Source: Bacteroidales bacterium (GTDB lineage: Bacteria > Bacteroidota > Bacteroidia > Bacteroidales > WCHB1-69). From it: a stretch of 64,000 bases of DNA. Each line of letters starts with the position of its first letter. The stretch's first letter is position 1. The stretch covers positions 18,503 through 82,502 of the forward strand of contig JAEETJ010000001.1 of assembly GCA_016290295.1 (NCBI GenBank). The letters run 5' to 3'. The notes beneath the pieces were generated by a model. The model made no database searches, was not told the DNA's origin, and saw only the letters and a list, made by a program, of their open reading frames with translations. Made by a program: the position numbers and the translations under genes. Positions 1-64,000 of this stretch are shown piece by piece.

Positions 1-494
1 ACCTCCTCTGCATGAGAAGGACCACTGATGATAGCCAGATTAGAGGCTGGTATTTTGAACTCGTTCTTGAGATATTCGGTAATCACCTGCATGGTTTCCG
101 GCACAATGCCCTTCACCGCATTGATGATTTTCTTGTTGGCCAATTTGCTCTTCTTCAGCGGCTCCAAAGTCTTGTGCAAGAATGCCGACGGGGTGACAAT
201 AATCACATAATCGGACTTGGCCACCACCTGTCGTAAATCGGTGCTTATTTTTACATCTTTGGGATTGATATAGGCAGAACTGAGGAACAACGGGTTATGA
301 CCGTAGGTGCTGATACCCTCCACAATCTCATCTTCACGCACCCACCAATGAATATGCTCCAGGTTAGCCGACAATATTTTCACAATAGCGGTTGCCCAAC
401 TGCCACCGCCAATTACAGCCACTCTGTAACGCATTCTCGTTTTTTTCTTGCGTGCCGGAATCATCACTTCCGAAAACATATCCACTAATTCCAT
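1..494 (-). CDS. gpsA: NAD(P)H-dependent glycerol-3-phosphate dehydrogenase (5' part; runs off the window edge)
   Basis: Manual minus-strand translation gives ...MRYRVAVIGGGSWATAIVKIL...AVKGI...IISGPSHAEE, with the GxGxW dinucleotide motif and SGPSHAEE motif. Start is 494 or 434 (same frame). Missing from the ORF track because it has no stop in the window. Confidence 0.9.
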   Translation of the reverse strand, partial: MELVDMFSEVMIPARKKKTRMRYRVAVIGGGSWATAIVKILSANLEHIHWWVREDEIVEGISTYGHNPLFLSSAYINPKDVKISTDLRQVVAKSDYVIIVTPSAFLHKTLEPLKKSKLANKKIINAVKGIVPETMQVITEYLKNEFKIPASNLAIISGPSHAEE

Positions 495-525
495 CTGCTT
501 TTGATTTTAACATTTTTTAAGTGTG

Positions 526-613
526 CAAAAATACGAAAAAAAATTCATATCTGCCCCAAAAAAAGAGTCAGCAATTAAACAATTCAACAATTAAACAAAA
601 AATATTACTTTTG
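526..613. promoter_or_regulatory. Divergent Bacteroidota sigma-A -7 elements: TATTTTTG (minus, 526-533, for gpsA) and TACTTTTG (plus, 606-613, for the addB-like gene)
   Basis: Both match the TAnnTTTG consensus in an AT-rich gap just upstream of the start codons. Confidence 0.65.
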
Positions 614-632
614 CAGAATAAATGTTCGAACC

Positions 633-3600
633 ATGACCTTCCTCCAGCAACTGGCCCAAACGATTCTGCAACGCGATGATATCGCGCTGAAAGACACGCT
701 GATAGTCCTTCCGAACAAGAGGGCCAGAAGGATGTTGCAGAAAGAACTGGCCACATCTCTCTCCCAACCCTGCTTCTCCCCCACCATCTTCTCTATCGAC
801 GAATTTATCCACAAACTGTCGGATTACACCCTCTGCGATGACATTGAGCTGCTGCATACCTTGTTCAAAGCCTACCGCCAATTTGAGCACGCACGCGAAG
901 AAAAACTGGCTTCTTTCCTCTCCTGGGCAGAGACTTTTATCCATGACATCAGCGAGATAGACATGCAATTAGCCGACGCTTCCAAAATTTTCGGGAACCT
1001 GTCAGATATCAAAGAGCTGGAGACTGTTTTCGGCCGTGAAAAGCTTACCGCAAATCAACAACGCTACCTGCAATTCTATGCCACGCTATACCATCTATAC
1101 AGTCAATTTAACAGTTTTTTAGACGAAGATAAGTTGGCTTACGAGGGAAAAATATACAAAGACACGGCGGAAAACATCATCCGCTACGCCCAGAAATTCA
1201 ATTTCAAAAGATATATCTTTGCCGGCTTCCAGACACTCTCCCCTTCCGAAATGGAAATCGTGCAGTACTATCATCAGGAGCATCAGGCGGAACTGTATTT
1301 CGATATTGATGAATTCTATCGTAAAAATTATACTCCCTTTATCAGCATTCTTCAGAATAAATTAAAGATCAAAGAATTAGAATGGATTCACACTGACTAT
1401 GCCAGCATCCCCAAACAAATTAATATCGTGGGTGCTTCTAAGTCGATGAACCAGATTCTGTATGCCATCGAACAGCTGAACCGCATTGAACAGGAGGAAG
1501 GCAGCCTCAACAATACCGTGCTGGTCTTCGCCGACGAGAAACTACTCACTCCCTTCATCCACTGCTACGACTGCGGCAAAGCGAACCTCACCATGGGTTA
1601 CCCGCTGAATGCCACCCCCGCCTACGCTCTGCTATCTGTCTTGTTGGAGACCGCACGAAACAGCCAGCGTTTCCAAAACATGCAACAGGGCGAATTCCTG
1701 TATTACCATAGAGATGTCTTCAGCTTCTTCAGGAATCCATTGGTGGTCAATTATTTATTTCCTGACAAAAATGTCCATGAGCAATTTCTGAAAGAACTTA
1801 TAGCTCTCAACAGTATCTTCTTCACACCTCAGGCCTTGGACTTCTGCGGATATTCATACCCTAATCTGTCGGGCACTCCCGTAGAGATACTGAAAGAAAT
1901 CCAAAGTTTTCTATCGCTGCTGTCCACACAAACCGCCGACGACAAAGCCAAGCACTTCGACCACTACTGCCTCAGCCTTTTATGCGACAATTTGCAACAG
2001 GCACTGAACCACATTCAGGAGTTCGACCCCAAGCTCATCGATTTGGAATCTTCCATTTTCATTCTCAACAAGCTGATCCAACGCATTTCTATACCCCTAA
2101 AAGGCAGTCCCTCAGAAGGTTTGCAAATCATGGGACTATTGGAAACGCGTGCCTTGGACTTCAAGAACATCATCATGTTGTCGGTCAACGAGGGAACCCT
2201 GCCGGCAGGCCGGAGTAGCAACTCACTCATCCTGCATGAGGTCAAGAAATACTTCAACCTGCCCACCTATCAAGAAAAAGACACAGTTTACGGCTACCAC
2301 TTCTTCCGCCTGTTACAACGAGCCGAACAAATTCACTTGATATACGATAACGATTCAACCAACTCGCTGGCCGAAAAAAGCCGCTTCCTCAACCAACTCG
2401 ACTTCGAAGTTAAATCACAGGAAATCAACAACATAAATATCAAGGAATTGGTACTGCCCACTTTAGTAAACACTGAACGTAATTCAACGGAAATCAGCAT
2501 CACAAAGAACGAGACCATCCTTCAGCAGCTAAAGAAAAAAGAATACTCTTATACCCACTTGAACGACTACCTCAACTGCCCGCTGCAATTCTATCTCAAA
2601 CACATCGCCGAAATCAAACCCGCCGATGACATTTCCGAAAGTGTGGAGCAAAAACTGATTGGTGACGCCATACATCACTTGATGGACGATATCGGTCAAG
2701 CACTGATTGCCCAACCGACAGCCTATCCGCAAATCATCGAGAACGCCCTGAAAAACATTGATACCCAGGTCGAAGCGGCTATGAAGAAAGCTATATTAGA
2801 GGACAAGAATCAGGGGAAAGAGGGTACAATGCACAATGCACAATGTACAATGAACAATGCAGATAATCTGTCAACAGAAACCTGTAACCAGAAAACCGAG
2901 GATTGTCAACTGTCAACTGTCAACTCAAAAGTACATGTTGATTTAACTCACGGCAAAAGCTACTTGGCCACCGAAGTCGTCAAGAAAGCCATCACCACCT
3001 ATCTGAAGAGTTTGAAGACTGATTTTGAAAAAGCCGAAAAGGAACAATATAGCTTCAAAATTATTGCCACAGAGCAAAAGATGAACTGTACTATTGACGT
3101 TGACCAGAACCCTATACAGCTGAAAGGCTATGCCGACCGCATCGACCAACGAAATGGCATTGTCATACTGTTAGACTATAAAACCGGCTACGTGGATGAT
3201 AATGGTCTGAGTTACGAGAAATTCGACGATATTTTCACTGGCACCGAGCACAAACAATTGTTGCAGTTGCTGATGTATGCCTACCTCTATAATAGGGATC
3301 AGGTAGAAGGTAGCAGGTATCAGGGAATGGATGGGGAAATTCAGAATTCAGAATTCAAAATTCAAAATTCAAACAATCTATCCTCTGAAAACTGTAAACT
3401 GATAACTGATAACTGTCAATTGTCAACTGTCAATTGTCAACTGTCAACTGAGACCTCTCAACCCTCTACAACCAACTCTCAACTGCTACCTGCTACCTGC
3501 GACCTGCCACCTAAAACCTACGCTTGTGGTATTATCAGTTTCCAGCGGCTGTACCAGAAAATTCCGCATGAGCTGTACCCTACTTTTCTGGCACCGGAGG

Positions 3601-3917
3601 ACAATAATCAGGAAACAGGGGACAGTGGTCAGGGGACAGATGATGGAATGCACAATGAACAATGCACAATGCACAATGCTGATAATCTGTCAACTGAAAC
3701 CTGTAACCTGAAACCTGACAACTGTCAACTGTCAACTTTCAACTCGGATCATCTCATCACACCAGAAATACTGCAACTTTTCGAAAAACACCTCATCAAC
3801 CTGCTGCGTGACATCATCAATCCTAAAAAATCTTTCTGTCAGACCGATGATGTGAAGCACTGCACCTATTGCGACTATTCCGCCATCTGCAAAAGGCAAC
3901 ACACAAAGGATGAGTAG
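633..3917 (+). CDS. AddB-like PD-(D/E)XK nuclease (inactive helicase-like N-terminus, Fe-S staple nuclease C-terminus) with repeat-derived insertions
   Basis: N-terminal IVLPNKRA and QIMGLLETRALDF motifs. Nuclease domain YSYTHLNDYLNCPLQFYL...LKGYADRID...LLDYKTG...QLLMYA, with C-terminal CTYCDYSAIC. Confidence 0.85.
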   Translation: MTFLQQLAQTILQRDDIALKDTLIVLPNKRARRMLQKELATSLSQPCFSPTIFSIDEFIHKLSDYTLCDDIELLHTLFKAYRQFEHAREEKLASFLSWAETFIHDISEIDMQLADASKIFGNLSDIKELETVFGREKLTANQQRYLQFYATLYHLYSQFNSFLDEDKLAYEGKIYKDTAENIIRYAQKFNFKRYIFAGFQTLSPSEMEIVQYYHQEHQAELYFDIDEFYRKNYTPFISILQNKLKIKELEWIHTDYASIPKQINIVGASKSMNQILYAIEQLNRIEQEEGSLNNTVLVFADEKLLTPFIHCYDCGKANLTMGYPLNATPAYALLSVLLETARNSQRFQNMQQGEFLYYHRDVFSFFRNPLVVNYLFPDKNVHEQFLKELIALNSIFFTPQALDFCGYSYPNLSGTPVEILKEIQSFLSLLSTQTADDKAKHFDHYCLSLLCDNLQQALNHIQEFDPKLIDLESSIFILNKLIQRISIPLKGSPSEGLQIMGLLETRALDFKNIIMLSVNEGTLPAGRSSNSLILHEVKKYFNLPTYQEKDTVYGYHFFRLLQRAEQIHLIYDNDSTNSLAEKSRFLNQLDFEVKSQEINNINIKELVLPTLVNTERNSTEISITKNETILQQLKKKEYSYTHLNDYLNCPLQFYLKHIAEIKPADDISESVEQKLIGDAIHHLMDDIGQALIAQPTAYPQIIENALKNIDTQVEAAMKKAILEDKNQGKEGTMHNAQCTMNNADNLSTETCNQKTEDCQLSTVNSKVHVDLTHGKSYLATEVVKKAITTYLKSLKTDFEKAEKEQYSFKIIATEQKMNCTIDVDQNPIQLKGYADRIDQRNGIVILLDYKTGYVDDNGLSYEKFDDIFTGTEHKQLLQLLMYAYLYNRDQVEGSRYQGMDGEIQNSEFKIQNSNNLSSENCKLITDNCQLSTVNCQLSTETSQPSTTNSQLLPATCDLPPKTYACGIISFQRLYQKIPHELYPTFLAPEDNNQETGDSGQGTDDGMHNEQCTMHNADNLSTETCNLKPDNCQLSTFNSDHLITPEILQLFEKHLINLLRDIINPKKSFCQTDDVKHCTYCDYSAICKRQHTKDE
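2808..2926 (+). repeat. In-frame heptamer-repeat insertion 1 in the addB-like gene
   Basis: (AATGCAC/AATGTAC/AATGAAC)n and (TGTCAAC)n, encoding MHNAQCTMNNADNLSTETCNQKTEDCQLSTVNS. Confidence 0.85.
3294..3512 (+). repeat. In-frame heptamer-repeat insertion 2 in the addB-like gene
   Basis: (CAGGTAG)n ... (AATTCAG/AATTCAA)n ... (TGATAAC/TGTCAAT)n ... (CTACCTG)n. The first and last blocks are reverse complements. Confidence 0.85.
3606..3745 (+). repeat. In-frame heptamer-repeat insertion 3 in the addB-like gene (near-copy of insertion 1)
   Basis: (CAGGGGA)n, (AATGCAC)n, (CTGAAAC/CTGTAAC)n, (TGTCAAC)n, encoding MHNEQCTMHNADNLSTETCNLKPDNCQLSTFNS. Confidence 0.85.
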
Positions 3918-3941
3918 AGACGTTTCCTGAAACGACTCTAC
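3914..3941. repeat. GTAG-family REP-like palindrome overlapping the addB-like stop codon
   Basis: GTAGAGACGTTTCCTGAAACGACTCTAC is an imperfect inverted repeat with GTAG...CTAC ends. Confidence 0.65.
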
Positions 3942-3986
3942 AAGATTCGTCCACTTTCTGCATTTCTTAATTTTAAAATTAAAACG

Positions 3987-4766
3987 ATGAAATCCTTTTT
4001 CAGATTCACCGCCGGTGAATGGGCGGCATCTGCATTGATGGGTATGCTCATCATCGCAGGCATTTTGTTTTATTTCCTTTACGAAAATTCAGCTGTGGCG
4101 CACACCGATTACACGGAATACAAAGAGCTATTCACCCAGTTCGAGCAGGAGCAGCAACGACTGGCAGATTCGGCGGAAGCCGCGCGGAAAGCGAAGTATC
4201 ATAAGCGGTGGGGAACGGATGGGGGTTCCGCCAGCTCCGCTGGCGGAATGGTGGGAACGAAGGGCAAGGGTACCAGCTATTACACTGACGGGAAGGACAT
4301 GCGGTGGAACCGCAACCCCAGCATAGGAGACAGTTTGAAGAAACAGCCTCAGAAACCGCAATATGCCATTGTGAAAGTGGAACTGAACCGTGCTGATACC
4401 AGCGACATCATGCGCATACCCGGCTTTGGCAGTAAGCGGGCGCAGAAAATTGTGGAATACCGTGACAAGTTGGGCGGTTTCTACAGTCTGGCGCAGCTGA
4501 AGGAAATCTACATTCTGCAGAACATCAAGCTGGAATACGTGGAGAAATATTTCACTGCCGACCGCCAACTGATCCGCAAAATCAACATCAACCAGTGTGA
4601 CTACAAGACCTTGATTGCCCACCCCTACTTTGACAGCTATCTCACCAAAACCATCCTCAACTACCGTCAAAAAAACGGTCCCATCCGCGACATGGCACAC
4701 CTCCGCGACATCACCCACATCTACGCCGAACTGGAAGAAAAACTGGTGTGGTACGTGGAGTTTTAG
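3987..4766 (+). CDS. ComEA-like helix-hairpin-helix DNA-binding protein, membrane anchored
   Basis: N-terminal transmembrane helix, then two HhH modules: VELNRADTSDIMRIPGFGSKRAQKIVEYRDKLGGF and ININQCD...HPY. Confidence 0.8.
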   Translation: MKSFFRFTAGEWAASALMGMLIIAGILFYFLYENSAVAHTDYTEYKELFTQFEQEQQRLADSAEAARKAKYHKRWGTDGGSASSAGGMVGTKGKGTSYYTDGKDMRWNRNPSIGDSLKKQPQKPQYAIVKVELNRADTSDIMRIPGFGSKRAQKIVEYRDKLGGFYSLAQLKEIYILQNIKLEYVEKYFTADRQLIRKININQCDYKTLIAHPYFDSYLTKTILNYRQKNGPIRDMAHLRDITHIYAELEEKLVWYVEF

Positions 4767-4805
4767 ATATCTAAAAGATAGTTTGAAAATAAAAAAAGTA
4801 ATTAT

Positions 4806-4862
4806 GGTTTATATTTGAACTTTTATTTGTATTTTTGCAGCATTAAAGTTTAATAATAAACT
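4806..4862 (+). promoter_or_regulatory. hipBA promoter (-7 box TATTTTTG at 4830-4837) flanked by two candidate operators
   Basis: Related 16-bp inverted repeats GGTTTA-TATT-TGAACT (4806-4821) and AGTTTA-ATAA-TAAACT (4847-4862) bracket the TAnnTTTG box. Confidence 0.55.
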
Positions 4863-4865
4863 GTT

Positions 4866-5213
4866 ATGGACAATATATATATGCTAGCAGATATAGTCAT
4901 TCTTTCAAAGATTGGAAGCCGACTGAAACAAGCCAGGCTTAAACAGAACATCACTCAACAGAGTCTTTCCGAATCTTCTGGAGTATCACTATCGTCTATT
5001 AAAAAGATAGAGAAGGGTGAGATTGGATCTTTCGATTCGCTATTGAGATTATTGCGTACATTAGGACTACTTGATGTATTGCTGCCATTGGTAGAAGAAG
5101 AACAAATGAGTCCAAATGATTACTATGAGTTGATGCATTCGATCAAAATCAAAACAAGGAAGCGTGCAGCCAGAAAACTTCACCAAAAAGAAAAGGAGAA
5201 TTCAACATGGTAG
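4866..5213 (+). CDS. XRE-family HTH antitoxin/regulator (HipB-like)
   Basis: RLKQARLKQNITQQSLSESSGVSLSSIKKIEKG HTH motif. Overlaps the start of the hipA-like gene. Confidence 0.85.
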   Translation: MDNIYMLADIVILSKIGSRLKQARLKQNITQQSLSESSGVSLSSIKKIEKGEIGSFDSLLRLLRTLGLLDVLLPLVEEEQMSPNDYYELMHSIKIKTRKRAARKLHQKEKENSTW

Positions 5214-6487
5214 ATGTAGCAAAAGTTAGTATGTTTGGCATTCCTGTCGGCACATTCCGCTGGGATGAGCGATATGACCTTGCCAGATTTGAATACGATA
5301 CACGTTTCGTTGGATACGGTCTGGAACCATCACCTCTTATGATGCCCGTACAAGAAGGACGCATATATTCCTTTGCAGGATTAGACAAAGAAACATTCAA
5401 AGGCTTGCCAGGGATGCTGGCCGACTCACTTCCAGACACATACGGACGTGCTCTTTTCGACAAATGGTTGGCCCTAACAGGACGTACAAGCAGTAACCCT
5501 ATCGAAACATTATGTTTCTTGGGTAAACGATGTATGGGAGCTCTGGAGTTTGAGCCCGCATTAGACATTCCCTACAACACCAATATGAGATTTGAAATTG
5601 ATTCTCTCGTAAACGTAGCGAGTGAAGCTTTGGCAGAGAAATCTTCTTTGGATGTAAATCTCAATGATGATAAAAAAACTGCCATAGCTGAAATCATAAG
5701 ACTAGGAACTTCTGCAGGAGGACAACGAGCCAAGGCCATCATTGCCTATAATAAAGAGACGGGAGAAGTGCGGTCCGGACAAGTAGAAGCACCCGAAGGA
5801 TTTAACTACTATCTAATCAAGTTGGATGGTGTATCATCCATAGCAGGTTTTCGTGAAACAGGCAACTATGGTCGGCTGGAATATTCTTTCTACAAACTCG
5901 CAAAGGCCTGTGGAATCAACATGACTGAGTGCTCACTGATTGAAGAAAATGGGAGGGCACACTTTCTTACCAAACGTTTTGACCGCAAAAAGGGTAGAAA
6001 GGTTCACATGCAAACGTTATGCGGAATTGCCCATTATGATTATAGGATACATCGTGCTTACTCTTACGAGCAGGCATTCAACGTAATGAGAGCTCTGCGA
6101 CTGCCTTATTCGTCAGCACAGGAAATGTTCCGACGTATGGTATTCAATGTAGTGGTGCGCAACCAAGATGATCACACCAAGAACATATCATTCCTTATGG
6201 AAGAAGATGGGAAATGGAGCCTTTCTCCAGCATACGATATGGGATATTCTTACAATCCCAAGGGAGGTTGGACAGCCGCACACCAAATGTCAATTAACGG
6301 GAAATTCGACGAAATTACACGTAACGATTTGCTCTCCTTTGCCCACCAAAACAACATTAAGGAAGCTTCATCAATAATTGATGAGATATGCGAGACATCC
6401 TCTCACTGGAAAGAATTAGCGAAAGAATGCGGTGTGCCAACTGAAAAGGCACAAATTATTGCATCCAACATGTTATTACGCTTGTAA
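5207..6487 (+). CDS. hipA: HipA-family Ser/Thr kinase toxin
   Basis: N-terminal HipA-coupling domain (DSLPDTYG), P-loop GTSAGGQRAK, KRFDR, NQDDHTKNISF and LSPAYD motifs. Confidence 0.92.
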   Translation: MVDVAKVSMFGIPVGTFRWDERYDLARFEYDTRFVGYGLEPSPLMMPVQEGRIYSFAGLDKETFKGLPGMLADSLPDTYGRALFDKWLALTGRTSSNPIETLCFLGKRCMGALEFEPALDIPYNTNMRFEIDSLVNVASEALAEKSSLDVNLNDDKKTAIAEIIRLGTSAGGQRAKAIIAYNKETGEVRSGQVEAPEGFNYYLIKLDGVSSIAGFRETGNYGRLEYSFYKLAKACGINMTECSLIEENGRAHFLTKRFDRKKGRKVHMQTLCGIAHYDYRIHRAYSYEQAFNVMRALRLPYSSAQEMFRRMVFNVVVRNQDDHTKNISFLMEEDGKWSLSPAYDMGYSYNPKGGWTAAHQMSINGKFDEITRNDLLSFAHQNNIKEASSIIDEICETSSHWKELAKECGVPTEKAQIIASNMLLRL

Positions 6488-6495
6488 TTCACAAA

Positions 6496-9063
6496 CTACA
6501 GCACCGTAATACTTCCGGTCAGCTGATACGGGATACCTCTTGAGTCTGTGAAAGTAATCATGTAAGTATATATAACCTGGCGAATAATCCTACCTTTGAT
6601 TTCTCCATTCCACTTAAAATCCTTGTCCTTGGAGTAATAGACCAACTCGCCCCAACGGCTGTATATGCGGATTTCAAAGTCCTCAATCATGGGCTTGTAT
6701 TGGTCATGAATACAGAAGTAATCATTTATTCCGTCACCTAGTCCAGGCGTGATGGCATTGGGCAGATACACATTCAGTTCGCAAGCCTCTATCTGATAAG
6801 ACACCGATACCGAACACTGTCCCTCTGAGGCTGTCACAGTATAAACACCTGGCCGTGTCACCGTAATCGTCTGAGAGGTTTCTCCAGTGCTCCACATATA
6901 GTTCTGCAAATGGGACTCCACAGACAATTCCGCAACATATTCCTTACAGAAATCATCCGTCAGTGACACAATACTGATAGCATCATCCACTATAGTCAAG
7001 TGCAAGTTCACCACACTATCACAACCGCCCTGACTCTGCAACTGCTGCGTCAAATCCAATTCAGTCAAACCCTGTGTCTGTGCAGATGACACCACAAAGC
7101 CGTTTTGATTATAACTTTCTCCCTCACATATTTTATCGTTCAAGTCCTGTTCATACATAGGATTTACAGTCAGGTGAAGGACAACCACACTATCACAGCC
7201 CCCAACAGTTGTAAATTGGAAGTTGGCAGTGGAGAACTGGGGAGTCGTCACATCAAATACAGTGTCATTATAGGTATAGGGGAGCTCGTTTCTGCATATC
7301 ATCAGCTGCTCTTCAGTATAAGTTGAAGGCTGAACCGCCAACAACAGGGTCACCATACTGTCGCAGCCGCTTTCCGTCTGTAAATGAACAAGACTGGTAA
7401 TCGTTCCCGGTGAAGCAGTAGCCTCAGCCGAGATATTGAAGCCGTTCCCCTGATAGGGATAACCCTGACATACGGAAGCTGTTATCGTGTCAGAGTAGTT
7501 TTGCAGCACATTAACTGTCACTATATTGCTATATACTGTACCACATGCGGTACTAATCCAAGCCCTGCGAAGCGAGATAGGGGCATTCACCGCATTCGGG
7601 TAAGTGTAGTTTCGGGTATTGTTGGGGATCGGAGCGGGTATCCAGTTGCTTCCGTCAGTCGACACTTGCCATTGGTAAGTACTGCTGGCTCCACCCGTTG
7701 CCAATGTGCCTGTAAAGGCCGAAGACTGGTGACCCGCACACACCGACTGATTGTTGGCTATAACGCCTGGAACCATGCTGTCGTTCAGATGGGTCAATGT
7801 GACGCTATTTAATACCTGGCAACCCAGTGCATCCTCCACATACAAGTAGTACACGCCCGCAGGCTGGTTGCTCAGCTGTGCGACTGACGACACTGTAGTG
7901 CCCGCTGCATTCTCCCAGTGGCAGCTGTATGGCTGAACACCGTCGCTCACAAAAACGCTCACACCACCAGTAGAAGCGCCGTAACAATTGATACTCGTAA
8001 TATTCTGTATCGTTACTGCGGGAGCACTCACATGCAACTGGTAGGTAATCACGTGATCACATCCATCCGCATTCAAAACAGTGTCGTTATAAGAATCTGC
8101 CTGCGTATAAACATGATTATGCCATGTATAAGGCAATGATGCAACACATACCACAGTGTCAATCGTAATGCTCGTTGCATGATTAATGGTTAAATGCAAC
8201 GTATCCACCCCACATACGCCATCATTTGAATGGCTATATAGATAAGTACCGTCCTCAGTATAGGTGGAATCGTGCCAAGTATAACTTTCACAAGCAGTGA
8301 CCGTACTTGTCGATGTCACTGGTGAATTCACCACAATAGAATATTCTTCTGCATCGTTATGTCCTCCTGCAATAGATACGGCAACAGTATAGTTGGTAGT
8401 CTCTGAGGGTGCTACCGTAATGCTTGCTGTAGTGTCACCCGTACTCCAATGAAAACTCATATCTGGTTCTTTTTGGTATGTAAAATTGCGAACAGCACGC
8501 ACATACCATGCGGCAGTTTTCGGATAACTTTCAAACGAGCCAGAACCATACATAGTACCAAAATTCAATCTCCACGCATTGGAAGCATCTTTTTCCGCAC
8601 TGCTCCAATACCAGTCATTTACCAGGTTGGTTCCTCCTGCCGCCACAATAGCCGAAGAGATAAAAGCTCGTTGCCCGTGCAGCATACTGAGTTGTGCAGG
8701 CGAAGGCAATACCCAACCATGAGCGAAATCCACCTGACCAGCCGCATACGTAGGATCGTTATTTTGAAAATTTCTCAAGGCTAGTGTGTTGGCATATCCT
8801 GCTGTATCATACAGCAGCTGCTGAAGATATATAGGGTTTTGATTGGGCAGTCCCGGCACATCAGGATTAAGGGCTGGCCCCCACCAACATCTCCCAACAT
8901 CTGTCAACGCCACCACCCAACCTCCACTACCGTCAGGGTGCAAGTAATAAACAATCCCCCTGCTACCGTCGGGTGCTGTATATACATCTCCAACACGATA
9001 GGTTTGTGCAAAAACCACCGTACAGCAACTTAACAGCAACAATAGGAGTATGCTTTTTCTCAT
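6496..9063 (-). CDS. Secreted surface protein: DUF1566/Lcl (C-type-lectin-like) domain, SprB-like repeat, T9SS type-B (gliding-motility) C-terminal domain
   Basis: Signal peptide; WVLPSPAQL...WYWSS...VRAVRNF; GCDS repeats; C-terminal YLPNAITP..DGINDYF..IYSRWGELVY..WNG..GSITVL. Confidence 0.82.
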   Translation of the reverse strand: MRKSILLLLLLSCCTVVFAQTYRVGDVYTAPDGSRGIVYYLHPDGSGGWVVALTDVGRCWWGPALNPDVPGLPNQNPIYLQQLLYDTAGYANTLALRNFQNNDPTYAAGQVDFAHGWVLPSPAQLSMLHGQRAFISSAIVAAGGTNLVNDWYWSSAEKDASNAWRLNFGTMYGSGSFESYPKTAAWYVRAVRNFTYQKEPDMSFHWSTGDTTASITVAPSETTNYTVAVSIAGGHNDAEEYSIVVNSPVTSTSTVTACESYTWHDSTYTEDGTYLYSHSNDGVCGVDTLHLTINHATSITIDTVVCVASLPYTWHNHVYTQADSYNDTVLNADGCDHVITYQLHVSAPAVTIQNITSINCYGASTGGVSVFVSDGVQPYSCHWENAAGTTVSSVAQLSNQPAGVYYLYVEDALGCQVLNSVTLTHLNDSMVPGVIANNQSVCAGHQSSAFTGTLATGGASSTYQWQVSTDGSNWIPAPIPNNTRNYTYPNAVNAPISLRRAWISTACGTVYSNIVTVNVLQNYSDTITASVCQGYPYQGNGFNISAEATASPGTITSLVHLQTESGCDSMVTLLLAVQPSTYTEEQLMICRNELPYTYNDTVFDVTTPQFSTANFQFTTVGGCDSVVVLHLTVNPMYEQDLNDKICEGESYNQNGFVVSSAQTQGLTELDLTQQLQSQGGCDSVVNLHLTIVDDAISIVSLTDDFCKEYVAELSVESHLQNYMWSTGETSQTITVTRPGVYTVTASEGQCSVSVSYQIEACELNVYLPNAITPGLGDGINDYFCIHDQYKPMIEDFEIRIYSRWGELVYYSKDKDFKWNGEIKGRIIRQVIYTYMITFTDSRGIPYQLTGSITVL

Positions 9064-9127
9064 TTATTATCGTTAGTATTTGTTTTTTCTTTTAATCATA
9101 TGTTTAGTAGTCAACTATTTCATTTAC

Positions 9128-10663
9128 TCAAAAAGTACGGACACTACGTACATTAAAAAAATCATGATACGTAGCCCATTCTTCTAAATCTCCATCGTTG
9201 TGCAATGCATACGCACAATCAGCACATCCATAACCGCCTGTCTTTGTTGACGACCAATAGTAATAATAGTTGTCCATTGGAAATGGAGTACCACCCACTA
9301 TTTGCAAGGATGCATTTATGGTGACCATTTTAGGATATAGCAGACACAACTGACCAGCCGCAGGCAGGTACCAACCGTTGGCTATATCAACTGAATAGGC
9401 CGCTGGATAAGTCGAGGAGTCACCCGCAGCACGAATACATTCAGTGTTGGCGTATCCATTCAAATCGTAAATGGCATTACGGGCGTATGAATAGCCTGTC
9501 AAGCATGGTAAATTACCATGGTTTGATGACCACTGTATATGACTAGCTTGGTCATGCAGGTGCACAGCCCAGCCGTGTTCATTTGTGGTGTCCACATAAA
9601 ACACAATTCCCATGGCCGTCTTTCCTGCCACAGGCCAAGAGGATGGCTTCACAATACTGCTGTCTGTACAGAGTATATCTCCCACCGCAATAGGTGGCGT
9701 ACGTATCTCTGGTATGCTGAGAGTGGTCACATTAGCCTGCATCACAACACTATCCCCAAGACATATTGTATCAGCACTGGATATAATATCAATCTTACCG
9801 GCTATTGTCAACTCCAATGTCACCACACTGTCGCAGCCATTGGCGGCTGTGAAGGTCTGGGTGTAGCTTCCACTTTCATAATAAGTAATACCGTTCCATG
9901 TATAACTTTCATATACAACAGCTGAAAATGTCGAAGTTTTTACAGGTTTAATGGTAAGCCATAAGGTAAGTGGAGAACTGCAACCGTCCGTAGTCAACGG
10001 GCGACTACGAACAAGGTCGCACACTATACTCGTTTCCTCCGCCGTAAGGCTGTATCCATAGCCCTCATAGCCAGCCCCCTGGCACAGGGTGTCATGAATA
10101 ACTTGCGATGCACCCGTACCCACAATCACAATATGTTCTGTAGTAGCACTACAGCCATAATCGGTAGTAGCAGTCACCGTATAAGTGGTCGTTTGCGTGG
10201 GAAATACCGTGATATACGGCTGCGTACTGCCCGTGTTCCATTGATAAGTCAACGTTGTGTCATACGCTATTGAAGGAGGGTTAACCACAACCTCTGAATG
10301 TTCTCCCAAGGCATGTACTACAACACTTTGACCCGCACAAATTTCAGAAGGTTGCGCAAGAGTACCAAGTATGGGGGTACCCACCACCAAAAGTTGCAAT
10401 ACTCGCACACTGTCACAACCCTGTACAGTGGTAAAATGTTCGGTATAGGTAAACCAACCGACACTGTCCTGTCGCGCTAAATTAAATCCATATCGATGAT
10501 AATCGTTCCCCGAACATAAAGTGTCCCTGTATAAGAAATGATAGGCATTAATGTCCGTGGAATCGGAGCACTGGGCAACAGCATCCACCCAACCGCAACA
10601 AAACAACAGCAAAACACTTAACCACCTTCTCATTTTATCGCCATTATTTTCATACTTATACAA
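9128..10663 (-). CDS. Secreted protein with C-terminal DUF1566/Lcl domain
   Basis: Signal peptide (the true start may be at MRRWL); GCDSV repeats; VGDILCTD..GIVFYVD..GWYLPAAGQL..YWSST..VRSVRTF. No T9SS C-terminal domain. Confidence 0.78.
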   Translation of the reverse strand: MYKYENNGDKMRRWLSVLLLFCCGWVDAVAQCSDSTDINAYHFLYRDTLCSGNDYHRYGFNLARQDSVGWFTYTEHFTTVQGCDSVRVLQLLVVGTPILGTLAQPSEICAGQSVVVHALGEHSEVVVNPPSIAYDTTLTYQWNTGSTQPYITVFPTQTTTYTVTATTDYGCSATTEHIVIVGTGASQVIHDTLCQGAGYEGYGYSLTAEETSIVCDLVRSRPLTTDGCSSPLTLWLTIKPVKTSTFSAVVYESYTWNGITYYESGSYTQTFTAANGCDSVVTLELTIAGKIDIISSADTICLGDSVVMQANVTTLSIPEIRTPPIAVGDILCTDSSIVKPSSWPVAGKTAMGIVFYVDTTNEHGWAVHLHDQASHIQWSSNHGNLPCLTGYSYARNAIYDLNGYANTECIRAAGDSSTYPAAYSVDIANGWYLPAAGQLCLLYPKMVTINASLQIVGGTPFPMDNYYYYWSSTKTGGYGCADCAYALHNDGDLEEWATYHDFFNVRSVRTF

Positions 10664-10787
10664 TCAGCTCTAACCACCCCATATTAATATCTTTGCAAAA
10701 TTACACAAATTTTCCAAATAACAAATATAGGATCACAGCTACCGTATGAAATTTTTCGGCTGTAACTCCGGCGACTAAATCTTTTGA

Positions 10788-11801
10788 TTACCTTAGGTAT
10801 TCCGCAATCTTCACCACGGCGGAGCGGGCATCGGTGAGGGTGTCGTTGAGCGACATGGGGCGCTTGCAACTGCCCGCCACAAACAACCCCGGCTGGGCCG
10901 TCTCATTGTCACGCAGATGCGGGTTCATCGTGGTGGCAAAGCCATACGAATCAGCACAATTGCACTGCCGTGTCAGCATTTTCGTTCCTTCCGACGGCTC
11001 CATGCCCACCATCAGCACCAGCAAGTCGGCACTCATCTTCAGCGGCAAGCCCACCAGCGTGTCTTCCGACTTAATCTGGATTTTGCCATCGTAGGTTGAT
11101 GCCGCCTCGGAGATACGGCCACGGACATAGCGTACTCCGTATTTCTCCTGCGACTCGCGGTACATTTCCTCGAAACCACCGCCCCACATACGCAAATCCA
11201 TGTAGAAAATATAAGTTTCCACCTCAGGCAAAAGTTTCCTCAGCTCTATGGCCTGTTTTACGGCCGTCACGCAGCAAACTTTCGAGCAGTAATGGTTGCC
11301 CGACTTCTCATCACGCGAGCCCACACACTGCAAAAAAACAATCTTCTTGGGGGTATCGCCAACGGCATTGAGGACTTTCCCTTCCTTGATTTTCTTTTCC
11401 ATATCGATGGAAGTAATCACTCCAGGATAAATGCCATAACCCAACTCTTCTTTCCGATGGGCATCAAACACCTTGTAACCTGTGGTCATCAACACCGCAT
11501 CAGCCGTATAGCTGGTTCCTTCAGCATCCTGCAACTGCCAGCCACCATCCTGTTCCGTCACCGACTTCACCTCCTTGCCCGACAACAACTTGATGTTATC
11601 CCTATTGAGTTTTGCCTCTAAAATTTCCACTAAATCGTCCGCTGCTGAAAAATCAGGGAAAAGGAACGCTTTGTCCCTCAGATTATCCAGCGTAGAGGCC
11701 GATTTCTCGAAAAGCAGGATTTCGGTTTCTTCCTTGGCAGCCAATATCGAAGCTGCTTCTATACCGGCCGGTCCGGCACCTATGATTGCGATGGTTTTCA
11801 T
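10788..11801 (-). CDS. hdrA: Short heterodisulfide reductase subunit A-like flavoprotein (sHdrA-sized)
   Basis: GAGPAG FAD motif; FLQCVGSRD..YCSKVCC Fe-S motif; FYMDLR; GLFVAGSCKRP. Only 337 aa, with no ferredoxin insertions. Confidence 0.85.
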   Translation of the reverse strand: MKTIAIIGAGPAGIEAASILAAKEETEILLFEKSASTLDNLRDKAFLFPDFSAADDLVEILEAKLNRDNIKLLSGKEVKSVTEQDGGWQLQDAEGTSYTADAVLMTTGYKVFDAHRKEELGYGIYPGVITSIDMEKKIKEGKVLNAVGDTPKKIVFLQCVGSRDEKSGNHYCSKVCCVTAVKQAIELRKLLPEVETYIFYMDLRMWGGGFEEMYRESQEKYGVRYVRGRISEAASTYDGKIQIKSEDTLVGLPLKMSADLLVLMVGMEPSEGTKMLTRQCNCADSYGFATTMNPHLRDNETAQPGLFVAGSCKRPMSLNDTLTDARSAVVKIAEYLR

Positions 11802-11828
11802 TATATGTCTTTTTTTACATTTTTATAT

Positions 11829-11883
11829 CCCCCACACTGCGCTTCGCTTATGTGGGGTTATTGAAATTCAACCTCTTCGAGGT
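11829..11883. repeat. REP-like double hairpin between hdrB and hdrA
   Basis: CCCCACA-CTGCGCTTCGCTTA-TGTGGGG followed by ACCTC-TTC-GAGGT. Both loops read C-GAA-G on the minus strand. Confidence 0.6.
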
Positions 11884-11927
11884 CGTTTTATTTTTAGTTC
11901 TCCTTCTTCAAATTCCAGTTCTTAAAC

Positions 11928-12004
11928 TCAATTTGCACATTTACTAATTAACTAATTTGCTAATTTTTCATTGGCACATTAGCACATTGTTAATTAGCAC
12001 ATTA
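11928..12004. repeat. Octamer tandem repeats (TTAGCACA/TTTGCTAA family) starting at the hdrB stop codon
   Basis: TTACTAATTAACTAATTTGCTAATT ... TTGGCACATTAGCACATTGTTAATTAGCACATT. Confidence 0.75.
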
Positions 12005-13066
12005 AACTTTCAGCACCGTCGGCTTATCCGGCATGGAGAGCACCTTGCCCGACACGCCTTTGTACTTTTCATCAGGATTGTAGGCAATGCCGATTTTGTT
12101 CAGTAAAGTCTCGCACTGCACCTGATGCAGCTGCAAGCCCAACACCCACGGATCATAGCCTAACAGCAAGCCCGTCAATTCCTCGTAGGTGAGCACCGGA
12201 ATGCCATAGCCGTCCTTGTCGTAGGTTTTGTGCTCCAGCTCGGCGATGGTGTACTGCCACTTGTCCAAAAACATGCCGCAACCCGGACAGTTGGTGAGGA
12301 TAAAGTCAGGCTCGTAGGGTTCCATCGACTCGAACTTCTTCTTGGAGTTGGCCACCGAATAGCCACGGTTTTCCTGCACCAGATACTGGCGGAAACCGAA
12401 ACCACAGCAATGGCGTCTTTCGGGATAGTCAATCACCTCACCGCCCCAAGCCTCAATCATGCCCGACAGCACATGCGGGAACTCCGACTTGCCCACGCCC
12501 TTCTCGGGGAATATCTTGGCATAGTGGCAACCTACATGCTCCACAGCCCGCAAGGGTTTGCCCGTAAAGCGGTTCACCAGCTGGTATTTCATTTTCGGTT
12601 TCAGCTCGTTTCTGAATTTAAAAATGATATCAGAAGGATGGGCAATATTCTTGGGCAGCTCAAACTCACGGCCAGTAGCCTCACGCAAGTATTTGCGAGC
12701 CTGTTCCAACAAAGCGGGATCATGCTTCCACATCTCCACCATCTCGGTGAACACACCGAACGAGGTGACACATGAGGGCACATAGTTCTCGTAGCCATCT
12801 TCCGTCATCAGTGAGAACAGGCGGGCCACCACCGTCATTGTGGTCTCAATCGGCACCACATCCGAGTGATAGCCGATACCCGTACAGGTATGCTGGTTGG
12901 CCTCATCCTTGATGTCCTTGCCCAACTCTTCCCTCATTATCTTCAGGAAAGCGGCCTCAGAGCCTGGAAAGAAAGTCTGACGGATACAACTTCTCTCGTA
13001 GAAGTAATGGTCGTCAGCGATCTCCTTTTGATATTCGTTCCAGAAACGTTTTGGAATCTCACTCAT
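12002..13066 (-). CDS. hdrB: Heterodisulfide reductase subunit B-like protein (CCG domains, sHdrB1-like)
   Basis: Degenerate N-terminal CCG domain (SC..FPG..QHTCTGIGYHS..PSCVTS) and intact C-terminal HVGCH..HCCGFG..NCPGC..LD..Q..IPV. Confidence 0.82.
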   Translation of the reverse strand: MSEIPKRFWNEYQKEIADDHYFYERSCIRQTFFPGSEAAFLKIMREELGKDIKDEANQHTCTGIGYHSDVVPIETTMTVVARLFSLMTEDGYENYVPSCVTSFGVFTEMVEMWKHDPALLEQARKYLREATGREFELPKNIAHPSDIIFKFRNELKPKMKYQLVNRFTGKPLRAVEHVGCHYAKIFPEKGVGKSEFPHVLSGMIEAWGGEVIDYPERRHCCGFGFRQYLVQENRGYSVANSKKKFESMEPYEPDFILTNCPGCGMFLDKWQYTIAELEHKTYDKDGYGIPVLTYEELTGLLLGYDPWVLGLQLHQVQCETLLNKIGIAYNPDEKYKGVSGKVLSMPDKPTVLKV

Positions 13067-13111
13067 TATAGTTTACAGTTAATAATTAACAATGAATAAT
13101 TAATAGTTTTT

Positions 13112-13187
13112 CTCCCCTCAAACACGCAGTGCGAGACTCCCCTTTCATGCGAAGCATGACTCCCCTCGAACGAAGTGAGACTCCCCC
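13112..13187. repeat. CTCCCC/mini-hairpin array, copy A
   Basis: CTCCCC-TCAAACAC[GCA]GTGCGAGA-CTCCCC-TTTCATGC[GAA]GCATGA-CTCCCC-TCGAAC[GAA]GTGAGA-CTCCCC. Confidence 0.8.
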
Positions 13188-13200
13188 ACCTATCACTACC

Positions 13201-14973
13201 CTATCCAATGCTTCGGCTCACCAGCTCCGCTACATCCATCACCTTTGCATCAGTAGCGCGGGTGAAGGCCTTCTTGCACATCGGACAAGCCGTGCATATC
13301 AGGTCAGGATTGCCCGCTTGCAGGTTCTCCAAAGCGGCATTGCGAATCTTCTCCTGCTGTTCCAGCTCAATCACCGTGTTGCCCAGATTGAAGCCACAGC
13401 ATAAGCTATGCTCGCGTTCCTCGGGCGTCTCCATCAGCATCGCCACACTGTTCAGCACATCACGGGGTTCCTGGTAAATGCCACAGCCACGGCCCAATTC
13501 GCAGGGATCGTGATAGGTCACCTTCAGCGACGCATCCTTGTTCACCTTCAACTTACCGCTCTTAATCAGCTCCGCGATATATTCCGTATGATGCATCACC
13601 TTGATGGGCAGCTTGTATTCTTTAGTAAACGACTGATAACAAATCGGGCAGGAAGTGACCAACAACGTAGCGTGTGACTGCACAATCAGCTGGGTATTTT
13701 TCCTACGTAAATCAGCAGCCTGCGTATGGAAACCCTGTTGCATCAGCGGACGTCCACAGCAAATCGTTGCATCCTTGTCCATATACCAGTACTTCTGCCC
13801 CACCGTCTCGAAAATCTTCTCCATGGCCTCGGGAATACCTGGAGTCAAGTGCGACATACAGCCCGCGAAATACACCACACGGTCCATGGCGTTAAAGGGC
13901 CGCACCGTGTCCAAATAGCGATAATTGTTCTTGGTATCGAGCTCTTTCTTATCGCGCATCTGGCGACGGATGGCCATTAAATCGAGCTGCACCGGACAAT
14001 CACTTGCGCAACGACTGCACATCAGGCAGTTATCAGCAATCTCATCCTTTAGCATTTTATAACGGATATCACGCAAGAAATACACTGATTGTACTCCCTT
14101 GATATCCAGTTGTTTATTCAGCGGACAAGCGTCAATGCAAATACCACAGCGCGAACAAGCACTCAGTTCGTACATGGTATAACCCGACTTCTGCTCATTT
14201 TCCTTCACTCCCAAGCGGCGGAAGAAAATCAGGAATACCTCGGTGAAGATGTGCATGTAACGGGAGAAAGGCATGGACACAAAGAACACGCCCAAAGCCA
14301 AGGAATATAGCAGCCAGCAGATATATTCCACATACACATTGGCGAAAGGCAGGATGTCGCCTATCGTTTGCGTGAGGAAACCGCCGTTATGATACATAGC
14401 TGCCGTCACACTCTCTGACAGTAATCTGAAGGGGAAAATACACCACAGCGACACCTTGGCGAAGCGGTCGAAAATCACATGCTTGGTGACCTTCTTCATG
14501 CCCACAATACGACTGTAAATCATCTTCACAAAGGCGATAGCGATACCCGACAGCACAAAAAGCAGCAGTCCGTCCATCACCTGCGTAAAAATAGCTGCGG
14601 AGGCGAATGTATTATGGTCATGCTGGAAGAAGCGGTAGAAGATGGCCACCCAGAATGGCTTGCTGCCATGGATGCCCAATTCCGCCTCGAAAAAACCTAC
14701 CACAATCAGCAGAAACCATCCGAAGGCGATGCTGGCATGCATATAACCCAACACAAGGTTCCGCTTGAAAATACGGCGGTGCAGCAGCGACTCCATGACA
14801 ATCTCCCAGATAGCCGGCAAAAACTTCCAAGAGAGGATATTTTTCTTGATAATAGCCCGCTGCAAACGGTCAAAGCCGCGATACCACCTGATATACTTCC
14901 AAATACAGATGGCAAACAGCAGCACTACGCCGATGCAGAACGGAATCACAAAGGGACTGAAATACTTACTCAT
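13201..14973 (-). CDS. Membrane-bound Fe-S oxidoreductase: NarI/HdrE-like membrane domain, 2x[4Fe-4S] and two CCG domains (HdrDE/HdrF-like fusion)
   Basis: Several TM helices with His residues (GYMHAS, RYMHIF); CSRCGICIDACP and CLMCSRCASDCP; YFAGC..CCG..SCPIC; YHDPC..CCG..ACPMC. Confidence 0.82.
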   Translation of the reverse strand: MSKYFSPFVIPFCIGVVLLFAICIWKYIRWYRGFDRLQRAIIKKNILSWKFLPAIWEIVMESLLHRRIFKRNLVLGYMHASIAFGWFLLIVVGFFEAELGIHGSKPFWVAIFYRFFQHDHNTFASAAIFTQVMDGLLLFVLSGIAIAFVKMIYSRIVGMKKVTKHVIFDRFAKVSLWCIFPFRLLSESVTAAMYHNGGFLTQTIGDILPFANVYVEYICWLLYSLALGVFFVSMPFSRYMHIFTEVFLIFFRRLGVKENEQKSGYTMYELSACSRCGICIDACPLNKQLDIKGVQSVYFLRDIRYKMLKDEIADNCLMCSRCASDCPVQLDLMAIRRQMRDKKELDTKNNYRYLDTVRPFNAMDRVVYFAGCMSHLTPGIPEAMEKIFETVGQKYWYMDKDATICCGRPLMQQGFHTQAADLRRKNTQLIVQSHATLLVTSCPICYQSFTKEYKLPIKVMHHTEYIAELIKSGKLKVNKDASLKVTYHDPCELGRGCGIYQEPRDVLNSVAMLMETPEEREHSLCCGFNLGNTVIELEQQEKIRNAALENLQAGNPDLICTACPMCKKAFTRATDAKVMDVAELVSRSIG

Positions 14974-15319
14974 TGTCTTTCCGTTTTGGGTCTGTCAATA
15001 TTTTTTTCATATTCATAATCATCGAACGAAGATTTACCCCACGGGGGCACACCAAGGTGCATTTTCCACATAACATGCAGGGTCTCAGTTCTTTTTCCAA
15101 ATCCTGATACTGCTGCATTCTGAACAAAGAATGAATCCTTCGGATGTTATAATCGGTGAACTGACGGGCAGAGCAAGTAGCCGAGCAGGCACCGCAATTC
15201 ATGCAGCGCTTGAATGATGGCACCTCTGCCTCCAACTGTTTCAACAGCCGGTTATCCGCCACATCCATGTTGATAGAACGCGGTGTTGAGATGGCAAAAC
15301 CAAATTTCAGATTTCTCAT
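14966..15319 (-). CDS. Small HdrC-like 2x[4Fe-4S] protein
   Basis: CMNCGACSATCS and CMLCGKCTLVCPRG. Overlaps both neighbouring genes. Confidence 0.82.
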   Translation of the reverse strand: MRNLKFGFAISTPRSINMDVADNRLLKQLEAEVPSFKRCMNCGACSATCSARQFTDYNIRRIHSLFRMQQYQDLEKELRPCMLCGKCTLVCPRGVNLRSMIMNMKKILTDPKRKDNE

Positions 15320-15927
15320 TTCTCGCCCTCCAACACTTTTTTACGTAATTCCATGCCACCTGTCACCTCGAAAATTCTACGCACTTCCTCCAAGTTTTCC
15401 TCACGAATCTTACGAAGCGCACCGGGACCGTCACCATGATAGTTGGCACCTAATTTCGGGGCTATCTCTTCGATATTCTCACGATACCATGCCCAAATGG
15501 GACCCTGTTCAGGATGATACTCTGGGTCAACCGTATCAGGATGTACACAATAACCAATATTCAAGATATTGGAGCCGCAACCTTTCATAATTTCCACCTG
15601 CTGACGCCCCATCACACTATCCTTGAAATAGCCTAACTCCTGTGAGCGTTTCCGCAAAACAGATATCACCTCTCCTGGAATATTTCCTCTCGGGCAGCGC
15701 GGCTTGCAAGACATGCACTGACCGCAGTACCAAATAGTTTCGGAGCGAAGCAGATTCTCAATTTCCGCCTCATCCTGCCGTTGAATCGTATCGCAGATAC
15801 GGCGTGGATCGTAGTCATAGAACTCCGCCGCAGGACAGATAGCCGTGCAGACACCGCAGTTCATACAGGCTTTCAAGGCCTCCTCAAAGCGGATATCCTG
15901 CATCAGTAAATCATGCAAATTTCCCAT
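15316..15927 (-). CDS. hdrC: Heterodisulfide reductase subunit C-like protein (sHdrC1-like)
   Basis: CMNCGVCTAICP..YDYDPR..IWYCGQCMSCKPRCPRGN and C-terminal HPEQGP..RIFEVTGG. Confidence 0.85.
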   Translation of the reverse strand: MGNLHDLLMQDIRFEEALKACMNCGVCTAICPAAEFYDYDPRRICDTIQRQDEAEIENLLRSETIWYCGQCMSCKPRCPRGNIPGEVISVLRKRSQELGYFKDSVMGRQQVEIMKGCGSNILNIGYCVHPDTVDPEYHPEQGPIWAWYRENIEEIAPKLGANYHGDGPGALRKIREENLEEVRRIFEVTGGMELRKKVLEGEK

Positions 15928-15929
15928 TT

Positions 15930-17012
15930 TTATTGCATTTTAATTCGATTGAATCTCATCAGCTTGTAGAAAAATTTCGGCAATGCCTTGGTACGGTCAC
16001 GCTTCAACAAGTCGATGAATAAATGAAGTTTACGGGCAACAGGTATTCTATAGGTCTCCACAAACTCTATCAACGTGCCATCGGGGTCCTCAATATAGGT
16101 AAAATGACCTGAAGCCTCGCCCATGTCGAACTGGCTCTGACCAGCACAGCTGTCCACCGTAAAGGGGAAGCCCTTGGACTGGCAATAAGCCTCCAACTCC
16201 CTCATGTTGATGGTATCCATGCAAATCTGGATATAACCAGGGTCACCCCAGTAGCGGCCTTCGAATATCTTGCGGGGCTGATGCTCCAAAGCTACCACCA
16301 ACTCAATATAGCCAGGACCGAAAAGACTTGAGAATGGGCCTTTCCTTGGCTGCTTGTTTGTCAGCAACACTCTTCTGTACTGCTGATCGCCAGCTCTAAG
16401 GAAAGCTAAATCCTCAAAAGTTCCCGTCTTGTCATACATAATGGTGTCGAAGCCCAGTATATCCTGATATACCACCAAGGCCTTTTCCACATCGGTCACA
16501 CCGACCATCATGCCAACCACACCACCTGAGGGATAGCCTGTTTTCACACAGACGAAATCATCCTCCACCGCCTGGAAATAGTTGCCAAAGGGGTCTTCGA
16601 GAAAGAAAGTCTTATGTCCGTCAGGAGCTATCGCAATCGGGCCCACCTTATCGTATTTCGACGTAAGTTGCTGATGAAAAGCCTCTATATCAAAGCATCT
16701 TAACTTGGCCACAAATACCCCGAGGTCGCCAACTTGGATGTCAAAAGACACCGGCTGCGGTTTACGTTCGGAATACTGCCAAATCTCAAAACCAGCACCG
16801 CCTTGCAGGTTGATAGCGACGCAGGCATGGCGTTTCTGCGGCGACTGTCCCGTGTAAGGCAACATGTGCTCCGCCACGGTATCATCTTCCAGAATCTTAA
16901 TGTCCATCTGAAACATGTCGATATACCACTTCCAAGCCTGCTCGAAGTTCTCCACTCCGATACCAACTTGCTGGATTCCTGAAAAGAAATAGTTTTTGTT
17001 CATATATTTCAA
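15930..17012 (-). CDS. Two-domain VOC/glyoxalase-family protein
   Basis: IQQVGIGV..FEIWQ..FFLEDPFGNYFQ and a second domain ..YIELV..YIEDPDGTLIEFVE. The true start may be the internal MNKNY. Confidence 0.82.
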   Translation of the reverse strand: MKYMNKNYFFSGIQQVGIGVENFEQAWKWYIDMFQMDIKILEDDTVAEHMLPYTGQSPQKRHACVAINLQGGAGFEIWQYSERKPQPVSFDIQVGDLGVFVAKLRCFDIEAFHQQLTSKYDKVGPIAIAPDGHKTFFLEDPFGNYFQAVEDDFVCVKTGYPSGGVVGMMVGVTDVEKALVVYQDILGFDTIMYDKTGTFEDLAFLRAGDQQYRRVLLTNKQPRKGPFSSLFGPGYIELVVALEHQPRKIFEGRYWGDPGYIQICMDTINMRELEAYCQSKGFPFTVDSCAGQSQFDMGEASGHFTYIEDPDGTLIEFVETYRIPVARKLHLFIDLLKRDRTKALPKFFYKLMRFNRIKMQ

Positions 17013-17118
17013 TGTGCTAATGTGCTAATCAAATTAAGAATTAAGAGTTAAGAATGTTGAATTGTTGAACTGTTGAATTGTTTATAGTTTTTAGTTCTTA
17101 ATTCTTAGTTTTTAGTTC
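17010..17118. repeat. Mixed octamer/heptamer tandem repeats with inverted arms
   Basis: (AATGTGCT)2, (TTAAGAA/TTAAGAG)3, (TGTTGAAT)3, then (TTCTTAA/TTTTTAG)n, which is the reverse complement of the TTAAGAA block. Confidence 0.75.
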
Positions 17119-17120
17119 AT

Positions 17121-17195
17121 CTCCCCTCGAACGCAGTGAGACTCCCCTTCATGCGCAGCATGACTCCCCTCGAGCACAAAGTGCGAGACTCCCCC
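17121..17195. repeat. CTCCCC/mini-hairpin array, copy B
   Basis: CTCCCC-TCGAAC[GCA]GTGAGA-CTCCCC-TTCATGC[GCA]GCATGA-CTCCCC-TCGAGCAC[AAA]GTGCGAGA-CTCCCC. Confidence 0.8.
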
Positions 17196-17199
17196 ATCA

Positions 17200-18003
17200 T
17201 TACATCGATTTAATGCTCCTCGCAATCCTCGCTGCCAGTCCCGGGAAGAAGCGCTTGATGTACGCCATCAGCAACTCCTTGCGGCCCACCAATATCTCGC
17301 GTTTCTTACGGTACACAGCCTTGACAATCTTGTTGGCAGCTTGCTCAGGAGTAACCCCGCCAGCCTGACCAGCATCTAATTTGCCATGACGGGAACCGTC
17401 TTTCTCCAAAGCATAGAAGGAAATGTTGGTTCTCACCCTGCCTGGGCAAACGATGGTAACACGAATGTTTTGGTTATAATACTCCGCCTGCACAGTCTCG
17501 AAAAAGCCGTACAAAGCATGCTTGGCCGACGAATAGGCGCAACGCAACGGAAAGCCGAACAAGCCAGCAATGCTGGTGGTTACCACTAACTGTCCCCCAC
17601 CCTGCGCAATCATCTTCGGCAGTACCACCTTGGTCAGAATTACTGGCGCATAATAGTCAATATCCATTACCTTGCGGATAACACTCATCTGCGTCTCAAT
17701 AGTAGTGGCACGCTGACTGATGCCCGCATTGTTATAGAACACGTCAATCCTGCCGAAGCTGTCCCAAGCTCTGGAGGCCAAGTCCTCCAACTGTTCAGTC
17801 TGCGACAAGTCAAAAGGCAGAATTTCCACCGCAGGAGCACCCAATGACAAGCATTTCTCCTTCACTTTCAAGAGGATATCCTCTTCTAAGGCGGTCAGAA
17901 TCAGCTTGGCAGATTCCTGTGCAAAACGATAGGCTGTCGCCTCACCGATACCCGATGAGGAACCAGTGATCCAGACCACCTTATCCTGAAACCAATTAGT
18001 CAT
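17200..18003 (-). CDS. Short-chain dehydrogenase/reductase, putative dehydrocapnine (3-ketocapnine) reductase (CapC-like)
   Basis: ITGSSSGIG, NNAGISQR, catalytic YSSAK. The specific function is inferred from adjacency to the cysteate acyltransferase. Confidence 0.75.
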   Translation of the reverse strand: MTNWFQDKVVWITGSSSGIGEATAYRFAQESAKLILTALEEDILLKVKEKCLSLGAPAVEILPFDLSQTEQLEDLASRAWDSFGRIDVFYNNAGISQRATTIETQMSVIRKVMDIDYYAPVILTKVVLPKMIAQGGGQLVVTTSIAGLFGFPLRCAYSSAKHALYGFFETVQAEYYNQNIRVTIVCPGRVRTNISFYALEKDGSRHGKLDAGQAGGVTPEQAANKIVKAVYRKKREILVGRKELLMAYIKRFFPGLAARIARSIKSM

Positions 18004-18014
18004 AAAAATTTGTT

Positions 18015-19226
18015 TTACAATGAATTGGCAAAATCCTTAGCACGAGCGGCACCTTCACCAGTATTCATCAGCAACATCTCGCCATCGTGAATTTCACCCT
18101 GCTCCAAAGCCTGGTAAAAACCTGCCAGACAGACGATGGAAGCGGGACCCAAAACAACATTGCGTTCTTTCTTCACCAGACGGGCCAAATCCACCAAGTC
18201 GGACTCTTTCACTCTCAAGAATGTACCCCCGCTCTTGCGAACAATAGGTGCCACAATTGGGAACATACCCGGATTGCCTGTGGACAGAATCGACACCTTA
18301 GTCTGCGGATTGTCAATCACCGGATAATTTTTCTCGTAGCCTTCGGGGAAGCCTGCTTTCACGGCATTCTCCCAGCCCTGCACCATAGGATCGCAGGTAT
18401 CCTGCTGCACTAAGAGCATACGCGGCAGCTTTACTTCCGGAAATACCGGTGAGATGTCACGCACACCCTTATCGACAGCGATGGGACCCGTGCCACCAGC
18501 CACAGCCTGCACATACACATCGGGCATACGGCCCAGCTGACGCATGAACTCGAAGACCATGGTTTTCTTGGCCTCTACACGCAGCGGGTCGATATTGCCT
18601 GCGGAAATCAGCACATGGTTGTCCTTGTGGTATGCAGCGGCCAACTTCTTGGCGTATGCATAGTCGCCATCCGCAATATGGATGTGCTGTCCATGCGATT
18701 TGATTTCTTCTACCGTGTCTTTGCACACACATTCCGGTACAAACACGTTGAAATTCACGCCTGCTTTGGCCAGATATCTGCTGTAAGCGGTAGCCGTGTT
18801 GCCCGTTGAGGCCACACAGAACTCCTTCACGCCATTTTCCTTGAAGACTGATGCAGCTAACGATGCGGCCACATCTTTGAAGGTATTCGTACCGCCATTC
18901 AGGTCGTTACGATAAACCATCACTTTACAGTGAATGCCAAATTTCTCCAAAGCGTATTTCTCCATAAAATCCCATTCCTCAATGGGAATAGCACCTTCGC
19001 CGTAAGAAATGATATTCTCGCGATGTTCCAAAGGCAGATAGTCGAAATACAGCCAGAAGCTGTCGGCAGACTGCTTGTACAGTTCCGGCAATTTGGCATA
19101 ATCAGCGGTATAGCGGACATCAGCGTGGTTACTGCCACATTCCGGACAACACTGGTCCTGTGCCAGCCACTGGGCGAAATTTTCCGTCACATGCCCGCAT
19201 TTTTTACAAACAATAGAGTATTTCAT
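18015..19226 (-). CDS. Threonine-synthase-like PLP enzyme, putative cysteate synthase
   Basis: N-terminal CKKC..CPEC, PLP lysine in TNTFKD, ASTGNTA, RVEAKKT and VAGGTG motifs. Cysteate synthase activity is inferred from context. Confidence 0.72.
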   Translation of the reverse strand: MKYSIVCKKCGHVTENFAQWLAQDQCCPECGSNHADVRYTADYAKLPELYKQSADSFWLYFDYLPLEHRENIISYGEGAIPIEEWDFMEKYALEKFGIHCKVMVYRNDLNGGTNTFKDVAASLAASVFKENGVKEFCVASTGNTATAYSRYLAKAGVNFNVFVPECVCKDTVEEIKSHGQHIHIADGDYAYAKKLAAAYHKDNHVLISAGNIDPLRVEAKKTMVFEFMRQLGRMPDVYVQAVAGGTGPIAVDKGVRDISPVFPEVKLPRMLLVQQDTCDPMVQGWENAVKAGFPEGYEKNYPVIDNPQTKVSILSTGNPGMFPIVAPIVRKSGGTFLRVKESDLVDLARLVKKERNVVLGPASIVCLAGFYQALEQGEIHDGEMLLMNTGEGAARAKDFANSL

Positions 19227-19229
19227 ATT

Positions 19230-19380
19230 CGATTAATAATTGACAATTAATAGGTTTCAGGTTACAGGGGTCAGGGGTCAGTGATTAGGGGTTGGGGGGA
19301 GAATTCAAAATTCAAATCGTCAACTGTCAATTGTCAATTTATTCAATTGGCACATTAGCACATTAACTAATTAGCACATT
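19230..19380. repeat. Heptamer/octamer tandem repeat patchwork
   Basis: TTGACAA, (CAGGTTA/CAGGGGT)n, (AATTCAA)n, (TGTCAAT)n and (TTAGCACA)n blocks fill the gap. Confidence 0.75.
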
Positions 19381-19386
19381 AAAAAA

Positions 19387-19463
19387 CTCCCCTTGAGCAC
19401 GAAGTGCGAAACTCCCCTTATGCGAAGCATAACTCCCTGAGCTCACGCAGTGAGCGTCTCCCC
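19387..19463. repeat. CTCCCC/mini-hairpin array, copy C
   Basis: CTCCCC-TTGAGCAC[GAA]GTGCGAAA-CTCCCC-TTATGC[GAA]GCATAA-CTCCC-TGAGCTCAC[GCA]GTGAGCGT-CTCCCC. Confidence 0.8.
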
Positions 19464-19482
19464 GTCTTCACATACTCACGTA

Positions 19483-20739
19483 TTACTCTCTCACCAAGCT
19501 CATCTGCGGAATCGGCTTGTTGTATTCGCCTGCATCCAGTTTCTTCTTGATTTCTTTGAAGACCTCAATGGTGCGGTTGACATGTTCCATCGTGTGAGCA
19601 GCGGTCGGAATGATACGCAGCATGATCACACCCTTAGGCACAACAGGATAGAGTACCATTGAGCAGAAAATACCATGATTTTCGCGCAGATCGACAATCA
19701 AGTTGGTAGCCTGACCTGGGTCGCCCTTCAAGTAAACCGGAGTTACGGGTGACTGGGTTTTGCCCAAGTCGAAACCTTCGGCTTTCAAGCCGCTCTGCAG
19801 CGCGTTGGCAATAGTCCACAATTTCTCGCGGATTTCAGGACGGGTCTTGATGAGTTCCAGACGTTTCATAGCGCCAATCACCATCGGCATAGGCAGTGAT
19901 TTGGCGAAAATCTGTGAACGCATGTTGAAACGCAGATGATCCACCACATATTTCTCGGAAGCCACGAAAGCACCGATGCCGGCCATACTCTTGGCGAAAG
20001 TGGCGAAATACACATCCAGTTCGTCAATTACACCAAAATGAGCGGCAGTACCGTCACCTTTGGGTCCCATTGTACCGAAACCGTGGGCATCGTCGATGAG
20101 CAGACGGAAGGGGAATTCCTTCTTCAGTGCCACGATACCAGCCAAGTTGCCAAGGTCGCCAGCCATACCGAACACACCTTCAGTAATCACCAATACGCCA
20201 CCACCTTGCTCGTCAGCCAATTTGCAAGCCTGAGCCAACTGTTTGCGCAAGCTTTCCATGTCATTATGCTGATACACATATCTCTTGGCGAAGCTCAGAC
20301 GCAGACCATCCATAATGCAAGCGTGAGATTCAGAGTCATATACAATCACATCACGACGGCTGGTCAGCACATCGATAATGGAAATCATAGCCTGATAACC
20401 GAAATTAACCAGATAGCCATAGGGTTTACCTACAAAATGAGCCAAATCCTGCTCTAATTGCTTATGATATTTGGTATCACCCGACATCATACGGGCTCCC
20501 ATGGGAGCTGCCATACCGAAATCGCGGGCACCCTGGGCGTCTGCCTCACGAACTTCGGGCATATTGGCCAAGCCCAAGTAATTATTCAAACTCCAGTTCA
20601 GCACTTTCTTGCCGTTAAACACCATCTCGGGGCCGATTTCGCCTTCCAAACGGGGAAACATGAAATAACCGTCGGCATTAGCCTGATACTGACCAAGGGG
20701 ACCCGGAGTCTCTTTAATTCTTTCAAAAATGTCTTTCAT
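19483..20739 (-). CDS. Alpha-oxoamine synthase, cysteate-C-fatty acyltransferase type (SulA/CapB; first committed step of sulfonolipid synthesis)
   Basis: GY.MFPRLEGEIGP, WSLNNYLGL, PMGARMMSG, DDAHG and PLP Lys250 (TFAKS). QIFAKSLPM places Lys280 where serine palmitoyltransferases have FSAS. Confidence 0.85.
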   Translation of the reverse strand: MKDIFERIKETPGPLGQYQANADGYFMFPRLEGEIGPEMVFNGKKVLNWSLNNYLGLANMPEVREADAQGARDFGMAAPMGARMMSGDTKYHKQLEQDLAHFVGKPYGYLVNFGYQAMISIIDVLTSRRDVIVYDSESHACIMDGLRLSFAKRYVYQHNDMESLRKQLAQACKLADEQGGGVLVITEGVFGMAGDLGNLAGIVALKKEFPFRLLIDDAHGFGTMGPKGDGTAAHFGVIDELDVYFATFAKSMAGIGAFVASEKYVVDHLRFNMRSQIFAKSLPMPMVIGAMKRLELIKTRPEIREKLWTIANALQSGLKAEGFDLGKTQSPVTPVYLKGDPGQATNLIVDLRENHGIFCSMVLYPVVPKGVIMLRIIPTAAHTMEHVNRTIEVFKEIKKKLDAGEYNKPIPQMSLVRE

Positions 20740-20835
20740 AAGCTTAAAAAGTTAAATATGTTAAAAAAACTTAATTTGTTATATATTTGATTTTCAATTA
20801 ATTATATCAAACATCCATCAATATTTTTGGACATA

Positions 20836-20843
20836 CAAACTTA
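20836..20843 (-). promoter_or_regulatory. Candidate -7 promoter element (TAAGTTTG) for the sulfonolipid-Hdr operon
   Basis: TAnnTTTG match about 100 bp upstream of the start. No such match was seen in the internal gaps of the cluster. Confidence 0.5.
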
Positions 20844-21160
20844 CACATTTTTTTTGAATGAAGAATATTTTTCTTAAAAAATGTTATGATGGAATGAATC
20901 GTGGAAAATACTAATGATAAGTTTCAAGGAAATAACTGGCAATACTAAGAAAAATGAATTATCACTTTGAAACTTTTCGAAAAATTTCTTCCAAAAAAAA
21001 GGGGTCATCCGTGCCATGGAAGATGTTCATAAGTCTAAAAATTGTTGATAACTTTTTTTCAGAATCCCTTATTCTGTAAGCAGTTTCACTTGTTTAAGCC
21101 TTCTTAAACTTTTCTTTATGAAAAAAAATAAAAAACGTGTTTTTATTGAAAAAAATGTAT

Positions 21161-21168
21161 TATCTTTG
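21161..21168 (+). promoter_or_regulatory. -7 promoter element TATCTTTG
   Basis: Consensus match upstream of 21256 in an AT-rich gap. Confidence 0.6.
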
Positions 21169-21255
21169 CGAATTGTGTTACTATAATAATCATATTGTAA
21201 ATAAAAAGCAATTATAGAGAAAATTAAACAAAAATATCAACTAATTTAAACATTT

Positions 21256-24200
21256 ATGAAATCAAAATTCACAAAATTCAAACATTTATCCTTGGCAATG
21301 GCATTTCTGTTCTTTACAGGAATGACCTTTGCACAATCGGGATCAGTGGAAATGACACAGTCATTTACAACTAGCGGTTCATGGAAAGTTCCTGCTGGAG
21401 TAACTGAAATCACCATTGAATGTATTGGTGGTGGTGGTGCCGGCGGCTATGTTCATGGTAAAGGAGTCCTTTTCCAATTGAGCGGTGGCGGTGGCGGTGG
21501 CGCATACGCCAAGAAAGTAGTATCCGTTTCGGGCGGACAAACCGTTAGTGTTGTGGTCGGAGCTGGTGGTCATGCATGGGCAACAGACGGAAACCAAGTA
21601 CATGGTGGCGACTCATACGCAACAGTAGGGGGTTCTATCGTTGTGAGAGCTGCTGGTGGTAAAACAGTAAAAGGAGAAAACACCACAGGTGGTGCCGCAG
21701 GTGGTGCTATCGCCGACTGTATAGGAGATACTAAATATGCCGGCGGAAAGGGTGGAAATGGAGAAGCAGCCGCTTTGTGGTTCCAAGAACCAGGTGGTGG
21801 TGGTGGTGCAGCAGGTTCATCTGGAAATGGTAAAAATGGTGCCACCAACGCTGGTGGTGCGGCAACCTCCAACTATGGCGGTAAAGGCGCAGATCCTAAA
21901 GTAATTATCGGAAAGGGAAATACTGGTGGCAACTACGGTGGTGGTGGATCTGGCGCCGAATGTACTGGTATTGGTGGTGAATACGGTGGTGATGGTGCCA
22001 ATGGATATGTTATTATCACCTATATGACTCCCCCCGAACTGAACGTTAACGACATGACCGCTGAAATTTGCTCTGGTGAAACATTCTCCGTTACTCCAAC
22101 TGGTACAATTCCTACAGGTACAACATATTCTTGGTCTGCTCCTTCAGTGACAGGTATCACAGGTACAGCAGCCGGTAGTGGAGCAACTGAAGTTAGTGGT
22201 ACACTCACAAGTACCAATACCGCCAATACCGATGTGGTTTACAATGTTACCGCCACAGACGGAAGCAATACCGACGACTTCACCGTAACAGTTACTGTAA
22301 AGGGTATTATCACCCCAGGTTCCATTACTGCTGACATTATCTCCTGTAATGCTGGTGATACCTCAAAGATTTTCTCCAGCAATACAGATGCTACTGGCAA
22401 TGGCAAATACTTGTGGATGAAATCTACAGACAACACAACTTGGACCGCAATAGACAACGCAACAAACAATACTTATACTCCTATCTATATGGGCAACACT
22501 GGATTAACCTATTATAAACGCACTTTTTATTCAGATTGCGAAAGTGTGGAATCCAATGTATTGACCTTACAATACCCTGGAACCGTAAATCCTGGTCAGG
22601 TAAAATCCGCAGATCCTAAAAAATATTGCTATGGCAGTGCTGTAACGACAACTTTGGATACAAGTAAAGTTTACATCCAAAGCGGCGCAAGCGTAGAAAT
22701 CCAATGGCAAGAATCAACCGACAATGGCGCAACCTGGACCAACATCAGCGGCGCAACATCACATGAATATGCTGTGAACATCACAAGCCTGACCTCAGAC
22801 ATCAGCTACCGCTATACTATCAGATTGGCTGGTTGCGACTCCATCCCTGCTAACCAATGGGATTTCAGCACCTACGTTCTTCCTGTTATCAACTCCCTTA
22901 CTCCTCACGACACCTGCCCTGGAGTTACAGAGTATTATATTACTGCAGACATCACCATAGGCGATGGAGCTATCACCTCCTATTATTGGCATGGATCTTC
23001 CACAGGATCCCCATACGATACTGACACTATTACCGCTAGTAGCTGTGGAGATATATACAATTACTCATTGATAGTAGAAGATGTGAACGGATGTAAGAGC
23101 GAATCTAAGTCAGGATCCTTCACAAGCCCTGTTGAACCTACTCCCACTTTCATCACTGAAACTATGGGTGATTTCAAATCTTCCACCTGTGAATATACAA
23201 TTCCTGACCTGCAAGACACCCTCGAAAAAGCTTTCAAACACGACTGCAACTTTATCAAATCATATTCGCAGAATCCCACAGCCGGAACTGCAATGGCAAA
23301 CAACGCTACAGTACCTGTAACAGCTACCATTGAAACTTATTGCGGAAATACTTACACCCCTACTGTAAATGTGAAAAGTGATATTCCTGGTATTACTGCA
23401 GCTGATATCGATTTTGACGACAAAAACGATACCATTACCCTGTACTATGGTGTATGCGATACCCTTTATTATGTAAAAACTCCTGATTATGACGTTACAA
23501 GTAGCAGCCCCTACGCTAAAAGCGATTTGACCTTAACCAACGATGCACCTTATGGTGGAACTGTCAATGAAGGTACAATTTTAGGTCGTATCAGCGGTGG
23601 TGAACACACTATCATTTGGAAACTTACAAGTCCTTGTGGAAACTACCTTGAATTCCCCAAGAAATATGTTGTGATGTATCCTCCTTGCGGTGGTGATGTA
23701 AAAGCTACCGATGCTGATGGTATTGAATATGAAAGCGTACGTATTGGCTGCGAATGCTGGACCAAGACCAACCTGAGAACTGTAACCGGTGTAACAGGTA
23801 ACAGCTATGTATATCAAGATGATCCCGCCAATGAAACCAAATTCGGCAGACTCTATACTTGGTATTCTGCAGTAGGTTTGGCAGAAAATGCCACTACCGA
23901 TCCCGCTACTGTCACCGATCCGAAAACCAACAAACCCTACGTTCAAGGTATTTGTCCTACAGGCTGGGCTCTTCCGACCGCAGACGCATACGTTAACATG
24001 GTAACAACTGCTGGTGGCGTGAAAAACATCAAATCAAGCGACGCAAGCACCTGGTTGCCAGACATAGCTGGTACCGACGCTTCTGGCTTCGGCGCTGTGG
24101 GTGCTGGTTACTACACCGACCAAGAATTCTATTATTACAATCTGTTGGGTGAAGCTTATTTCTGGACTTGCGAAGGTGAGCCCATTTATAAGAAAGGAAC

Positions 24201-24297
24201 CTGCTGCTCCATCACACTCACCTGCCCCACTTTGCTCATCAATACAGTAAATGCAGGCCGTGGTTTGAGCGTTAGATGTGTGAAAAGAAATGAATAG
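21256..24297 (+). CDS. Secreted protein: glycine-rich N-domain, PKD/Ig-like repeats, C-terminal FISUMP (Fibrobacter major paralogous) domain
   Basis: Signal peptide; FTTSGSWKVPAGVTEITIECIGGGGAGG; C-terminal IGCECWTKTNLR..FGRLYTW..GICPTGWALP..AYFW..SVRCVK. Confidence 0.85.
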   Translation: MKSKFTKFKHLSLAMAFLFFTGMTFAQSGSVEMTQSFTTSGSWKVPAGVTEITIECIGGGGAGGYVHGKGVLFQLSGGGGGGAYAKKVVSVSGGQTVSVVVGAGGHAWATDGNQVHGGDSYATVGGSIVVRAAGGKTVKGENTTGGAAGGAIADCIGDTKYAGGKGGNGEAAALWFQEPGGGGGAAGSSGNGKNGATNAGGAATSNYGGKGADPKVIIGKGNTGGNYGGGGSGAECTGIGGEYGGDGANGYVIITYMTPPELNVNDMTAEICSGETFSVTPTGTIPTGTTYSWSAPSVTGITGTAAGSGATEVSGTLTSTNTANTDVVYNVTATDGSNTDDFTVTVTVKGIITPGSITADIISCNAGDTSKIFSSNTDATGNGKYLWMKSTDNTTWTAIDNATNNTYTPIYMGNTGLTYYKRTFYSDCESVESNVLTLQYPGTVNPGQVKSADPKKYCYGSAVTTTLDTSKVYIQSGASVEIQWQESTDNGATWTNISGATSHEYAVNITSLTSDISYRYTIRLAGCDSIPANQWDFSTYVLPVINSLTPHDTCPGVTEYYITADITIGDGAITSYYWHGSSTGSPYDTDTITASSCGDIYNYSLIVEDVNGCKSESKSGSFTSPVEPTPTFITETMGDFKSSTCEYTIPDLQDTLEKAFKHDCNFIKSYSQNPTAGTAMANNATVPVTATIETYCGNTYTPTVNVKSDIPGITAADIDFDDKNDTITLYYGVCDTLYYVKTPDYDVTSSSPYAKSDLTLTNDAPYGGTVNEGTILGRISGGEHTIIWKLTSPCGNYLEFPKKYVVMYPPCGGDVKATDADGIEYESVRIGCECWTKTNLRTVTGVTGNSYVYQDDPANETKFGRLYTWYSAVGLAENATTDPATVTDPKTNKPYVQGICPTGWALPTADAYVNMVTTAGGVKNIKSSDASTWLPDIAGTDASGFGAVGAGYYTDQEFYYYNLLGEAYFWTCEGEPIYKKGTCCSITLTCPTLLINTVNAGRGLSVRCVKRNE

Positions 24298-24321
24298 TAA
24301 GGTATCTTAAATATCTTATCA

Positions 24322-24358
24322 CAAAAAAAGGTTGGATTCAAATCCAACCTTTTTTTTA
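24322..24358. terminator. Bidirectional rho-independent terminator
   Basis: AAAAAAAGGTTGGATT-CA-AATCCAACCTTTTTTTT between convergent genes. Confidence 0.85.
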
Positions 24359-24379
24359 TGCTCTCAATAACAACTTCTT

Positions 24380-25039
24380 TTATATTTGCCAGTGCACATA
24401 AGAAATGGTGCTTCCCCCCGCTAACCAATGTTTCTCGTAAAAGGTCTGTATCTCCGTCAAAATAGATTGTACGCCTGTCGCATATACATCCTCCACATCC
24501 TCTATCAATTGCCAGTTCTGCTGGGGAATAATCTCTTTAATATAGTCATATAGCAAACGACTGTCCGTTTTCAAATGCATCGAGGCTCCTGGTTTCAAAA
24601 AACGCTTGTATTTGGCCACAAAATTAGGCGACATAAGGCGTTTACGTTCTTTTGTAGGCTGAGGGTCTGGAAAGGTAATCCAAATCTCGCTGACTTCATT
24701 TTCAGCAAAATAATAAAATATATCATCAATGGCGGTACGCAAAAATGCGACATTGGGGAGTTGCATTTCCAACGCCGTTTTGCAACCACGCCACAGGCGG
24801 GCACCCTTGCGGTCAACCCCAATAAAATTCATCTCGGGATAACGTTGGGCAAGACCAATGGTATATTCTCCCTTGCCACAACCTAACTCCAACACGATGG
24901 GATGGTCATTATGGAAATACTCACTTCCCCATTTGCCTTTCATCGGAAAACCATCCTCACGAATGTTATAGGAAGTATGCTGAAATAAATTGGTGAAAGT
25001 TTCATTCTCGGCGAAACGAGCCAGCTTGTTCTTTGACAT
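24380..25039 (-). CDS. trmB: tRNA (guanine-N7)-methyltransferase
   Basis: VLELGCGKGEY, IWITFPDPQ and HLKTD motifs. Confidence 0.95.
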   Translation of the reverse strand: MSKNKLARFAENETFTNLFQHTSYNIREDGFPMKGKWGSEYFHNDHPIVLELGCGKGEYTIGLAQRYPEMNFIGVDRKGARLWRGCKTALEMQLPNVAFLRTAIDDIFYYFAENEVSEIWITFPDPQPTKERKRLMSPNFVAKYKRFLKPGASMHLKTDSRLLYDYIKEIIPQQNWQLIEDVEDVYATGVQSILTEIQTFYEKHWLAGGSTISYVHWQI

Positions 25040-25040
25040 A

Positions 25041-25310
25041 ACTTAGAGATTAGGGGGTTAGGAATTAAGGATTAGGGGTTAGAGGTTAGGAATTATAAGT
25101 TGACAATTGACAATTGATAATTGATAATTAAGAATTGATAGTTATTGATAATATGGGTGGGAGATTAACAAGAATAACATACTAATTACTAAATACTATT
25201 CATAACTCTATATTCACTCCAAATACTCATTACGACTACTAACTACTAACTACTAACTACTAACTGCTAACTGCTAACTACTAACTGCTAACTATTAATT
25301 ATTGCTGTCA
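25041..25310. repeat. Long heptamer tandem-repeat region filling the gap between the ABC transporter gene and trmB
   Basis: (TTAGGGG-like)7, (TTGACAA/TTGATAA)n, a unique core, then (CTAACTA/CTAACTG)~9 and TGTCAAT. Confidence 0.85.
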
Positions 25311-27107
25311 ATTGTTCTGTATCTGGACGAGTTTGGCATAGCGGCCGTTCTGGACCATCAACTCTTCATGGGTGCCCTGCTCTACTATTCGGCCCTCTTC
25401 CATCACATAGATACAATCGGCATGCTGAATAGTGGACAAACGATGGGCAATTACTATGGCTGTTCGGTTTTGCATAACCTTGTCCAAAGCCTCCTGCACC
25501 AACTTCTCCGATTCGGTATCCATGGCTGAAGTAGCCTCATCGAGCAATAAAATCGGAGCATTACGTAACACGGCGCGAGCAATGCTCAGGCGTTGTCGCT
25601 GACCACCGGAAAGACTCACTCCACGATCTCCAATATTAGTATCAAAGCCTTCCGGCAAAGAAACGATAAAATCATATATATTGGCGGTTTTTGCCGCTTC
25701 GATAATACTTTCTTGAGAAACATTTTTCAAGCCAAAAGCGATATTATTGGCCACAGTATCATTGAATAAAATGACATCCTGCGAAACCACTCCAAATTGG
25801 GAGCGCAGATGGTCTATTTTGTAATTCCGGATGTCCACACCATCAATGGCAACAAACCCCTCGCTCGGGTCATAAAAACGCGGCAAAAGGTCCATCAAAG
25901 TAGATTTGCCCGCACCAGAAGCACCCACCAATGCGATCAATGTGCCTTTGGATACTGACAGATTAATATCATGCAATATTTCCTGCTGCGCATAAGAAAA
26001 TGACAAATGCTCAATCGTAATAGCATGCTTGAATTCTTTCAAAGGAAGCGCATCTTTTTGCTCTAAAATCAACTCATCAGCACTCAGAATCTCTTTAAGT
26101 CTGTCCATTGCGGACAAACCTCTACGGTAGTTTGAAAAAGCTGTGGAGAAGTTTTTAGCCGGATTGATGATCTGTGTGAACAAGGCAATATAAGTAATGA
26201 ATAATTCTGGAGAGAGCGTGCTACCTTGACGCATCACCGACATTCCTCCGAACACCAAAATTATCATGACAAGTGTGATACCCATAAACTCGCTCAGCGG
26301 TGAGGCCAAATCCACCTTGCGATAAATTCTGCGTTGCAAAAGCGTATAATGCTTGTTGCTCCTATTAAAGGAGCTTTCGGCATGCTTAAACGCATTGAAA
26401 GCTTTAATAATACGAAGACCCGAAAGTGTCTCCTCTACATGGGACAATAAACTGCCCAAATATTCCTTTGAATACTTAGCATGTTTTCTAAGTGAGCGGG
26501 ATATCGAAGAAATAACAAAACCGGCAATAGGCAGCAACACCAACACAAACAATGACAAACGGGGGCTAATAATGAAAAGAGCCACCATGTACATCAAAAT
26601 GGTCAACGGTTCGGTTAAGAACTGCTTAAGTGCCGACAAAACCGTATATTCAATCTCATGCGTATCATTGACCGCACATGAGATAACATCCCCTTTCTTT
26701 TGGTCTGTGAAGTATGAAAGTGGCAATATCAAAATCTTATCAAAAATGGCGTTACGGATATTTCTCACCACATCACTACGAACGGGAGCCATAAACCATT
26801 GGGCCATAAATGTGAAGAAATTCTTCAGGAAGAAAAATAAAACGGCCAAGATAACCAATCCGGTCACCTGTTGGCTTGCTGCCTGGATATCTATGACCGA
26901 AGAAAGCATATTCATCATGAAAGAACCTAACACGCTTAAACGTGATAAATCCATGCCAAAGAGGATAGCGACAAAAGGCTCAATCAACATCAGAGAAAGG
27001 ATGGAAAAAGCAACGGCAAGAATATTAAAGACGAAAACCACTATCAACCTATGCCAATAAGTTGATAACAGAAAACGAAGAAAACGCCCGTTGTAAAAAT
27101 TCTCCAT
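25308..27107 (-). CDS. MsbA-like ABC exporter (TMD + NBD)
   Basis: Six-TM N-terminal half; GASGAGKST, LSGGQRQR, LLDEATSA, IAHRLST. Start taken at MENFY (27107). Confidence 0.9.
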   Translation of the reverse strand: MENFYNGRFLRFLLSTYWHRLIVVFVFNILAVAFSILSLMLIEPFVAILFGMDLSRLSVLGSFMMNMLSSVIDIQAASQQVTGLVILAVLFFFLKNFFTFMAQWFMAPVRSDVVRNIRNAIFDKILILPLSYFTDQKKGDVISCAVNDTHEIEYTVLSALKQFLTEPLTILMYMVALFIISPRLSLFVLVLLPIAGFVISSISRSLRKHAKYSKEYLGSLLSHVEETLSGLRIIKAFNAFKHAESSFNRSNKHYTLLQRRIYRKVDLASPLSEFMGITLVMIILVFGGMSVMRQGSTLSPELFITYIALFTQIINPAKNFSTAFSNYRRGLSAMDRLKEILSADELILEQKDALPLKEFKHAITIEHLSFSYAQQEILHDINLSVSKGTLIALVGASGAGKSTLMDLLPRFYDPSEGFVAIDGVDIRNYKIDHLRSQFGVVSQDVILFNDTVANNIAFGLKNVSQESIIEAAKTANIYDFIVSLPEGFDTNIGDRGVSLSGGQRQRLSIARAVLRNAPILLLDEATSAMDTESEKLVQEALDKVMQNRTAIVIAHRLSTIQHADCIYVMEEGRIVEQGTHEELMVQNGRYAKLVQIQNN

Positions 27108-27125
27108 GATCAATATTGCTTTTAC

Positions 27126-27163
27126 AAAAAAAGGAGTCACGTCGTAGGACGCAACTCCTTTTT
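27126..27163 (-). terminator. Rho-independent terminator after the large T9SS gene
   Basis: AAAAAAAGGAGTCACGTC-GTAG-GACGCAACTCCTTTTT. Confidence 0.75.
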
Positions 27164-27185
27164 AGTTATTTGCTAGTTACATTTA

Positions 27186-30100
27186 TTATCTAGCAATGAT
27201 CAGCTTCTTAGTCATCACAGCGTTGCCATTGACAACCTTGATGAAGTAGATGCCTTGTGAGTAGTTGTCAACTGGTAAGTTGATAATCTGATCGTTATCA
27301 TCAACATCAACTCTCATGTTGCTAACGGCCTTACCGCTCATATCGTGAACAGTAATCATAGTTTGACCCTTAACACCACTCAGAACAACATTTACATAGT
27401 TAGAAGCTGGGTTCGGATATACATTCATATCGATCTTTTCTACAGGAGCTTCTTCAGTTGTTGTAACAACAGCAGGTGCAACGAAATCGAAGTCTGTAGA
27501 AGAACCAACGTAAGTAGTATCAACATAGATAGTGAAGAAATCGTATGCAATAGTATCTTTTACAGCCAAACCACTGTGTGAACCGTAACCACCGATTCTC
27601 TGGAGGCCACTGTAAATAGAACCGTTCTGTGATGAGAATGGACCAGCAACGATCACTGCATAGTGGAATGTATAGATACCAGCTGAGTTAGGTTTCCAAG
27701 CACCCAAGTTAACCGTAATCTTACGTTCAGAGATGAAGTGCATCCAGAACCAGTCGTAGTCATACATAGTACCATCCATGAACTCTGACTGCGGGAAGAA
27801 GTTAGCAGCATCATTGTAGTTGGATGATTCCATAGTTTGATAAGTAATAGCAGGAGCGTTCTGAGTCAAGTCGAATGAATAGCTGGTATTGTATGAACCA
27901 ATGTAGTCATCCAAAGTGTTAGCCAATTCAGCCTTGGTCATCGGAACACCATCCTTGTAAATTTGGAAGTCAACGAACACCTTCACACCATCATCCCAAC
28001 AATTCTTCTTGATATACATTTCAAATGCAGACTGGTCACCAGAAACAGCTTCCATATAACGGATAGACTCTGTACCACCGATTGCACGGAATTCAAACTG
28101 AGGTCTATCGGTAGAAGCAATTCTGATCACATTTCTTTCAGCACTGCTTATACAATGATGACTATCTTCAACCTCAAGTTTATACAAAGTAGGAACTGGC
28201 ATACCGTTTACAATCTCACTTGTATCAGGAGTGACCACATGTGAATCTTCTACACCAGAAGCAAATGAGGCAGGTCCAAACAAAGGAGTAGTAGCAGTGT
28301 CTTTATACCATGTCAAAGTGAAATCTCCAGTAGTACCAGTTACAATAGCAGAGATATTAGCCTTTTCATCAAGACATACGGTTGAGTCATTGCTCAGTTT
28401 AATAGTATAAACGTCGAAGTATTTCAGCTCTGCAGTATCAGTATTCACACAACCGAAATCGTCAGTACCAGTCACAACATACTTAGCAGTGTCGGTAGCC
28501 ATGATGAAATCAGTGGTTTCACCAGTTGACCAAGCATAAGTAGTAGCACCAGTAGCAGTGAATTTAACAGTATCATAAATACATATTGTAGTATCTTTAG
28601 GAGTAACTTTCACTGCAGGAAGTTCATGTCTTACGATATTGATAATCGTATCATTGCTCTTACATGTAGTGAAGTCAGGATAATGTACACTAGCAGTAAT
28701 AGTCTTAGAAGCTGCATAGATAGTATCAGGCAATGTATTGTCAGTTGTCAACTCAAAACCTGTTGCAAATGTGAATTCATTTTCAGTCACGTAAACAGTG
28801 TCACCAGCACAGAATGAAGTATCACCAGTGTAAACAGGTTTATCTGGAGTTGCATAGAAAATGTAATGAATTGTACTGTCGTATGTAAACGGACAAGCAA
28901 TGCCATGAATACCAGCACCGATAGTATCCTTCAAAGTGTATGAGAATGATACTGCAGTGTCAGCAGCAGGAGTTGCTGTGAAATGACCAGTTGCATCAGT
29001 TGAAGTAACACCCTCCCATACGAAAGTTTCTTTAGCAGTATAGGTAACACTTGGAGTGATTGTAAAGTCTAAGTCTACGTCAATGGTAGTACCCTCACAA
29101 ACCTTTGTAGTGTCAATCCAGTTAGCATGAGGAGTTACAGTAGCTGTAGGAGTGGGAACTTCAATGATTTCGAATGGGAAGTCTTTTGAACACTTAGGAG
29201 TAACAACTGAAGCTTTGTCATAGATAGTCAGCGTGTAATTACCTGCTGTGTCAGGAGCTGTGAGCAAAGGAGTTGTACCCTTGAAGTAAACAAGACTGTC
29301 ATTGGCGTTTTCAGCTGTACCAAAGTCATAAAGAGGTTTAGTACCTTCGCAATAATAAATCTTATCACCATAATCTGCAAAGTTTGCAGGAGCCTTGATT
29401 TCACGGTTTCTAGTAACAGTGAAGATCAAAGTATCACTCGGGCAATAAGGAGCCAAGTCGTTATTGGCAACAACTTTGTAAATACCTGCAGTATCAATTG
29501 TTGTATAACCAACAATATGAACTGTTGCACCTGTTGAAGTGATAAAGTCACTTGTTGTAATAGTATCGAATGTTGCGTCATAACAGTAAGCAGCATTAGC
29601 ACTATCGATATACATTGAATAAGTAGGATTCAACTTAGGCATGTCAGGTGCAGGCTGGAAGTGGATGCTGAAGCTAGTATCGTTGCTTGCACAAGAAGCT
29701 GAATATGAAGTTGCAGGACCACTTGCTGCGTTAATAGTCATATGAGCATATACAATTGTATCAACATTAGCAATAAAGGTATAATCAACTGTATCAGTAT
29801 TGATAGTTCTTGTATGTGTAGCGTATGGATTAGTAGTATTGTTCCACCATGTGTACACTCTTTCAAAAGTACCATCATAAGTATTAGGAGTAACGTTAGC
29901 AATAACTTTACCAATCAAAGTATCGCTACAATCATCTGCCAAATTAGAAGTCAAAACAATCTCCGGAGTAGGAACTTCAACGATATCAAAATAGAATGTG
30001 TTTGTACAATGAGTCAATGTGTCTGTGAGTACAAATACAACATTGTCTGCAGCAGTATCGGGAGCGGTAGCACTTCCATTATAAGTAGCTATAGTATTAA

Positions 30101-33100
30101 TCGGTAAATTGAAATCGTAAACAGGATGACTACCTTGGCAATAGAAGATTGTGGAATCACCAGTGGTTACGAATGCATTCGGGAAGTTATCCGGAACTGC
30201 TGGCAGAGCATTAATCTTGAATGTGTATACGAATGTAGTATCCCAATAACACTTAGTATTAGTGTAAATAGCAGTATCAGAAACATGAATTGTATATGTA
30301 TAGGTACCAGGAATAGTATCACTTAAGATAAAAGTATTAGTGGTATCCATACCATTTACACTGTAAACATATTTCAATGAAGCTGATGGAGCAGGATTAA
30401 CAACAATGTGCAAAGTATCACCTGCAGAAGGATCGTAGCATCTTACATGAGCAGTATCAGCAGTTGTTTCACTGTTGTATCTTACCTCGCAAGCAAAAAC
30501 AGGAGCACCTGCAACATCAACTCTAAGGTTTGTCGTATCTGAATAACAAGATACACCATTTTCGGTATTAGTATAGAATGCGGCATAATCACCTGTTACT
30601 TTCTCTGTTTCAGGGTCAAGACCACCCAACCATGAGAATGTACCAATTGTAGGAGACAATTGACTCTTACCAATTATTGATACATTATTATCGCAGAAGT
30701 ATTGAGTATCCGGAACAAATACAGGAGCACCTGGAATTTCTATTACATTGATATCAATTGTGTCACGAGAAATACAACCATTATTGTCAGTAACTGTCAC
30801 ATGAACACTATAGTCAGTTTTACCAACATTCATGTTCAATTCACTTGGAGTAGCTTTAGTTTCATCCTTAACAGTGACACCTGTTGTATCCCATACATAA
30901 TGGTAATCAGGAGCTGAAGTAGCTGTAACAGCAATAGAAGTGATAGCGTCTTGGCAATAGTCAAGTTTTCCTGAAACAGTCAGTTCTGGCAACGGCCATA
31001 CGCTCATAGTCTTACCGAAGGTATTGTGACATCCATGGTTATCGTAAGCAACGAGTGAAATATAGTTGCTGGATACAGAAGGAATTACGATAGCAGTATC
31101 ATATACACCAGGAGCCTTGTACTGAACATGGTTACCATTATACCATAAGTAGGTAACAATAGTATCTTCAGTCGGTTCTTGAGGATAATAAATACTGTAA
31201 ACAGTAATGGTATCGTATGCACAAACAGTATAATCAGGAGTAGTAACCAAATTGATGTTCACACTATTTACACGTACAGTATCACGGCGAGTGCTTGTAC
31301 AGTGGGTAATTGTATCTTCGAAATTAGCAATGAAGATATGTTTACCAGCGGGGAAACCACCTAATACGAAGCTCTCTGTGTACTTCATCATATCAGCCAA
31401 AGAATCTGCAGAACCAATATAGCCCCATTCTCTGAAGACTACATTTGTGTCTGAATAGGTAAGACCAAATGTGGTAGTAGAGTCAAGATAGCATATCAAA
31501 TTAGGACCTACGAAGGAAGCGGTGGGCAGAATCTGATTTGTAGGAACAGTTATCGTATCAGTAACGATACAACCCGTAACTGTATCTTCAATAATCACAG
31601 TATATTTACCATGGATAAGTTCAGTGAATACAGTATCAGTCTGGAATGCTGTAGTATCGTTTGAGGGAGATACTATACAATAATGATATTCACCGTCAGC
31701 CGGAGTAACAGAAGTGATAGTAATTGAACCACCATAAGGAGCCTGGCAGTGAGTGTTAGTGTCAGCTTCCAGAGTCATAACGATATCAACTCTAGCATCT
31801 CTAATAGAATCGGTATTTACAGGATTATTCTTGCAACCATTACCATCTTCTACAACTAAATGATATTCACCAACAGGCAGTGCCAAGAATGCTGAGTCAG
31901 GATAAGCCTGCCAAGTCAAGCCACTGTCAATGCTGTAGTTCACATACTGAGGAGTAGTGAAGATGATTTCACCATTGTGACCTACGCAGTAGTTGTCGTC
32001 CTGAATAGTGTAGTTAACATTCAATACGATAACAGGCAGAGTGTCAACTGTAACAAGGATAGTATCCATACCGATACAACCGTGAGCATCTGTAACTGTC
32101 AAAGTATCGATATATTGACCAGCAACAGTATGGTTGAAACGAACGCTATCTTCATTCAACGGTGCTTGTAAACCAGTACCAGTCCATGCGTAAATAACAG
32201 GAGCATATAAAGGAGTAACTGTTGAACGAATCATCATGTCTGATCCAGCGCAAACTTCAGCGTTATTGTCAGCACTCAAAACAACGGTTGGAATAGTGTC
32301 AACAGTAACTGTAATCTTCAACCAATTTGAATCTGGAGTTTCGCAACCATATTCATTCAAAGAAGAAACGAAAACGCTATCTGTATAATCGAAATGAATA
32401 GTACAAATTAAAGTATCTTCTGCGATAACAGTGGTTTTATCAGATTTATACCATCTTGCGGTAGTACCATTAGTGCCGGCAGCAACTTCACGAGTCACAT
32501 CGCCAGGACCGCAGATAGAGGTGTCACCACGAACTGCAGTAGGAGCACCGATTTCAGGATAAGCCAAAATATTGATAGTGTCATGAGCAGCACAAGATAC
32601 TGAATCATGAGCTTCTGTTACATCAACTCTGAAAGTGAAAGTAGTTTCAGTAGTAACATTATTTGTATATATATAAGTAGTATCGGTTGCACCTGAGATA
32701 GCAGTACCGTTTTGTTTCCACTGATAAGTAGTGAGGTTGGTGGGTTCTGCTTTCAAGGTTGCGCTTTCAGCGAAGCACAAGGTGTCATTGTCTGCAGTAA
32801 CTGTCACAACCGGGTTAGCGAAGATTCTAACGATAACTGAATCGTAACCGTCGCTGACACACTGGTTAACAGTGGTCGTATCCTGAAGTCTCAGATAATA
32901 AACCAAAGTATCAGGAGTTGCAGTTGAAGGAATGTAAGTGGTATCCATCACATCGTCAGGTGTCAAGCCCCAAAGTACCAGTTGTCCAATAGGAGCGGGA
33001 TAGCTCAATGCTACTGCTGAGTCACCAACGCAATATTCAATAATACGTTTTGCCACATCAGGATCAGCCGGGATAGGAGTAATTTTAACTCCGAAAGTAT

Positions 33101-34232
33101 CCACTTCACTTTCGCAGCCCGTTACATTGTCATGACGTTTTACATAATAATATAATGTTGTATCAGGACCTGAGAAGAGAACATCTGTTTCTGGAATCAG
33201 GTATTCAGATTCAGCAAAAGTGCTGCCATCGGTTGACCAATAAGCAACGATAGAGTCAACATGGTCAGCCAGAGCGGGATTTGGTTCAGCGAACAGTCTG
33301 AGCGTGTCAGGAGTACCAAATCTCTGGCAATAAGTAATATTGGAATCTGACAAAGTAGGAGTAGTAGGATGTACGTAATGAGTATAGTTGTAATTTACAA
33401 TACTGTCGATTCTGTAACCGCATGAAGTATCAACGTAAGCGATTTTATAATCACCGGTAGTGTCCATAGTATAAGGAGGCATACCTACAGTCACAGGTTC
33501 GCAATCCTTGATAGTGTCATTTCTTTCAATAATAGGATCGGTTGACAGAGTGTCAGAAGCGAGCACTCTAGCAGGATGAGACTGGTGACCACCGATTTGG
33601 TAGTATTCACTTTCAGCAACATGAGAATTCCAATATAAAGAATTGTCTGTACCATGGATACGTTCTCTGATATGAACAATCAACTGAACATCACGGAAAA
33701 TCTGATTCCAGGTAACAACGATTCTTGAACGAGTATTGGTAAGAAATCTGAAGTAGAAGTAGTCATAAGCAATATTACTAATATTGTATGTACCACTGAA
33801 AATCGGAATAGCACCCGGATACTCATATACGAAAGAATAATTTTCCTGGAGCATAGGAGTACCTACCCAATGCAATTCTTCGTAGAACGTTTGGAGCGTA
33901 ATATTGCAGTAACGGCTCAGATCGTGCTGTCCGTCCAGAATATTTTCTCCATCGCACCACAACTCGAGTTCAACAGAGACTTTCGCGCCTTCATCAATAC
34001 CCAAGCAGTTGGCATCTGAGAAAATCATGTCATAGACATCAGTGTGACCAAATACCAATGGACTCATGGAATGAGACAGAGGCAGATCACCACCCGGCAG
34101 ATTCGCAATGCCGTGGAGAGTGTCAGCAGCGGGATTTGACAACTGGAAACAGCAGTCAACCTGCGCTTGCGCTTGCATGCCAAACATCATTAAAAAGATG
34201 CTTAAGAAGCAAATCGATAATAGTTTTTTCAT
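27186..34232 (-). CDS. 2348-aa T9SS type-A secreted surface protein with many Ig-like repeats
   Basis: Signal peptide (AQA-Q); Cys-containing Ig-like repeats; C-terminal VYPNPASNYVNV..HDMSGK..GIYFIKV..TKKLIIAR. Confidence 0.88.
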   Translation of the reverse strand: MKKLLSICFLSIFLMMFGMQAQAQVDCCFQLSNPAADTLHGIANLPGGDLPLSHSMSPLVFGHTDVYDMIFSDANCLGIDEGAKVSVELELWCDGENILDGQHDLSRYCNITLQTFYEELHWVGTPMLQENYSFVYEYPGAIPIFSGTYNISNIAYDYFYFRFLTNTRSRIVVTWNQIFRDVQLIVHIRERIHGTDNSLYWNSHVAESEYYQIGGHQSHPARVLASDTLSTDPIIERNDTIKDCEPVTVGMPPYTMDTTGDYKIAYVDTSCGYRIDSIVNYNYTHYVHPTTPTLSDSNITYCQRFGTPDTLRLFAEPNPALADHVDSIVAYWSTDGSTFAESEYLIPETDVLFSGPDTTLYYYVKRHDNVTGCESEVDTFGVKITPIPADPDVAKRIIEYCVGDSAVALSYPAPIGQLVLWGLTPDDVMDTTYIPSTATPDTLVYYLRLQDTTTVNQCVSDGYDSVIVRIFANPVVTVTADNDTLCFAESATLKAEPTNLTTYQWKQNGTAISGATDTTYIYTNNVTTETTFTFRVDVTEAHDSVSCAAHDTINILAYPEIGAPTAVRGDTSICGPGDVTREVAAGTNGTTARWYKSDKTTVIAEDTLICTIHFDYTDSVFVSSLNEYGCETPDSNWLKITVTVDTIPTVVLSADNNAEVCAGSDMMIRSTVTPLYAPVIYAWTGTGLQAPLNEDSVRFNHTVAGQYIDTLTVTDAHGCIGMDTILVTVDTLPVIVLNVNYTIQDDNYCVGHNGEIIFTTPQYVNYSIDSGLTWQAYPDSAFLALPVGEYHLVVEDGNGCKNNPVNTDSIRDARVDIVMTLEADTNTHCQAPYGGSITITSVTPADGEYHYCIVSPSNDTTAFQTDTVFTELIHGKYTVIIEDTVTGCIVTDTITVPTNQILPTASFVGPNLICYLDSTTTFGLTYSDTNVVFREWGYIGSADSLADMMKYTESFVLGGFPAGKHIFIANFEDTITHCTSTRRDTVRVNSVNINLVTTPDYTVCAYDTITVYSIYYPQEPTEDTIVTYLWYNGNHVQYKAPGVYDTAIVIPSVSSNYISLVAYDNHGCHNTFGKTMSVWPLPELTVSGKLDYCQDAITSIAVTATSAPDYHYVWDTTGVTVKDETKATPSELNMNVGKTDYSVHVTVTDNNGCISRDTIDINVIEIPGAPVFVPDTQYFCDNNVSIIGKSQLSPTIGTFSWLGGLDPETEKVTGDYAAFYTNTENGVSCYSDTTNLRVDVAGAPVFACEVRYNSETTADTAHVRCYDPSAGDTLHIVVNPAPSASLKYVYSVNGMDTTNTFILSDTIPGTYTYTIHVSDTAIYTNTKCYWDTTFVYTFKINALPAVPDNFPNAFVTTGDSTIFYCQGSHPVYDFNLPINTIATYNGSATAPDTAADNVVFVLTDTLTHCTNTFYFDIVEVPTPEIVLTSNLADDCSDTLIGKVIANVTPNTYDGTFERVYTWWNNTTNPYATHTRTINTDTVDYTFIANVDTIVYAHMTINAASGPATSYSASCASNDTSFSIHFQPAPDMPKLNPTYSMYIDSANAAYCYDATFDTITTSDFITSTGATVHIVGYTTIDTAGIYKVVANNDLAPYCPSDTLIFTVTRNREIKAPANFADYGDKIYYCEGTKPLYDFGTAENANDSLVYFKGTTPLLTAPDTAGNYTLTIYDKASVVTPKCSKDFPFEIIEVPTPTATVTPHANWIDTTKVCEGTTIDVDLDFTITPSVTYTAKETFVWEGVTSTDATGHFTATPAADTAVSFSYTLKDTIGAGIHGIACPFTYDSTIHYIFYATPDKPVYTGDTSFCAGDTVYVTENEFTFATGFELTTDNTLPDTIYAASKTITASVHYPDFTTCKSNDTIINIVRHELPAVKVTPKDTTICIYDTVKFTATGATTYAWSTGETTDFIMATDTAKYVVTGTDDFGCVNTDTAELKYFDVYTIKLSNDSTVCLDEKANISAIVTGTTGDFTLTWYKDTATTPLFGPASFASGVEDSHVVTPDTSEIVNGMPVPTLYKLEVEDSHHCISSAERNVIRIASTDRPQFEFRAIGGTESIRYMEAVSGDQSAFEMYIKKNCWDDGVKVFVDFQIYKDGVPMTKAELANTLDDYIGSYNTSYSFDLTQNAPAITYQTMESSNYNDAANFFPQSEFMDGTMYDYDWFWMHFISERKITVNLGAWKPNSAGIYTFHYAVIVAGPFSSQNGSIYSGLQRIGGYGSHSGLAVKDTIAYDFFTIYVDTTYVGSSTDFDFVAPAVVTTTEEAPVEKIDMNVYPNPASNYVNVVLSGVKGQTMITVHDMSGKAVSNMRVDVDDNDQIINLPVDNYSQGIYFIKVVNGNAVMTKKLIIAR

Positions 34233-34419
34233 AAGTTTTTGAATTTAATTGTTATTGATTTTTTCTTTCTTTTTTCCTCTATTTTATTGGTTTTTTTATA
34301 GTTATATATAATTCGTGAGATTGCAGTACACTACAATTTCAACATGCAAAAATACATATTTTTTTTATACGAAACGCAAAAAAAAACTTTTTTCTCGTTT
34401 TTTTTAAAAAAATTTTTTT

Positions 34420-35100
34420 CTATTCTTCTTTCAGGAGGTCTGGACGGCGTTCGGAAGTTCTCTTTAATTGTTGTTCCATTCGCCACTCATCAATATTCTT
34501 TTGATGGCCTGAAAGTAGTATGTCAGGAACTCTATGTCCTTGATAGTCAGCAGGGCGTGTATAAACCGGAGCTGAAAGCAGCCCATCCTGGAAGGAATCT
34601 AACAGCGCGGAAGTCTCGTCATGCAGCACACCGGGGATAATTCGGGCCACCGCGTCCACAATAGCCATGGCCGCAATCTCACCTCCCGACAACACATAAT
34701 CGCCTATGCTGACTTCCTCATCAATGAATAATTCCCTTACCCGTTCATCAACACCTTTGTAATGACCACATAATATCATAATATTATCCATTAGAGAAAG
34801 TCGGTTGGCATAGTTCTGGTCAAAAGTCTTGCCGTCGGGGGCCATGAACAACACTAGGTCGTATTTCCTTTCTGCTTTCAGTTTCTCGATACAGCGAGCG
34901 ATAGGTTCCACCATCATCACCATACCTGCCCCACCCCCGAAGGGATAGTCATCCACACGGCGGTGTTTATCGGTGCTATAATCCCGTATATCATGTGTGT
35001 GCAGCTCCAAATAGCCACCTTTGACCGCCCTGCTGATAATGGAGCAGCCAAAGACACCAGTAAACATTTCGGGGAACAAAGTCAGTATGTCTATTCTCAT
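34420..35100 (-). CDS. trmD: tRNA (guanine37-N1)-methyltransferase
   Basis: [35 protein letters not shown] and [11 protein letters not shown] motifs. Confidence 0.97.
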
Positions 35101-35219
35101 AATTCAAAGTTCAAAATCCAAAATCCATCATCCGTCATCCTGTAATCTTCCATCCTTTCTAACCTTTCTAATCCTTAATTCCTAATCCCTGCTACCTGCT
35201 ACCTACTACCTGCTACCTG
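35101..35219. repeat. Heptamer repeats (AATTCAA/AATCCAA; CTAATCC; CTGCTAC) between the O-methyltransferase gene and trmD
   Basis: Repeat blocks abut the upstream stop and downstream start codons. Confidence 0.75.
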
Positions 35220-35861
35220 TCAGCACATCACCATCATAATCCCATCCCGCAGGGGCAGCAGCACATTACTCACTCGCTCATCTTGTTGCACAAAGTCATT
35301 AAAATCCATAATGGCCTGGGTATCCAAGTCCAGATGCCCACCCTGCTCTACCACTTTGCCACTCCAAAGCATATTGTCAATCAGCATAACACCGCCTTTT
35401 CTCATACGAGGCAACAACATCTCATAAAATTCGCGATTACTGCGCTTCTCCGCATCAATAAAAACCAAGTCCCATTGACAGTCAAAAGTCGGTATCAACT
35501 GTCGTGCATCGCCGATATGGAGTCGTATTTTCTCCTTATATTGTGACATTCCTATATATCTACTAATAATCTCTTCCATTTCCTCATCCACTTCTATCGT
35601 ATCCAAATGTCCATCAGGAGCCAGTCCCTCAGCCAGACACAATGCCGAATAACCAGTATAAGTTCCTATTTCCAATACATGTTTAGGTTGCATCATTCGG
35701 GAAACCATGGACAAAAAGCGCCCTTGCAGATGTCCGGAGATCATCCTTGGCTTCACTGCCTTCAGATGAGTTTCTCTATACAAGCGGTATAGGAGTTCCC
35801 CTTCTTCTGTGGTATGGGCTTCGCAGTATTCTTCAATCAAGGGAGTGGTGAGGGTTTCCAT
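35220..35861 (-). CDS. SAM-dependent O-methyltransferase (caffeoyl-CoA OMT family)
   Basis: VLEIGTYTGYSA, DLVFIDAEK, DNMLWSG and LPLRDG motifs. Confidence 0.9.
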   Translation of the reverse strand: METLTTPLIEEYCEAHTTEEGELLYRLYRETHLKAVKPRMISGHLQGRFLSMVSRMMQPKHVLEIGTYTGYSALCLAEGLAPDGHLDTIEVDEEMEEIISRYIGMSQYKEKIRLHIGDARQLIPTFDCQWDLVFIDAEKRSNREFYEMLLPRMRKGGVMLIDNMLWSGKVVEQGGHLDLDTQAIMDFNDFVQQDERVSNVLLPLRDGIMMVMC

Positions 35862-35938
35862 TTCAGGTTACAGGTTACAGTGATTAGGGGATAGGGGTTA
35901 GAAAGGTTATTATCAATTGTCAACTGTCAATTGTCAAT
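35862..35938. repeat. Heptamer repeats (CAGGTTA; TTAGGGG; TGTCAAT) filling the xseB-OMT gap
   Basis: The xseB TGA stop lies inside the TTGACAA repeat, and the OMT ATG follows (CTGTAAC)n directly. Confidence 0.78.
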
Positions 35939-36134
35939 TCTCTTCTTCTTTCATGATTTTTGCTATTTCCGCTTCAGTTTTTGTGAGTTTATCCTTGCAG
36001 AGTTTGATAAGCATCGTGCAGCGTTTGATTTTATCTGACAATTCATCGACAGAGATATCCGCATTTTCCATTTCCTGGACAATCTGCTGGAGTTCGTCGA
36101 AAGCTTCGGTATAGGTGATAGTTTCTTTGGCCAT
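35934..36134 (-). CDS. xseB: Exodeoxyribonuclease VII small subunit
   Basis: TYTEAFDELQQIVQEMEN..SVDELSDKIKR..C..KL. TATCTTTG promoter box at 36151-36158. Confidence 0.9.
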   Translation of the reverse strand: MAKETITYTEAFDELQQIVQEMENADISVDELSDKIKRCTMLIKLCKDKLTKTEAEIAKIMKEEEN

Positions 36135-36164
36135 GGTAAAAAAATTTCTGCAAAGATACGATTT

Positions 36165-36334
36165 AATTGGCAAATTAGCAAATTAGTTAAAGAGGCAATT
36201 AAAATAAAAACTAAGAACTAAGAATTAAGAATTAAGAGTTAAGAATGTTGAATTGCTGATGTGTTGAAGTGGTTTTAGTTCTTAATTCTTAGTTCTTAAT
36301 TCAAATCAACAATTAAACAGTTAAAAGATTAAAC
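36165..36334. repeat. Octamer/heptamer repeats with inverted arms
   Basis: (AATTAGCA)n, (CTAAGAA/TTAAGAA)n ... (TTCTTAA/TTCTTAG)n, (AATTAAAC)n. Confidence 0.75.
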
Positions 36335-36368
36335 AAAAAAAGACCCCAACCTGCTGGTCAGAGTCTTT
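36335..36368 (-). terminator. Rho-independent terminator after rpsE
   Basis: Minus strand reads AAAGACTCTGACC-AGCA-GGTTGGGGTCTTTTTTT. Confidence 0.75.
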
Positions 36369-36395
36369 CCTATAAAAAGGCTATTTTTGGGGGAT

Positions 36396-36914
36396 TTAGC
36401 CGTTGAATACAGTGTCGAGCTGTACGCCACGAACCTTAGCGATAGTATAAGGATCGCGGAGTTGTGCGAGGGCGTTGATGGTAGCCTTCACCACACTGTG
36501 GGGGTTGGAAGAGCCTTTGGATTTAGCCAACACGTTCTTCACACCAACACTTTCGAGGACGGCACGCATAGCACCACCAGCGATAACACCGGTACCAGGA
36601 GCAGCGGGTTTCATGAATACGAGAGAACCGCTGTACTTGCCTTCCTGAGCGTGAGGAATAGTACCCTTCAATACGGGAACCTGAATCAGGTTTTTCTTAG
36701 CATCGTCGATACCCTTGGCGATAGCGGCGGAAACTTCCTTTGCTTTGCCGAGGCCGTAGCCAACGATACCATTTTCATTACCAACGACGACGATAGCGGA
36801 GAAGCTGAATGTACGACCACCCTTGGTAACCTTAGTAACTCTGTTTACTGCAACCAATCTGTCTTTGAATTCGATATCGGTTGATTTTACTCTTTTGATA
36901 TTAGCGTTTGACAT
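36396..36914 (-). CDS. rpsE: 30S ribosomal protein S5
   Basis: [23 protein letters not shown] motif and operon order. Confidence 0.98.
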
Positions 36915-36927
36915 ATTCCTCCTCGTA

Positions 36928-37287
36928 TTAGAAAATTAAACCACCTTCTCTGGCAGCGTCGGCCAAAGATTTAATTCTACCATGATACAGATAGCCGTTA
37001 CGGTCGAAAACGACAGCGGTAATACCTGCGTTCTTAGCGCGTTCGGCGATCAATTTGCCCACCATTGCAGACTTTTCGGTTTTGGTAACCTTCTGGGCTT
37101 TGATGTCAGGAACGACAGATGAGGCAGATGCCAGGGTAACACCAGCTCTATCATCAATAATCTGTACATAGATGTCCTTGTTGCTTCTGAAAACGGACAT
37201 TCTAGGACGTTCAGGAGTACCGTTGACGATTCTACGTACACGGTTTTTAATCCTGTTTCTTCTGAATTCTTTCTTATTATAAGCCAT
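36928..37287 (-). CDS. rplR: 50S ribosomal protein L18
   Basis: [34 protein letters not shown]. Confidence 0.98.
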
Positions 37288-37305
37288 CTTCTTAAATTTT
37301 CAATA

Positions 37306-37866
37306 TTATTTTTCTGCTGATTTACCGGCTTTCTTTCTAACAACTTCGCCCACGAAGCGGATACCTTTGCCTTTGTAAGGTTCGGGTTTTCTGTAGGAGC
37401 GGATCTTGTTAGCAACCTGGCCTAACAATTGTCTGTCGATACCCTTGAGGATAATGATGGGGTTTTTACCTTTCTCATTCACAGTTTCCACTTTGATTTC
37501 ATCGGGGAAATCGAAAAGGATGTTGTGTGAGTAACCCAAGCTCAAGTCCAGCTGATGAGGACCTTTAGCTTCAGCCTTGTAACCAACACCGACTACTTCC
37601 TGCTTGATTTCGAAACCTTTGGAGACACCTGTAACCATATTGTTCAGGAGAGCTCTGTAAAGTCCGTGGAGAGCTTTATGGCGTTTCTGGTCAGTAGGAC
37701 GCTGCAGTTTCAAGTGACCATCTTCCACTTCCATGGTAATATCGGGGTCAACATACTGGTGAAGTTCACCGAGGGGACCCTTTACAGTGACGACATTTGA
37801 TTTTTCGTCTCTTTTAATTTCAACTCCAGAGGGGATTGAAATGGCTAATTTACCTATTCTTGACAT
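37306..37866 (-). CDS. rplF: 50S ribosomal protein L6
   Basis: MSRIGK..RKPEPYKGKGIR. Confidence 0.98.
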   Translation of the reverse strand: MSRIGKLAISIPSGVEIKRDEKSNVVTVKGPLGELHQYVDPDITMEVEDGHLKLQRPTDQKRHKALHGLYRALLNNMVTGVSKGFEIKQEVVGVGYKAEAKGPHQLDLSLGYSHNILFDFPDEIKVETVNEKGKNPIIILKGIDRQLLGQVANKIRSYRKPEPYKGKGIRFVGEVVRKKAGKSAEK

Positions 37867-37881
37867 AACTGTTTCCTCCTA

Positions 37882-38280
37882 TTAGCTAATATAACATAAA
37901 ACTTCGCCACCGACTTTCTGGTTTCTGGCTTCCTTATCGGTCATCATGCCATGGGAAGTGGAAACGATAGCGATACCGAGGCCATTCATCACAGAGGGCA
38001 TTTCGTCAACGCCTACATATTTACGAAGACCGGGACGGCTTACGCGTTTCAGTTCGGTGATAGCCGACAACTTGGAAGTGGGATGATATTTAAGAGCGAT
38101 CTTAATCATGCCGGGGTGCACGTCATCGACAAATTTATAATTTAAGATATAACCTTTTTCAAACAAAATCTTTGTGATTTCACGTTTTGTCTTAGAGGTC
38201 GGGATTTCCACCACTTTATGATTAGCCCTGATGGCGTTTCTCATTCGGGTTAAATAATCTGAAATCGGATCGGTATTCAT
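37882..38280 (-). CDS. rpsH: 30S ribosomal protein S8
   Basis: [28 protein letters not shown]. Confidence 0.98.
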
Positions 38281-38305
38281 AGTGTCTTTCTCCTAATTTT
38301 AAATG

Positions 38306-38605
38306 TTACCAACTTGCTTTTTTTACGCCCGGGATGAGACCAGCTGAAGCCATTTCTCTGAAATTGATACGGGAAATGCCGAACTGACGCATATAACCTT
38401 TCGGACGACCGGTTAACTTACAACGGTTGTGTAATCTGATCGGGTTTGAGTTGGGGGGCAATTTCTGCAGAGCCACGATAGCAGCCTGCTTTGCCTCATA
38501 GTCATTACCATTAATGATCTTCTTTAACTCTTGACGTTTAGCAGCGTATTTAGCAATTAATTTTGCTCTTTTTACTTCTCTTGCTTTTAAAGATTCTTTT
38601 GCCAT
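38306..38605 (-). CDS. rpsN: 30S ribosomal protein S14 (zinc-independent form)
   Basis: [34 protein letters not shown]. Confidence 0.98.
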
Positions 38606-38608
38606 ATC

Positions 38609-39163
38609 TTATTTCTGATTTTTAAATGGTAATCCAAACTCTTTCAACAGTGCGAGGCACTCTTTATCATTATGGGCTGTGGTAACGAAGGTGATATCCA
38701 TACCGTTAATTTTAGCCACTTTATCGATGTCGATTTCGGGGAAGATAATCTGTTCGGGGATACCGAGGGTGTAGTTACCTCTGCCGTCGAAACCCTTATC
38801 GCTGATACCGCGGAAGTCACGGATACGAGGGATAGAGACGGAGATCAGACGATCGAGGAATTCGTACATTCTGTCGCCACGAAGGGTCACTCTCACGCCG
38901 ATAGGCATACCTCTTCTCAATTTGAAGTTAGAGATATCCTTCTTTGACTTGGTAGCAACGGCCTTCTGACCGGCGATCATGGTCATTTCCTGAACACCTG
39001 CGTCGATTAACTTCTTGTCGGCGATACCGAATTTACCGAGACCCTGGTTCAGACAGATCTTGGTGATTTTCGGGATACGCATCACGGATTTGAATCCGAA
39101 CTGTTCTTTCAGTGCAGGAAGAACTTCCTTTGTATATTTTTCTTTATATCTTGGTGTGTACAT
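38609..39163 (-). CDS. rplE: 50S ribosomal protein L5
   Basis: [29 protein letters not shown]. Confidence 0.98.
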
Positions 39164-39477
39164 TACTTAATCTCCTCTCCTGACTTTTTTGAATATCTAA
39201 CTAATTTGCCGTTCTCATTTTTTCTTCTGCCGATGCGGGTAGCGTTGCCCTGTGCATCGATCACCATAAGGTTAGAAATGTGGATCGGAGCTTCTTTCTT
39301 AACGATACCACCGTTGGGGTTCTTGGCATTGGCCTTGGTGTGTTTTGACACCAGGTTCACGCCTTCCACCATAGCGCGGTATTTTTCGACATCCACCATC
39401 AGCACCTTGCCTTGTGAACCTTTAGAGTCACCGGCAATAACTTTAACGATGTCGCCTTTTTTGATGTGAATTTTCAT
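39163..39477 (-). CDS. rplX: 50S ribosomal protein L24
   Basis: [25 protein letters not shown]. Confidence 0.98.
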
Positions 39478-39552
39478 TGCTTTTAAATTTTTAATTGTTT
39501 TTCAATTGGTCTTTGTCAATTGTCCTATATATATAATTGTTGTGTGCAACAA

Positions 39553-39921
39553 TTAAAGTACTTCCGGAGCGAGGGAAACAATCTTCATATACTGTTTCTC
39601 ACGAAGTTCACGGGCAACAGGGCCGAAGATACGGGTACCACGGAGTTCATCACCGGGAGTCAGCAGAACGACTGCGTTGTCGTCGAAGCGGATGTAGGAA
39701 CCATCGTTTCTGCGGACATGTTTTTTGGTACGTACGACCACTGCCTTAGAGACAGAACCTTTTTTGATATTACCTGAAGGGATGGCGCTTTTCACGGTGA
39801 CGACAACTTTATCGCCAACGGTGGCATAGCGTTTTTTAGTACCACCCAGAACGCGGATACACAAAACTTCCTTTGCGCCGCTGTTATCGGCCACTGCCAT
39901 TCTTGTTTCTTGCTGTATCAT
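39553..39921 (-). CDS. rplN: 50S ribosomal protein L14
   Basis: MIQQET..ADNSGAK..RFDDNA..SLAPEVL. Confidence 0.98.
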
Positions 39922-39923
39922 AA

Positions 39924-40181
39924 CTATTTAGCTCTTTCAATGATTTCTACTAATCTCCAGCGCTTGCTTTTGCTCAAGGGTCTGGTTTCCATAACTCTAA
40001 CTTTGTCACCGATGTTACAATCGTTTTTCTCGTCGTGAGCCATCAGTTTGGTAGTTCTTTTGAGGAACTTACCATACTTAGGGTGTTTCAGTCTTCTTTC
40101 GACGCTGACCACGATGGTCTTATCCATCTTATTGCTGGTGACAAGGCCTTCTCTGACTTTTCTTTTATTTCTTTCTTCCAT
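39924..40181 (-). CDS. rpsQ: 30S ribosomal protein S17
   Basis: [21 protein letters not shown]. Confidence 0.98.
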
Positions 40182-40191
40182 AGCGGGTTAA

Positions 40192-40395
40192 TTATTTCAC
40201 GTTTTCTTTCAGTTCGCGCATGCGCAATTCGGTCATCAGGCGAGCCACAGTTTTTCTCTGTTCTTTAATCTTCTGAGGATTTTCGATAGGAGAAACGGCG
40301 TGGTTCAGTTTCAACTTGACCAACTGTTGTTTTTCTTCCACTAATCTTTCTTTCACTTCAGGAGTGGAAAGTTCGCGTATTACTTGCTGTTTCAT
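40192..40395 (-). CDS. rpmC: 50S ribosomal protein L29
   Basis: Size, position and ENP..K..RKTVAR motif. Confidence 0.95.
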   Translation of the reverse strand: MKQQVIRELSTPEVKERLVEEKQQLVKLKLNHAVSPIENPQKIKEQRKTVARLMTELRMRELKENVK

Positions 40396-40400
40396 TGCTA

Positions 40401-40826
40401 TTAAATTTCTTCTGAATAATCTCTTCTAACTACGAATTTGGTTGCGATAGGCAGCTTCTGAGCGCCGAGGCGGAGAGCTTCCTTAGCCACTTCGAAGGGA
40501 ACGCCGTCGGCTTCGAACATGATTCTACCGGGGCTAACGCGGGCCACGAAGTATTCGGGGGTACCTTTACCTTTACCCATACGCACTTCAGCAGGCTTCT
40601 TGGTCACGGGCTTATCGGGGAAGATGGAGATCCACAGCTGGCCTTCACGTTTCATGTGACGGGTGATGGCCTGACGAGCTGCCTCAATCTGACGACCGGT
40701 GATCCAGCATTCCTCGAGGGCTTTCAGGGCGAAAGAACCGAAAGCGATTTCAGAACCGCGTTTGGTGATGCGTTTCATTCTGCCCTTTTGCGGTCTTCTG
40801 TATTTGGTCTTTTTTGGTTGTAACAT
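40401..40826 (-). CDS. rplP: 50S ribosomal protein L16
   Basis: [21 protein letters not shown]. Confidence 0.98.
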
Positions 40827-40876
40827 TGCTGTATAATTTTATTGTTTATATACTATTATTTGTGAAGTCAACGCTG

Positions 40877-41596
40877 TTAGCTTCTTTTTTCTTTACGGGG
40901 ACCACGGGGAGCACGTTTAGCTGGGCCCTTGGACTCTTTGGCCTCGTTGTTGGCAGCGAAGAGGTCTCTCTTGCCATAAACAACACCTCTGCAGATCCAA
41001 ACTTTGATACCGATACGACCGTAAGTTGTATGGGCTTCAGCGGGAGCGTAGTCGATGTCGGCTCTCAGGGTATGGAGAGGAGTTCTTCCTTCCTTGAAGT
41101 GTTCGGTTCTTGCCATTTCAGCGCCACCGAGACGGCCTGAGCAAGAAACCTTGATACCTTCCGCATTGGCACGCATGGTAGCGGCGATGGCGGTTTTAAC
41201 AGCTTTTCTGTAGGAGATACGGCCTTCGATTTGTTTGGCGATATTCTGAGCCACCAAAACAGCATCTAAATCGGGGCGTTTCACCTCTGAAATGTTGATT
41301 TGGATTTCCTTGTTGGTAATCTTCTTCAACTCTTCTTTCAGTTTGTCAACTTCTTGACCACCTTTACCGATAATCAAACCGGGACGGGCGGTGTTAATGG
41401 TAACCGTTACAAGCTTGAGTGTTCTTTCAATGTAAATTTTTGCGATTCCGGCTTTGAACAAACGTGCGTTCAAATATTTTCTAATTTTGTCGTCTTCGAC
41501 TAATTTATTGGCGAAATTTTTGCCGCCATACCAATTAGAATCCCAGCCTCTGATAATTCCTAATCTTAAACCTACCGGATTAACTTTCTGACCCAT
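40877..41596 (-). CDS. rpsC: 30S ribosomal protein S3
   Basis: [34 protein letters not shown]. Confidence 0.98.
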
Positions 41597-41613
41597 ACTT
41601 TTTGTAATTAATA

Positions 41614-42048
41614 TTATTCGTTAGTTTCATTATTATTGTCAACTGCAACTTCCTGAGCACGGCTATCGAGAATGATGGTCACGTGGTTGGAACGTTTTCT
41701 GATGCGGTGTGCGCGGCCTTGGGGAGCAGTTCTGATTCTCTTCAGCATTCTGCCTCCGTCAACCATGATGGTCTTCACATACAAATTAGCTTCTTCCAGT
41801 CTGGCACCTTCGTTCTTAACCTGCCAGTTGGCGATAGCTGATTTCAATAATTTCAATAATTTCTCTGCTGACTCTTTTCTGCTGAATTTCAACACGTTCA
41901 TCGCGTAATCAACATCTTTTCCTCTGATCACGTCAGCCATGATTCTGGTTTTGCGCGGGGAGGTCGGATTATCGACCAAACGAGCCATATAGACATTTTT
42001 CTTGGCTTCTTTGCGCGCATCTGCTGCTAATCTTTTTCTTGCTCCCAT
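41614..42048 (-). CDS. rplV: 50S ribosomal protein L22
   Basis: Bacteroidota-type MGARKR start (42048); [20 protein letters not shown]. Confidence 0.97.
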
Positions 42049-42142
42049 TTTTTTTATTCTAATTATTATTTCTAAATATCTAATTTTCAATATGATAGAA
42101 CACTACGCTTTTTTCCTTTTCATTTTCTATCAAAATTGGCGG

Positions 42143-42150
42143 CAAAAATA
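42143..42150 (-). promoter_or_regulatory. -7 promoter element (TATTTTTG) upstream of rplV
   Basis: TAnnTTTG match in the AT-rich leader of the truncated ribosomal operon. Confidence 0.6.
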
Positions 42151-42432
42151 CTAAAAAAAATCATACAAAATCACCTTTATCAAAAAAAATTTTCAAAAAA
42201 GTAAAAATGCTGATGTTCAAGCCTGTTACAAAGCTTTTACAAGCGTGTATAAACAGGCTAATGTTAATTACTCTGAGAAAGGAGAAAAAAATAATTTCTT
42301 AAAGTCGGATGAAACAGCCCTGATTTTTGCAAAAAAGAAGCTCCTGAATAGAAATTCAAAGGGCAAGGGACTAATAATCTGCAATTTTCGGCGAAAATTT
42401 CCTCAAAGAGCGATGAACTCGAAGGAGAGGAT

Positions 42433-42467
42433 AAAAAAAAGAGACGCACCACAGCACGTCTCCTTTT
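42433..42467 (-). terminator. Terminator built on a REP-like palindrome
   Basis: Minus strand reads GAGACGTGC-TGTG-GTGCGTCTC-TTTTTTTT. A related palindrome lies at 60489-60510. Confidence 0.7.
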
Positions 42468-42499
42468 CTTTATTACTTTACAATAATATAATATGTCTC

Positions 42500-42967
42500 T
42501 TATCTTTTGGAGAGCGTGATAGAAACATCTGCTTTCTTAGTATCGGTCAAATTCCCTTCAATCTCATAAGAAACCAATTTTACAGTACCTGATACCATCA
42601 TTGTATTCTTATTCAGCAAGAGAATGTCAAGATCATATATAACCTTTTCATAATACTCATTACCTATTTGATGGAGCTTGTTGCTAGTGATAGTTATAGT
42701 TTCATTACCCTTAGTAGTGTATGTGCCTTCAAAAGTAACAATATTATAGAAAGTATTGTCAAAGTACTCGTCAAAATCACACTCAATAGTACAGGTTCCA
42801 TCTGTTCTGAATGTCCACATATCATCCAAATCATCCTCACTATCATTGTCGATGGTGGCTGAAATCGCTTTCCATGTGCCAGGAAGCTTAGACATGTCTT
42901 TCTTGCATGAAGACATAAATACAACTGTGCTTAATAATAACACAAAAATACCAATTGATTTTTTCAT
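42500..42967 (-). CDS. Lipoprotein, lipocalin-like beta-barrel
   Basis: Lipobox FMSS-C, LPGTWK and WTFRTDGT. Start at MKKSIG (42967). Confidence 0.75.
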   Translation of the reverse strand: MKKSIGIFVLLLSTVVFMSSCKKDMSKLPGTWKAISATIDNDSEDDLDDMWTFRTDGTCTIECDFDEYFDNTFYNIVTFEGTYTTKGNETITITSNKLHQIGNEYYEKVIYDLDILLLNKNTMMVSGTVKLVSYEIEGNLTDTKKADVSITLSKR

Positions 42968-43012
42968 AGAATTAATTTTTAAAATTTGAAGTTGCAAATA
43001 TACAACTTTTTT

Positions 43013-43813
43013 TTAATCGCGGACACAGCGTACCGCCATGGCATTTTGCTTTACCACCCCATATCCCGTATAGGTCAATGCACTATAATAATCCAACTCA
43101 AAATCAATAGCTAATTCCGGCCAAACTGCGGATTCACTACAACTCCAGAAATAAGCGTCCCGGCCAAAATTACTGTTCACATTTCCTCCTCCAAGACCTG
43201 CGGGATAGGCACAAAAATGGGTGGAGTTGTTGTTAGACTGATTATTTCCTACGGCACATTGTTTGCTACATTCCTGCCACCCCGATGTGGAGGCAAGAGA
43301 TTTCGCAATATTATTAAAATCGCCATTACATTGATGTTCACTTTGTGTACCTATGAAAGTCACCAACTGGCTCCATTCTGCCTTACTCGGCACATGCCAC
43401 CCTTGGGGGCAAACACCCTGAACTCTACTCGGATTAGACCCACTGCTGCTCTCTCCGTGCATTAAGGCAGGCCAATTGTATAAATAGCCATATTTTTCGA
43501 TATTAAAAGAATTGGCATTAGGTGCATAACGATAAGGCAATTCGTCAGAAACCTCATCGACACTGCCCATAGGGATTTCTTCTCCATTGGCAAAACGTGT
43601 GGTCTTCAGATTTTGAATCATCCATACTTTGTTGCCTATTAAAACAGCATCATAAAAGTGCCCGTCAATATCCGACACTGCATTATACATAATGTTATCT
43701 TGCTGAGGAGTTCCTCCAGATGGAGACTGAGGCATATTGCTAAAAGGTGTTTCTTTCTTACATGACAAGAAAAAAAGGATAGACACCATGATCATCAAAC
43801 ATATTTTTTTCAT
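43013..43813 (-). CDS. FISUMP-domain lipoprotein
   Basis: Lipobox FLS-C; DIDGHFY..IGNKVWMIQNLKT..YGYLYNW..GVCPQGWHVPS..AYFWS..AVRCVRD. Confidence 0.9.
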   Translation of the reverse strand: MKKICLMIMVSILFFLSCKKETPFSNMPQSPSGGTPQQDNIMYNAVSDIDGHFYDAVLIGNKVWMIQNLKTTRFANGEEIPMGSVDEVSDELPYRYAPNANSFNIEKYGYLYNWPALMHGESSSGSNPSRVQGVCPQGWHVPSKAEWSQLVTFIGTQSEHQCNGDFNNIAKSLASTSGWQECSKQCAVGNNQSNNNSTHFCAYPAGLGGGNVNSNFGRDAYFWSCSESAVWPELAIDFELDYYSALTYTGYGVVKQNAMAVRCVRD

Positions 43814-43976
43814 CGTAATAAATATTTACAATATGTCGTTGCAAATGTACATAAAAATCCATAGTCATTCACATCCGCTGAAAAAAAACATGCCACTATA
43901 TAGAGCCGCCATTATATAAAGTCTTCACATTTCAACAAAAATCACTATTTTTGCTGAATCTAAAAATACCCACATC

Positions 43977-45101
43977 ATGAACTACACCGAAACACGACAA
44001 CAATTTCATTCACTGGCAGAAGCGTCGGGACATGAGGATAAGACCGCAGAAGCCATCCTTCTCTTGCTAAAAGACTTTGCTCCCACCCAGATTCATACAT
44101 TTCCCGACAGTCACAATATCATCGCCGAATACGACTCGGAAGCAGAAGGTCCTACCCTGCTCCTCCGCGGCGACATGGACGCGGTGGGTGTGGACGAACA
44201 CCTTGCCCTTCCCTACGCCTCCCGCACTCCGGATTATGCCCACAAATGCGGCCATGACGGTCATACCACTATATTGTTAGGCGTGGCGGAACAACTGCAC
44301 TTGCACCCCATCAACAAGGGAAAAATACTACTGTTTTTCCAAGCAGCAGAAGAAACCGGCCAGGGCTGTGGGCAATTAATTCAAAGTGGCTTTCTGCAAT
44401 CCTATAATATAGATATGGTATTTGCGCTGCACAACATTCCTGGCATTCCCCTCCATAGCATCACCTGCCGGGCGGGCAGCTTCACCTGCGCTGTTATCAG
44501 CTGCGAAATCAAGCTGGACGGACAGACATCCCATGCGGCAGAACCGGAAAAAGGAATTTCTCCTTTCCGTGCCGCCACAAGCATTACTGAACAATTGTTG
44601 GCACTCAGCCACAGCGATTTGCATAAAGACAACTACCAGATTATCACGCTGGTGGAATCCCATATCGGGGAAACGGCCTACGGCGTATCCGCTGGCCATG
44701 GCGTACTGCGTTTCACCCTACGGGCCAAGAGTGAAGCCTTGTTGCAAGCCCTGAAAAACGATACCGAGTGCATAGTCCGCACGGAAGTTGCTAAAACGCC
44801 TGGCTTATCCTACGATATCCGCTGGTTGGAGTATTTCGCCGGTGGTCAAAACTCGGCAAAGGCTGTTGACATCGTACGGCAAGCAGCCTATGACAACGGA
44901 TTAAACTACATCGAAAAAGACGTGCCCTTCACCTGGGGTGAGGACTTTGGCCTACTCACCCAACATTACCCCGGTGCCCTCTTCGGCTTGGGCAGCGGCA
45001 CCGACACACCTCCACTCCACCACCAGGACTTCGACTTCCCCGATGAAATTATCGAAACGGGAGTGAAGATGATGGTATCAATTAGCAAATTAGTTAATTA
45101 G
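43977..45101 (+). CDS. M20D-family amidohydrolase
   Basis: LRGDMDA, HKCGHDGH, FQAAEE, ALHN, SHAA, GEDF and LHH motifs. Confidence 0.92.
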   Translation: MNYTETRQQFHSLAEASGHEDKTAEAILLLLKDFAPTQIHTFPDSHNIIAEYDSEAEGPTLLLRGDMDAVGVDEHLALPYASRTPDYAHKCGHDGHTTILLGVAEQLHLHPINKGKILLFFQAAEETGQGCGQLIQSGFLQSYNIDMVFALHNIPGIPLHSITCRAGSFTCAVISCEIKLDGQTSHAAEPEKGISPFRAATSITEQLLALSHSDLHKDNYQIITLVESHIGETAYGVSAGHGVLRFTLRAKSEALLQALKNDTECIVRTEVAKTPGLSYDIRWLEYFAGGQNSAKAVDIVRQAAYDNGLNYIEKDVPFTWGEDFGLLTQHYPGALFGLGSGTDTPPLHHQDFDFPDEIIETGVKMMVSISKLVN

Positions 45102-45107
45102 CAAATT
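45080..45107 (+). repeat. Octamer repeat AATTAGCA/AATTAGTT supplying the amidohydrolase C-terminus and stop
   Basis: ATT AGC AAA TTA GTT AAT TAG CAAATT. Confidence 0.75.
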
Positions 45108-45143
45108 TTCACTACCTTTGCACTTCGAAAAAAATATCAATTC

Positions 45144-46604
45144 ATGGCTAATATCAAACAACATATAGAACAGCAAAGCGCTTTCAAATTCATGACCGAC
45201 GAATTGCAATTCGCTTCGGCAGTAGGTCGCAAAAAACTGATGCACAGACAATTCCTAACCAATCCATTCGAACTGAGAATGGAATTGGATATTCAGGAGG
45301 CCGTGTGCCAGTTTGCGGAAAAACATCACAACACCGCGGTGATGGCACAGCTGATTGAACAGCTCTGCCATGTGAACGATATCAGCCAATCGGTGGTCAA
45401 CCTCATTGACGGCAATGTACTGGATGATATCCAGCTGTTCGAGGTCAAAAAATTCAGTCTGATTTCAGACAAAGTGTCAAAACTACTGATGGACAACGGT
45501 TTCGACTGGATTCCCTTCCATGATTTGACTTTGGTGATTGACACCTTAGACCCTGACAAAAACCGCCTGCCGCAATTCCATATCTATTCCTCCTACAAAC
45601 CTGAGCTGGCTGAAATCCGCCAAAAAATCGACCAAAGCACCGACGAGGAGGAAATTGAAAAATTGAAGTGGGAAGAGTCGCAAATGGAGGACAAAATCCG
45701 CACGGCACTAAGCAAAAGATTATCCATGAAAGCCTTGCAAATCCAGCAGAATCTGGACCAAATCGGCTATCTGGACCTGTTGCTGGCCCATGCCGAACAA
45801 ATTCGCAAATGGCAGCTGTGCAAACCCACTATCGTAGAGGATAAGAGCAAAACTACCGGATGTTGCTCGTGCTCTGCCGAAGAGAACAACAACACTCCAA
45901 GTGAAGCGAACAAATCCAGTAATATGGAGGGCAACAGCCGCTTTATCGGACTCTTCAATCCTCTGGTAAAGCATTCCACGGGCAATTTCCAGGCCATTGA
46001 TATTGAACTGAAGCATGAGCCCACGCTTATTACAGGTGCCAATATGTCTGGTAAAACCGTGCTGCTTAAGACCATCGGCTTAGCGCAAACAATGTGCCAA
46101 TTCGGCTTTTTCGTGCCCGCCGCCTCCGCTGAAATCGCTTTGGTTGACGACATTCTGTTCAGCATCGGTGACCAACAATCGGAAATGAATGGTTTATCTT
46201 CCTTTGCCGTAGAAATTCTCAATATCGATAAGATTATCAAAGCGGTGAAAGAAGAACAGCAGATTTTGGCATTAGTAGATGAATTGGCACGTACCACCAA
46301 TCCCGAAGAAGGCAAGGCACTGGTTTCCAGTTTTATCCAGATTATGCAGCAATACCATACCGATGCATTGATTACCACACATTATGGCGGTCTGCAGTCC
46401 GATTGCCGCAGGCTTCGTGTCAAAGGTCTAAAAATTAAAAACAACGAAAAGAATATTACCCCGGAGAACATCAACCGCTACATGGATTACCAACTGGTAG
46501 AGACCACGCAGGACGATGTGCCGATGGAAGCCATCAGCATTGCCGAGATTTTTGGCGTGGATGAAGAACTTATCCTGAAAGCAAAAAAGAAATTAGCAAA
46601 TTAG
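45144..46604 (+). CDS. MutS-domain-V ATPase resembling KamC (lysine 5,6-aminomutase reactivase ATPase)
   Basis: ITGANMSGKT, LSSFAVE, DELARTTNPEEG and ITTHY motifs. N-terminal LDDIQLFEVKKF..LDP..FHIYSSY resembles the KamC group as I recall it. No Smr or mismatch-binding domains. Confidence 0.7.
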   Translation: MANIKQHIEQQSAFKFMTDELQFASAVGRKKLMHRQFLTNPFELRMELDIQEAVCQFAEKHHNTAVMAQLIEQLCHVNDISQSVVNLIDGNVLDDIQLFEVKKFSLISDKVSKLLMDNGFDWIPFHDLTLVIDTLDPDKNRLPQFHIYSSYKPELAEIRQKIDQSTDEEEIEKLKWEESQMEDKIRTALSKRLSMKALQIQQNLDQIGYLDLLLAHAEQIRKWQLCKPTIVEDKSKTTGCCSCSAEENNNTPSEANKSSNMEGNSRFIGLFNPLVKHSTGNFQAIDIELKHEPTLITGANMSGKTVLLKTIGLAQTMCQFGFFVPAASAEIALVDDILFSIGDQQSEMNGLSSFAVEILNIDKIIKAVKEEQQILALVDELARTTNPEEGKALVSSFIQIMQQYHTDALITTHYGGLQSDCRRLRVKGLKIKNNEKNITPENINRYMDYQLVETTQDDVPMEAISIAEIFGVDEELILKAKKKLAN

Positions 46605-46686
46605 TTAATTAGCAAATTAGCAAATGGATTTAATGTGCTAATTGAATTAGTGAATTAGTAAATTAGCAAATTAGTTAATTAGCAAA
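46590..46686 (+). repeat. Octamer tandem repeats (AATTAGCA family)
   Basis: Begins inside the last codons of the MutS-like gene; about 11 units. Confidence 0.8.
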
Positions 46687-46695
46687 GGATTAAAA

Positions 46696-46773
46696 CTCCC
46701 CTCGAATGCGTAGCATGAGACTCCCCTGATGCGAAGCATCACTCCCCTTGAGCACGAAGTGCGAAACTCCCCT
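46696..46773. repeat. CTCCCC/mini-hairpin array, copy D
   Basis: CTCCCC-TCGAATGC[GTA]GCATGAGA-CTCCCC-TGATGC[GAA]GCATCA-CTCCCC-TTGAGCAC[GAA]GTGCGAAA-CTCCCC. Confidence 0.8.
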
Positions 46774-46788
46774 TACTATCTCTTACGT

Positions 46789-48918
46789 TTATACATCCTT
46801 CATAGACAGCGTAATGCGCTTTCTGTCGATTTCCACGGCGACGACCTTAACCATCACCTTCTGATTCAGTTTCACCACCTCATTGGGATCTTTCACAAAT
46901 TTGTTGGCGATACGACTCACATGCACCAGTCCATCCTGATGCACACCGATATCCACAAAACAGCCAAAATTAGTGATATTGGTAACGATACCTGGCAGCA
47001 CCATGCCTTCTTTCAAATCATTGATAGAGGTCACGGATTTGTCGAATTCAAACACCTCGTAATCCTGACGCGGATCACGGCCTGGCTTGTCCAATTCCTG
47101 CATGATGTCAGTCAAAGTTGGCATACCCACCTTATCGGTCACAAATTCCTTCAAATTAATTTGCTTACGCAAATCAGCATTTGCCATCAAATCGGCCACG
47201 GTGCAACCTGATTTCTTCGCCATTGCATTGACCACAGCATAACTTTCCGGATGGACAGCACTGGCATCCAAAGGATTCTCCGCATCACGGATACGCAAAA
47301 AACCCGCAGCCTGCTCAAAAGCCTTGGCTCCGAAGCGAGGCACCATTTTCAAGGCATTACGATGCAGGAATGGTCCATTTTCATTACGGTAATCCACAAT
47401 ATTCTTAGCCAAGGCAGGACCTACACCTGACACATAAGACAGCAGTTCTTTGCTGGCCGTATTAACCTCCACACCCACTTTGTTTACGCAGCTTTCCACG
47501 GTTTCCTGTAAGCTTTCCTGCAAGCGAGTCTGATTCACATCATGCTGGTACTGCCCTACCCCGATGGATTTCGGATCGATTTTGACCAGTTCTGCCAATG
47601 GGTCCATCAAGCGTCGGCCAATAGAAACTGCGCCACGCACGGTCACATCGTAATCTGGGAACTCTTCACGCGCCACATCAGAAGCCGAATACACCGAGGC
47701 ACCGCTTTCGTTTACCACTACAGCCATCACGTCACGCTCAAAAGGAATATGGCGGACAAAATTCTCCGTCTCGCGCCCTGCCGTGCCATTGCCGATGGCT
47801 ATAGCATCCACTTTATACTGCAATACCAAGCGTTTCAGCTTATCGGAGGCCAGCTTGTACTGAGCATGAGGCGGATGTGGATAAATCGTCTCGTTATGCA
47901 TCAGTTTCCCTTGTTTATCAAGGATTACCAGCTTACATCCCGTACGGAAACCCGGGTCAAGTGCCAGCACGGTTTTCTGTCCCAAAGGTGGTGCCATCAG
48001 CAGCTGGCGCAGGTTGGTCACAAACACTTTGATGGCCTCTGTATCTGCTTTCTCCTTATAGAATTTACGCATTTCAGTTTCCATCTGGGGCTGCAGCAAA
48101 CGCTTATAGGAATCAGCAATCGCCATAGATACCTGCTTAGCACAATCATTATCGGCACGCAGGTAATAATGCTCCATCATTTTGAGGGCACGCTCTTCAT
48201 CGGGAGCGATATACAGGCGCAGGAAGCCTTCCTCCTCTCCTCGCAACATAGCCAAAACACGGTGTGATGGTGCCTTCGCCAATTTCTCCGAAGCATTGAA
48301 ATAGATACCATACTTTTCGCCCTCCTCTTCCTTGCCTTTCACTACTTTGGACGTGATAACCGAATATGTCTTGAAGCTATTGCGCAGCGACTCACGAATA
48401 TGGATATTTTCGCTGACCCATTCCGCCATGATGTCACGTGCCCCTGCCAAGGCCTCATCCGTGGTTCTCACTCCCTTTTCAACATCCACAAACTTGGCGG
48501 CAGTGGCTTTCACGTCGATAAAACCCTGACGCATAATCATTTTCGCCAAAGGCTCCAGTCCTCTCTCTATGGCCATAGAACCCTTTGTTTTCCGTTTGGG
48601 ACGATAAGGCAAATAAAGATCTTCCAACTCACTCATCTTAAGTGCATTGTTTATCTTTTCTTCCAATTCGGGCGTCAATTTTCCTTGTTCTTTAATGGAA
48701 TCGAGGATGGCAGCACGACGCTTGTCCAATTCTACCCACTTGGCATGCAAATCCCTGACTGCTGCAATCTGCACCTCATCCATACTGTCGGTCACTTCCT
48801 TACGGTAGCGGGCCACAAAGGGTATGGTAGCTCCGGATTCCAACAATTCCAGTGTGTTTTTCACCTGAAGTTCAGTCAGTCCCAATTCCTGGGAAATCAA
48901 AGCGGCGTAATTTTTCAT
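46789..48918 (-). CDS. tex: Tex/YhgF transcription accessory protein (S1 domain)
   Basis: GATIPFVARYRKE, LEDLYLPYRPKR, DPGFRTGCK, ESGASVYSAS, DPKSIGVGQYQHD and C-terminal S1. Start at MKNY (48918). Confidence 0.93.
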   Translation of the reverse strand: MKNYAALISQELGLTELQVKNTLELLESGATIPFVARYRKEVTDSMDEVQIAAVRDLHAKWVELDKRRAAILDSIKEQGKLTPELEEKINNALKMSELEDLYLPYRPKRKTKGSMAIERGLEPLAKMIMRQGFIDVKATAAKFVDVEKGVRTTDEALAGARDIMAEWVSENIHIRESLRNSFKTYSVITSKVVKGKEEEGEKYGIYFNASEKLAKAPSHRVLAMLRGEEEGFLRLYIAPDEERALKMMEHYYLRADNDCAKQVSMAIADSYKRLLQPQMETEMRKFYKEKADTEAIKVFVTNLRQLLMAPPLGQKTVLALDPGFRTGCKLVILDKQGKLMHNETIYPHPPHAQYKLASDKLKRLVLQYKVDAIAIGNGTAGRETENFVRHIPFERDVMAVVVNESGASVYSASDVAREEFPDYDVTVRGAVSIGRRLMDPLAELVKIDPKSIGVGQYQHDVNQTRLQESLQETVESCVNKVGVEVNTASKELLSYVSGVGPALAKNIVDYRNENGPFLHRNALKMVPRFGAKAFEQAAGFLRIRDAENPLDASAVHPESYAVVNAMAKKSGCTVADLMANADLRKQINLKEFVTDKVGMPTLTDIMQELDKPGRDPRQDYEVFEFDKSVTSINDLKEGMVLPGIVTNITNFGCFVDIGVHQDGLVHVSRIANKFVKDPNEVVKLNQKVMVKVVAVEIDRKRITLSMKDV

Positions 48919-49021
48919 TATCATTTGGATTTGAAATGAATGGCAAAAATACCAAAAAAAATTAGTATTTTTGCAAAATTTTATGCTGAACACAACGTTA
49001 CTGTAAATAAAACACTTAAAA

Positions 49022-50896
49022 ATGCGAGAGAGACTTTTCCGATACAGTTTCTTCCTACTGACACTCTTATGCGTGCATAGTGTCATGGGACAAGGACAGA
49101 ACTATGACGGATGTCTCAGTCATGCTCAGCTATATGAACTTTACAGTGGCAATGTGCAAAGCATGGGGCAGATGATGGGACGACAGCGTTTTTTCATGGT
49201 ATCCAACGACGATAATGTCACTTTTATGTGGCGTGGCGATACTATCGTGATGAACCTATGCAATTGGCAATTCGCCCAAGGTTTTAATGACATCTATGTC
49301 AACGCCTTTTATCAAGATGGTTTTTACAACTTTGTGGAATACAACACTACCGCTGCCTGTGCCAACAAATTGCTGCAAGAATGCAAAGAGAAATACATGG
49401 AACAGTATGATGAAAATGATGAATTTGAAGAAGAAAAAATCATATCAGACAGTCTTGATCTCTTCCCCATCATTAAAAAAACATCCCTCCAACTAACTTT
49501 TAACTTCAAAGAAGGATATCAGATTCTCTTCCCAGAAGAAAACTCCGGCAACGATCAATTCCTGATTCAAATTTACAATCCCGCCAATTTCAATCAGCTG
49601 ATAAGTCTAAGCAAAACGCAGTTGGAGCAACAGCTTCTTGCAAGACAAATCAAAGAGCGAACCATACTCAAGAACATCGCCGCAGCTGATTCTTTGGCTC
49701 AATTAGAAGAATTTCCCGCCGCTATTCAATTATTGGAAGATGTTTATGACCTGCTACCCGACTACATTCACACTGTGGATACAAAATTAGGAGCCATCAA
49801 AAAACAATACAAAGAAAAGAAAATCCGAGCCTATATTGAAAAGGGAGATAAACTTTACAATGCCGGCGATTATAACGGTGCTTTAGAGATGTATTCCAAT
49901 GTTTTGAAAGAAGACATCAACAATAAAAACGCGAAAGAACAGATTGAGAATATAAACAGAAAATTAGACATTCTGCACCAACGTGGACAAATCACATACG
50001 AATATCGTGAGAGCAATCCACAAAATTACAGAGATTTCAGCGAAGCACTTGAAAATGAGCTTAACCAGCTGGTGGACAACACAAATGATGGTACCCTTAA
50101 CTTGTCCTACTCCATTATCTTTGACACGATGGGGGTTAACCAGTCTTTTTACAACATCCTCCACTTCAACACTGTGGCCATCGACAAGAACTTGCCCATA
50201 TTGCAAAGCCGCATGTCCAACCTTTTGGGACATAAATCTTTACAACCCAGTTCACGTGAAGACATATACATACGTTCAGCCTCCACTTTCAACATCAATT
50301 TGGACTGGGACAGCTACGAGCAGCTGGTCGTGAAGAAACGCAAGAGAATAGTCAACCAATCCTCATATGCACTCAACCCGTTGATAGAAGATGTTTTACA
50401 TAACGATCCCAAGATGTATTTTGGGAAATATTATTTTAACATCAAATCCAAAAGCTGCAATGATCAAGCTTACCATGACATTAGCTTGACCAAATATAAA
50501 ACCGTTGGTGGCGAAGCCTTTGTATATGGCCTCTTCCCCGGTTTAGGCACTTTGATTGCCACACAAGGGAAGGAAGGTGCAACATGTATGGCATTATCAC
50601 TTGTTTTTTACGGAGGAGCCATTGCTTCATACGTGTTGTACAAGGATTATAAAAAACAGTATGACGAGACCTCCTCGACACTCGATGAAAAAAACGCCAA
50701 AAATTTGAACACCAAGAAGGAAGTATGCAAATGGGCAGCCATTGGCGGGGTCAGCATCGGCGGCAGCATTCAGTTGGGTGGTATGATCAAGGCCATGGTA
50801 AGAGGCATACAAAACAAAAAGCACTCGAAAGAACTGCGTCAGGCTTTACAAAACGAGCCTATAGAAATCAAAAAGGAAAATATTCATATTCAATAA
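49022..50896 (+). CDS. Hypothetical exported/membrane protein with TPR-like helices and C-terminal hydrophobic segments
   Basis: Signal peptide; TPR-like [25 protein letters not shown]; LFPGLG plus TM helices at the C-terminus. Confidence 0.7.
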
Positions 50897-50907
50897 ATTA
50901 CAAGATA

Positions 50908-52431
50908 ATGAAACCAAGAGTACGCTTTGCTCCCAGTCCCACTGGACCGCTTCACATCGGTGGAGTAAGAACCGCTTTATACAACTATTTGTTCGCCAAG
51001 CAGAATGGCGGCACCATGATACTGAGAATCGAAGACACCGACCAGACCCGTTTTGTGGAAGGCGCTGAAGAATACATCATCGAGGCCTTCCAGTGGTTAG
51101 GCATCAAATTTGACGAAGGCGTTGGTATTGGCGGAAATTACGGTCCTTACAAACAGTCGGAACGCAAGCCCATGTACAAGCAATATGCCGATCAGCTCAT
51201 CAACAACGGCTGGGCATACTATGCTTTTGACACGCCTGAAGCATTGGAGCAGAAACGCAAAGAATACGAAGCCGAGAAAAAGACCTTCCAATATGATTGG
51301 CATACTCGTGAAAGCATGACCAACTCACTGACACTCAGTGCAGAAGAAGTTGAAAAACGCTTGGCTAACGGGGATGCCTATGTGATTCGTTTCAAACATA
51401 CACCCGACACAGAGATTTTGGTAAACGACATCATCAGAGGCGAGGTCAGAATTAATTCCAACATACTGGATGACAAAGTTTTATACAAATCAGACGGTAT
51501 GCCCACCTACCATTTGGCCAATATTGTGGATGACCATTTGATGGAGATTACCCACGTGATTCGTGGTGAGGAATGGCTGCCCTCAGCTCCCCTGCACGTG
51601 ATGCTGTACAAGGCTTTTGGCTGGGAGGCTCCCCGTTTCGCCCACCTACCCCTGCTGCTCAAACCCGACGGCAATGGCAAACTGAGCAAACGCGATGGTG
51701 ACCGCCTTGGTTTCCCGGTATTTCCGCTTCAATGGAAAGATCCTAAGAGTGGCGAGATTTCTTCAGGCTACCGCGAATCCGGCTATCTGCCCGAAGCTGT
51801 CATCAATATGTTAGCTCTGCTGGGCTGGAATCCAGGCAACGACCAAGAAGTTATGTCCATGGACGAACTGATTCAGCTGTTCTCTTTGGAGAAGATCAGC
51901 AAGGCAGGCGCTAAATTTGACCTCGAGAAGGCCAAATGGTTCAATCACCACTATCTACAAGCCTATCCTAACGAAAAGCTCGCAGAGAGCCTAAAATCGA
52001 CCTTGCAAGACAAAGGTCTCGATGCCGACATGGACAAAATCATCCGTGTGGTGGCATTGATCAAGGAAAGACTGTATTTTATCAACGATTTATGGTCACA
52101 GAGCTATTATTTCTTCGAAAGACCTACTGAATACAATGAGCAGGTCATCAAGAAGAGATGGAAAGAAGGCACAGCAGAGCATCTTATGCACATTGCCGGA
52201 TTATTGACTGACACGGTACCATTTGATAAAACTGTTGCTCACGATAAAGTGATGGATTACATTCGTGGCAATGAACTGAACATGGGACAAATCATGAACA
52301 GCTTCCGGCTGACCTTAGTAGGCGATGCCAAAGGTCCCGATTTGTTTGAAATCATTGACATCTTAGGCGTAGAGGAAACCGTTATCCGATTGAAGAACGG
52401 AATCGAAGCAATTAGCAAATTAGCAAATTAG
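50908..52431 (+). CDS. gltX: Glutamate--tRNA ligase
   Basis: [32 protein letters not shown] and KLSKR motifs. Start at MKPRVRF. Confidence 0.97.
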
Positions 52432-52445
52432 TTAATTAGCAAATT
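52410..52445 (+). repeat. Octamer repeat supplying the GltX C-terminus and stop
   Basis: ATT AGC AAA TTA GCA AAT TAG TTAATTAGCAAATT. Confidence 0.75.
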
Positions 52446-52452
52446 GGGATAT

Positions 52453-52484
52453 AAAAAAAGCTCGCTTAATGGCGAGCTTTTTTT
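52453..52484. terminator. Bidirectional rho-independent terminator
   Basis: AAAAAAAGCTCGC-TTAATG-GCGAGCTTTTTTT. Confidence 0.88.
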
Positions 52485-52506
52485 GTTTGTTTATTTGTCT
52501 TTATGA

Positions 52507-55029
52507 TTATTTGTCGTAAACAATCATACTCTTTTCTTTGTCGATGGAGTACTTGCCCCATGCATCAGAGATGTATGCGTCACCGATAACGAAATCAGCG
52601 GGCAAACCTTTCTTCACAACCACTTTCACGTTTTCGTCATAGTCATCACCCACACGGAGTTCTTCGAGGTACAGGATAGCATTTTCGGTGATAGAACCGT
52701 CTTCCTTGTTGATGGCGGTTTCCACATCCTCGAAATCGTTAGCCTTGATAATCATGTCCTTCAGCAAACGTGAAGCCAAAGTATAGCTGATAGCTACCTC
52801 ATCGGAATTTTCGCCGATTCTGAACTTGAATGACTTATTGTTGGCAATACAGTTACCTTCAACAACATTGTCGGTAATAGTTACGGGCACCGTACGACGC
52901 TGTACCACTGCGATAGAGCTGCTGGTACCATGAGCGGCGGCGATTTCATCGCTTGACGGCACATAGTCGGTACGCAGCACGATGAATTCAGTACGACGGT
53001 TCAAAGCGTTGGCAGCTTCCTGCTCAGCCTTCGGCAGTGAGAGGATGTATTCTTCGGTCAACACAGTTCCTTTGGGATAGAAATATTTCTTACCTAGATA
53101 AGTATAAGTATAATCTTTCTCGAACTTACGGGGACTGTACTCACCATAACCCTTGGCTACGATACGGCCAGGAGCGATACCTTTCTCATTGACGAGGAAG
53201 TCCACACAAGTCTGGGCACGGTTCTGTGACAGAATTTCGTTTTTCTCATCAGAGTCACGGTAGTCGGTGTGAGATCTCAACTCAACCACCAAGGTCGGGT
53301 TCTTCACCATGATGTTATACAAGTACATCAAGGAGTCCTTATACTGCGGTTTCAGATCCCATTTTGCCAAATCATACAGAATTTCGGGCAACACGATAGG
53401 TTGGGTCGGAATCGGGTCGAGCACGAAATCCTGTTTCAGGTCGGTATTCTCGCTCAGACCAATTGTTGTCTGAGTAGCGGTATTGTTTTCCTCCCAATAT
53501 TTCGGTTTGGTCACACGCATGGTGTATGTTGTGTTACCCAAAATCTTGGTCTTATCAAAATAATAGTAACCCTTCACATCGGTAGTGGTCTTATAGGAAG
53601 TACCATCAGAGCCGACAATTTCCACCTCAGCACCATCGATATACTGCAAGGTCACGGCATCCTTTACATAGCCGCCCAAAGAATACACGAGGGGACGCAA
53701 AACGAAATAATAGATATCATCACCACCACGACCGCCAGGTCTGTTGGAGGAGAAATAACCCTTGGCAAGATAAGGTGATTTTGACTTCGGATCCAGTGAT
53801 TCGGTCTCATCAAAAAGCATACCGATTTCATCCCAGCAGGAGTTGATGGGCACCATCATATTCTCGGCAGGCTGGAACTTTCCGTCTTTCAATTCGGAGA
53901 CGAAAATGTCGAGACCACCCATACCTGGATGTCCGTCTGAAGAGAAATACAATTCATTCTCACCACGCATAGCCGGGAAGACTTCCTGACCAGGAGTATT
54001 TACATTCGGACCGAGGTTGGTGATATTACCGAATTTGGCGGATTTCTTCGCACGTGTAGCTTTATAGATGTCATAGCCACCCAATCCACCGGGACGGTTG
54101 GAAGCGAAGTAAATGGTCAATTCATCAGGCATAATAAAAGGATGCACATAGTTGAATGAATCGGGTCCAAGGACAACCTTTTCCGGTTCACCCCATGATT
54201 TACCTTTTTTCTGAGAGACATAGATATAACAGCCATAAACCTGTTTCTTGTCCTGCGGACATTTGGTCAAATAGAGAGCTGTACCCTTCTTGTTGGCAGA
54301 AGCCTCACCCTCGTTCACACCTGAATTCAAAGTTTCACCTTCATCCAGCGGAGTGATAGGAGACCATTCACCTGGCCATGAAGTATTCTTGCTTTTCGGT
54401 TTATCTGATTTATAAATATCAGAGAAAGAAGAACCTGTCCATTGGTCGGTTCCCTTACCGGTAGAACCCTCACGGTTGGAAGTGAAGATCAGCTGATTTT
54501 GTTTTTCCGGATTACCCCATCTCACAGCCCATTCATCCTGTTTGGTGTTGAATTTCTTCAAGTTCTCGACTTCGTAGCGGGTAGGATTTTCCGACCAAGT
54601 TTTGGAATTTTTGCAACCTTCGATACGCACATCGGCACGGGTATCTTCCGGTGCACGTTTTTTGTAATTGTTATAATATTTCAGTGCTTGGTCATATTCA
54701 CCTCTGAGATTATAGATGCTAGCCAAGTGGAAAAGGATAATCGGGTTATCCTTCTGGTAGTTCTTCTTTTCCAGACGCAAATACTGCTGTTCGGCTTTTT
54801 TCAGGTCACCCATAATACGGTAACATTCAGCAATTTGGAAAGTAACACGTTGCACTTCCACCCTATTCTTGCTGATTTTCTTGATACCCTTTTTATATTC
54901 TTCCAGTGCTTTTTCGTACTTGCAGTTTCTGAAATCATTGTCGGCATCCCGCAATGTTTGGGCTTTCACGGCTCCAACAGTCATAAAAACTGCCGCCAAA
55001 AAAACAATGAATGACCTGTATATTTTCAT
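52507..55029 (-). CDS. PorE-like protein (TPR, PD40 propeller, carboxypeptidase-regulatory-like, OmpA_C) with an extra C-terminal retropepsin-like domain
   Basis: TPRs; YFASNRPGGLGGYDIY; YFSSDGHPGMGGLDIF; ILYDLAKWDL..ELRSHTD..LSQNRA..AKGYGE..NRRTEF; ~130-aa extension. Confidence 0.85.
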   Translation of the reverse strand: MKIYRSFIVFLAAVFMTVGAVKAQTLRDADNDFRNCKYEKALEEYKKGIKKISKNRVEVQRVTFQIAECYRIMGDLKKAEQQYLRLEKKNYQKDNPIILFHLASIYNLRGEYDQALKYYNNYKKRAPEDTRADVRIEGCKNSKTWSENPTRYEVENLKKFNTKQDEWAVRWGNPEKQNQLIFTSNREGSTGKGTDQWTGSSFSDIYKSDKPKSKNTSWPGEWSPITPLDEGETLNSGVNEGEASANKKGTALYLTKCPQDKKQVYGCYIYVSQKKGKSWGEPEKVVLGPDSFNYVHPFIMPDELTIYFASNRPGGLGGYDIYKATRAKKSAKFGNITNLGPNVNTPGQEVFPAMRGENELYFSSDGHPGMGGLDIFVSELKDGKFQPAENMMVPINSCWDEIGMLFDETESLDPKSKSPYLAKGYFSSNRPGGRGGDDIYYFVLRPLVYSLGGYVKDAVTLQYIDGAEVEIVGSDGTSYKTTTDVKGYYYFDKTKILGNTTYTMRVTKPKYWEENNTATQTTIGLSENTDLKQDFVLDPIPTQPIVLPEILYDLAKWDLKPQYKDSLMYLYNIMVKNPTLVVELRSHTDYRDSDEKNEILSQNRAQTCVDFLVNEKGIAPGRIVAKGYGEYSPRKFEKDYTYTYLGKKYFYPKGTVLTEEYILSLPKAEQEAANALNRRTEFIVLRTDYVPSSDEIAAAHGTSSSIAVVQRRTVPVTITDNVVEGNCIANNKSFKFRIGENSDEVAISYTLASRLLKDMIIKANDFEDVETAINKEDGSITENAILYLEELRVGDDYDENVKVVVKKGLPADFVIGDAYISDAWGKYSIDKEKSMIVYDK

Positions 55030-55116
55030 AATATTACACTTTTACAAATTGAGGGTGCTAAATTAAAAAAAATAATTGAGAAAACGAATGCTTTCCCAAT
55101 TATTTTTTTCATTTTT

Positions 55117-58100
55117 TTATTTTACTTCGGTCTTAACTCTCTTGATATTCTTCTTACCTCTCAGCATATCGTATGCCAACGGGTTGGAAACGAAGATACC
55201 TGAATAAGTACCGATCAGGATACCAGCGAACATAGCGAAAACGAAACCACGGATGACTTCACCACCGAAGATGAAGATAGCCAATAACACCACGAGGGTG
55301 GTACCACCGGTATTGATTGTACGGCCCAAGGTGCTGTTGATAGCGGCATTGAAGTTCTCGTAGTTGTCGCGTTTCGGATACAGAGCCAAGTTTTCACGCA
55401 CACGGTCGAAGATAATCACGACGTTATTAATAGAATAACCGATTACCGTCAAGATAGCGGCGATGAAGGACTGGTCGATTTCCATAGAGAACGGCATCAC
55501 CTTGTAGAACAAGGAGAACAGACCGATAGTCAGCAAGCTATCGTGTACCAAAGCAATCACACCACCCATACCAAACTGCCAGTTCTTGAAACGGATAGCG
55601 ATATAGATGAAGATCAGCACGAGAGATACCAAAACAGCCCAGATAGCGTCCCACAGCAATTCGCTTGCGATGGTTGGCTGTACTTTCTGAGAACTCTGGA
55701 TACCACGAGGATCAACCTGCTGGGTGAATTCAGACTCTGTGATAGAAGTTTTCTGATAGAAACCCTTCAAAGCGTTATACAATTTCTTTTCGCATTCTTT
55801 ATCCACAGCGGGATCATTGCTGTCAATCTTGTAGTTGGTCGTGATACGAACCTGGTCATTGCCACCGAAGGTCTTCACTTCAGGATTACCACCAAATTCG
55901 GCGGCCACTGCGGAACGAACCTCATTGGTTTTCACATCCTGGTCGAAGCGAACCACATAGTTTCTACCACCGGTGAAATCGATACCGGGCTGCAGCTTCA
56001 AAGTGCAGAATGAAATAAGGGAAATCAGAATCATAGCACCTGAGAAGATGTAGCAATATTTTCTCACTTTCAAGAAATCGAAATGAGCATTTCTGAAAGT
56101 GTTCATGGTATATTTGTTACCGAAGGAAATTTCTTTACCCTTAGCCAGACGTCTTTCAAAAATCAGACGGGTGATGAAGATAGCGGTGAACAGAGAGGAC
56201 AGGATACCGATACCCAATGTGGTGGCGAAACCCTGTACAGGACCTGAACCGAAGATGTAAAGGATGATAGCGGTAATCAAGGTAGTGACGTTACCGTCGA
56301 TGATAGCTGAATAAGCGTTCTTGTAACCTTCGTCAACAGCCACACGGCTACCCTTACCGGCACGGAGCTCTTCACGGATACGCTCGAAAATCAACACGTT
56401 GGCATCCACTGCCATACCCAAGGTCAACACCAAACCAGCGATACCAGGCAAGGTCAGAACTGCGCCCAAAGAGGCGAGCACACCCATGATGAAGAAGATG
56501 TTAGTAAACAGAGCAACGTCGGCCACCAAACCGGCACGGCTATAATATAAGAACATATATATCAATACTAATACGAATGCCAGCAGGAATGAGAGCAGAC
56601 CGGAACGGATAGATTCCTTACCAAGGGTAGGACCAACCACTTCAGACTGAACGATGTTCACCTGGGCTTCGAGGTTACCAGAATTCAAAACGGTAGCCAA
56701 GTCCTTAGCCTCATCGATAGTGAAGCTACCGGAGATTTCTGAATTACCGTTAGGAATTTCGCTACGAATGCTCGGATAAGAATAAACAAAGTTATCCAAA
56801 ACGATAGCGATACAGGTCACTTTTGACTTATTGTCAACAGCGGCACGGGTAATCTTGCGCCATTCGTCTGATGCTTGGTCTTCCATTGACATGGTCACCA
56901 CCACGCGGTTGTTCTGATCCACATCCTGACGGGCGGAACGTACCACGCGTGCACCACCGATAGTCTCAGAGCTCAATTTCGGTCCGATACGGTCGTTGTT
57001 CTTTTTCAAAGGAACAAGAGGCATAGCATTGTTGAAACGCTTTTCAGCGGCACCCCAATAGAAAACGGCGCTCTTGTCACCAAGAATGCGCTGCAGTTCG
57101 GGCAGCATAGCGTCGATTGCTTTCACATCAGCTTCTTTGAAGTAACCGATTACCAAACCATCGGTACCAGCCACGGCCTTGCTCATGATAGCACCCAAGC
57201 GAGTGTCAATTTCTTCGTCTTCATCCTCATCTTCCTCTGCAGCACCCAACTGTGCTTCCAAAGAGCTAACTTCAGCGGTAGTGTCAACAGTTTCTTCCTG
57301 CGGACCATTAGCAGCCAACTGTGCGGCAGCTTCTTCTTTAGCTTTCAATTCTTTAGCCAGCTGAACATCAGCTTCGTAGAAACGCTGTTGGATAGACTTG
57401 CCATTCACGGGATCATTATACACTTCCCAGAATTCCAATTTAGCGGTGCTCTTCAAGAGGTCGGTTACACGCTCGGGTTCCTTGATACCAGGAAGTTCCA
57501 CGAGGATACGGCCACCCTGCAGACGCTGGAGGTTAGGCTGTGCCACACCGAAACGGTCGATACGGGTACGCAGAATCTTGAAGGTACGGTCAACGATTTC
57601 GCTGGACTCGGTTTTGATGAAGCTCACGATCTGATCGTCAGTTGCATTCTTGATGTTTGAACGCTCGCCGAAATAAGTACGGAGGTTAGCGTTTTCCAAA
57701 CCAAGAGCTACTTTTTCCTGATTGAAAGTGTTGACAAAAATATCAATGAAATCACCACCATCAGCTGCATATTTAGCGTTGGCTTTTTCAAAAGTGTTGG
57801 TAAACAGCTGGTCTTCGGTATTGACGGCCAAACTCTGAACCACATCGGGGATAGATATTTCGAGGGTCACGTTCATACCACCCTTCAAGTCCAAACCCAA
57901 ATTAACTTCTTTGTACTTACAGTCTTTGTAAGTGTTGCCCAGATAAACGACAGAATCGTTCATGTTGGCAAGGTAATACTGCTCTCTACCAGAGACAAGT
58001 GAGTCAACGAGATAATTTTCGCGCATCACGTCACCGTTAGCAGCTTTTTTCACTTCTGTAATGGCAGCTTCGTCCATGGCATAAGCCTTCGCTTTTTGTC

Positions 58101-58194
58101 CTACACGCCATGTTACAAAAGAGAATGATAAACAATACAAGCAGACTAATGCTAAAAGTATTGTAAAAAACAGAACTAAACCTTTGTTACGCAT
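55117..58194 (-). CDS. secDF: Protein translocase subunit SecDF (fused)
   Basis: LGLDLKGG, TLPGIAGLVLTLGMAVDANVLIFERIREE, GIDFTGG and IGYSINNVVIIFDRVRE motifs. Confidence 0.97.
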   Translation of the reverse strand: MRNKGLVLFFTILLALVCLYCLSFSFVTWRVGQKAKAYAMDEAAITEVKKAANGDVMRENYLVDSLVSGREQYYLANMNDSVVYLGNTYKDCKYKEVNLGLDLKGGMNVTLEISIPDVVQSLAVNTEDQLFTNTFEKANAKYAADGGDFIDIFVNTFNQEKVALGLENANLRTYFGERSNIKNATDDQIVSFIKTESSEIVDRTFKILRTRIDRFGVAQPNLQRLQGGRILVELPGIKEPERVTDLLKSTAKLEFWEVYNDPVNGKSIQQRFYEADVQLAKELKAKEEAAAQLAANGPQEETVDTTAEVSSLEAQLGAAEEDEDEDEEIDTRLGAIMSKAVAGTDGLVIGYFKEADVKAIDAMLPELQRILGDKSAVFYWGAAEKRFNNAMPLVPLKKNNDRIGPKLSSETIGGARVVRSARQDVDQNNRVVVTMSMEDQASDEWRKITRAAVDNKSKVTCIAIVLDNFVYSYPSIRSEIPNGNSEISGSFTIDEAKDLATVLNSGNLEAQVNIVQSEVVGPTLGKESIRSGLLSFLLAFVLVLIYMFLYYSRAGLVADVALFTNIFFIMGVLASLGAVLTLPGIAGLVLTLGMAVDANVLIFERIREELRAGKGSRVAVDEGYKNAYSAIIDGNVTTLITAIILYIFGSGPVQGFATTLGIGILSSLFTAIFITRLIFERRLAKGKEISFGNKYTMNTFRNAHFDFLKVRKYCYIFSGAMILISLISFCTLKLQPGIDFTGGRNYVVRFDQDVKTNEVRSAVAAEFGGNPEVKTFGGNDQVRITTNYKIDSNDPAVDKECEKKLYNALKGFYQKTSITESEFTQQVDPRGIQSSQKVQPTIASELLWDAIWAVLVSLVLIFIYIAIRFKNWQFGMGGVIALVHDSLLTIGLFSLFYKVMPFSMEIDQSFIAAILTVIGYSINNVVIIFDRVRENLALYPKRDNYENFNAAINSTLGRTINTGGTTLVVLLAIFIFGGEVIRGFVFAMFAGILIGTYSGIFVSNPLAYDMLRGKKNIKRVKTEVK

Positions 58195-58336
58195 TGCTTT
58201 TATTTATTTGATTATTAATAATTTAGATTTATTCAACATAGTAAAATTTTAGCTTGCAAATATACAAAATATATTGATATGTGCAAGGATTATTTTAAAA
58301 TAACTTTCGAGGGGGATTTTAGCATGATTTTTTCGG

Positions 58337-58400
58337 AATCCAAAATCCAAAATTCAGAATTCAAAATCCACTTTATTGTTGAATTTTGAAATTTGAATTA
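58337..58400. repeat. Inverted heptamer repeats (AATCCAA/AATTCAA versus TTGAATT)
   Basis: AATCCAAAATCCAAAATTCAGAATTCAAAATCCA ... TTGAATTTTGAAATTTGAATT downstream of nadK. Confidence 0.72.
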
Positions 58401-58417
58401 AAAATAAAGGAATACGG

Positions 58418-59296
58418 TTATACGCTCAGATTCCGCTTGTCAATTCCCCAGAGCAGCTTCTCACGGATGATGCGGTAGAAGTCGGTGTCCTCGAAAAGCA
58501 CCGTCTGGATATGGAATTTTTCTTTGGTAATGCGGAGTTCCACAGGATTTTCCACTACTACACGATGGGAATCGAGGGCCAATGAAAAACTATTGTTTCT
58601 GCTTTCCACCACGATGCGGATTTCCTCATTGGCAGAGATGACCATAGGGCGTACTGCAAGCGTATGGGAAGCGATGGGCGTCAGCACATTGACATTGGCA
58701 TCGGGCACGATGATGGGACCACCGCAGCTTAGGGAATAGGCGGTGGAACCTGTCGGGGTAGCGATAATCAAACCGTCGCCCCAGTATGTATTCACGGGTT
58801 TTCCACCCACCCACACCTTAATGGCGTTAATAGAGTTCTCGTCCGATGTACGAACCGTAATATCATTCAGTGCAAAGTTTGAGTCAAGTTGCAGCGGCTG
58901 GGAGCTCTCCAAATGGAGCAAAGCCCGGTTTTCGAGCACATACTGCCCTGCCAGCAACTTTTCAAAACAAAATTGGTAATTATTGCGGTTAACCGCGGTC
59001 AGAAAGCCCACACGACCCGTATTGACACCCAAAAGCGGAATATTCAAATTACCCACCAGATTGGCGGCATCGATGTAGGTACCATCACCACCAAAGGATA
59101 AAACAAAGTCAACAGGCCGCAAGCGGCCTAATTCCTCGTGACTGCCGAAATAGCCGCTGACCTCAGCTATGGCCGCATTCTTGCAGTGTTCATGCAAGAA
59201 CAGCTTGCAGCCCATATCATGCAGGGCTGCAAGCACTTCCCGTATAAAAAGGGTATCGTTTTCGTCGCTAAGGCGACTGTAAACCGCCAGTTTCAC
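58418..59296 (-). CDS. nadK: NAD kinase
   Basis: SFGGDGT, GVNTGRVGFL, ALND and GDGLIIATPTGSTAYSLSCGGP. GTG start overlaps the buk stop. Confidence 0.95.
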   Translation of the reverse strand: MKLAVYSRLSDENDTLFIREVLAALHDMGCKLFLHEHCKNAAIAEVSGYFGSHEELGRLRPVDFVLSFGGDGTYIDAANLVGNLNIPLLGVNTGRVGFLTAVNRNNYQFCFEKLLAGQYVLENRALLHLESSQPLQLDSNFALNDITVRTSDENSINAIKVWVGGKPVNTYWGDGLIIATPTGSTAYSLSCGGPIIVPDANVNVLTPIASHTLAVRPMVISANEEIRIVVESRNNSFSLALDSHRVVVENPVELRITKEKFHIQTVLFEDTDFYRIIREKLLWGIDKRNLSV

Positions 59297-60369
59297 TATG
59301 CGTATTCTTTCACTTGGATTTCACCATCCAAAATCATATTGGCATTCATAGCCAGAGCCTTCATCTCATCCTCGCCCGGATATACAGCCACAGGAGCAAT
59401 CCAGGAGATGTATTTCTTGATACGGTTCACCACGGGCACACCGTAGGCAATACCACCAGTCAGGATGATAGCGTCCACCTTGCCTTTCAGCACCACAGCG
59501 GCCTCACCGATATATTTGGCCACTTGATATGCCATAGCCTCTTCCAGCAAATCGGCTTTCTTGTCGCCTTCCAAAGCGGCCTTTTCAATGGCGTATGCAT
59601 CATTGATGCCGAAATAAGCCACATAACCACCTTGTCCCACAATCATTTTCTTTACTTCCTCATAAGTATATTTACCGCTGAAGCAAACATCGATAATCTG
59701 GTTCATCGGAAGGGTTCCAGAGCGTTCGGGAGAGAAGGGACCTTCGCCATCCAGAGCCTGGTTCACATCAATCACACGGCCTTCTTTGTGGGCACCCACG
59801 CTGACACCGCCACCCATGTGGGCTACAATCAGATTCAAATCTTCATATTTCTTGCCATTGTCATTGGCATACATTCTGGAAATTGCCTTCTGATTCAAAG
59901 CATGGAAAATAGAGAGTCTCTCGAATTTTGGGTGACCGGAGATACGGGCCACTTCCTCGAATTCATCCACCACTACTGGGTCAGCGATATAAGCTTCCTC
60001 CAAACCTATGGATTTAGCGATACTGTCGGCAATCAAACCGCCCAAGTTGCAGGCATGCTGGCCATTATAACCCTCGCGCAAGTGTTTTTTCATCAAGTCA
60101 TTAACTTTATAAACACCTGAAGTCAAGGGTTTTACCAAACCGCCACGACCCATCACGATGGCGATGTCGTCAAGGTTGATATTATTATTTTTCAGTTCTT
60201 CCAAAATCGTATTTTTTCTGAAATCATACTGGTCGGCAATGGAACCGAACACGGAAAGCTGTTCCGTGGAATGTTTGATGTTTTTCAGAAATACCTGCTG
60301 CATCTGGTCGAACACAGCGATTTTGGTAGAAGTTGAACCGGGGTTGATAGCTAAAATCAAATGTTTCAT
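59296..60369 (-). CDS. buk: Butyrate kinase
   Basis: ILAINPGSTSTK, GRGG, DPVVVDE, FHALNQKA, HMGGGVSV, GPFSPERSG and YPGEDE motifs. Confidence 0.95.
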   Translation of the reverse strand: MKHLILAINPGSTSTKIAVFDQMQQVFLKNIKHSTEQLSVFGSIADQYDFRKNTILEELKNNNINLDDIAIVMGRGGLVKPLTSGVYKVNDLMKKHLREGYNGQHACNLGGLIADSIAKSIGLEEAYIADPVVVDEFEEVARISGHPKFERLSIFHALNQKAISRMYANDNGKKYEDLNLIVAHMGGGVSVGAHKEGRVIDVNQALDGEGPFSPERSGTLPMNQIIDVCFSGKYTYEEVKKMIVGQGGYVAYFGINDAYAIEKAALEGDKKADLLEEAMAYQVAKYIGEAAVVLKGKVDAIILTGGIAYGVPVVNRIKKYISWIAPVAVYPGEDEMKALAMNANMILDGEIQVKEYA

Positions 60370-60488
60370 GTTATATGGTTTTTAATTGAAATTCTGCGGG
60401 CAAAGTTACATAATTTTCCCGAAATAAACAAACAAAAAAATCACCATAAAGACACCCCTTGACATGTCCCTATGACGTGTGTTAACAT

Positions 60489-60510
60489 GAGACGCACCGC
60501 GGCACATCTC
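60489..60510. repeat. REP-like palindrome related to 42441-42462
   Basis: GAGACGCACCGCGGCACATCTC versus GAGACGCACCACAGCACGTCTC; both lie just downstream of minus-strand stops. Confidence 0.55.
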
Positions 60511-60517
60511 AACACAC

Positions 60518-61222
60518 CTACCGAATTCTTGATTGCAAATACCGTACATTTTGGCTGTCGGGATAGCGTTCCGCCAGCGAATCCGTCAGCATCCGTAGCA
60601 ATTCCGCATCATCTTTCTCATTAAAAAAATGATGTTGATTATAAACCTGATAAAAAGCGATCATTGAGCTGAAAGAATGCGGATGACTTTGGATAAAATT
60701 CCGTAAATATTGTGTATGTTGCCTCACTGCCTGGTTGTAATGGCGTTCCACCCCATTCCGCACACTGTCATACTCCATATAATACTGATAAATCTGGAGC
60801 AAAGTATCGGTATATTGTGCAAATGCGGCCAAAGCACTATCCAGCTGCCACATAAGCACAGCGTCTTTGGGTCCTTGTACCCGATAGGTTCGGATAAGAT
60901 TATTGGCATCAGCGCTTATATGCACCATTTGCCCTTGTTTCAACAAAGTTGTCATTCCATTGTCAGGAGAAAAACTCAGTTGAAAAAAAGCCGGTTCATC
61001 CGCTGTCTGGAAGTCTGTAAGTTGACTTTTCTTTATCTTGAACTTGAATGAATCATGCCGAATCACAGAAGAATCGAGCTTTTGCAAACCATCAGCAGTC
61101 AACAAGGAAAGATACATCACTCTTCCGTTTCCATGGTCCAACTGACCCTGAATACAAATATCATGTTTATTTGTACAGGCCAACAAAAGCGGTATAAGAC
61201 AGAAAAAAACTAATTTTCTCAT
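60518..61222 (-). CDS. Lipoprotein, DUF4369-like N-terminal domain (no thioredoxin domain)
   Basis: Lipobox LLA-C; IQGQL..MYL..LDS..FKF pattern; FIQSHPHS helical region. Confidence 0.65.
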   Translation of the reverse strand: MRKLVFFCLIPLLLACTNKHDICIQGQLDHGNGRVMYLSLLTADGLQKLDSSVIRHDSFKFKIKKSQLTDFQTADEPAFFQLSFSPDNGMTTLLKQGQMVHISADANNLIRTYRVQGPKDAVLMWQLDSALAAFAQYTDTLLQIYQYYMEYDSVRNGVERHYNQAVRQHTQYLRNFIQSHPHSFSSMIAFYQVYNQHHFFNEKDDAELLRMLTDSLAERYPDSQNVRYLQSRIR

Positions 61223-62406
61223 TTCAGCAGTGAAATATTAGTCCAAATCGGATAATGGTCTGATACTGTAAGCGAGTCATAGGTCGTAAAACCAAAGCTC
61301 TTGTATCTTTCGTCATGGAAAATATAATCAATACGATAAGACGGGAAAGCGTCGCCGCAATAAGTGTGTCCCCTACCGCCACCACTCACGCGGAAGGCAT
61401 CTTTCAGGCCATGGCTGATTTTGTGATAGGAATACGATACCGGTGAGTCATTGAAATCGCCACAAATGATAATCGGGTAATTGCAGCTGTCAATATGAGC
61501 CCTCAAAATTTCCGCTTGGCCTTGGCGTTCCAAAAAGGCCTTACCTACTTTTTTCGACAAAATTCTTGCCTTTTTATCAAGATTCGGATCATCAATACCA
61601 TGTGACACGATTTCTCTACCCAAAGCATAGTCATCCGCATCCATTCGCAACGAGGCCAAATGCACATTATAAATTCTCAAAGTATCCCCTTTATACTTGA
61701 TATCCGCATAGATAGCGGCATTGCTAGAGGTGTCATTCATGAACACATAATCAGCTTTTAAAATCCTGTAACGACTGAAAATCACCAGACCATAATGATA
61801 ATCCTTCGATTTACTGTTAATCGGGAAAAACTGATAGCAGTTCCGCTTGACATTTTCCAAATGGAGGATATTCATAATCGTATCAGTAGTGGGAAAATTC
61901 AACTTCCCACTGGCGTCCAAAAAATACTCCTGAATACAAAGGATTTCAGGTCGTTCCCTATCAAAAAGGTCATACACCTGATTTCTCTTGATATCGCGCA
62001 TGGTCTTGGTTTTCTCGTCATACAAGCCAAACAAGCGGGCGTTGTAGCTCATCACTTTCACACAGCTGGCACAGACAGACGGTTTCTCGGTTGGCCGCAA
62101 CTGGAAACTACGGTCTATGTTATTGATATTAAGCAAAATCATGCCTAAAGAAATCAACGAAAAACGATAATCAATTACCAGCCAGACAATCACAAACACT
62201 GCATTGAGCACCAACAAATACGGGAATGCCAAGCCACAGTAGCTGGCGGTCAGGCTAAATGATGGCGGCAGATAAGCCGAGGCATACGCCAAGAACAAAG
62301 TCAGAGCTACAGCCACATTGACCACCACCAAGAGCAGCTTAAAAATTCTGCCCACAAAAGATACTTTTTGCTTTAATTTCGACTGTTTCTGTCTTCGTTT
62401 TGCCAT
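61219..62406 (-). CDS. Endonuclease/exonuclease/phosphatase-family membrane protein
   Basis: N-terminal TMs; VMSYN, LCIQE, NVHLAS, CGDFND, RIDYIF and SDHYPI motifs. Confidence 0.92.
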   Translation of the reverse strand: MAKRRQKQSKLKQKVSFVGRIFKLLLVVVNVAVALTLFLAYASAYLPPSFSLTASYCGLAFPYLLVLNAVFVIVWLVIDYRFSLISLGMILLNINNIDRSFQLRPTEKPSVCASCVKVMSYNARLFGLYDEKTKTMRDIKRNQVYDLFDRERPEILCIQEYFLDASGKLNFPTTDTIMNILHLENVKRNCYQFFPINSKSKDYHYGLVIFSRYRILKADYVFMNDTSSNAAIYADIKYKGDTLRIYNVHLASLRMDADDYALGREIVSHGIDDPNLDKKARILSKKVGKAFLERQGQAEILRAHIDSCNYPIIICGDFNDSPVSYSYHKISHGLKDAFRVSGGGRGHTYCGDAFPSYRIDYIFHDERYKSFGFTTYDSLTVSDHYPIWTNISLLK

Positions 62407-62412
62407 GGCATG

Positions 62413-63456
62413 CTATTTATTTGAAGCCTTGAATAGTATATCTTTTTCTTCACGAGTCAGGGATTCATAACCTGATTTTGAAATTTTGTCGAGGATTTCA
62501 TCAATACGCTGTTGTTCCTGAAACTTACGCGCATTGTAATCCTCGTCGCTCATGTTCCGTACATCATCTTCCTCGTCATCGTATGAAGTAGCATACTTTA
62601 TTTTTCTCCGTTTACGATTGCTTCCTTCCGGATAAAACCAATGTCCACCCGTACCATTATTGCTATCGTAGTGCCGCCATACCATAATCAGCAGGAAGCC
62701 GAAGAGCATACCACCCAGGTGGGCAAAGTGGGCCACACCATCAGCGGAACCGAGTACACCATACATCAACTCCAACGCACCATAAATCACCACAAACCAT
62801 TTAGCTTTGATGGGCAGCAGGAAATACACGTAAATCTCAGAATTGGGATACATCATACCAAAGGCCAGCAATAAACCGAATACCGAACCTGAGGCACCGA
62901 TAATATTGAACGAATTGAGAAAAGTCTCACGAAACACCTCAATTTGGGGCACAAATTCCGTCACTGCTGACGGATGAGCTTGCAGATAGAGCAGATTTTG
63001 GGCGATTGCCGCCTGGTTGATACGATCCACATTAGCCAACTGACTGAATGTGTCAACAGAAGGAGCTGACAAAAAGGCATCAATCAAAGCCAAAGAAGAG
63101 TGAATTTGGAAATAGATAATCAGGTAATGAATCATTGCCGCACCAATACCTGTAATCAGGTAATAGCACAGAAAACGCCGTTCTCCCCATGCGTTCTCCA
63201 CAGAAGCGCCAAACATCCAGAGGGCGAACATATTGAAAAACAGGTGCCCGAAATCACCATGCATGAACATATAGGTGATGATTTGCCATACATGGAAGTC
63301 GGAAGCCGCAAAATAATGCAAGCCGAAAATGGCGTCCAAGTCAAACTTGCTGGCCAAGACTATTTTAGCCAGAAAGAACAAACCGTTGATTATCAATAAG
63401 TTCTTAACAACAGTAGGCAGGATATTGAAACCTCCAGCCCGAATTTCATTGCTCAT
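62413..63456 (-). CDS. Rhomboid intramembrane serine protease with C-terminal DUF6576-like tail
   Basis: TYMFMH..HLFFNM, GASG and AHLGG motifs; C-terminal IDEILDKISKSGYESLT.EEK. Confidence 0.92.
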   Translation of the reverse strand: MSNEIRAGGFNILPTVVKNLLIINGLFFLAKIVLASKFDLDAIFGLHYFAASDFHVWQIITYMFMHGDFGHLFFNMFALWMFGASVENAWGERRFLCYYLITGIGAAMIHYLIIYFQIHSSLALIDAFLSAPSVDTFSQLANVDRINQAAIAQNLLYLQAHPSAVTEFVPQIEVFRETFLNSFNIIGASGSVFGLLLAFGMMYPNSEIYVYFLLPIKAKWFVVIYGALELMYGVLGSADGVAHFAHLGGMLFGFLLIMVWRHYDSNNGTGGHWFYPEGSNRKRRKIKYATSYDDEEDDVRNMSDEDYNARKFQEQQRIDEILDKISKSGYESLTREEKDILFKASNK

Positions 63457-63602
63457 ATTCTCGTATGTGATTTAAATGTGCAAAGATACAAATTTTTCTC
63501 CATACACGGCAGCCGAAACGGATTCAGCACCTCTGACTGCCACAATGTGACAGCCCTATATAGATGATCTATCATTCTCACACCAACACTAACCTTGATT
63601 AA

Positions 63603-64000
63603 CTATAAGCGACTACTCAAATGATACTTCCCGCTGCCCAAAGTCTGTTTCTTATAACCCTTGGCTGTTGGAAGCCAAACTTCGGCTGTGGCGTTAGCGG
63701 GAATGAGAATATCCCATTCGAAACGCTTGCCCTTTCGCTGCCAGTTGCTTTGGATAAGGCCGCTGGCCGACTGGTATGAACAGTTCACATATTTAAGTCC
63801 TTCGATAGGATACGGTTTCAGCTGAATCTTGGTGTAGCCCGGCTCCATTGCCCTGATACCGCCCAAATATTCGTATTCCCAAATGATGAGGTCACCGAGC
63901 AGCATCACGTGGTTGCCCGAATTCATGGCTGGGTCGGCGGTATTGCCATTCCAGAGTTCCCAGATGGTGGTGGCTCCATTGCGCACCATATAGCCCCAGC
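63603..64000 (-). CDS. Alpha-L-rhamnosidase (GH78), C-terminal part
   Basis: WGYMVRNGATTIWELWNG..MNSGNHVMLLG..LGGI..IPANATAEVWLP. Runs off the window edge. Confidence 0.88.
   Translation of the reverse strand, partial: WGYMVRNGATTIWELWNGNTADPAMNSGNHVMLLGDLIIWEYEYLGGIRAMEPGYTKIQLKPYPIEGLKYVNCSYQSASGLIQSNWQRKGKRFEWDILIPANATAEVWLPTAKGYKKQTLGSGKYHLSSRL

Follow-up and report, generated by a model that had tools for sequence, protein, structure and literature searches.

A sulfonolipid locus with an Hdr-like complex as its possible sulfite supply in an uncultured Bacteroidales bacterium

Nine genes on one strand and their junctions

The window, i.e., the whole 64,000-nucleotide stretch of Bacteroidales DNA analysed here, carries nine ORFs on its minus strand between positions 10788 and 20739 (all features below are on this strand). 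They lie where an earlier sequence-only reading had placed them, and Pfam and NCBIfam searches agree with the families it had assigned. The first gene, sulA/capB (19483-20739), is identified by matches to PDB chains and by Lys280 as encoding the cysteate acyltransferase that catalyzes the first committed step of capnine/sulfonolipid synthesis. Its product matches PDB 7u7h (E 2.4e-191), whose entry title is '7-keto-8-aminopelargonate synthetase-like enzyme' and which is SulA according to the SulA paper, as well as 28eh, 'cysteate-C-fatty acyltransferase' (E 4.4e-173). The diagnostic FAKSLPM motif noticed earlier held: it occupies residues 278-284 and includes Lys280; Lys250 is the PLP lysine. 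Lys281/Lys280 has been described as the mark of cysteate enzymes (PMC9304779; PMC13692747).

The second gene (18015-19226) encodes a ThrC-like PLP enzyme with an N-terminal zinc ribbon (PALP, 142.7 bits). It is not the canonical cysteate synthase, scoring only 116.8 bits with TIGR03844 against a cut-off of 324.9. We propose instead that it represents a second, non-canonical type of cysteate synthase, an activity that is inferred. The ThrC-like enzyme and the canonical synthase occur together in none of 63 genomes, and in relatives the ThrC-like gene is found within cysH-cysD-cysN-...-thrC-like operons adjoining sulA. The locus shares with the CapA-CapB-CapC or Cys-CFAT-KCR pathway of Capnocytophaga, Chryseobacterium, and Alistipes a SulA/CapB with Lys250 and Lys280, an accompanying PLP enzyme and SDR, and, by inference, cysteate from O-phosphoserine and sulfite, and it differs in that its PLP enzyme is not of the TIGR03844/9k3c type.

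Next comes an SDR (17200-18003; adh_short, 163.8 bits), whose orthologue follows the ThrC-like gene in 15 of the best 80 related loci; it is a candidate 3-ketocapnine reductase, a role inferred from context only. The fourth gene (15930-17003 with an ATG start, or to 17012 with TTG) encodes a two-domain VOC (glyoxalase-fold) protein (Glyoxalase, 36.9 bits), the model of which (pLDDT 84.9) resembles PcpA, GLOD4, and two-domain glyoxalase I at TM 0.5-0.6 and 12-15% identity. Its gene is located beside hdrC or the SDR gene in 29 of the same 80 loci and beside cysH in two genomes (G088 and G152). It travels with the sulfonolipid locus, and its role can only be inferred.

The remaining five genes encode an Hdr-like set. 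The C1-like hdrC product (15316-15927) has two [4Fe-4S] motifs (Cys 21/24/27/31 and 68/71/74/78) and scores 90.1 and 88.1 bits with HdrC models, below cut-off. The hdrC2 gene (14966-15319), which overlaps both neighbours and in related loci always immediately precedes the membrane subunit gene, encodes a small ferredoxin-like protein of 117 aa (Fer4_8, 37.3 bits; Cys 39/42/45/49 and 81/84/87/91). The B1-like hdrB (12002-13066) scores 141.5 bits with the HdrB model, below cut-off, and its product matches methanogen HdrB chains over its full length (E 8e-26); its C-terminal CCG motif is complete (Cys 180/220/221/260/263) and its N-terminal one is degenerate (only Cys 27/61/99). The short hdrA (10788-11801) encodes a protein for FAD and one [4Fe-4S] cluster (Cys 159/172/176/177), residues 1-330 of 337 of which align end to end with the 349-aa chain 6tjr (E 3.9e-53); this we take to be sHdrA of Hyphomicrobium denitrificans, which the entry title does not state.

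The EtfD/EMO/HdrDE-like membrane subunit (13201-14973) consists of an N-terminal helical membrane part followed by two [4Fe-4S] motifs and two complete CCG motifs (CCG, 86.7 bits in two stretches), and in an alignment of 14 orthologues His65, His79, His241, and all cluster cysteines are invariant. The top fold match of its model (pLDDT 81.1) is Mycobacterium smegmatis EtfD (9ojn, E 6e-18, TMq 0.62), an ETF:menaquinone oxidoreductase described as a heme b/Fe-S/CCG wire leading to menaquinone (PMC13083937). With EtfD and archaeal HdrDE this subunit alone shares the helical part with conserved histidines, the two [4Fe-4S] motifs, and the two CCG domains; it differs from EtfD in being only 18% identical, in lacking the long disordered tail, and in having an HdrABC-like set rather than ETF as its partner. 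His79 and His241 may be heme ligands, as inferred from position without residue-by-residue superposition. By analogy of fold with EtfD/EMO the subunit might be linked to quinone, which supports the earlier suggestion of quinone as electron partner. The direction of electron flow is inferred, and the fold leaves it unsettled because EtfD/HdrDE-type modules can run both ways.

From sulA to hdrA the intergenic distances are 256, 11, 196, 2, -4, -8, 134, and 200 bp, so that the 11-bp and 2-bp gaps and the 4-bp and 8-bp overlaps reported before are confirmed. The sequence-only reading was silent on the four long spacers (256, 196, 134, and 200 bp) that interrupt the run, three of which contain an element of about 80 nt made of GGGGAG-plus-small-hairpin units (after sulA, 19380..19482; after the SDR gene, 17110..17199; after the membrane subunit gene, 13110..13200). 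The predicted fold of the element after sulA is no more stable than that of shuffled sequences (z -0.43). A single TAnnTTTG box, TAAGTTTG (20836..20843), lies in the spacer upstream of sulA, and strict minus-strand copies are absent from all internal spacers, as claimed; there is one additional copy within the VOC ORF (16287-16294) and two more downstream of hdrA. The upstream box is only a candidate and weak evidence, because the motif is common in the window (66 found versus 52 expected). A terminator scan returned nine sites against 10.3 expected, none convincing in any spacer, in agreement with the reported lack of a U-tailed terminator inside the run. Co-transcription of the sulfonolipid and hdr genes, which had also been claimed, is not established for all nine genes in the window's organism, since four long spacers, three with the repeat element, interrupt them and could harbour promoters or processing sites; the metatranscriptome contigs were too short to cover the junctions.

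Nesting and linkage of the hdr unit with sulfonolipid genes

Together the five hdr genes make up a conserved unit that is nested within SulA-positive genomes. In an order-wide sample of 151 genomes, roughly one per family, the unit is present in 53, all of which encode SulA, as opposed to 64 out of the 98 hdr-negative genomes (Fisher p 3.4e-8; SulA overall, 117/151). This co-occurrence came out as predicted. Among 41 close relatives, 22 of the 23 hdr-positive genomes have SulA, the sole exception being 73% complete. Within the genus, seven out of ten genomes possess sulA and the genes for the ThrC-like enzyme, the VOC protein, and the membrane subunit, and three possess none of them; hdrA was detected in six of those seven, the miss being in G004, whose assembly is in 290 contigs. 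In a class-wide sample of 301 genomes, hdr occurs in three and SulA in 267. Note that the p-values overstate the case, as the genomes are related by descent and not independent.

The hdr unit is also repeatedly linked to sulfonolipid genes. Among the best 80 related hdr loci, 20 include sulA and 37 include at least one of the genes for SulA, the ThrC-like enzyme, SDR, VOC protein, and cysteate synthase; at least six different arrangements occur among the linked loci, and genes overlap in some of them. The commonest order in relatives, hdrC-hdrB-hdrA-hdrC2-membrane subunit (25/80), parallels shdrC1B1A(H)C2B2/B3. In G157, where 4-bp overlaps occur, the genes run sulA-thrC-hdrC-B-A-C2-membrane subunit. 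G030 has a canonical cysteate synthase gene (TIGR03844, 442.6 bits; E 1.9e-169 to PDB 9k3c) that begins 18 bp past the membrane subunit gene, and in G057 the ThrC-like gene occupies that same position. The predicted synteny was therefore found, although at the family level hdr adjoins sulA in only three of the 53 hdr-positive genomes (G000, which is the window's genome, G113, and G157), and in Alistipes-type loci the unit stands alone.

In the sulfonolipid loci of relatives hdr trades place with cysH-cysDN. The arrangement in G088 and G152 is sulA <-> VOC-cysH-cysD-cysN-DASS symporter-cysQ-...-thrC-like, and that in G124, G094, and G046 is sulA-cysH-(transporter)-thrC-like; in G045, cysH adjoins hdr. 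Assimilatory sulfate reduction (CysDN, CysH) holds the same slot and presumably also yields sulfite, but its proteins are unrelated and start from sulfate, and the window's genome yielded no PF01507, PF01583, or PF01747.

That genome is 97.7% complete, and in a profile search it lacked these three families and PF01077, leaving sulfate activation, PAPS reduction, and sulfite reduction without a representative family. Among SulA-positive genomes, hdr is present in 17 of the 20 without PF01507 versus 36 of the 97 with it (odds ratio 9.6, p 8.7e-5), which bears out the expectation that hdr would occur especially in the absence of sulfate genes. The two routes can coexist: 36 of the 53 hdr-positive genomes also have PF01507, a family that cannot tell CysH from CysD. 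By hand tabulation, hdr or PF01507 is present in 59 out of 61 genomes with SulA and cysteate synthase, and 13 of the 17 genomes in which hdr is the only candidate sulfite source have a cysteate synthase.

A proposed sulfite supply of the locus's own

We suggest that the nine genes constitute one sulfonolipid (capnine) locus with the hdr complex as its own sulfite supply, a reading that we hold to be slightly more likely than not (probability about 0.55). The ThrC-like enzyme would make cysteate from O-phosphoserine and sulfite, SulA would condense it with an acyl thioester, and the SDR would reduce the 3-keto product. HdrC, HdrB, the short HdrA, the small ferredoxin, and the EtfD/EMO-like subunit would form a membrane-anchored sHdr-like complex, in which the CCG subunits, at their non-cubane clusters, would oxidise sulfane sulfur from sulfide or persulfide to sulfite, with electrons passing via the ferredoxin-like subunits and heme b to menaquinone. 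The comparative evidence supports a functional link between hdr and the sulfonolipid genes, and with it, overall, the anabolic use of Hdr proposed earlier. It is inferred that sulfite is the product, that sulfide or persulfide is the substrate, and that the complex works oxidatively; what the SDR and VOC proteins do is inferred too.

The likeness to sHdr that had been noticed held, whereas membership in sHdr type I or type II as defined in print failed for both. With type II (shdrC1B1AHB3-etfAB-emo) the locus shares an identically ordered HdrC1-, HdrB1-, and short HdrA-like core, a protein uniting a ferredoxin-like part with CCG domains, and an EtfD/EMO-like membrane protein able to hand electrons to menaquinone. 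However, shdrH, a separate shdrB3, and etfAB are missing, the EMO-like protein takes the place of B3 or C2B2, no lbpA, lipoate-assembly, or sulfur-transferase genes lie beside the locus, the host is anaerobic, and the neighbours are lipid-synthesis rather than sox genes. With type I (shdrC1B1AHC2B2 plus LbpA, e.g., in H. denitrificans) it shares the order C-B-A-C2-(B2-like), the short HdrA of about 340 aa aligning with 6tjr, and a product proposed to be sulfite; but that system is soluble and cytoplasmic, whereas the complex here has a membrane subunit, lacks H, LbpA, and TusA, and has a degenerate first CCG motif in HdrB.

Several points count against our reading. No experiment or transcript ties the genes together in the window's organism. 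The hallmarks of sHdr sulfur oxidation are missing: TusA is absent from the whole genome, lbpA, sulfur transferase, and shdrH genes are absent at the locus, and the only GcvH-like gene of the genome lies elsewhere. The degenerate HdrB motif is a further point, as is the absence of enrichment for recognised cysteate synthase among SulA-positive genomes (26/53 with hdr versus 35/64 without, p 0.58).

Alternative explanations

The strongest rival, itself unlikely, is that the complex supplies sulfite reductively, splitting the S-S bond of thiosulfate or an S-sulfonated thiol (e.g., S-sulfocysteine) in the way Hdr splits a heterodisulfide, and releasing sulfite and a thiol with electrons from menaquinol or through HdrA. 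Linkage, nesting, and module swap fit it equally well, enzymes with CCG domains reduce disulfides, and membrane modules of the HdrDE type are fed with electrons by the quinone or phenazine pool (PMC13083937). In addition, TusA is absent from the genome, and LbpA and a sulfur transferase are absent from the locus, although sHdr systems that oxidise sulfane sulfur are said never to be without such partners (PMC11094781). However, the potential of thiosulfate cleavage into sulfide and sulfite is close to -400 mV, well under that of menaquinol. The short HdrA is without the extra domains of bifurcating HdrA, and gene order and short HdrA are like those of sHdr, which is known to work in the oxidative direction.

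Less likely still, the complex might serve the pathway without free sulfite, e.g., by direct oxidation, towards cysteate, of a thiol or persulfide derived from cysteine, or by recycling a thiol cofactor for the VOC protein or another enzyme. In support of this idea, 27 of the 53 hdr-positive genomes order-wide lack a recognised cysteate synthase, yet all have SulA, and VOC is the commonest hdrC neighbour (29/80 loci); VOC enzymes often work on thiol adducts. Against it, two unrelated types of cysteate synthase each directly adjoin the unit, cysH-cysDN, the product of which is sulfite, replaces hdr in relatives, where VOC adjoins cysH too, and cysteate synthase is found in most genomes with hdr as the sole candidate source (13/17).

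More doubtful again is that hdr is a respiratory or disulfide-reducing module of anaerobic Bacteroidales with no tie to the pathway, and that its position beside lipid genes in this lineage lacks functional significance. The unit is separated from sulA in most families and sits amid unrelated housekeeping genes, SulA is so common (117/151) that nesting could partly be shared ancestry, and the spacers in the window permit separate transcription. However, nesting is complete (53/53), linkage recurs in several independent gene orders, overlapping genes included, two non-homologous cysteate synthases adjoin the unit, gains and losses within the genus involve the set as a whole, and genomes without sulfate genes are enriched for the unit. 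Finally, that the complex consumes sulfite, as a reductase or detoxifier shielding cells from a pathway intermediate, is very unlikely: the tie to sulfite-related genes (cysH beside hdr in G045) is neutral on direction, and the lack of a siroheme sulfite reductase family in the profile search of G000 speaks for this reading, but G000 would then have no sulfite source for its cysteate synthase-like enzyme, and a consumer would compete with the pathway sharing its locus.

The origin of the sulfite is not addressed in the capnine-pathway literature that we searched, and the word 'sulfite' occurs zero times in the SulA paper. If the locus does carry its own supply, as we suggest, hdr-based provision of sulfite for sulfonolipid would be a route so far undescribed, in which an uncultured gut or rumen anaerobe keeps the genes for a sulfur-containing membrane lipid beside a membrane-bound Fe-S complex that likely makes the sulfite.

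The nine-gene locus and its lipid enzymes

ORF calling revealed nine minus-strand ORFs lying head to tail at 10788-20739. With Pfam and NCBIfam, their products were recognized, in gene order, as an alpha-oxoamine synthase (sulA, 19483-20739), a threonine-synthase-type PALP enzyme carrying a zinc ribbon (the ThrC-like enzyme, 18015-19226), an SDR (17200-18003), a glyoxalase-fold VOC protein (15930-17003), an HdrC-like protein (hdrC, 15316-15927), a 117-aa two-cluster ferredoxin (hdrC2, 14966-15319), a 590-aa protein with two [4Fe-4S] motifs and two CCG domains (the membrane subunit, 13201-14973), an HdrB-like protein (hdrB, 12002-13066) and a 337-aa HdrA-like flavoprotein (hdrA, 10788-11801). 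The last five are referred to here as the hdr unit. The genes flanking the cluster are unrelated, encoding type IX secretion cargo-like proteins, a methyltransferase and a HipA-like protein. The window also contains a HipA-like kinase ORF at 5207-6487 on the plus strand (HipA_C, 175.7 bits) and, at 27186-34232 on the minus strand, an ORF that is very long (2348 aa).

The junctions measure, in gene order, 256, 11, 196, 2, -4, -8, 134 and 200 bp, so the couplings claimed by the sequence-only reading (gaps of 11 and 2 bp, overlaps of 4 and 8 bp) are real. Co-transcription of the nine genes, which that reading also claimed, is neither supported nor contradicted by transcript data. In four bovine-gut metatranscriptome runs with 5-7% of sampled words, the contigs compared with 10500-21300 were only 137-390 bases long; they touch sulA, hdrB, hdrA and the genes for the ThrC-like enzyme, the VOC protein and the membrane subunit, and one (19288-19583) spans the end of sulA and the adjoining spacer, but none bridges a gene junction, and DNA carry-over cannot be excluded. 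Moreover, the cluster contains four long spacers, three of them with an ~80-nt repeat, which leaves room for internal promoters. This element consists of three or four units, each a GGGGAG followed by a small palindrome, and has four minus-strand copies in the window (19380-19482, 17110-17199, 13110-13200 and 46690-46790), three of which directly follow stop codons inside the cluster; the GGGGAG-type motif was found 7 times, against 0.16 expected. The orthologous clusters of two relatives (G022 and G157) have short gaps where the window has repeat-bearing spacers. A role as terminators gains no support from the predicted folds, which are no more stable than those of shuffles (z -0.4 to -1.5), and the repeats may act in termination, in processing or not at all. 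A second repeat, short and AT-rich (GTGCTAAT...GTGCTAATGTGCCAAT-like), noticed by reading the sequence, recurs on the minus strand of the same spacers (about 19340-19380, 17020-17045 and 11965-12000).

The sulA product is a SulA/CapB orthologue. Against PDB it reaches E 2.4e-191 with 7u7h and 4.4e-173 with 28eh ('cysteate-C-fatty acyltransferase'), far above the best serine palmitoyltransferase (Spt; only 4.2e-74), and it has the PLP lysine (Lys250) as well as Lys280 within FAKSLPM. Previous studies have shown that Lys281 of SulA, or Lys280 of CapB, replaces an alanine of Spt and separates the cysteate enzymes from Spt (PMC9304779, PMC13692747). The claim that Lys280 in FAKSLPM marks a cysteate acyltransferase thus held, and membership of SulA/CapB is met by fold, by PLP lysine, by nearer similarity to SulA/CapB than to Spt and by the diagnostic residue; a preference for cysteate over serine is inferred from sequence alone. 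Such orthologues (57% identity or higher) have a much broader distribution than the handful of genera studied so far would suggest: they are present in 117 out of 151 genomes sampled over the order's families and in 267 out of 301 sampled over the class (a count that includes the unpublished genome G350). SulA matches of 32-35% identity (G003, G006, G009, G025 and others) were taken as paralogues and left out of the SulA counts.

The ThrC-like enzyme is not a cysteate synthase of the canonical type. Its TIGR03844 score of 116.8 bits falls below the curated equivalog cut-off of 324.9, and it matches the solved cysteate synthase 9k3c only at E 3.9e-10 and the canonical enzyme of one relative (G030) at 27% local identity. 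In the order sample of 151 genomes, the canonical type was found in 32 (counting a 311.9-bit fragment in G159), the ThrC-like type in 31 and both in none, an absence of overlap with a chance probability of 2e-4. Furthermore, the ThrC-like gene ends the operon VOC-cysH-cysD-cysN-DASS symporter-cysQ-...-thrC-like in G088 and G152, and the operon sulA-cysH-(transporter)-thrC-like in G124, G094 and G046; the relatives' cys genes score above NCBIfam cut-offs (PRK02090 281 bits, CysD 452, CysN 552, CysQ 258). The criterion for a second type is therefore met, as the enzyme replaces the canonical one and is linked to sulfite-forming genes and to sulA. It probably represents a second cysteate synthase family, an activity that we infer from distribution and gene context. 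Among relatives, its gene frequently closes a cysH-cysD-cysN operon next to sulA, a pattern noted from a comparison of the window copy with loci L107-L112 and L114-L116.

A third synthase was sought near sulA in genomes with neither known type, and no candidate emerged from 14 loci. In eight of them (L121, L125-L127, L130-L133) the neighbor of sulA is a divergent bamD-rpoZ-coaBC-porD-recN operon, possibly the older position of sulA, which would tie it to genes of outer-membrane biogenesis. The two-domain, Bacteroidota-specific VOC protein (also at L110 6318-7397, L111 11962-13041 and L109 9141-10199) travels with the sulfonolipid genes, lying next to hdrC, next to the SDR gene, or next to cysH with sulA divergent. 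PDB sequences gave no match to the protein up to E 1, its Atlas matches are only Bacteroidota VOC clusters without a function, and its fold matches are generic two-domain VOC enzymes.

The hdr complex compared with known sHdr systems

Residues 1-330 of HdrA (337 aa) align end to end with the 349-aa chain 6tjr (E 3.9e-53), which we take to be sHdrA of Hyphomicrobium, the entry title being silent on this, while methanogen HdrA chains match it only over residues 91-332. With FAD and one [4Fe-4S] cluster (motif Cys159/172/176/177), and without the extra domains of methanogen HdrA, it meets the criterion for the short HdrA of sHdr, the Hdr-like complex of sulfur oxidizers. In HdrB the second CCG motif is complete and the first retains only three cysteines. 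The membrane subunit has both CCG and both ferredoxin motifs, and across 14 orthologues all its cysteine motifs are kept and His65, His79 and His241 of its helical N-terminal part are invariant. Its structural model (pLDDT 81.1) has helices at 7-33, 73-100, 126-156, 167-194 and 213-254, and the best fold match is EtfD of Mycobacterium smegmatis (9ojn; E 6e-18, TMq 0.62, 18% identity). EtfD has five membrane helices, heme b on His78/His241, two cubane clusters and two CCG-domain clusters; its clusters and heme form a wire to menaquinone, and its structure overlays HdrDE (PMC13083937). The criterion for an EtfD/EMO/HdrDE-type protein is met by helices and histidines, two [4Fe-4S] motifs and two CCG domains. 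By analogy, His79 and His241 may play the heme role of EtfD, which is inferred from their position, heme binding itself being an inference.

In sHdr systems of type I, the core shdrC1B1AHC2B2 lies in one syntenic cluster (PMC11582611). The locus carries counterparts of C, B and A plus a small C-like gene but lacks H, and a membrane protein with its own ferredoxin part stands in place of B2, so it does not qualify as type I. The commonest gene order among relatives parallels shdrC1B1A(H)C2B2. In type II, shdrC1B1AHB3 and etfAB form one syntenic cluster, with C2 fused to B2 and accompanied by a gene for an ETF:menaquinone oxidoreductase (EMO) (PMC11582611, PMC11094781). The locus shares with this type an EMO/EtfD-like protein but lacks H and etfAB, the genome's EtfAB genes being on another contig, so type II is not met either. 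Moreover, sHdr systems are accompanied by LbpA and the sulfur transferases DsrE, TusA and rhodanese (PMC11094781), a criterion that the locus does not meet: no lbpA or sulfur-transferase gene was found at the window locus or at 80 related loci, which were screened only with the window's proteins, TusA was not found anywhere in the genome, and one DsrE-family match, two rhodanese domains and one GcvH all lie outside the locus. Because lbpA, shdrH, etfAB, sulfur transferases and TusA are missing, the complex is neither type by the printed definitions.

A single GcvH-family gene in the genome was considered as an LbpA-like partner. It sits on another contig (L119, contig C83, 4017-6209), followed by a gene for a 558-aa fusion of a CoA-disulfide-reductase-type flavoprotein with rhodanese, and next to housekeeping genes (a pyrH-like kinase and frr). 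It is possible that this pair handles persulfide and feeds sulfur to the complex.

Distribution, linkage and the missing sulfate genes

A scan with the membrane subunit, taking one genome per species, returned 591 relatives, of which the best 80 loci were analyzed; their record titles name Bacteroidales, Alistipes, Tidjanibacter, Rikenellaceae, Tannerella, Paludibacteraceae, Lentimicrobiaceae, Prolixibacteraceae and similar taxa. All five hdr genes are present in 60 out of the 80 loci and form one conserved unit. Partial CCG matches to the membrane subunit (E above 1e-100) were excluded from hdr counts. In the genus, sulA and the genes for the ThrC-like enzyme, the VOC protein and the membrane subunit are all present in seven genomes and all absent from three, and hdrA was found in six of the seven, missed only in a 290-contig assembly (G004). 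Among 41 close relatives, 23 have a full-length membrane subunit, 22 of them with a SulA orthologue (the exception is 73% complete), nine have SulA alone and nine have neither. In the order sample (151 genomes over about 148 families), the unit occurs in 53 genomes, all of which are among the 117 with SulA (Fisher p 3.4e-8), and in the class sample it occurs in only 3 out of 301. These counts indicate that the unit is nearly confined to the order and, there, to SulA-positive genomes. Relatedness makes these genomes non-independent samples, so the p-values give no more than an upper limit to how strong the evidence is.

Physical linkage is recurrent but not general. The commonest order is hdrC-hdrB-hdrA-hdrC2-membrane subunit with nothing else recognized (25 out of 80 loci), of which the window order, hdrC-hdrC2-membrane subunit-hdrB-hdrA, is a rearranged form. 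At least one of sulA, ThrC-like, SDR, VOC and canonical synthase genes accompanies the unit in 37 out of 80 loci (20, 20, 15, 29 and 1, respectively). With mem for the membrane-subunit gene and thrC for the ThrC-like gene, the arrangements include sulA-thrC-SDR-VOC-hdrC-C2-mem-B-A (six loci, four with a further ~3 kb between SDR and VOC), hdrC-B-A-C2-mem-sulA-thrC(-SDR-VOC) (seven), VOC-hdr... with SDR-thrC-sulA convergent downstream (three), sulA-thrC-hdrC-B-A-C2-mem(-SDR-VOC) (two), mem-thrC (L069 and G057), and mem beside a canonical synthase (G030, with an 18-bp gap, and L082, 4 kb away). In G157, sulA, thrC, hdrC, hdrB, hdrA, hdrC2 and mem are consecutive with 4-bp overlaps and short gaps, and G022 carries these genes too, separated by gaps of about 20-35 bp. 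However, sulA lies within a few kb of the unit in only 3 out of the 53 hdr-positive genomes of the family-level sample, which counts against linkage, and the flanks in other families are unrelated housekeeping genes (peptidase S46, pdxA, MscS channel, CCA-adding enzyme, transketolase, DUF3108).

The window's genome (97.7% complete) encodes SulA and a synthase-like enzyme although the PAPS-reductase/CysD family, APS kinase, ATP sulfurylase and NIR_SIR sulfite reductase were not found in it. In the order sample, PF01507 (the PAPS-reductase/CysD family) is absent from 33 genomes, 20 of which are SulA-positive; 17 of these 20 have the unit, compared with 36 out of 97 SulA-positive genomes with PF01507 (odds ratio 9.6, p 8.7e-5). 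Two genomes with weak matches of about 7e-11 (G087 and G161) were counted as PF01507-positive, and the family lumps CysD with CysH, its hits not being split by genome. By hand tabulation, of the 61 genomes that combine SulA with either synthase, 59 carry the unit or PF01507 (the exceptions are G147 and G173), and a synthase is present in 13 of the 17 hdr-positive, PF01507-negative genomes. One relative (G045) has its hdr operon arranged back to back with an APS/PAPS reductase gene, cysH (PRK02090, 272 bits; L113, 4431-10664). On the other hand, 36 hdr-positive genomes also carry PF01507, and a recognized synthase is not enriched with the unit in SulA-positive genomes (26 out of 53 with hdr against 35 out of 64 without, p 0.58). 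The 27 hdr-positive genomes without one imply either that a further synthase exists or that the complex does something else there.

Three expectations of the sequence-only reading bear on these results. Co-occurrence of the hdr set with SulA held (53 out of 53), as did its presence especially where sulfate genes are missing (17 out of 20 against 36 out of 97, with Alistipes among the hdr loci). Synteny recurs in the 80 best loci and is limited to 3 out of 53 at the family level.

Candidate readings and their meaning

We suggest that the hdr unit might be the sulfite-supply module of the sulfonolipid pathway, in which the complex would oxidize sulfane sulfur to sulfite with menaquinone as acceptor; we hold this reading to be slightly more probable than not (probability about 0.55), the activity being inferred. 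A supply module is the simplest way to account for a unit that nests within SulA-positive genomes, is repeatedly linked to the lipid genes, lies next to either of two non-homologous synthases and exchanges with cysH-cysDN, and for the lack of sulfate genes. The main rival is that the complex releases sulfite reductively from thiosulfate or S-sulfonated thiols. We consider this rival unlikely. Which way the electrons flow is left unsettled by the membrane subunit's fold. The resemblance of the complex to sHdr and EMO/EtfD makes oxidation of sulfane sulfur with menaquinone the most likely mechanism. Midpoint potentials are about -116 mV for sulfite/sulfide, about -74 mV for menaquinone and +33 mV for fumarate, and on these values such oxidation would be feasible in a fumarate-respiring anaerobe.

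A bolder version of the sulfite-supply reading is more speculative. It would posit a third, membrane-anchored sHdr-like type in anaerobic Bacteroidales (HdrC-HdrB-short HdrA-small ferredoxin-EtfD/EMO-like subunit), which would turn sulfide-derived sulfane sulfur into sulfite with menaquinone as acceptor, for the sulfonate head group of outer-membrane sulfonolipids and not for energy conservation. It would work with an unrecognized second cysteate synthase family and the VOC-fold protein, and would substitute for CysDN-CysH in the anaerobe, being present in about one third of the order's families, Alistipes included. Taken jointly, these parts fall a little short of even odds.

In the literature searched, supplements excluded, we found no link of Hdr-like genes with sulfonolipids and no hdr unit in Bacteroidales. 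The main text of PMC11094781 contains no occurrence of 'Bacteroid', and its Table S1 (shdr phyla), outside our search, may show whether Bacteroidota are already among them. The source of sulfite is not addressed in the relevant sections of the pathway papers, where the pathway begins at 'O-phosphoserine and sulfite'. What is new is likely a known kind of system, an sHdr-like complex, in a new physiological setting, sulfonolipid synthesis.

Sulfonolipids made by Alistipes, Odoribacter and related bacteria are bioactive lipids of the gut, and the locus and its relatives offer a testable answer to where an anaerobe without sulfate reduction obtains sulfite: we propose a dedicated sulfite module built into the lipid locus, either CysH-CysDN or the Hdr-like complex. 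They also point to a second cysteate synthase family and a conserved VOC protein as candidate pathway members. If the Hdr route holds true, a minimal, membrane-coupled sHdr variant would be available for mechanistic work, and Hdr-type sulfur oxidation would reach beyond aerobic or microaerobic dissimilatory sulfur oxidizers into strict anaerobes and take on an anabolic role. There would then also be a direct tie between sulfide, which is abundant in gut and rumen, and both membrane lipid synthesis and the menaquinone pool.
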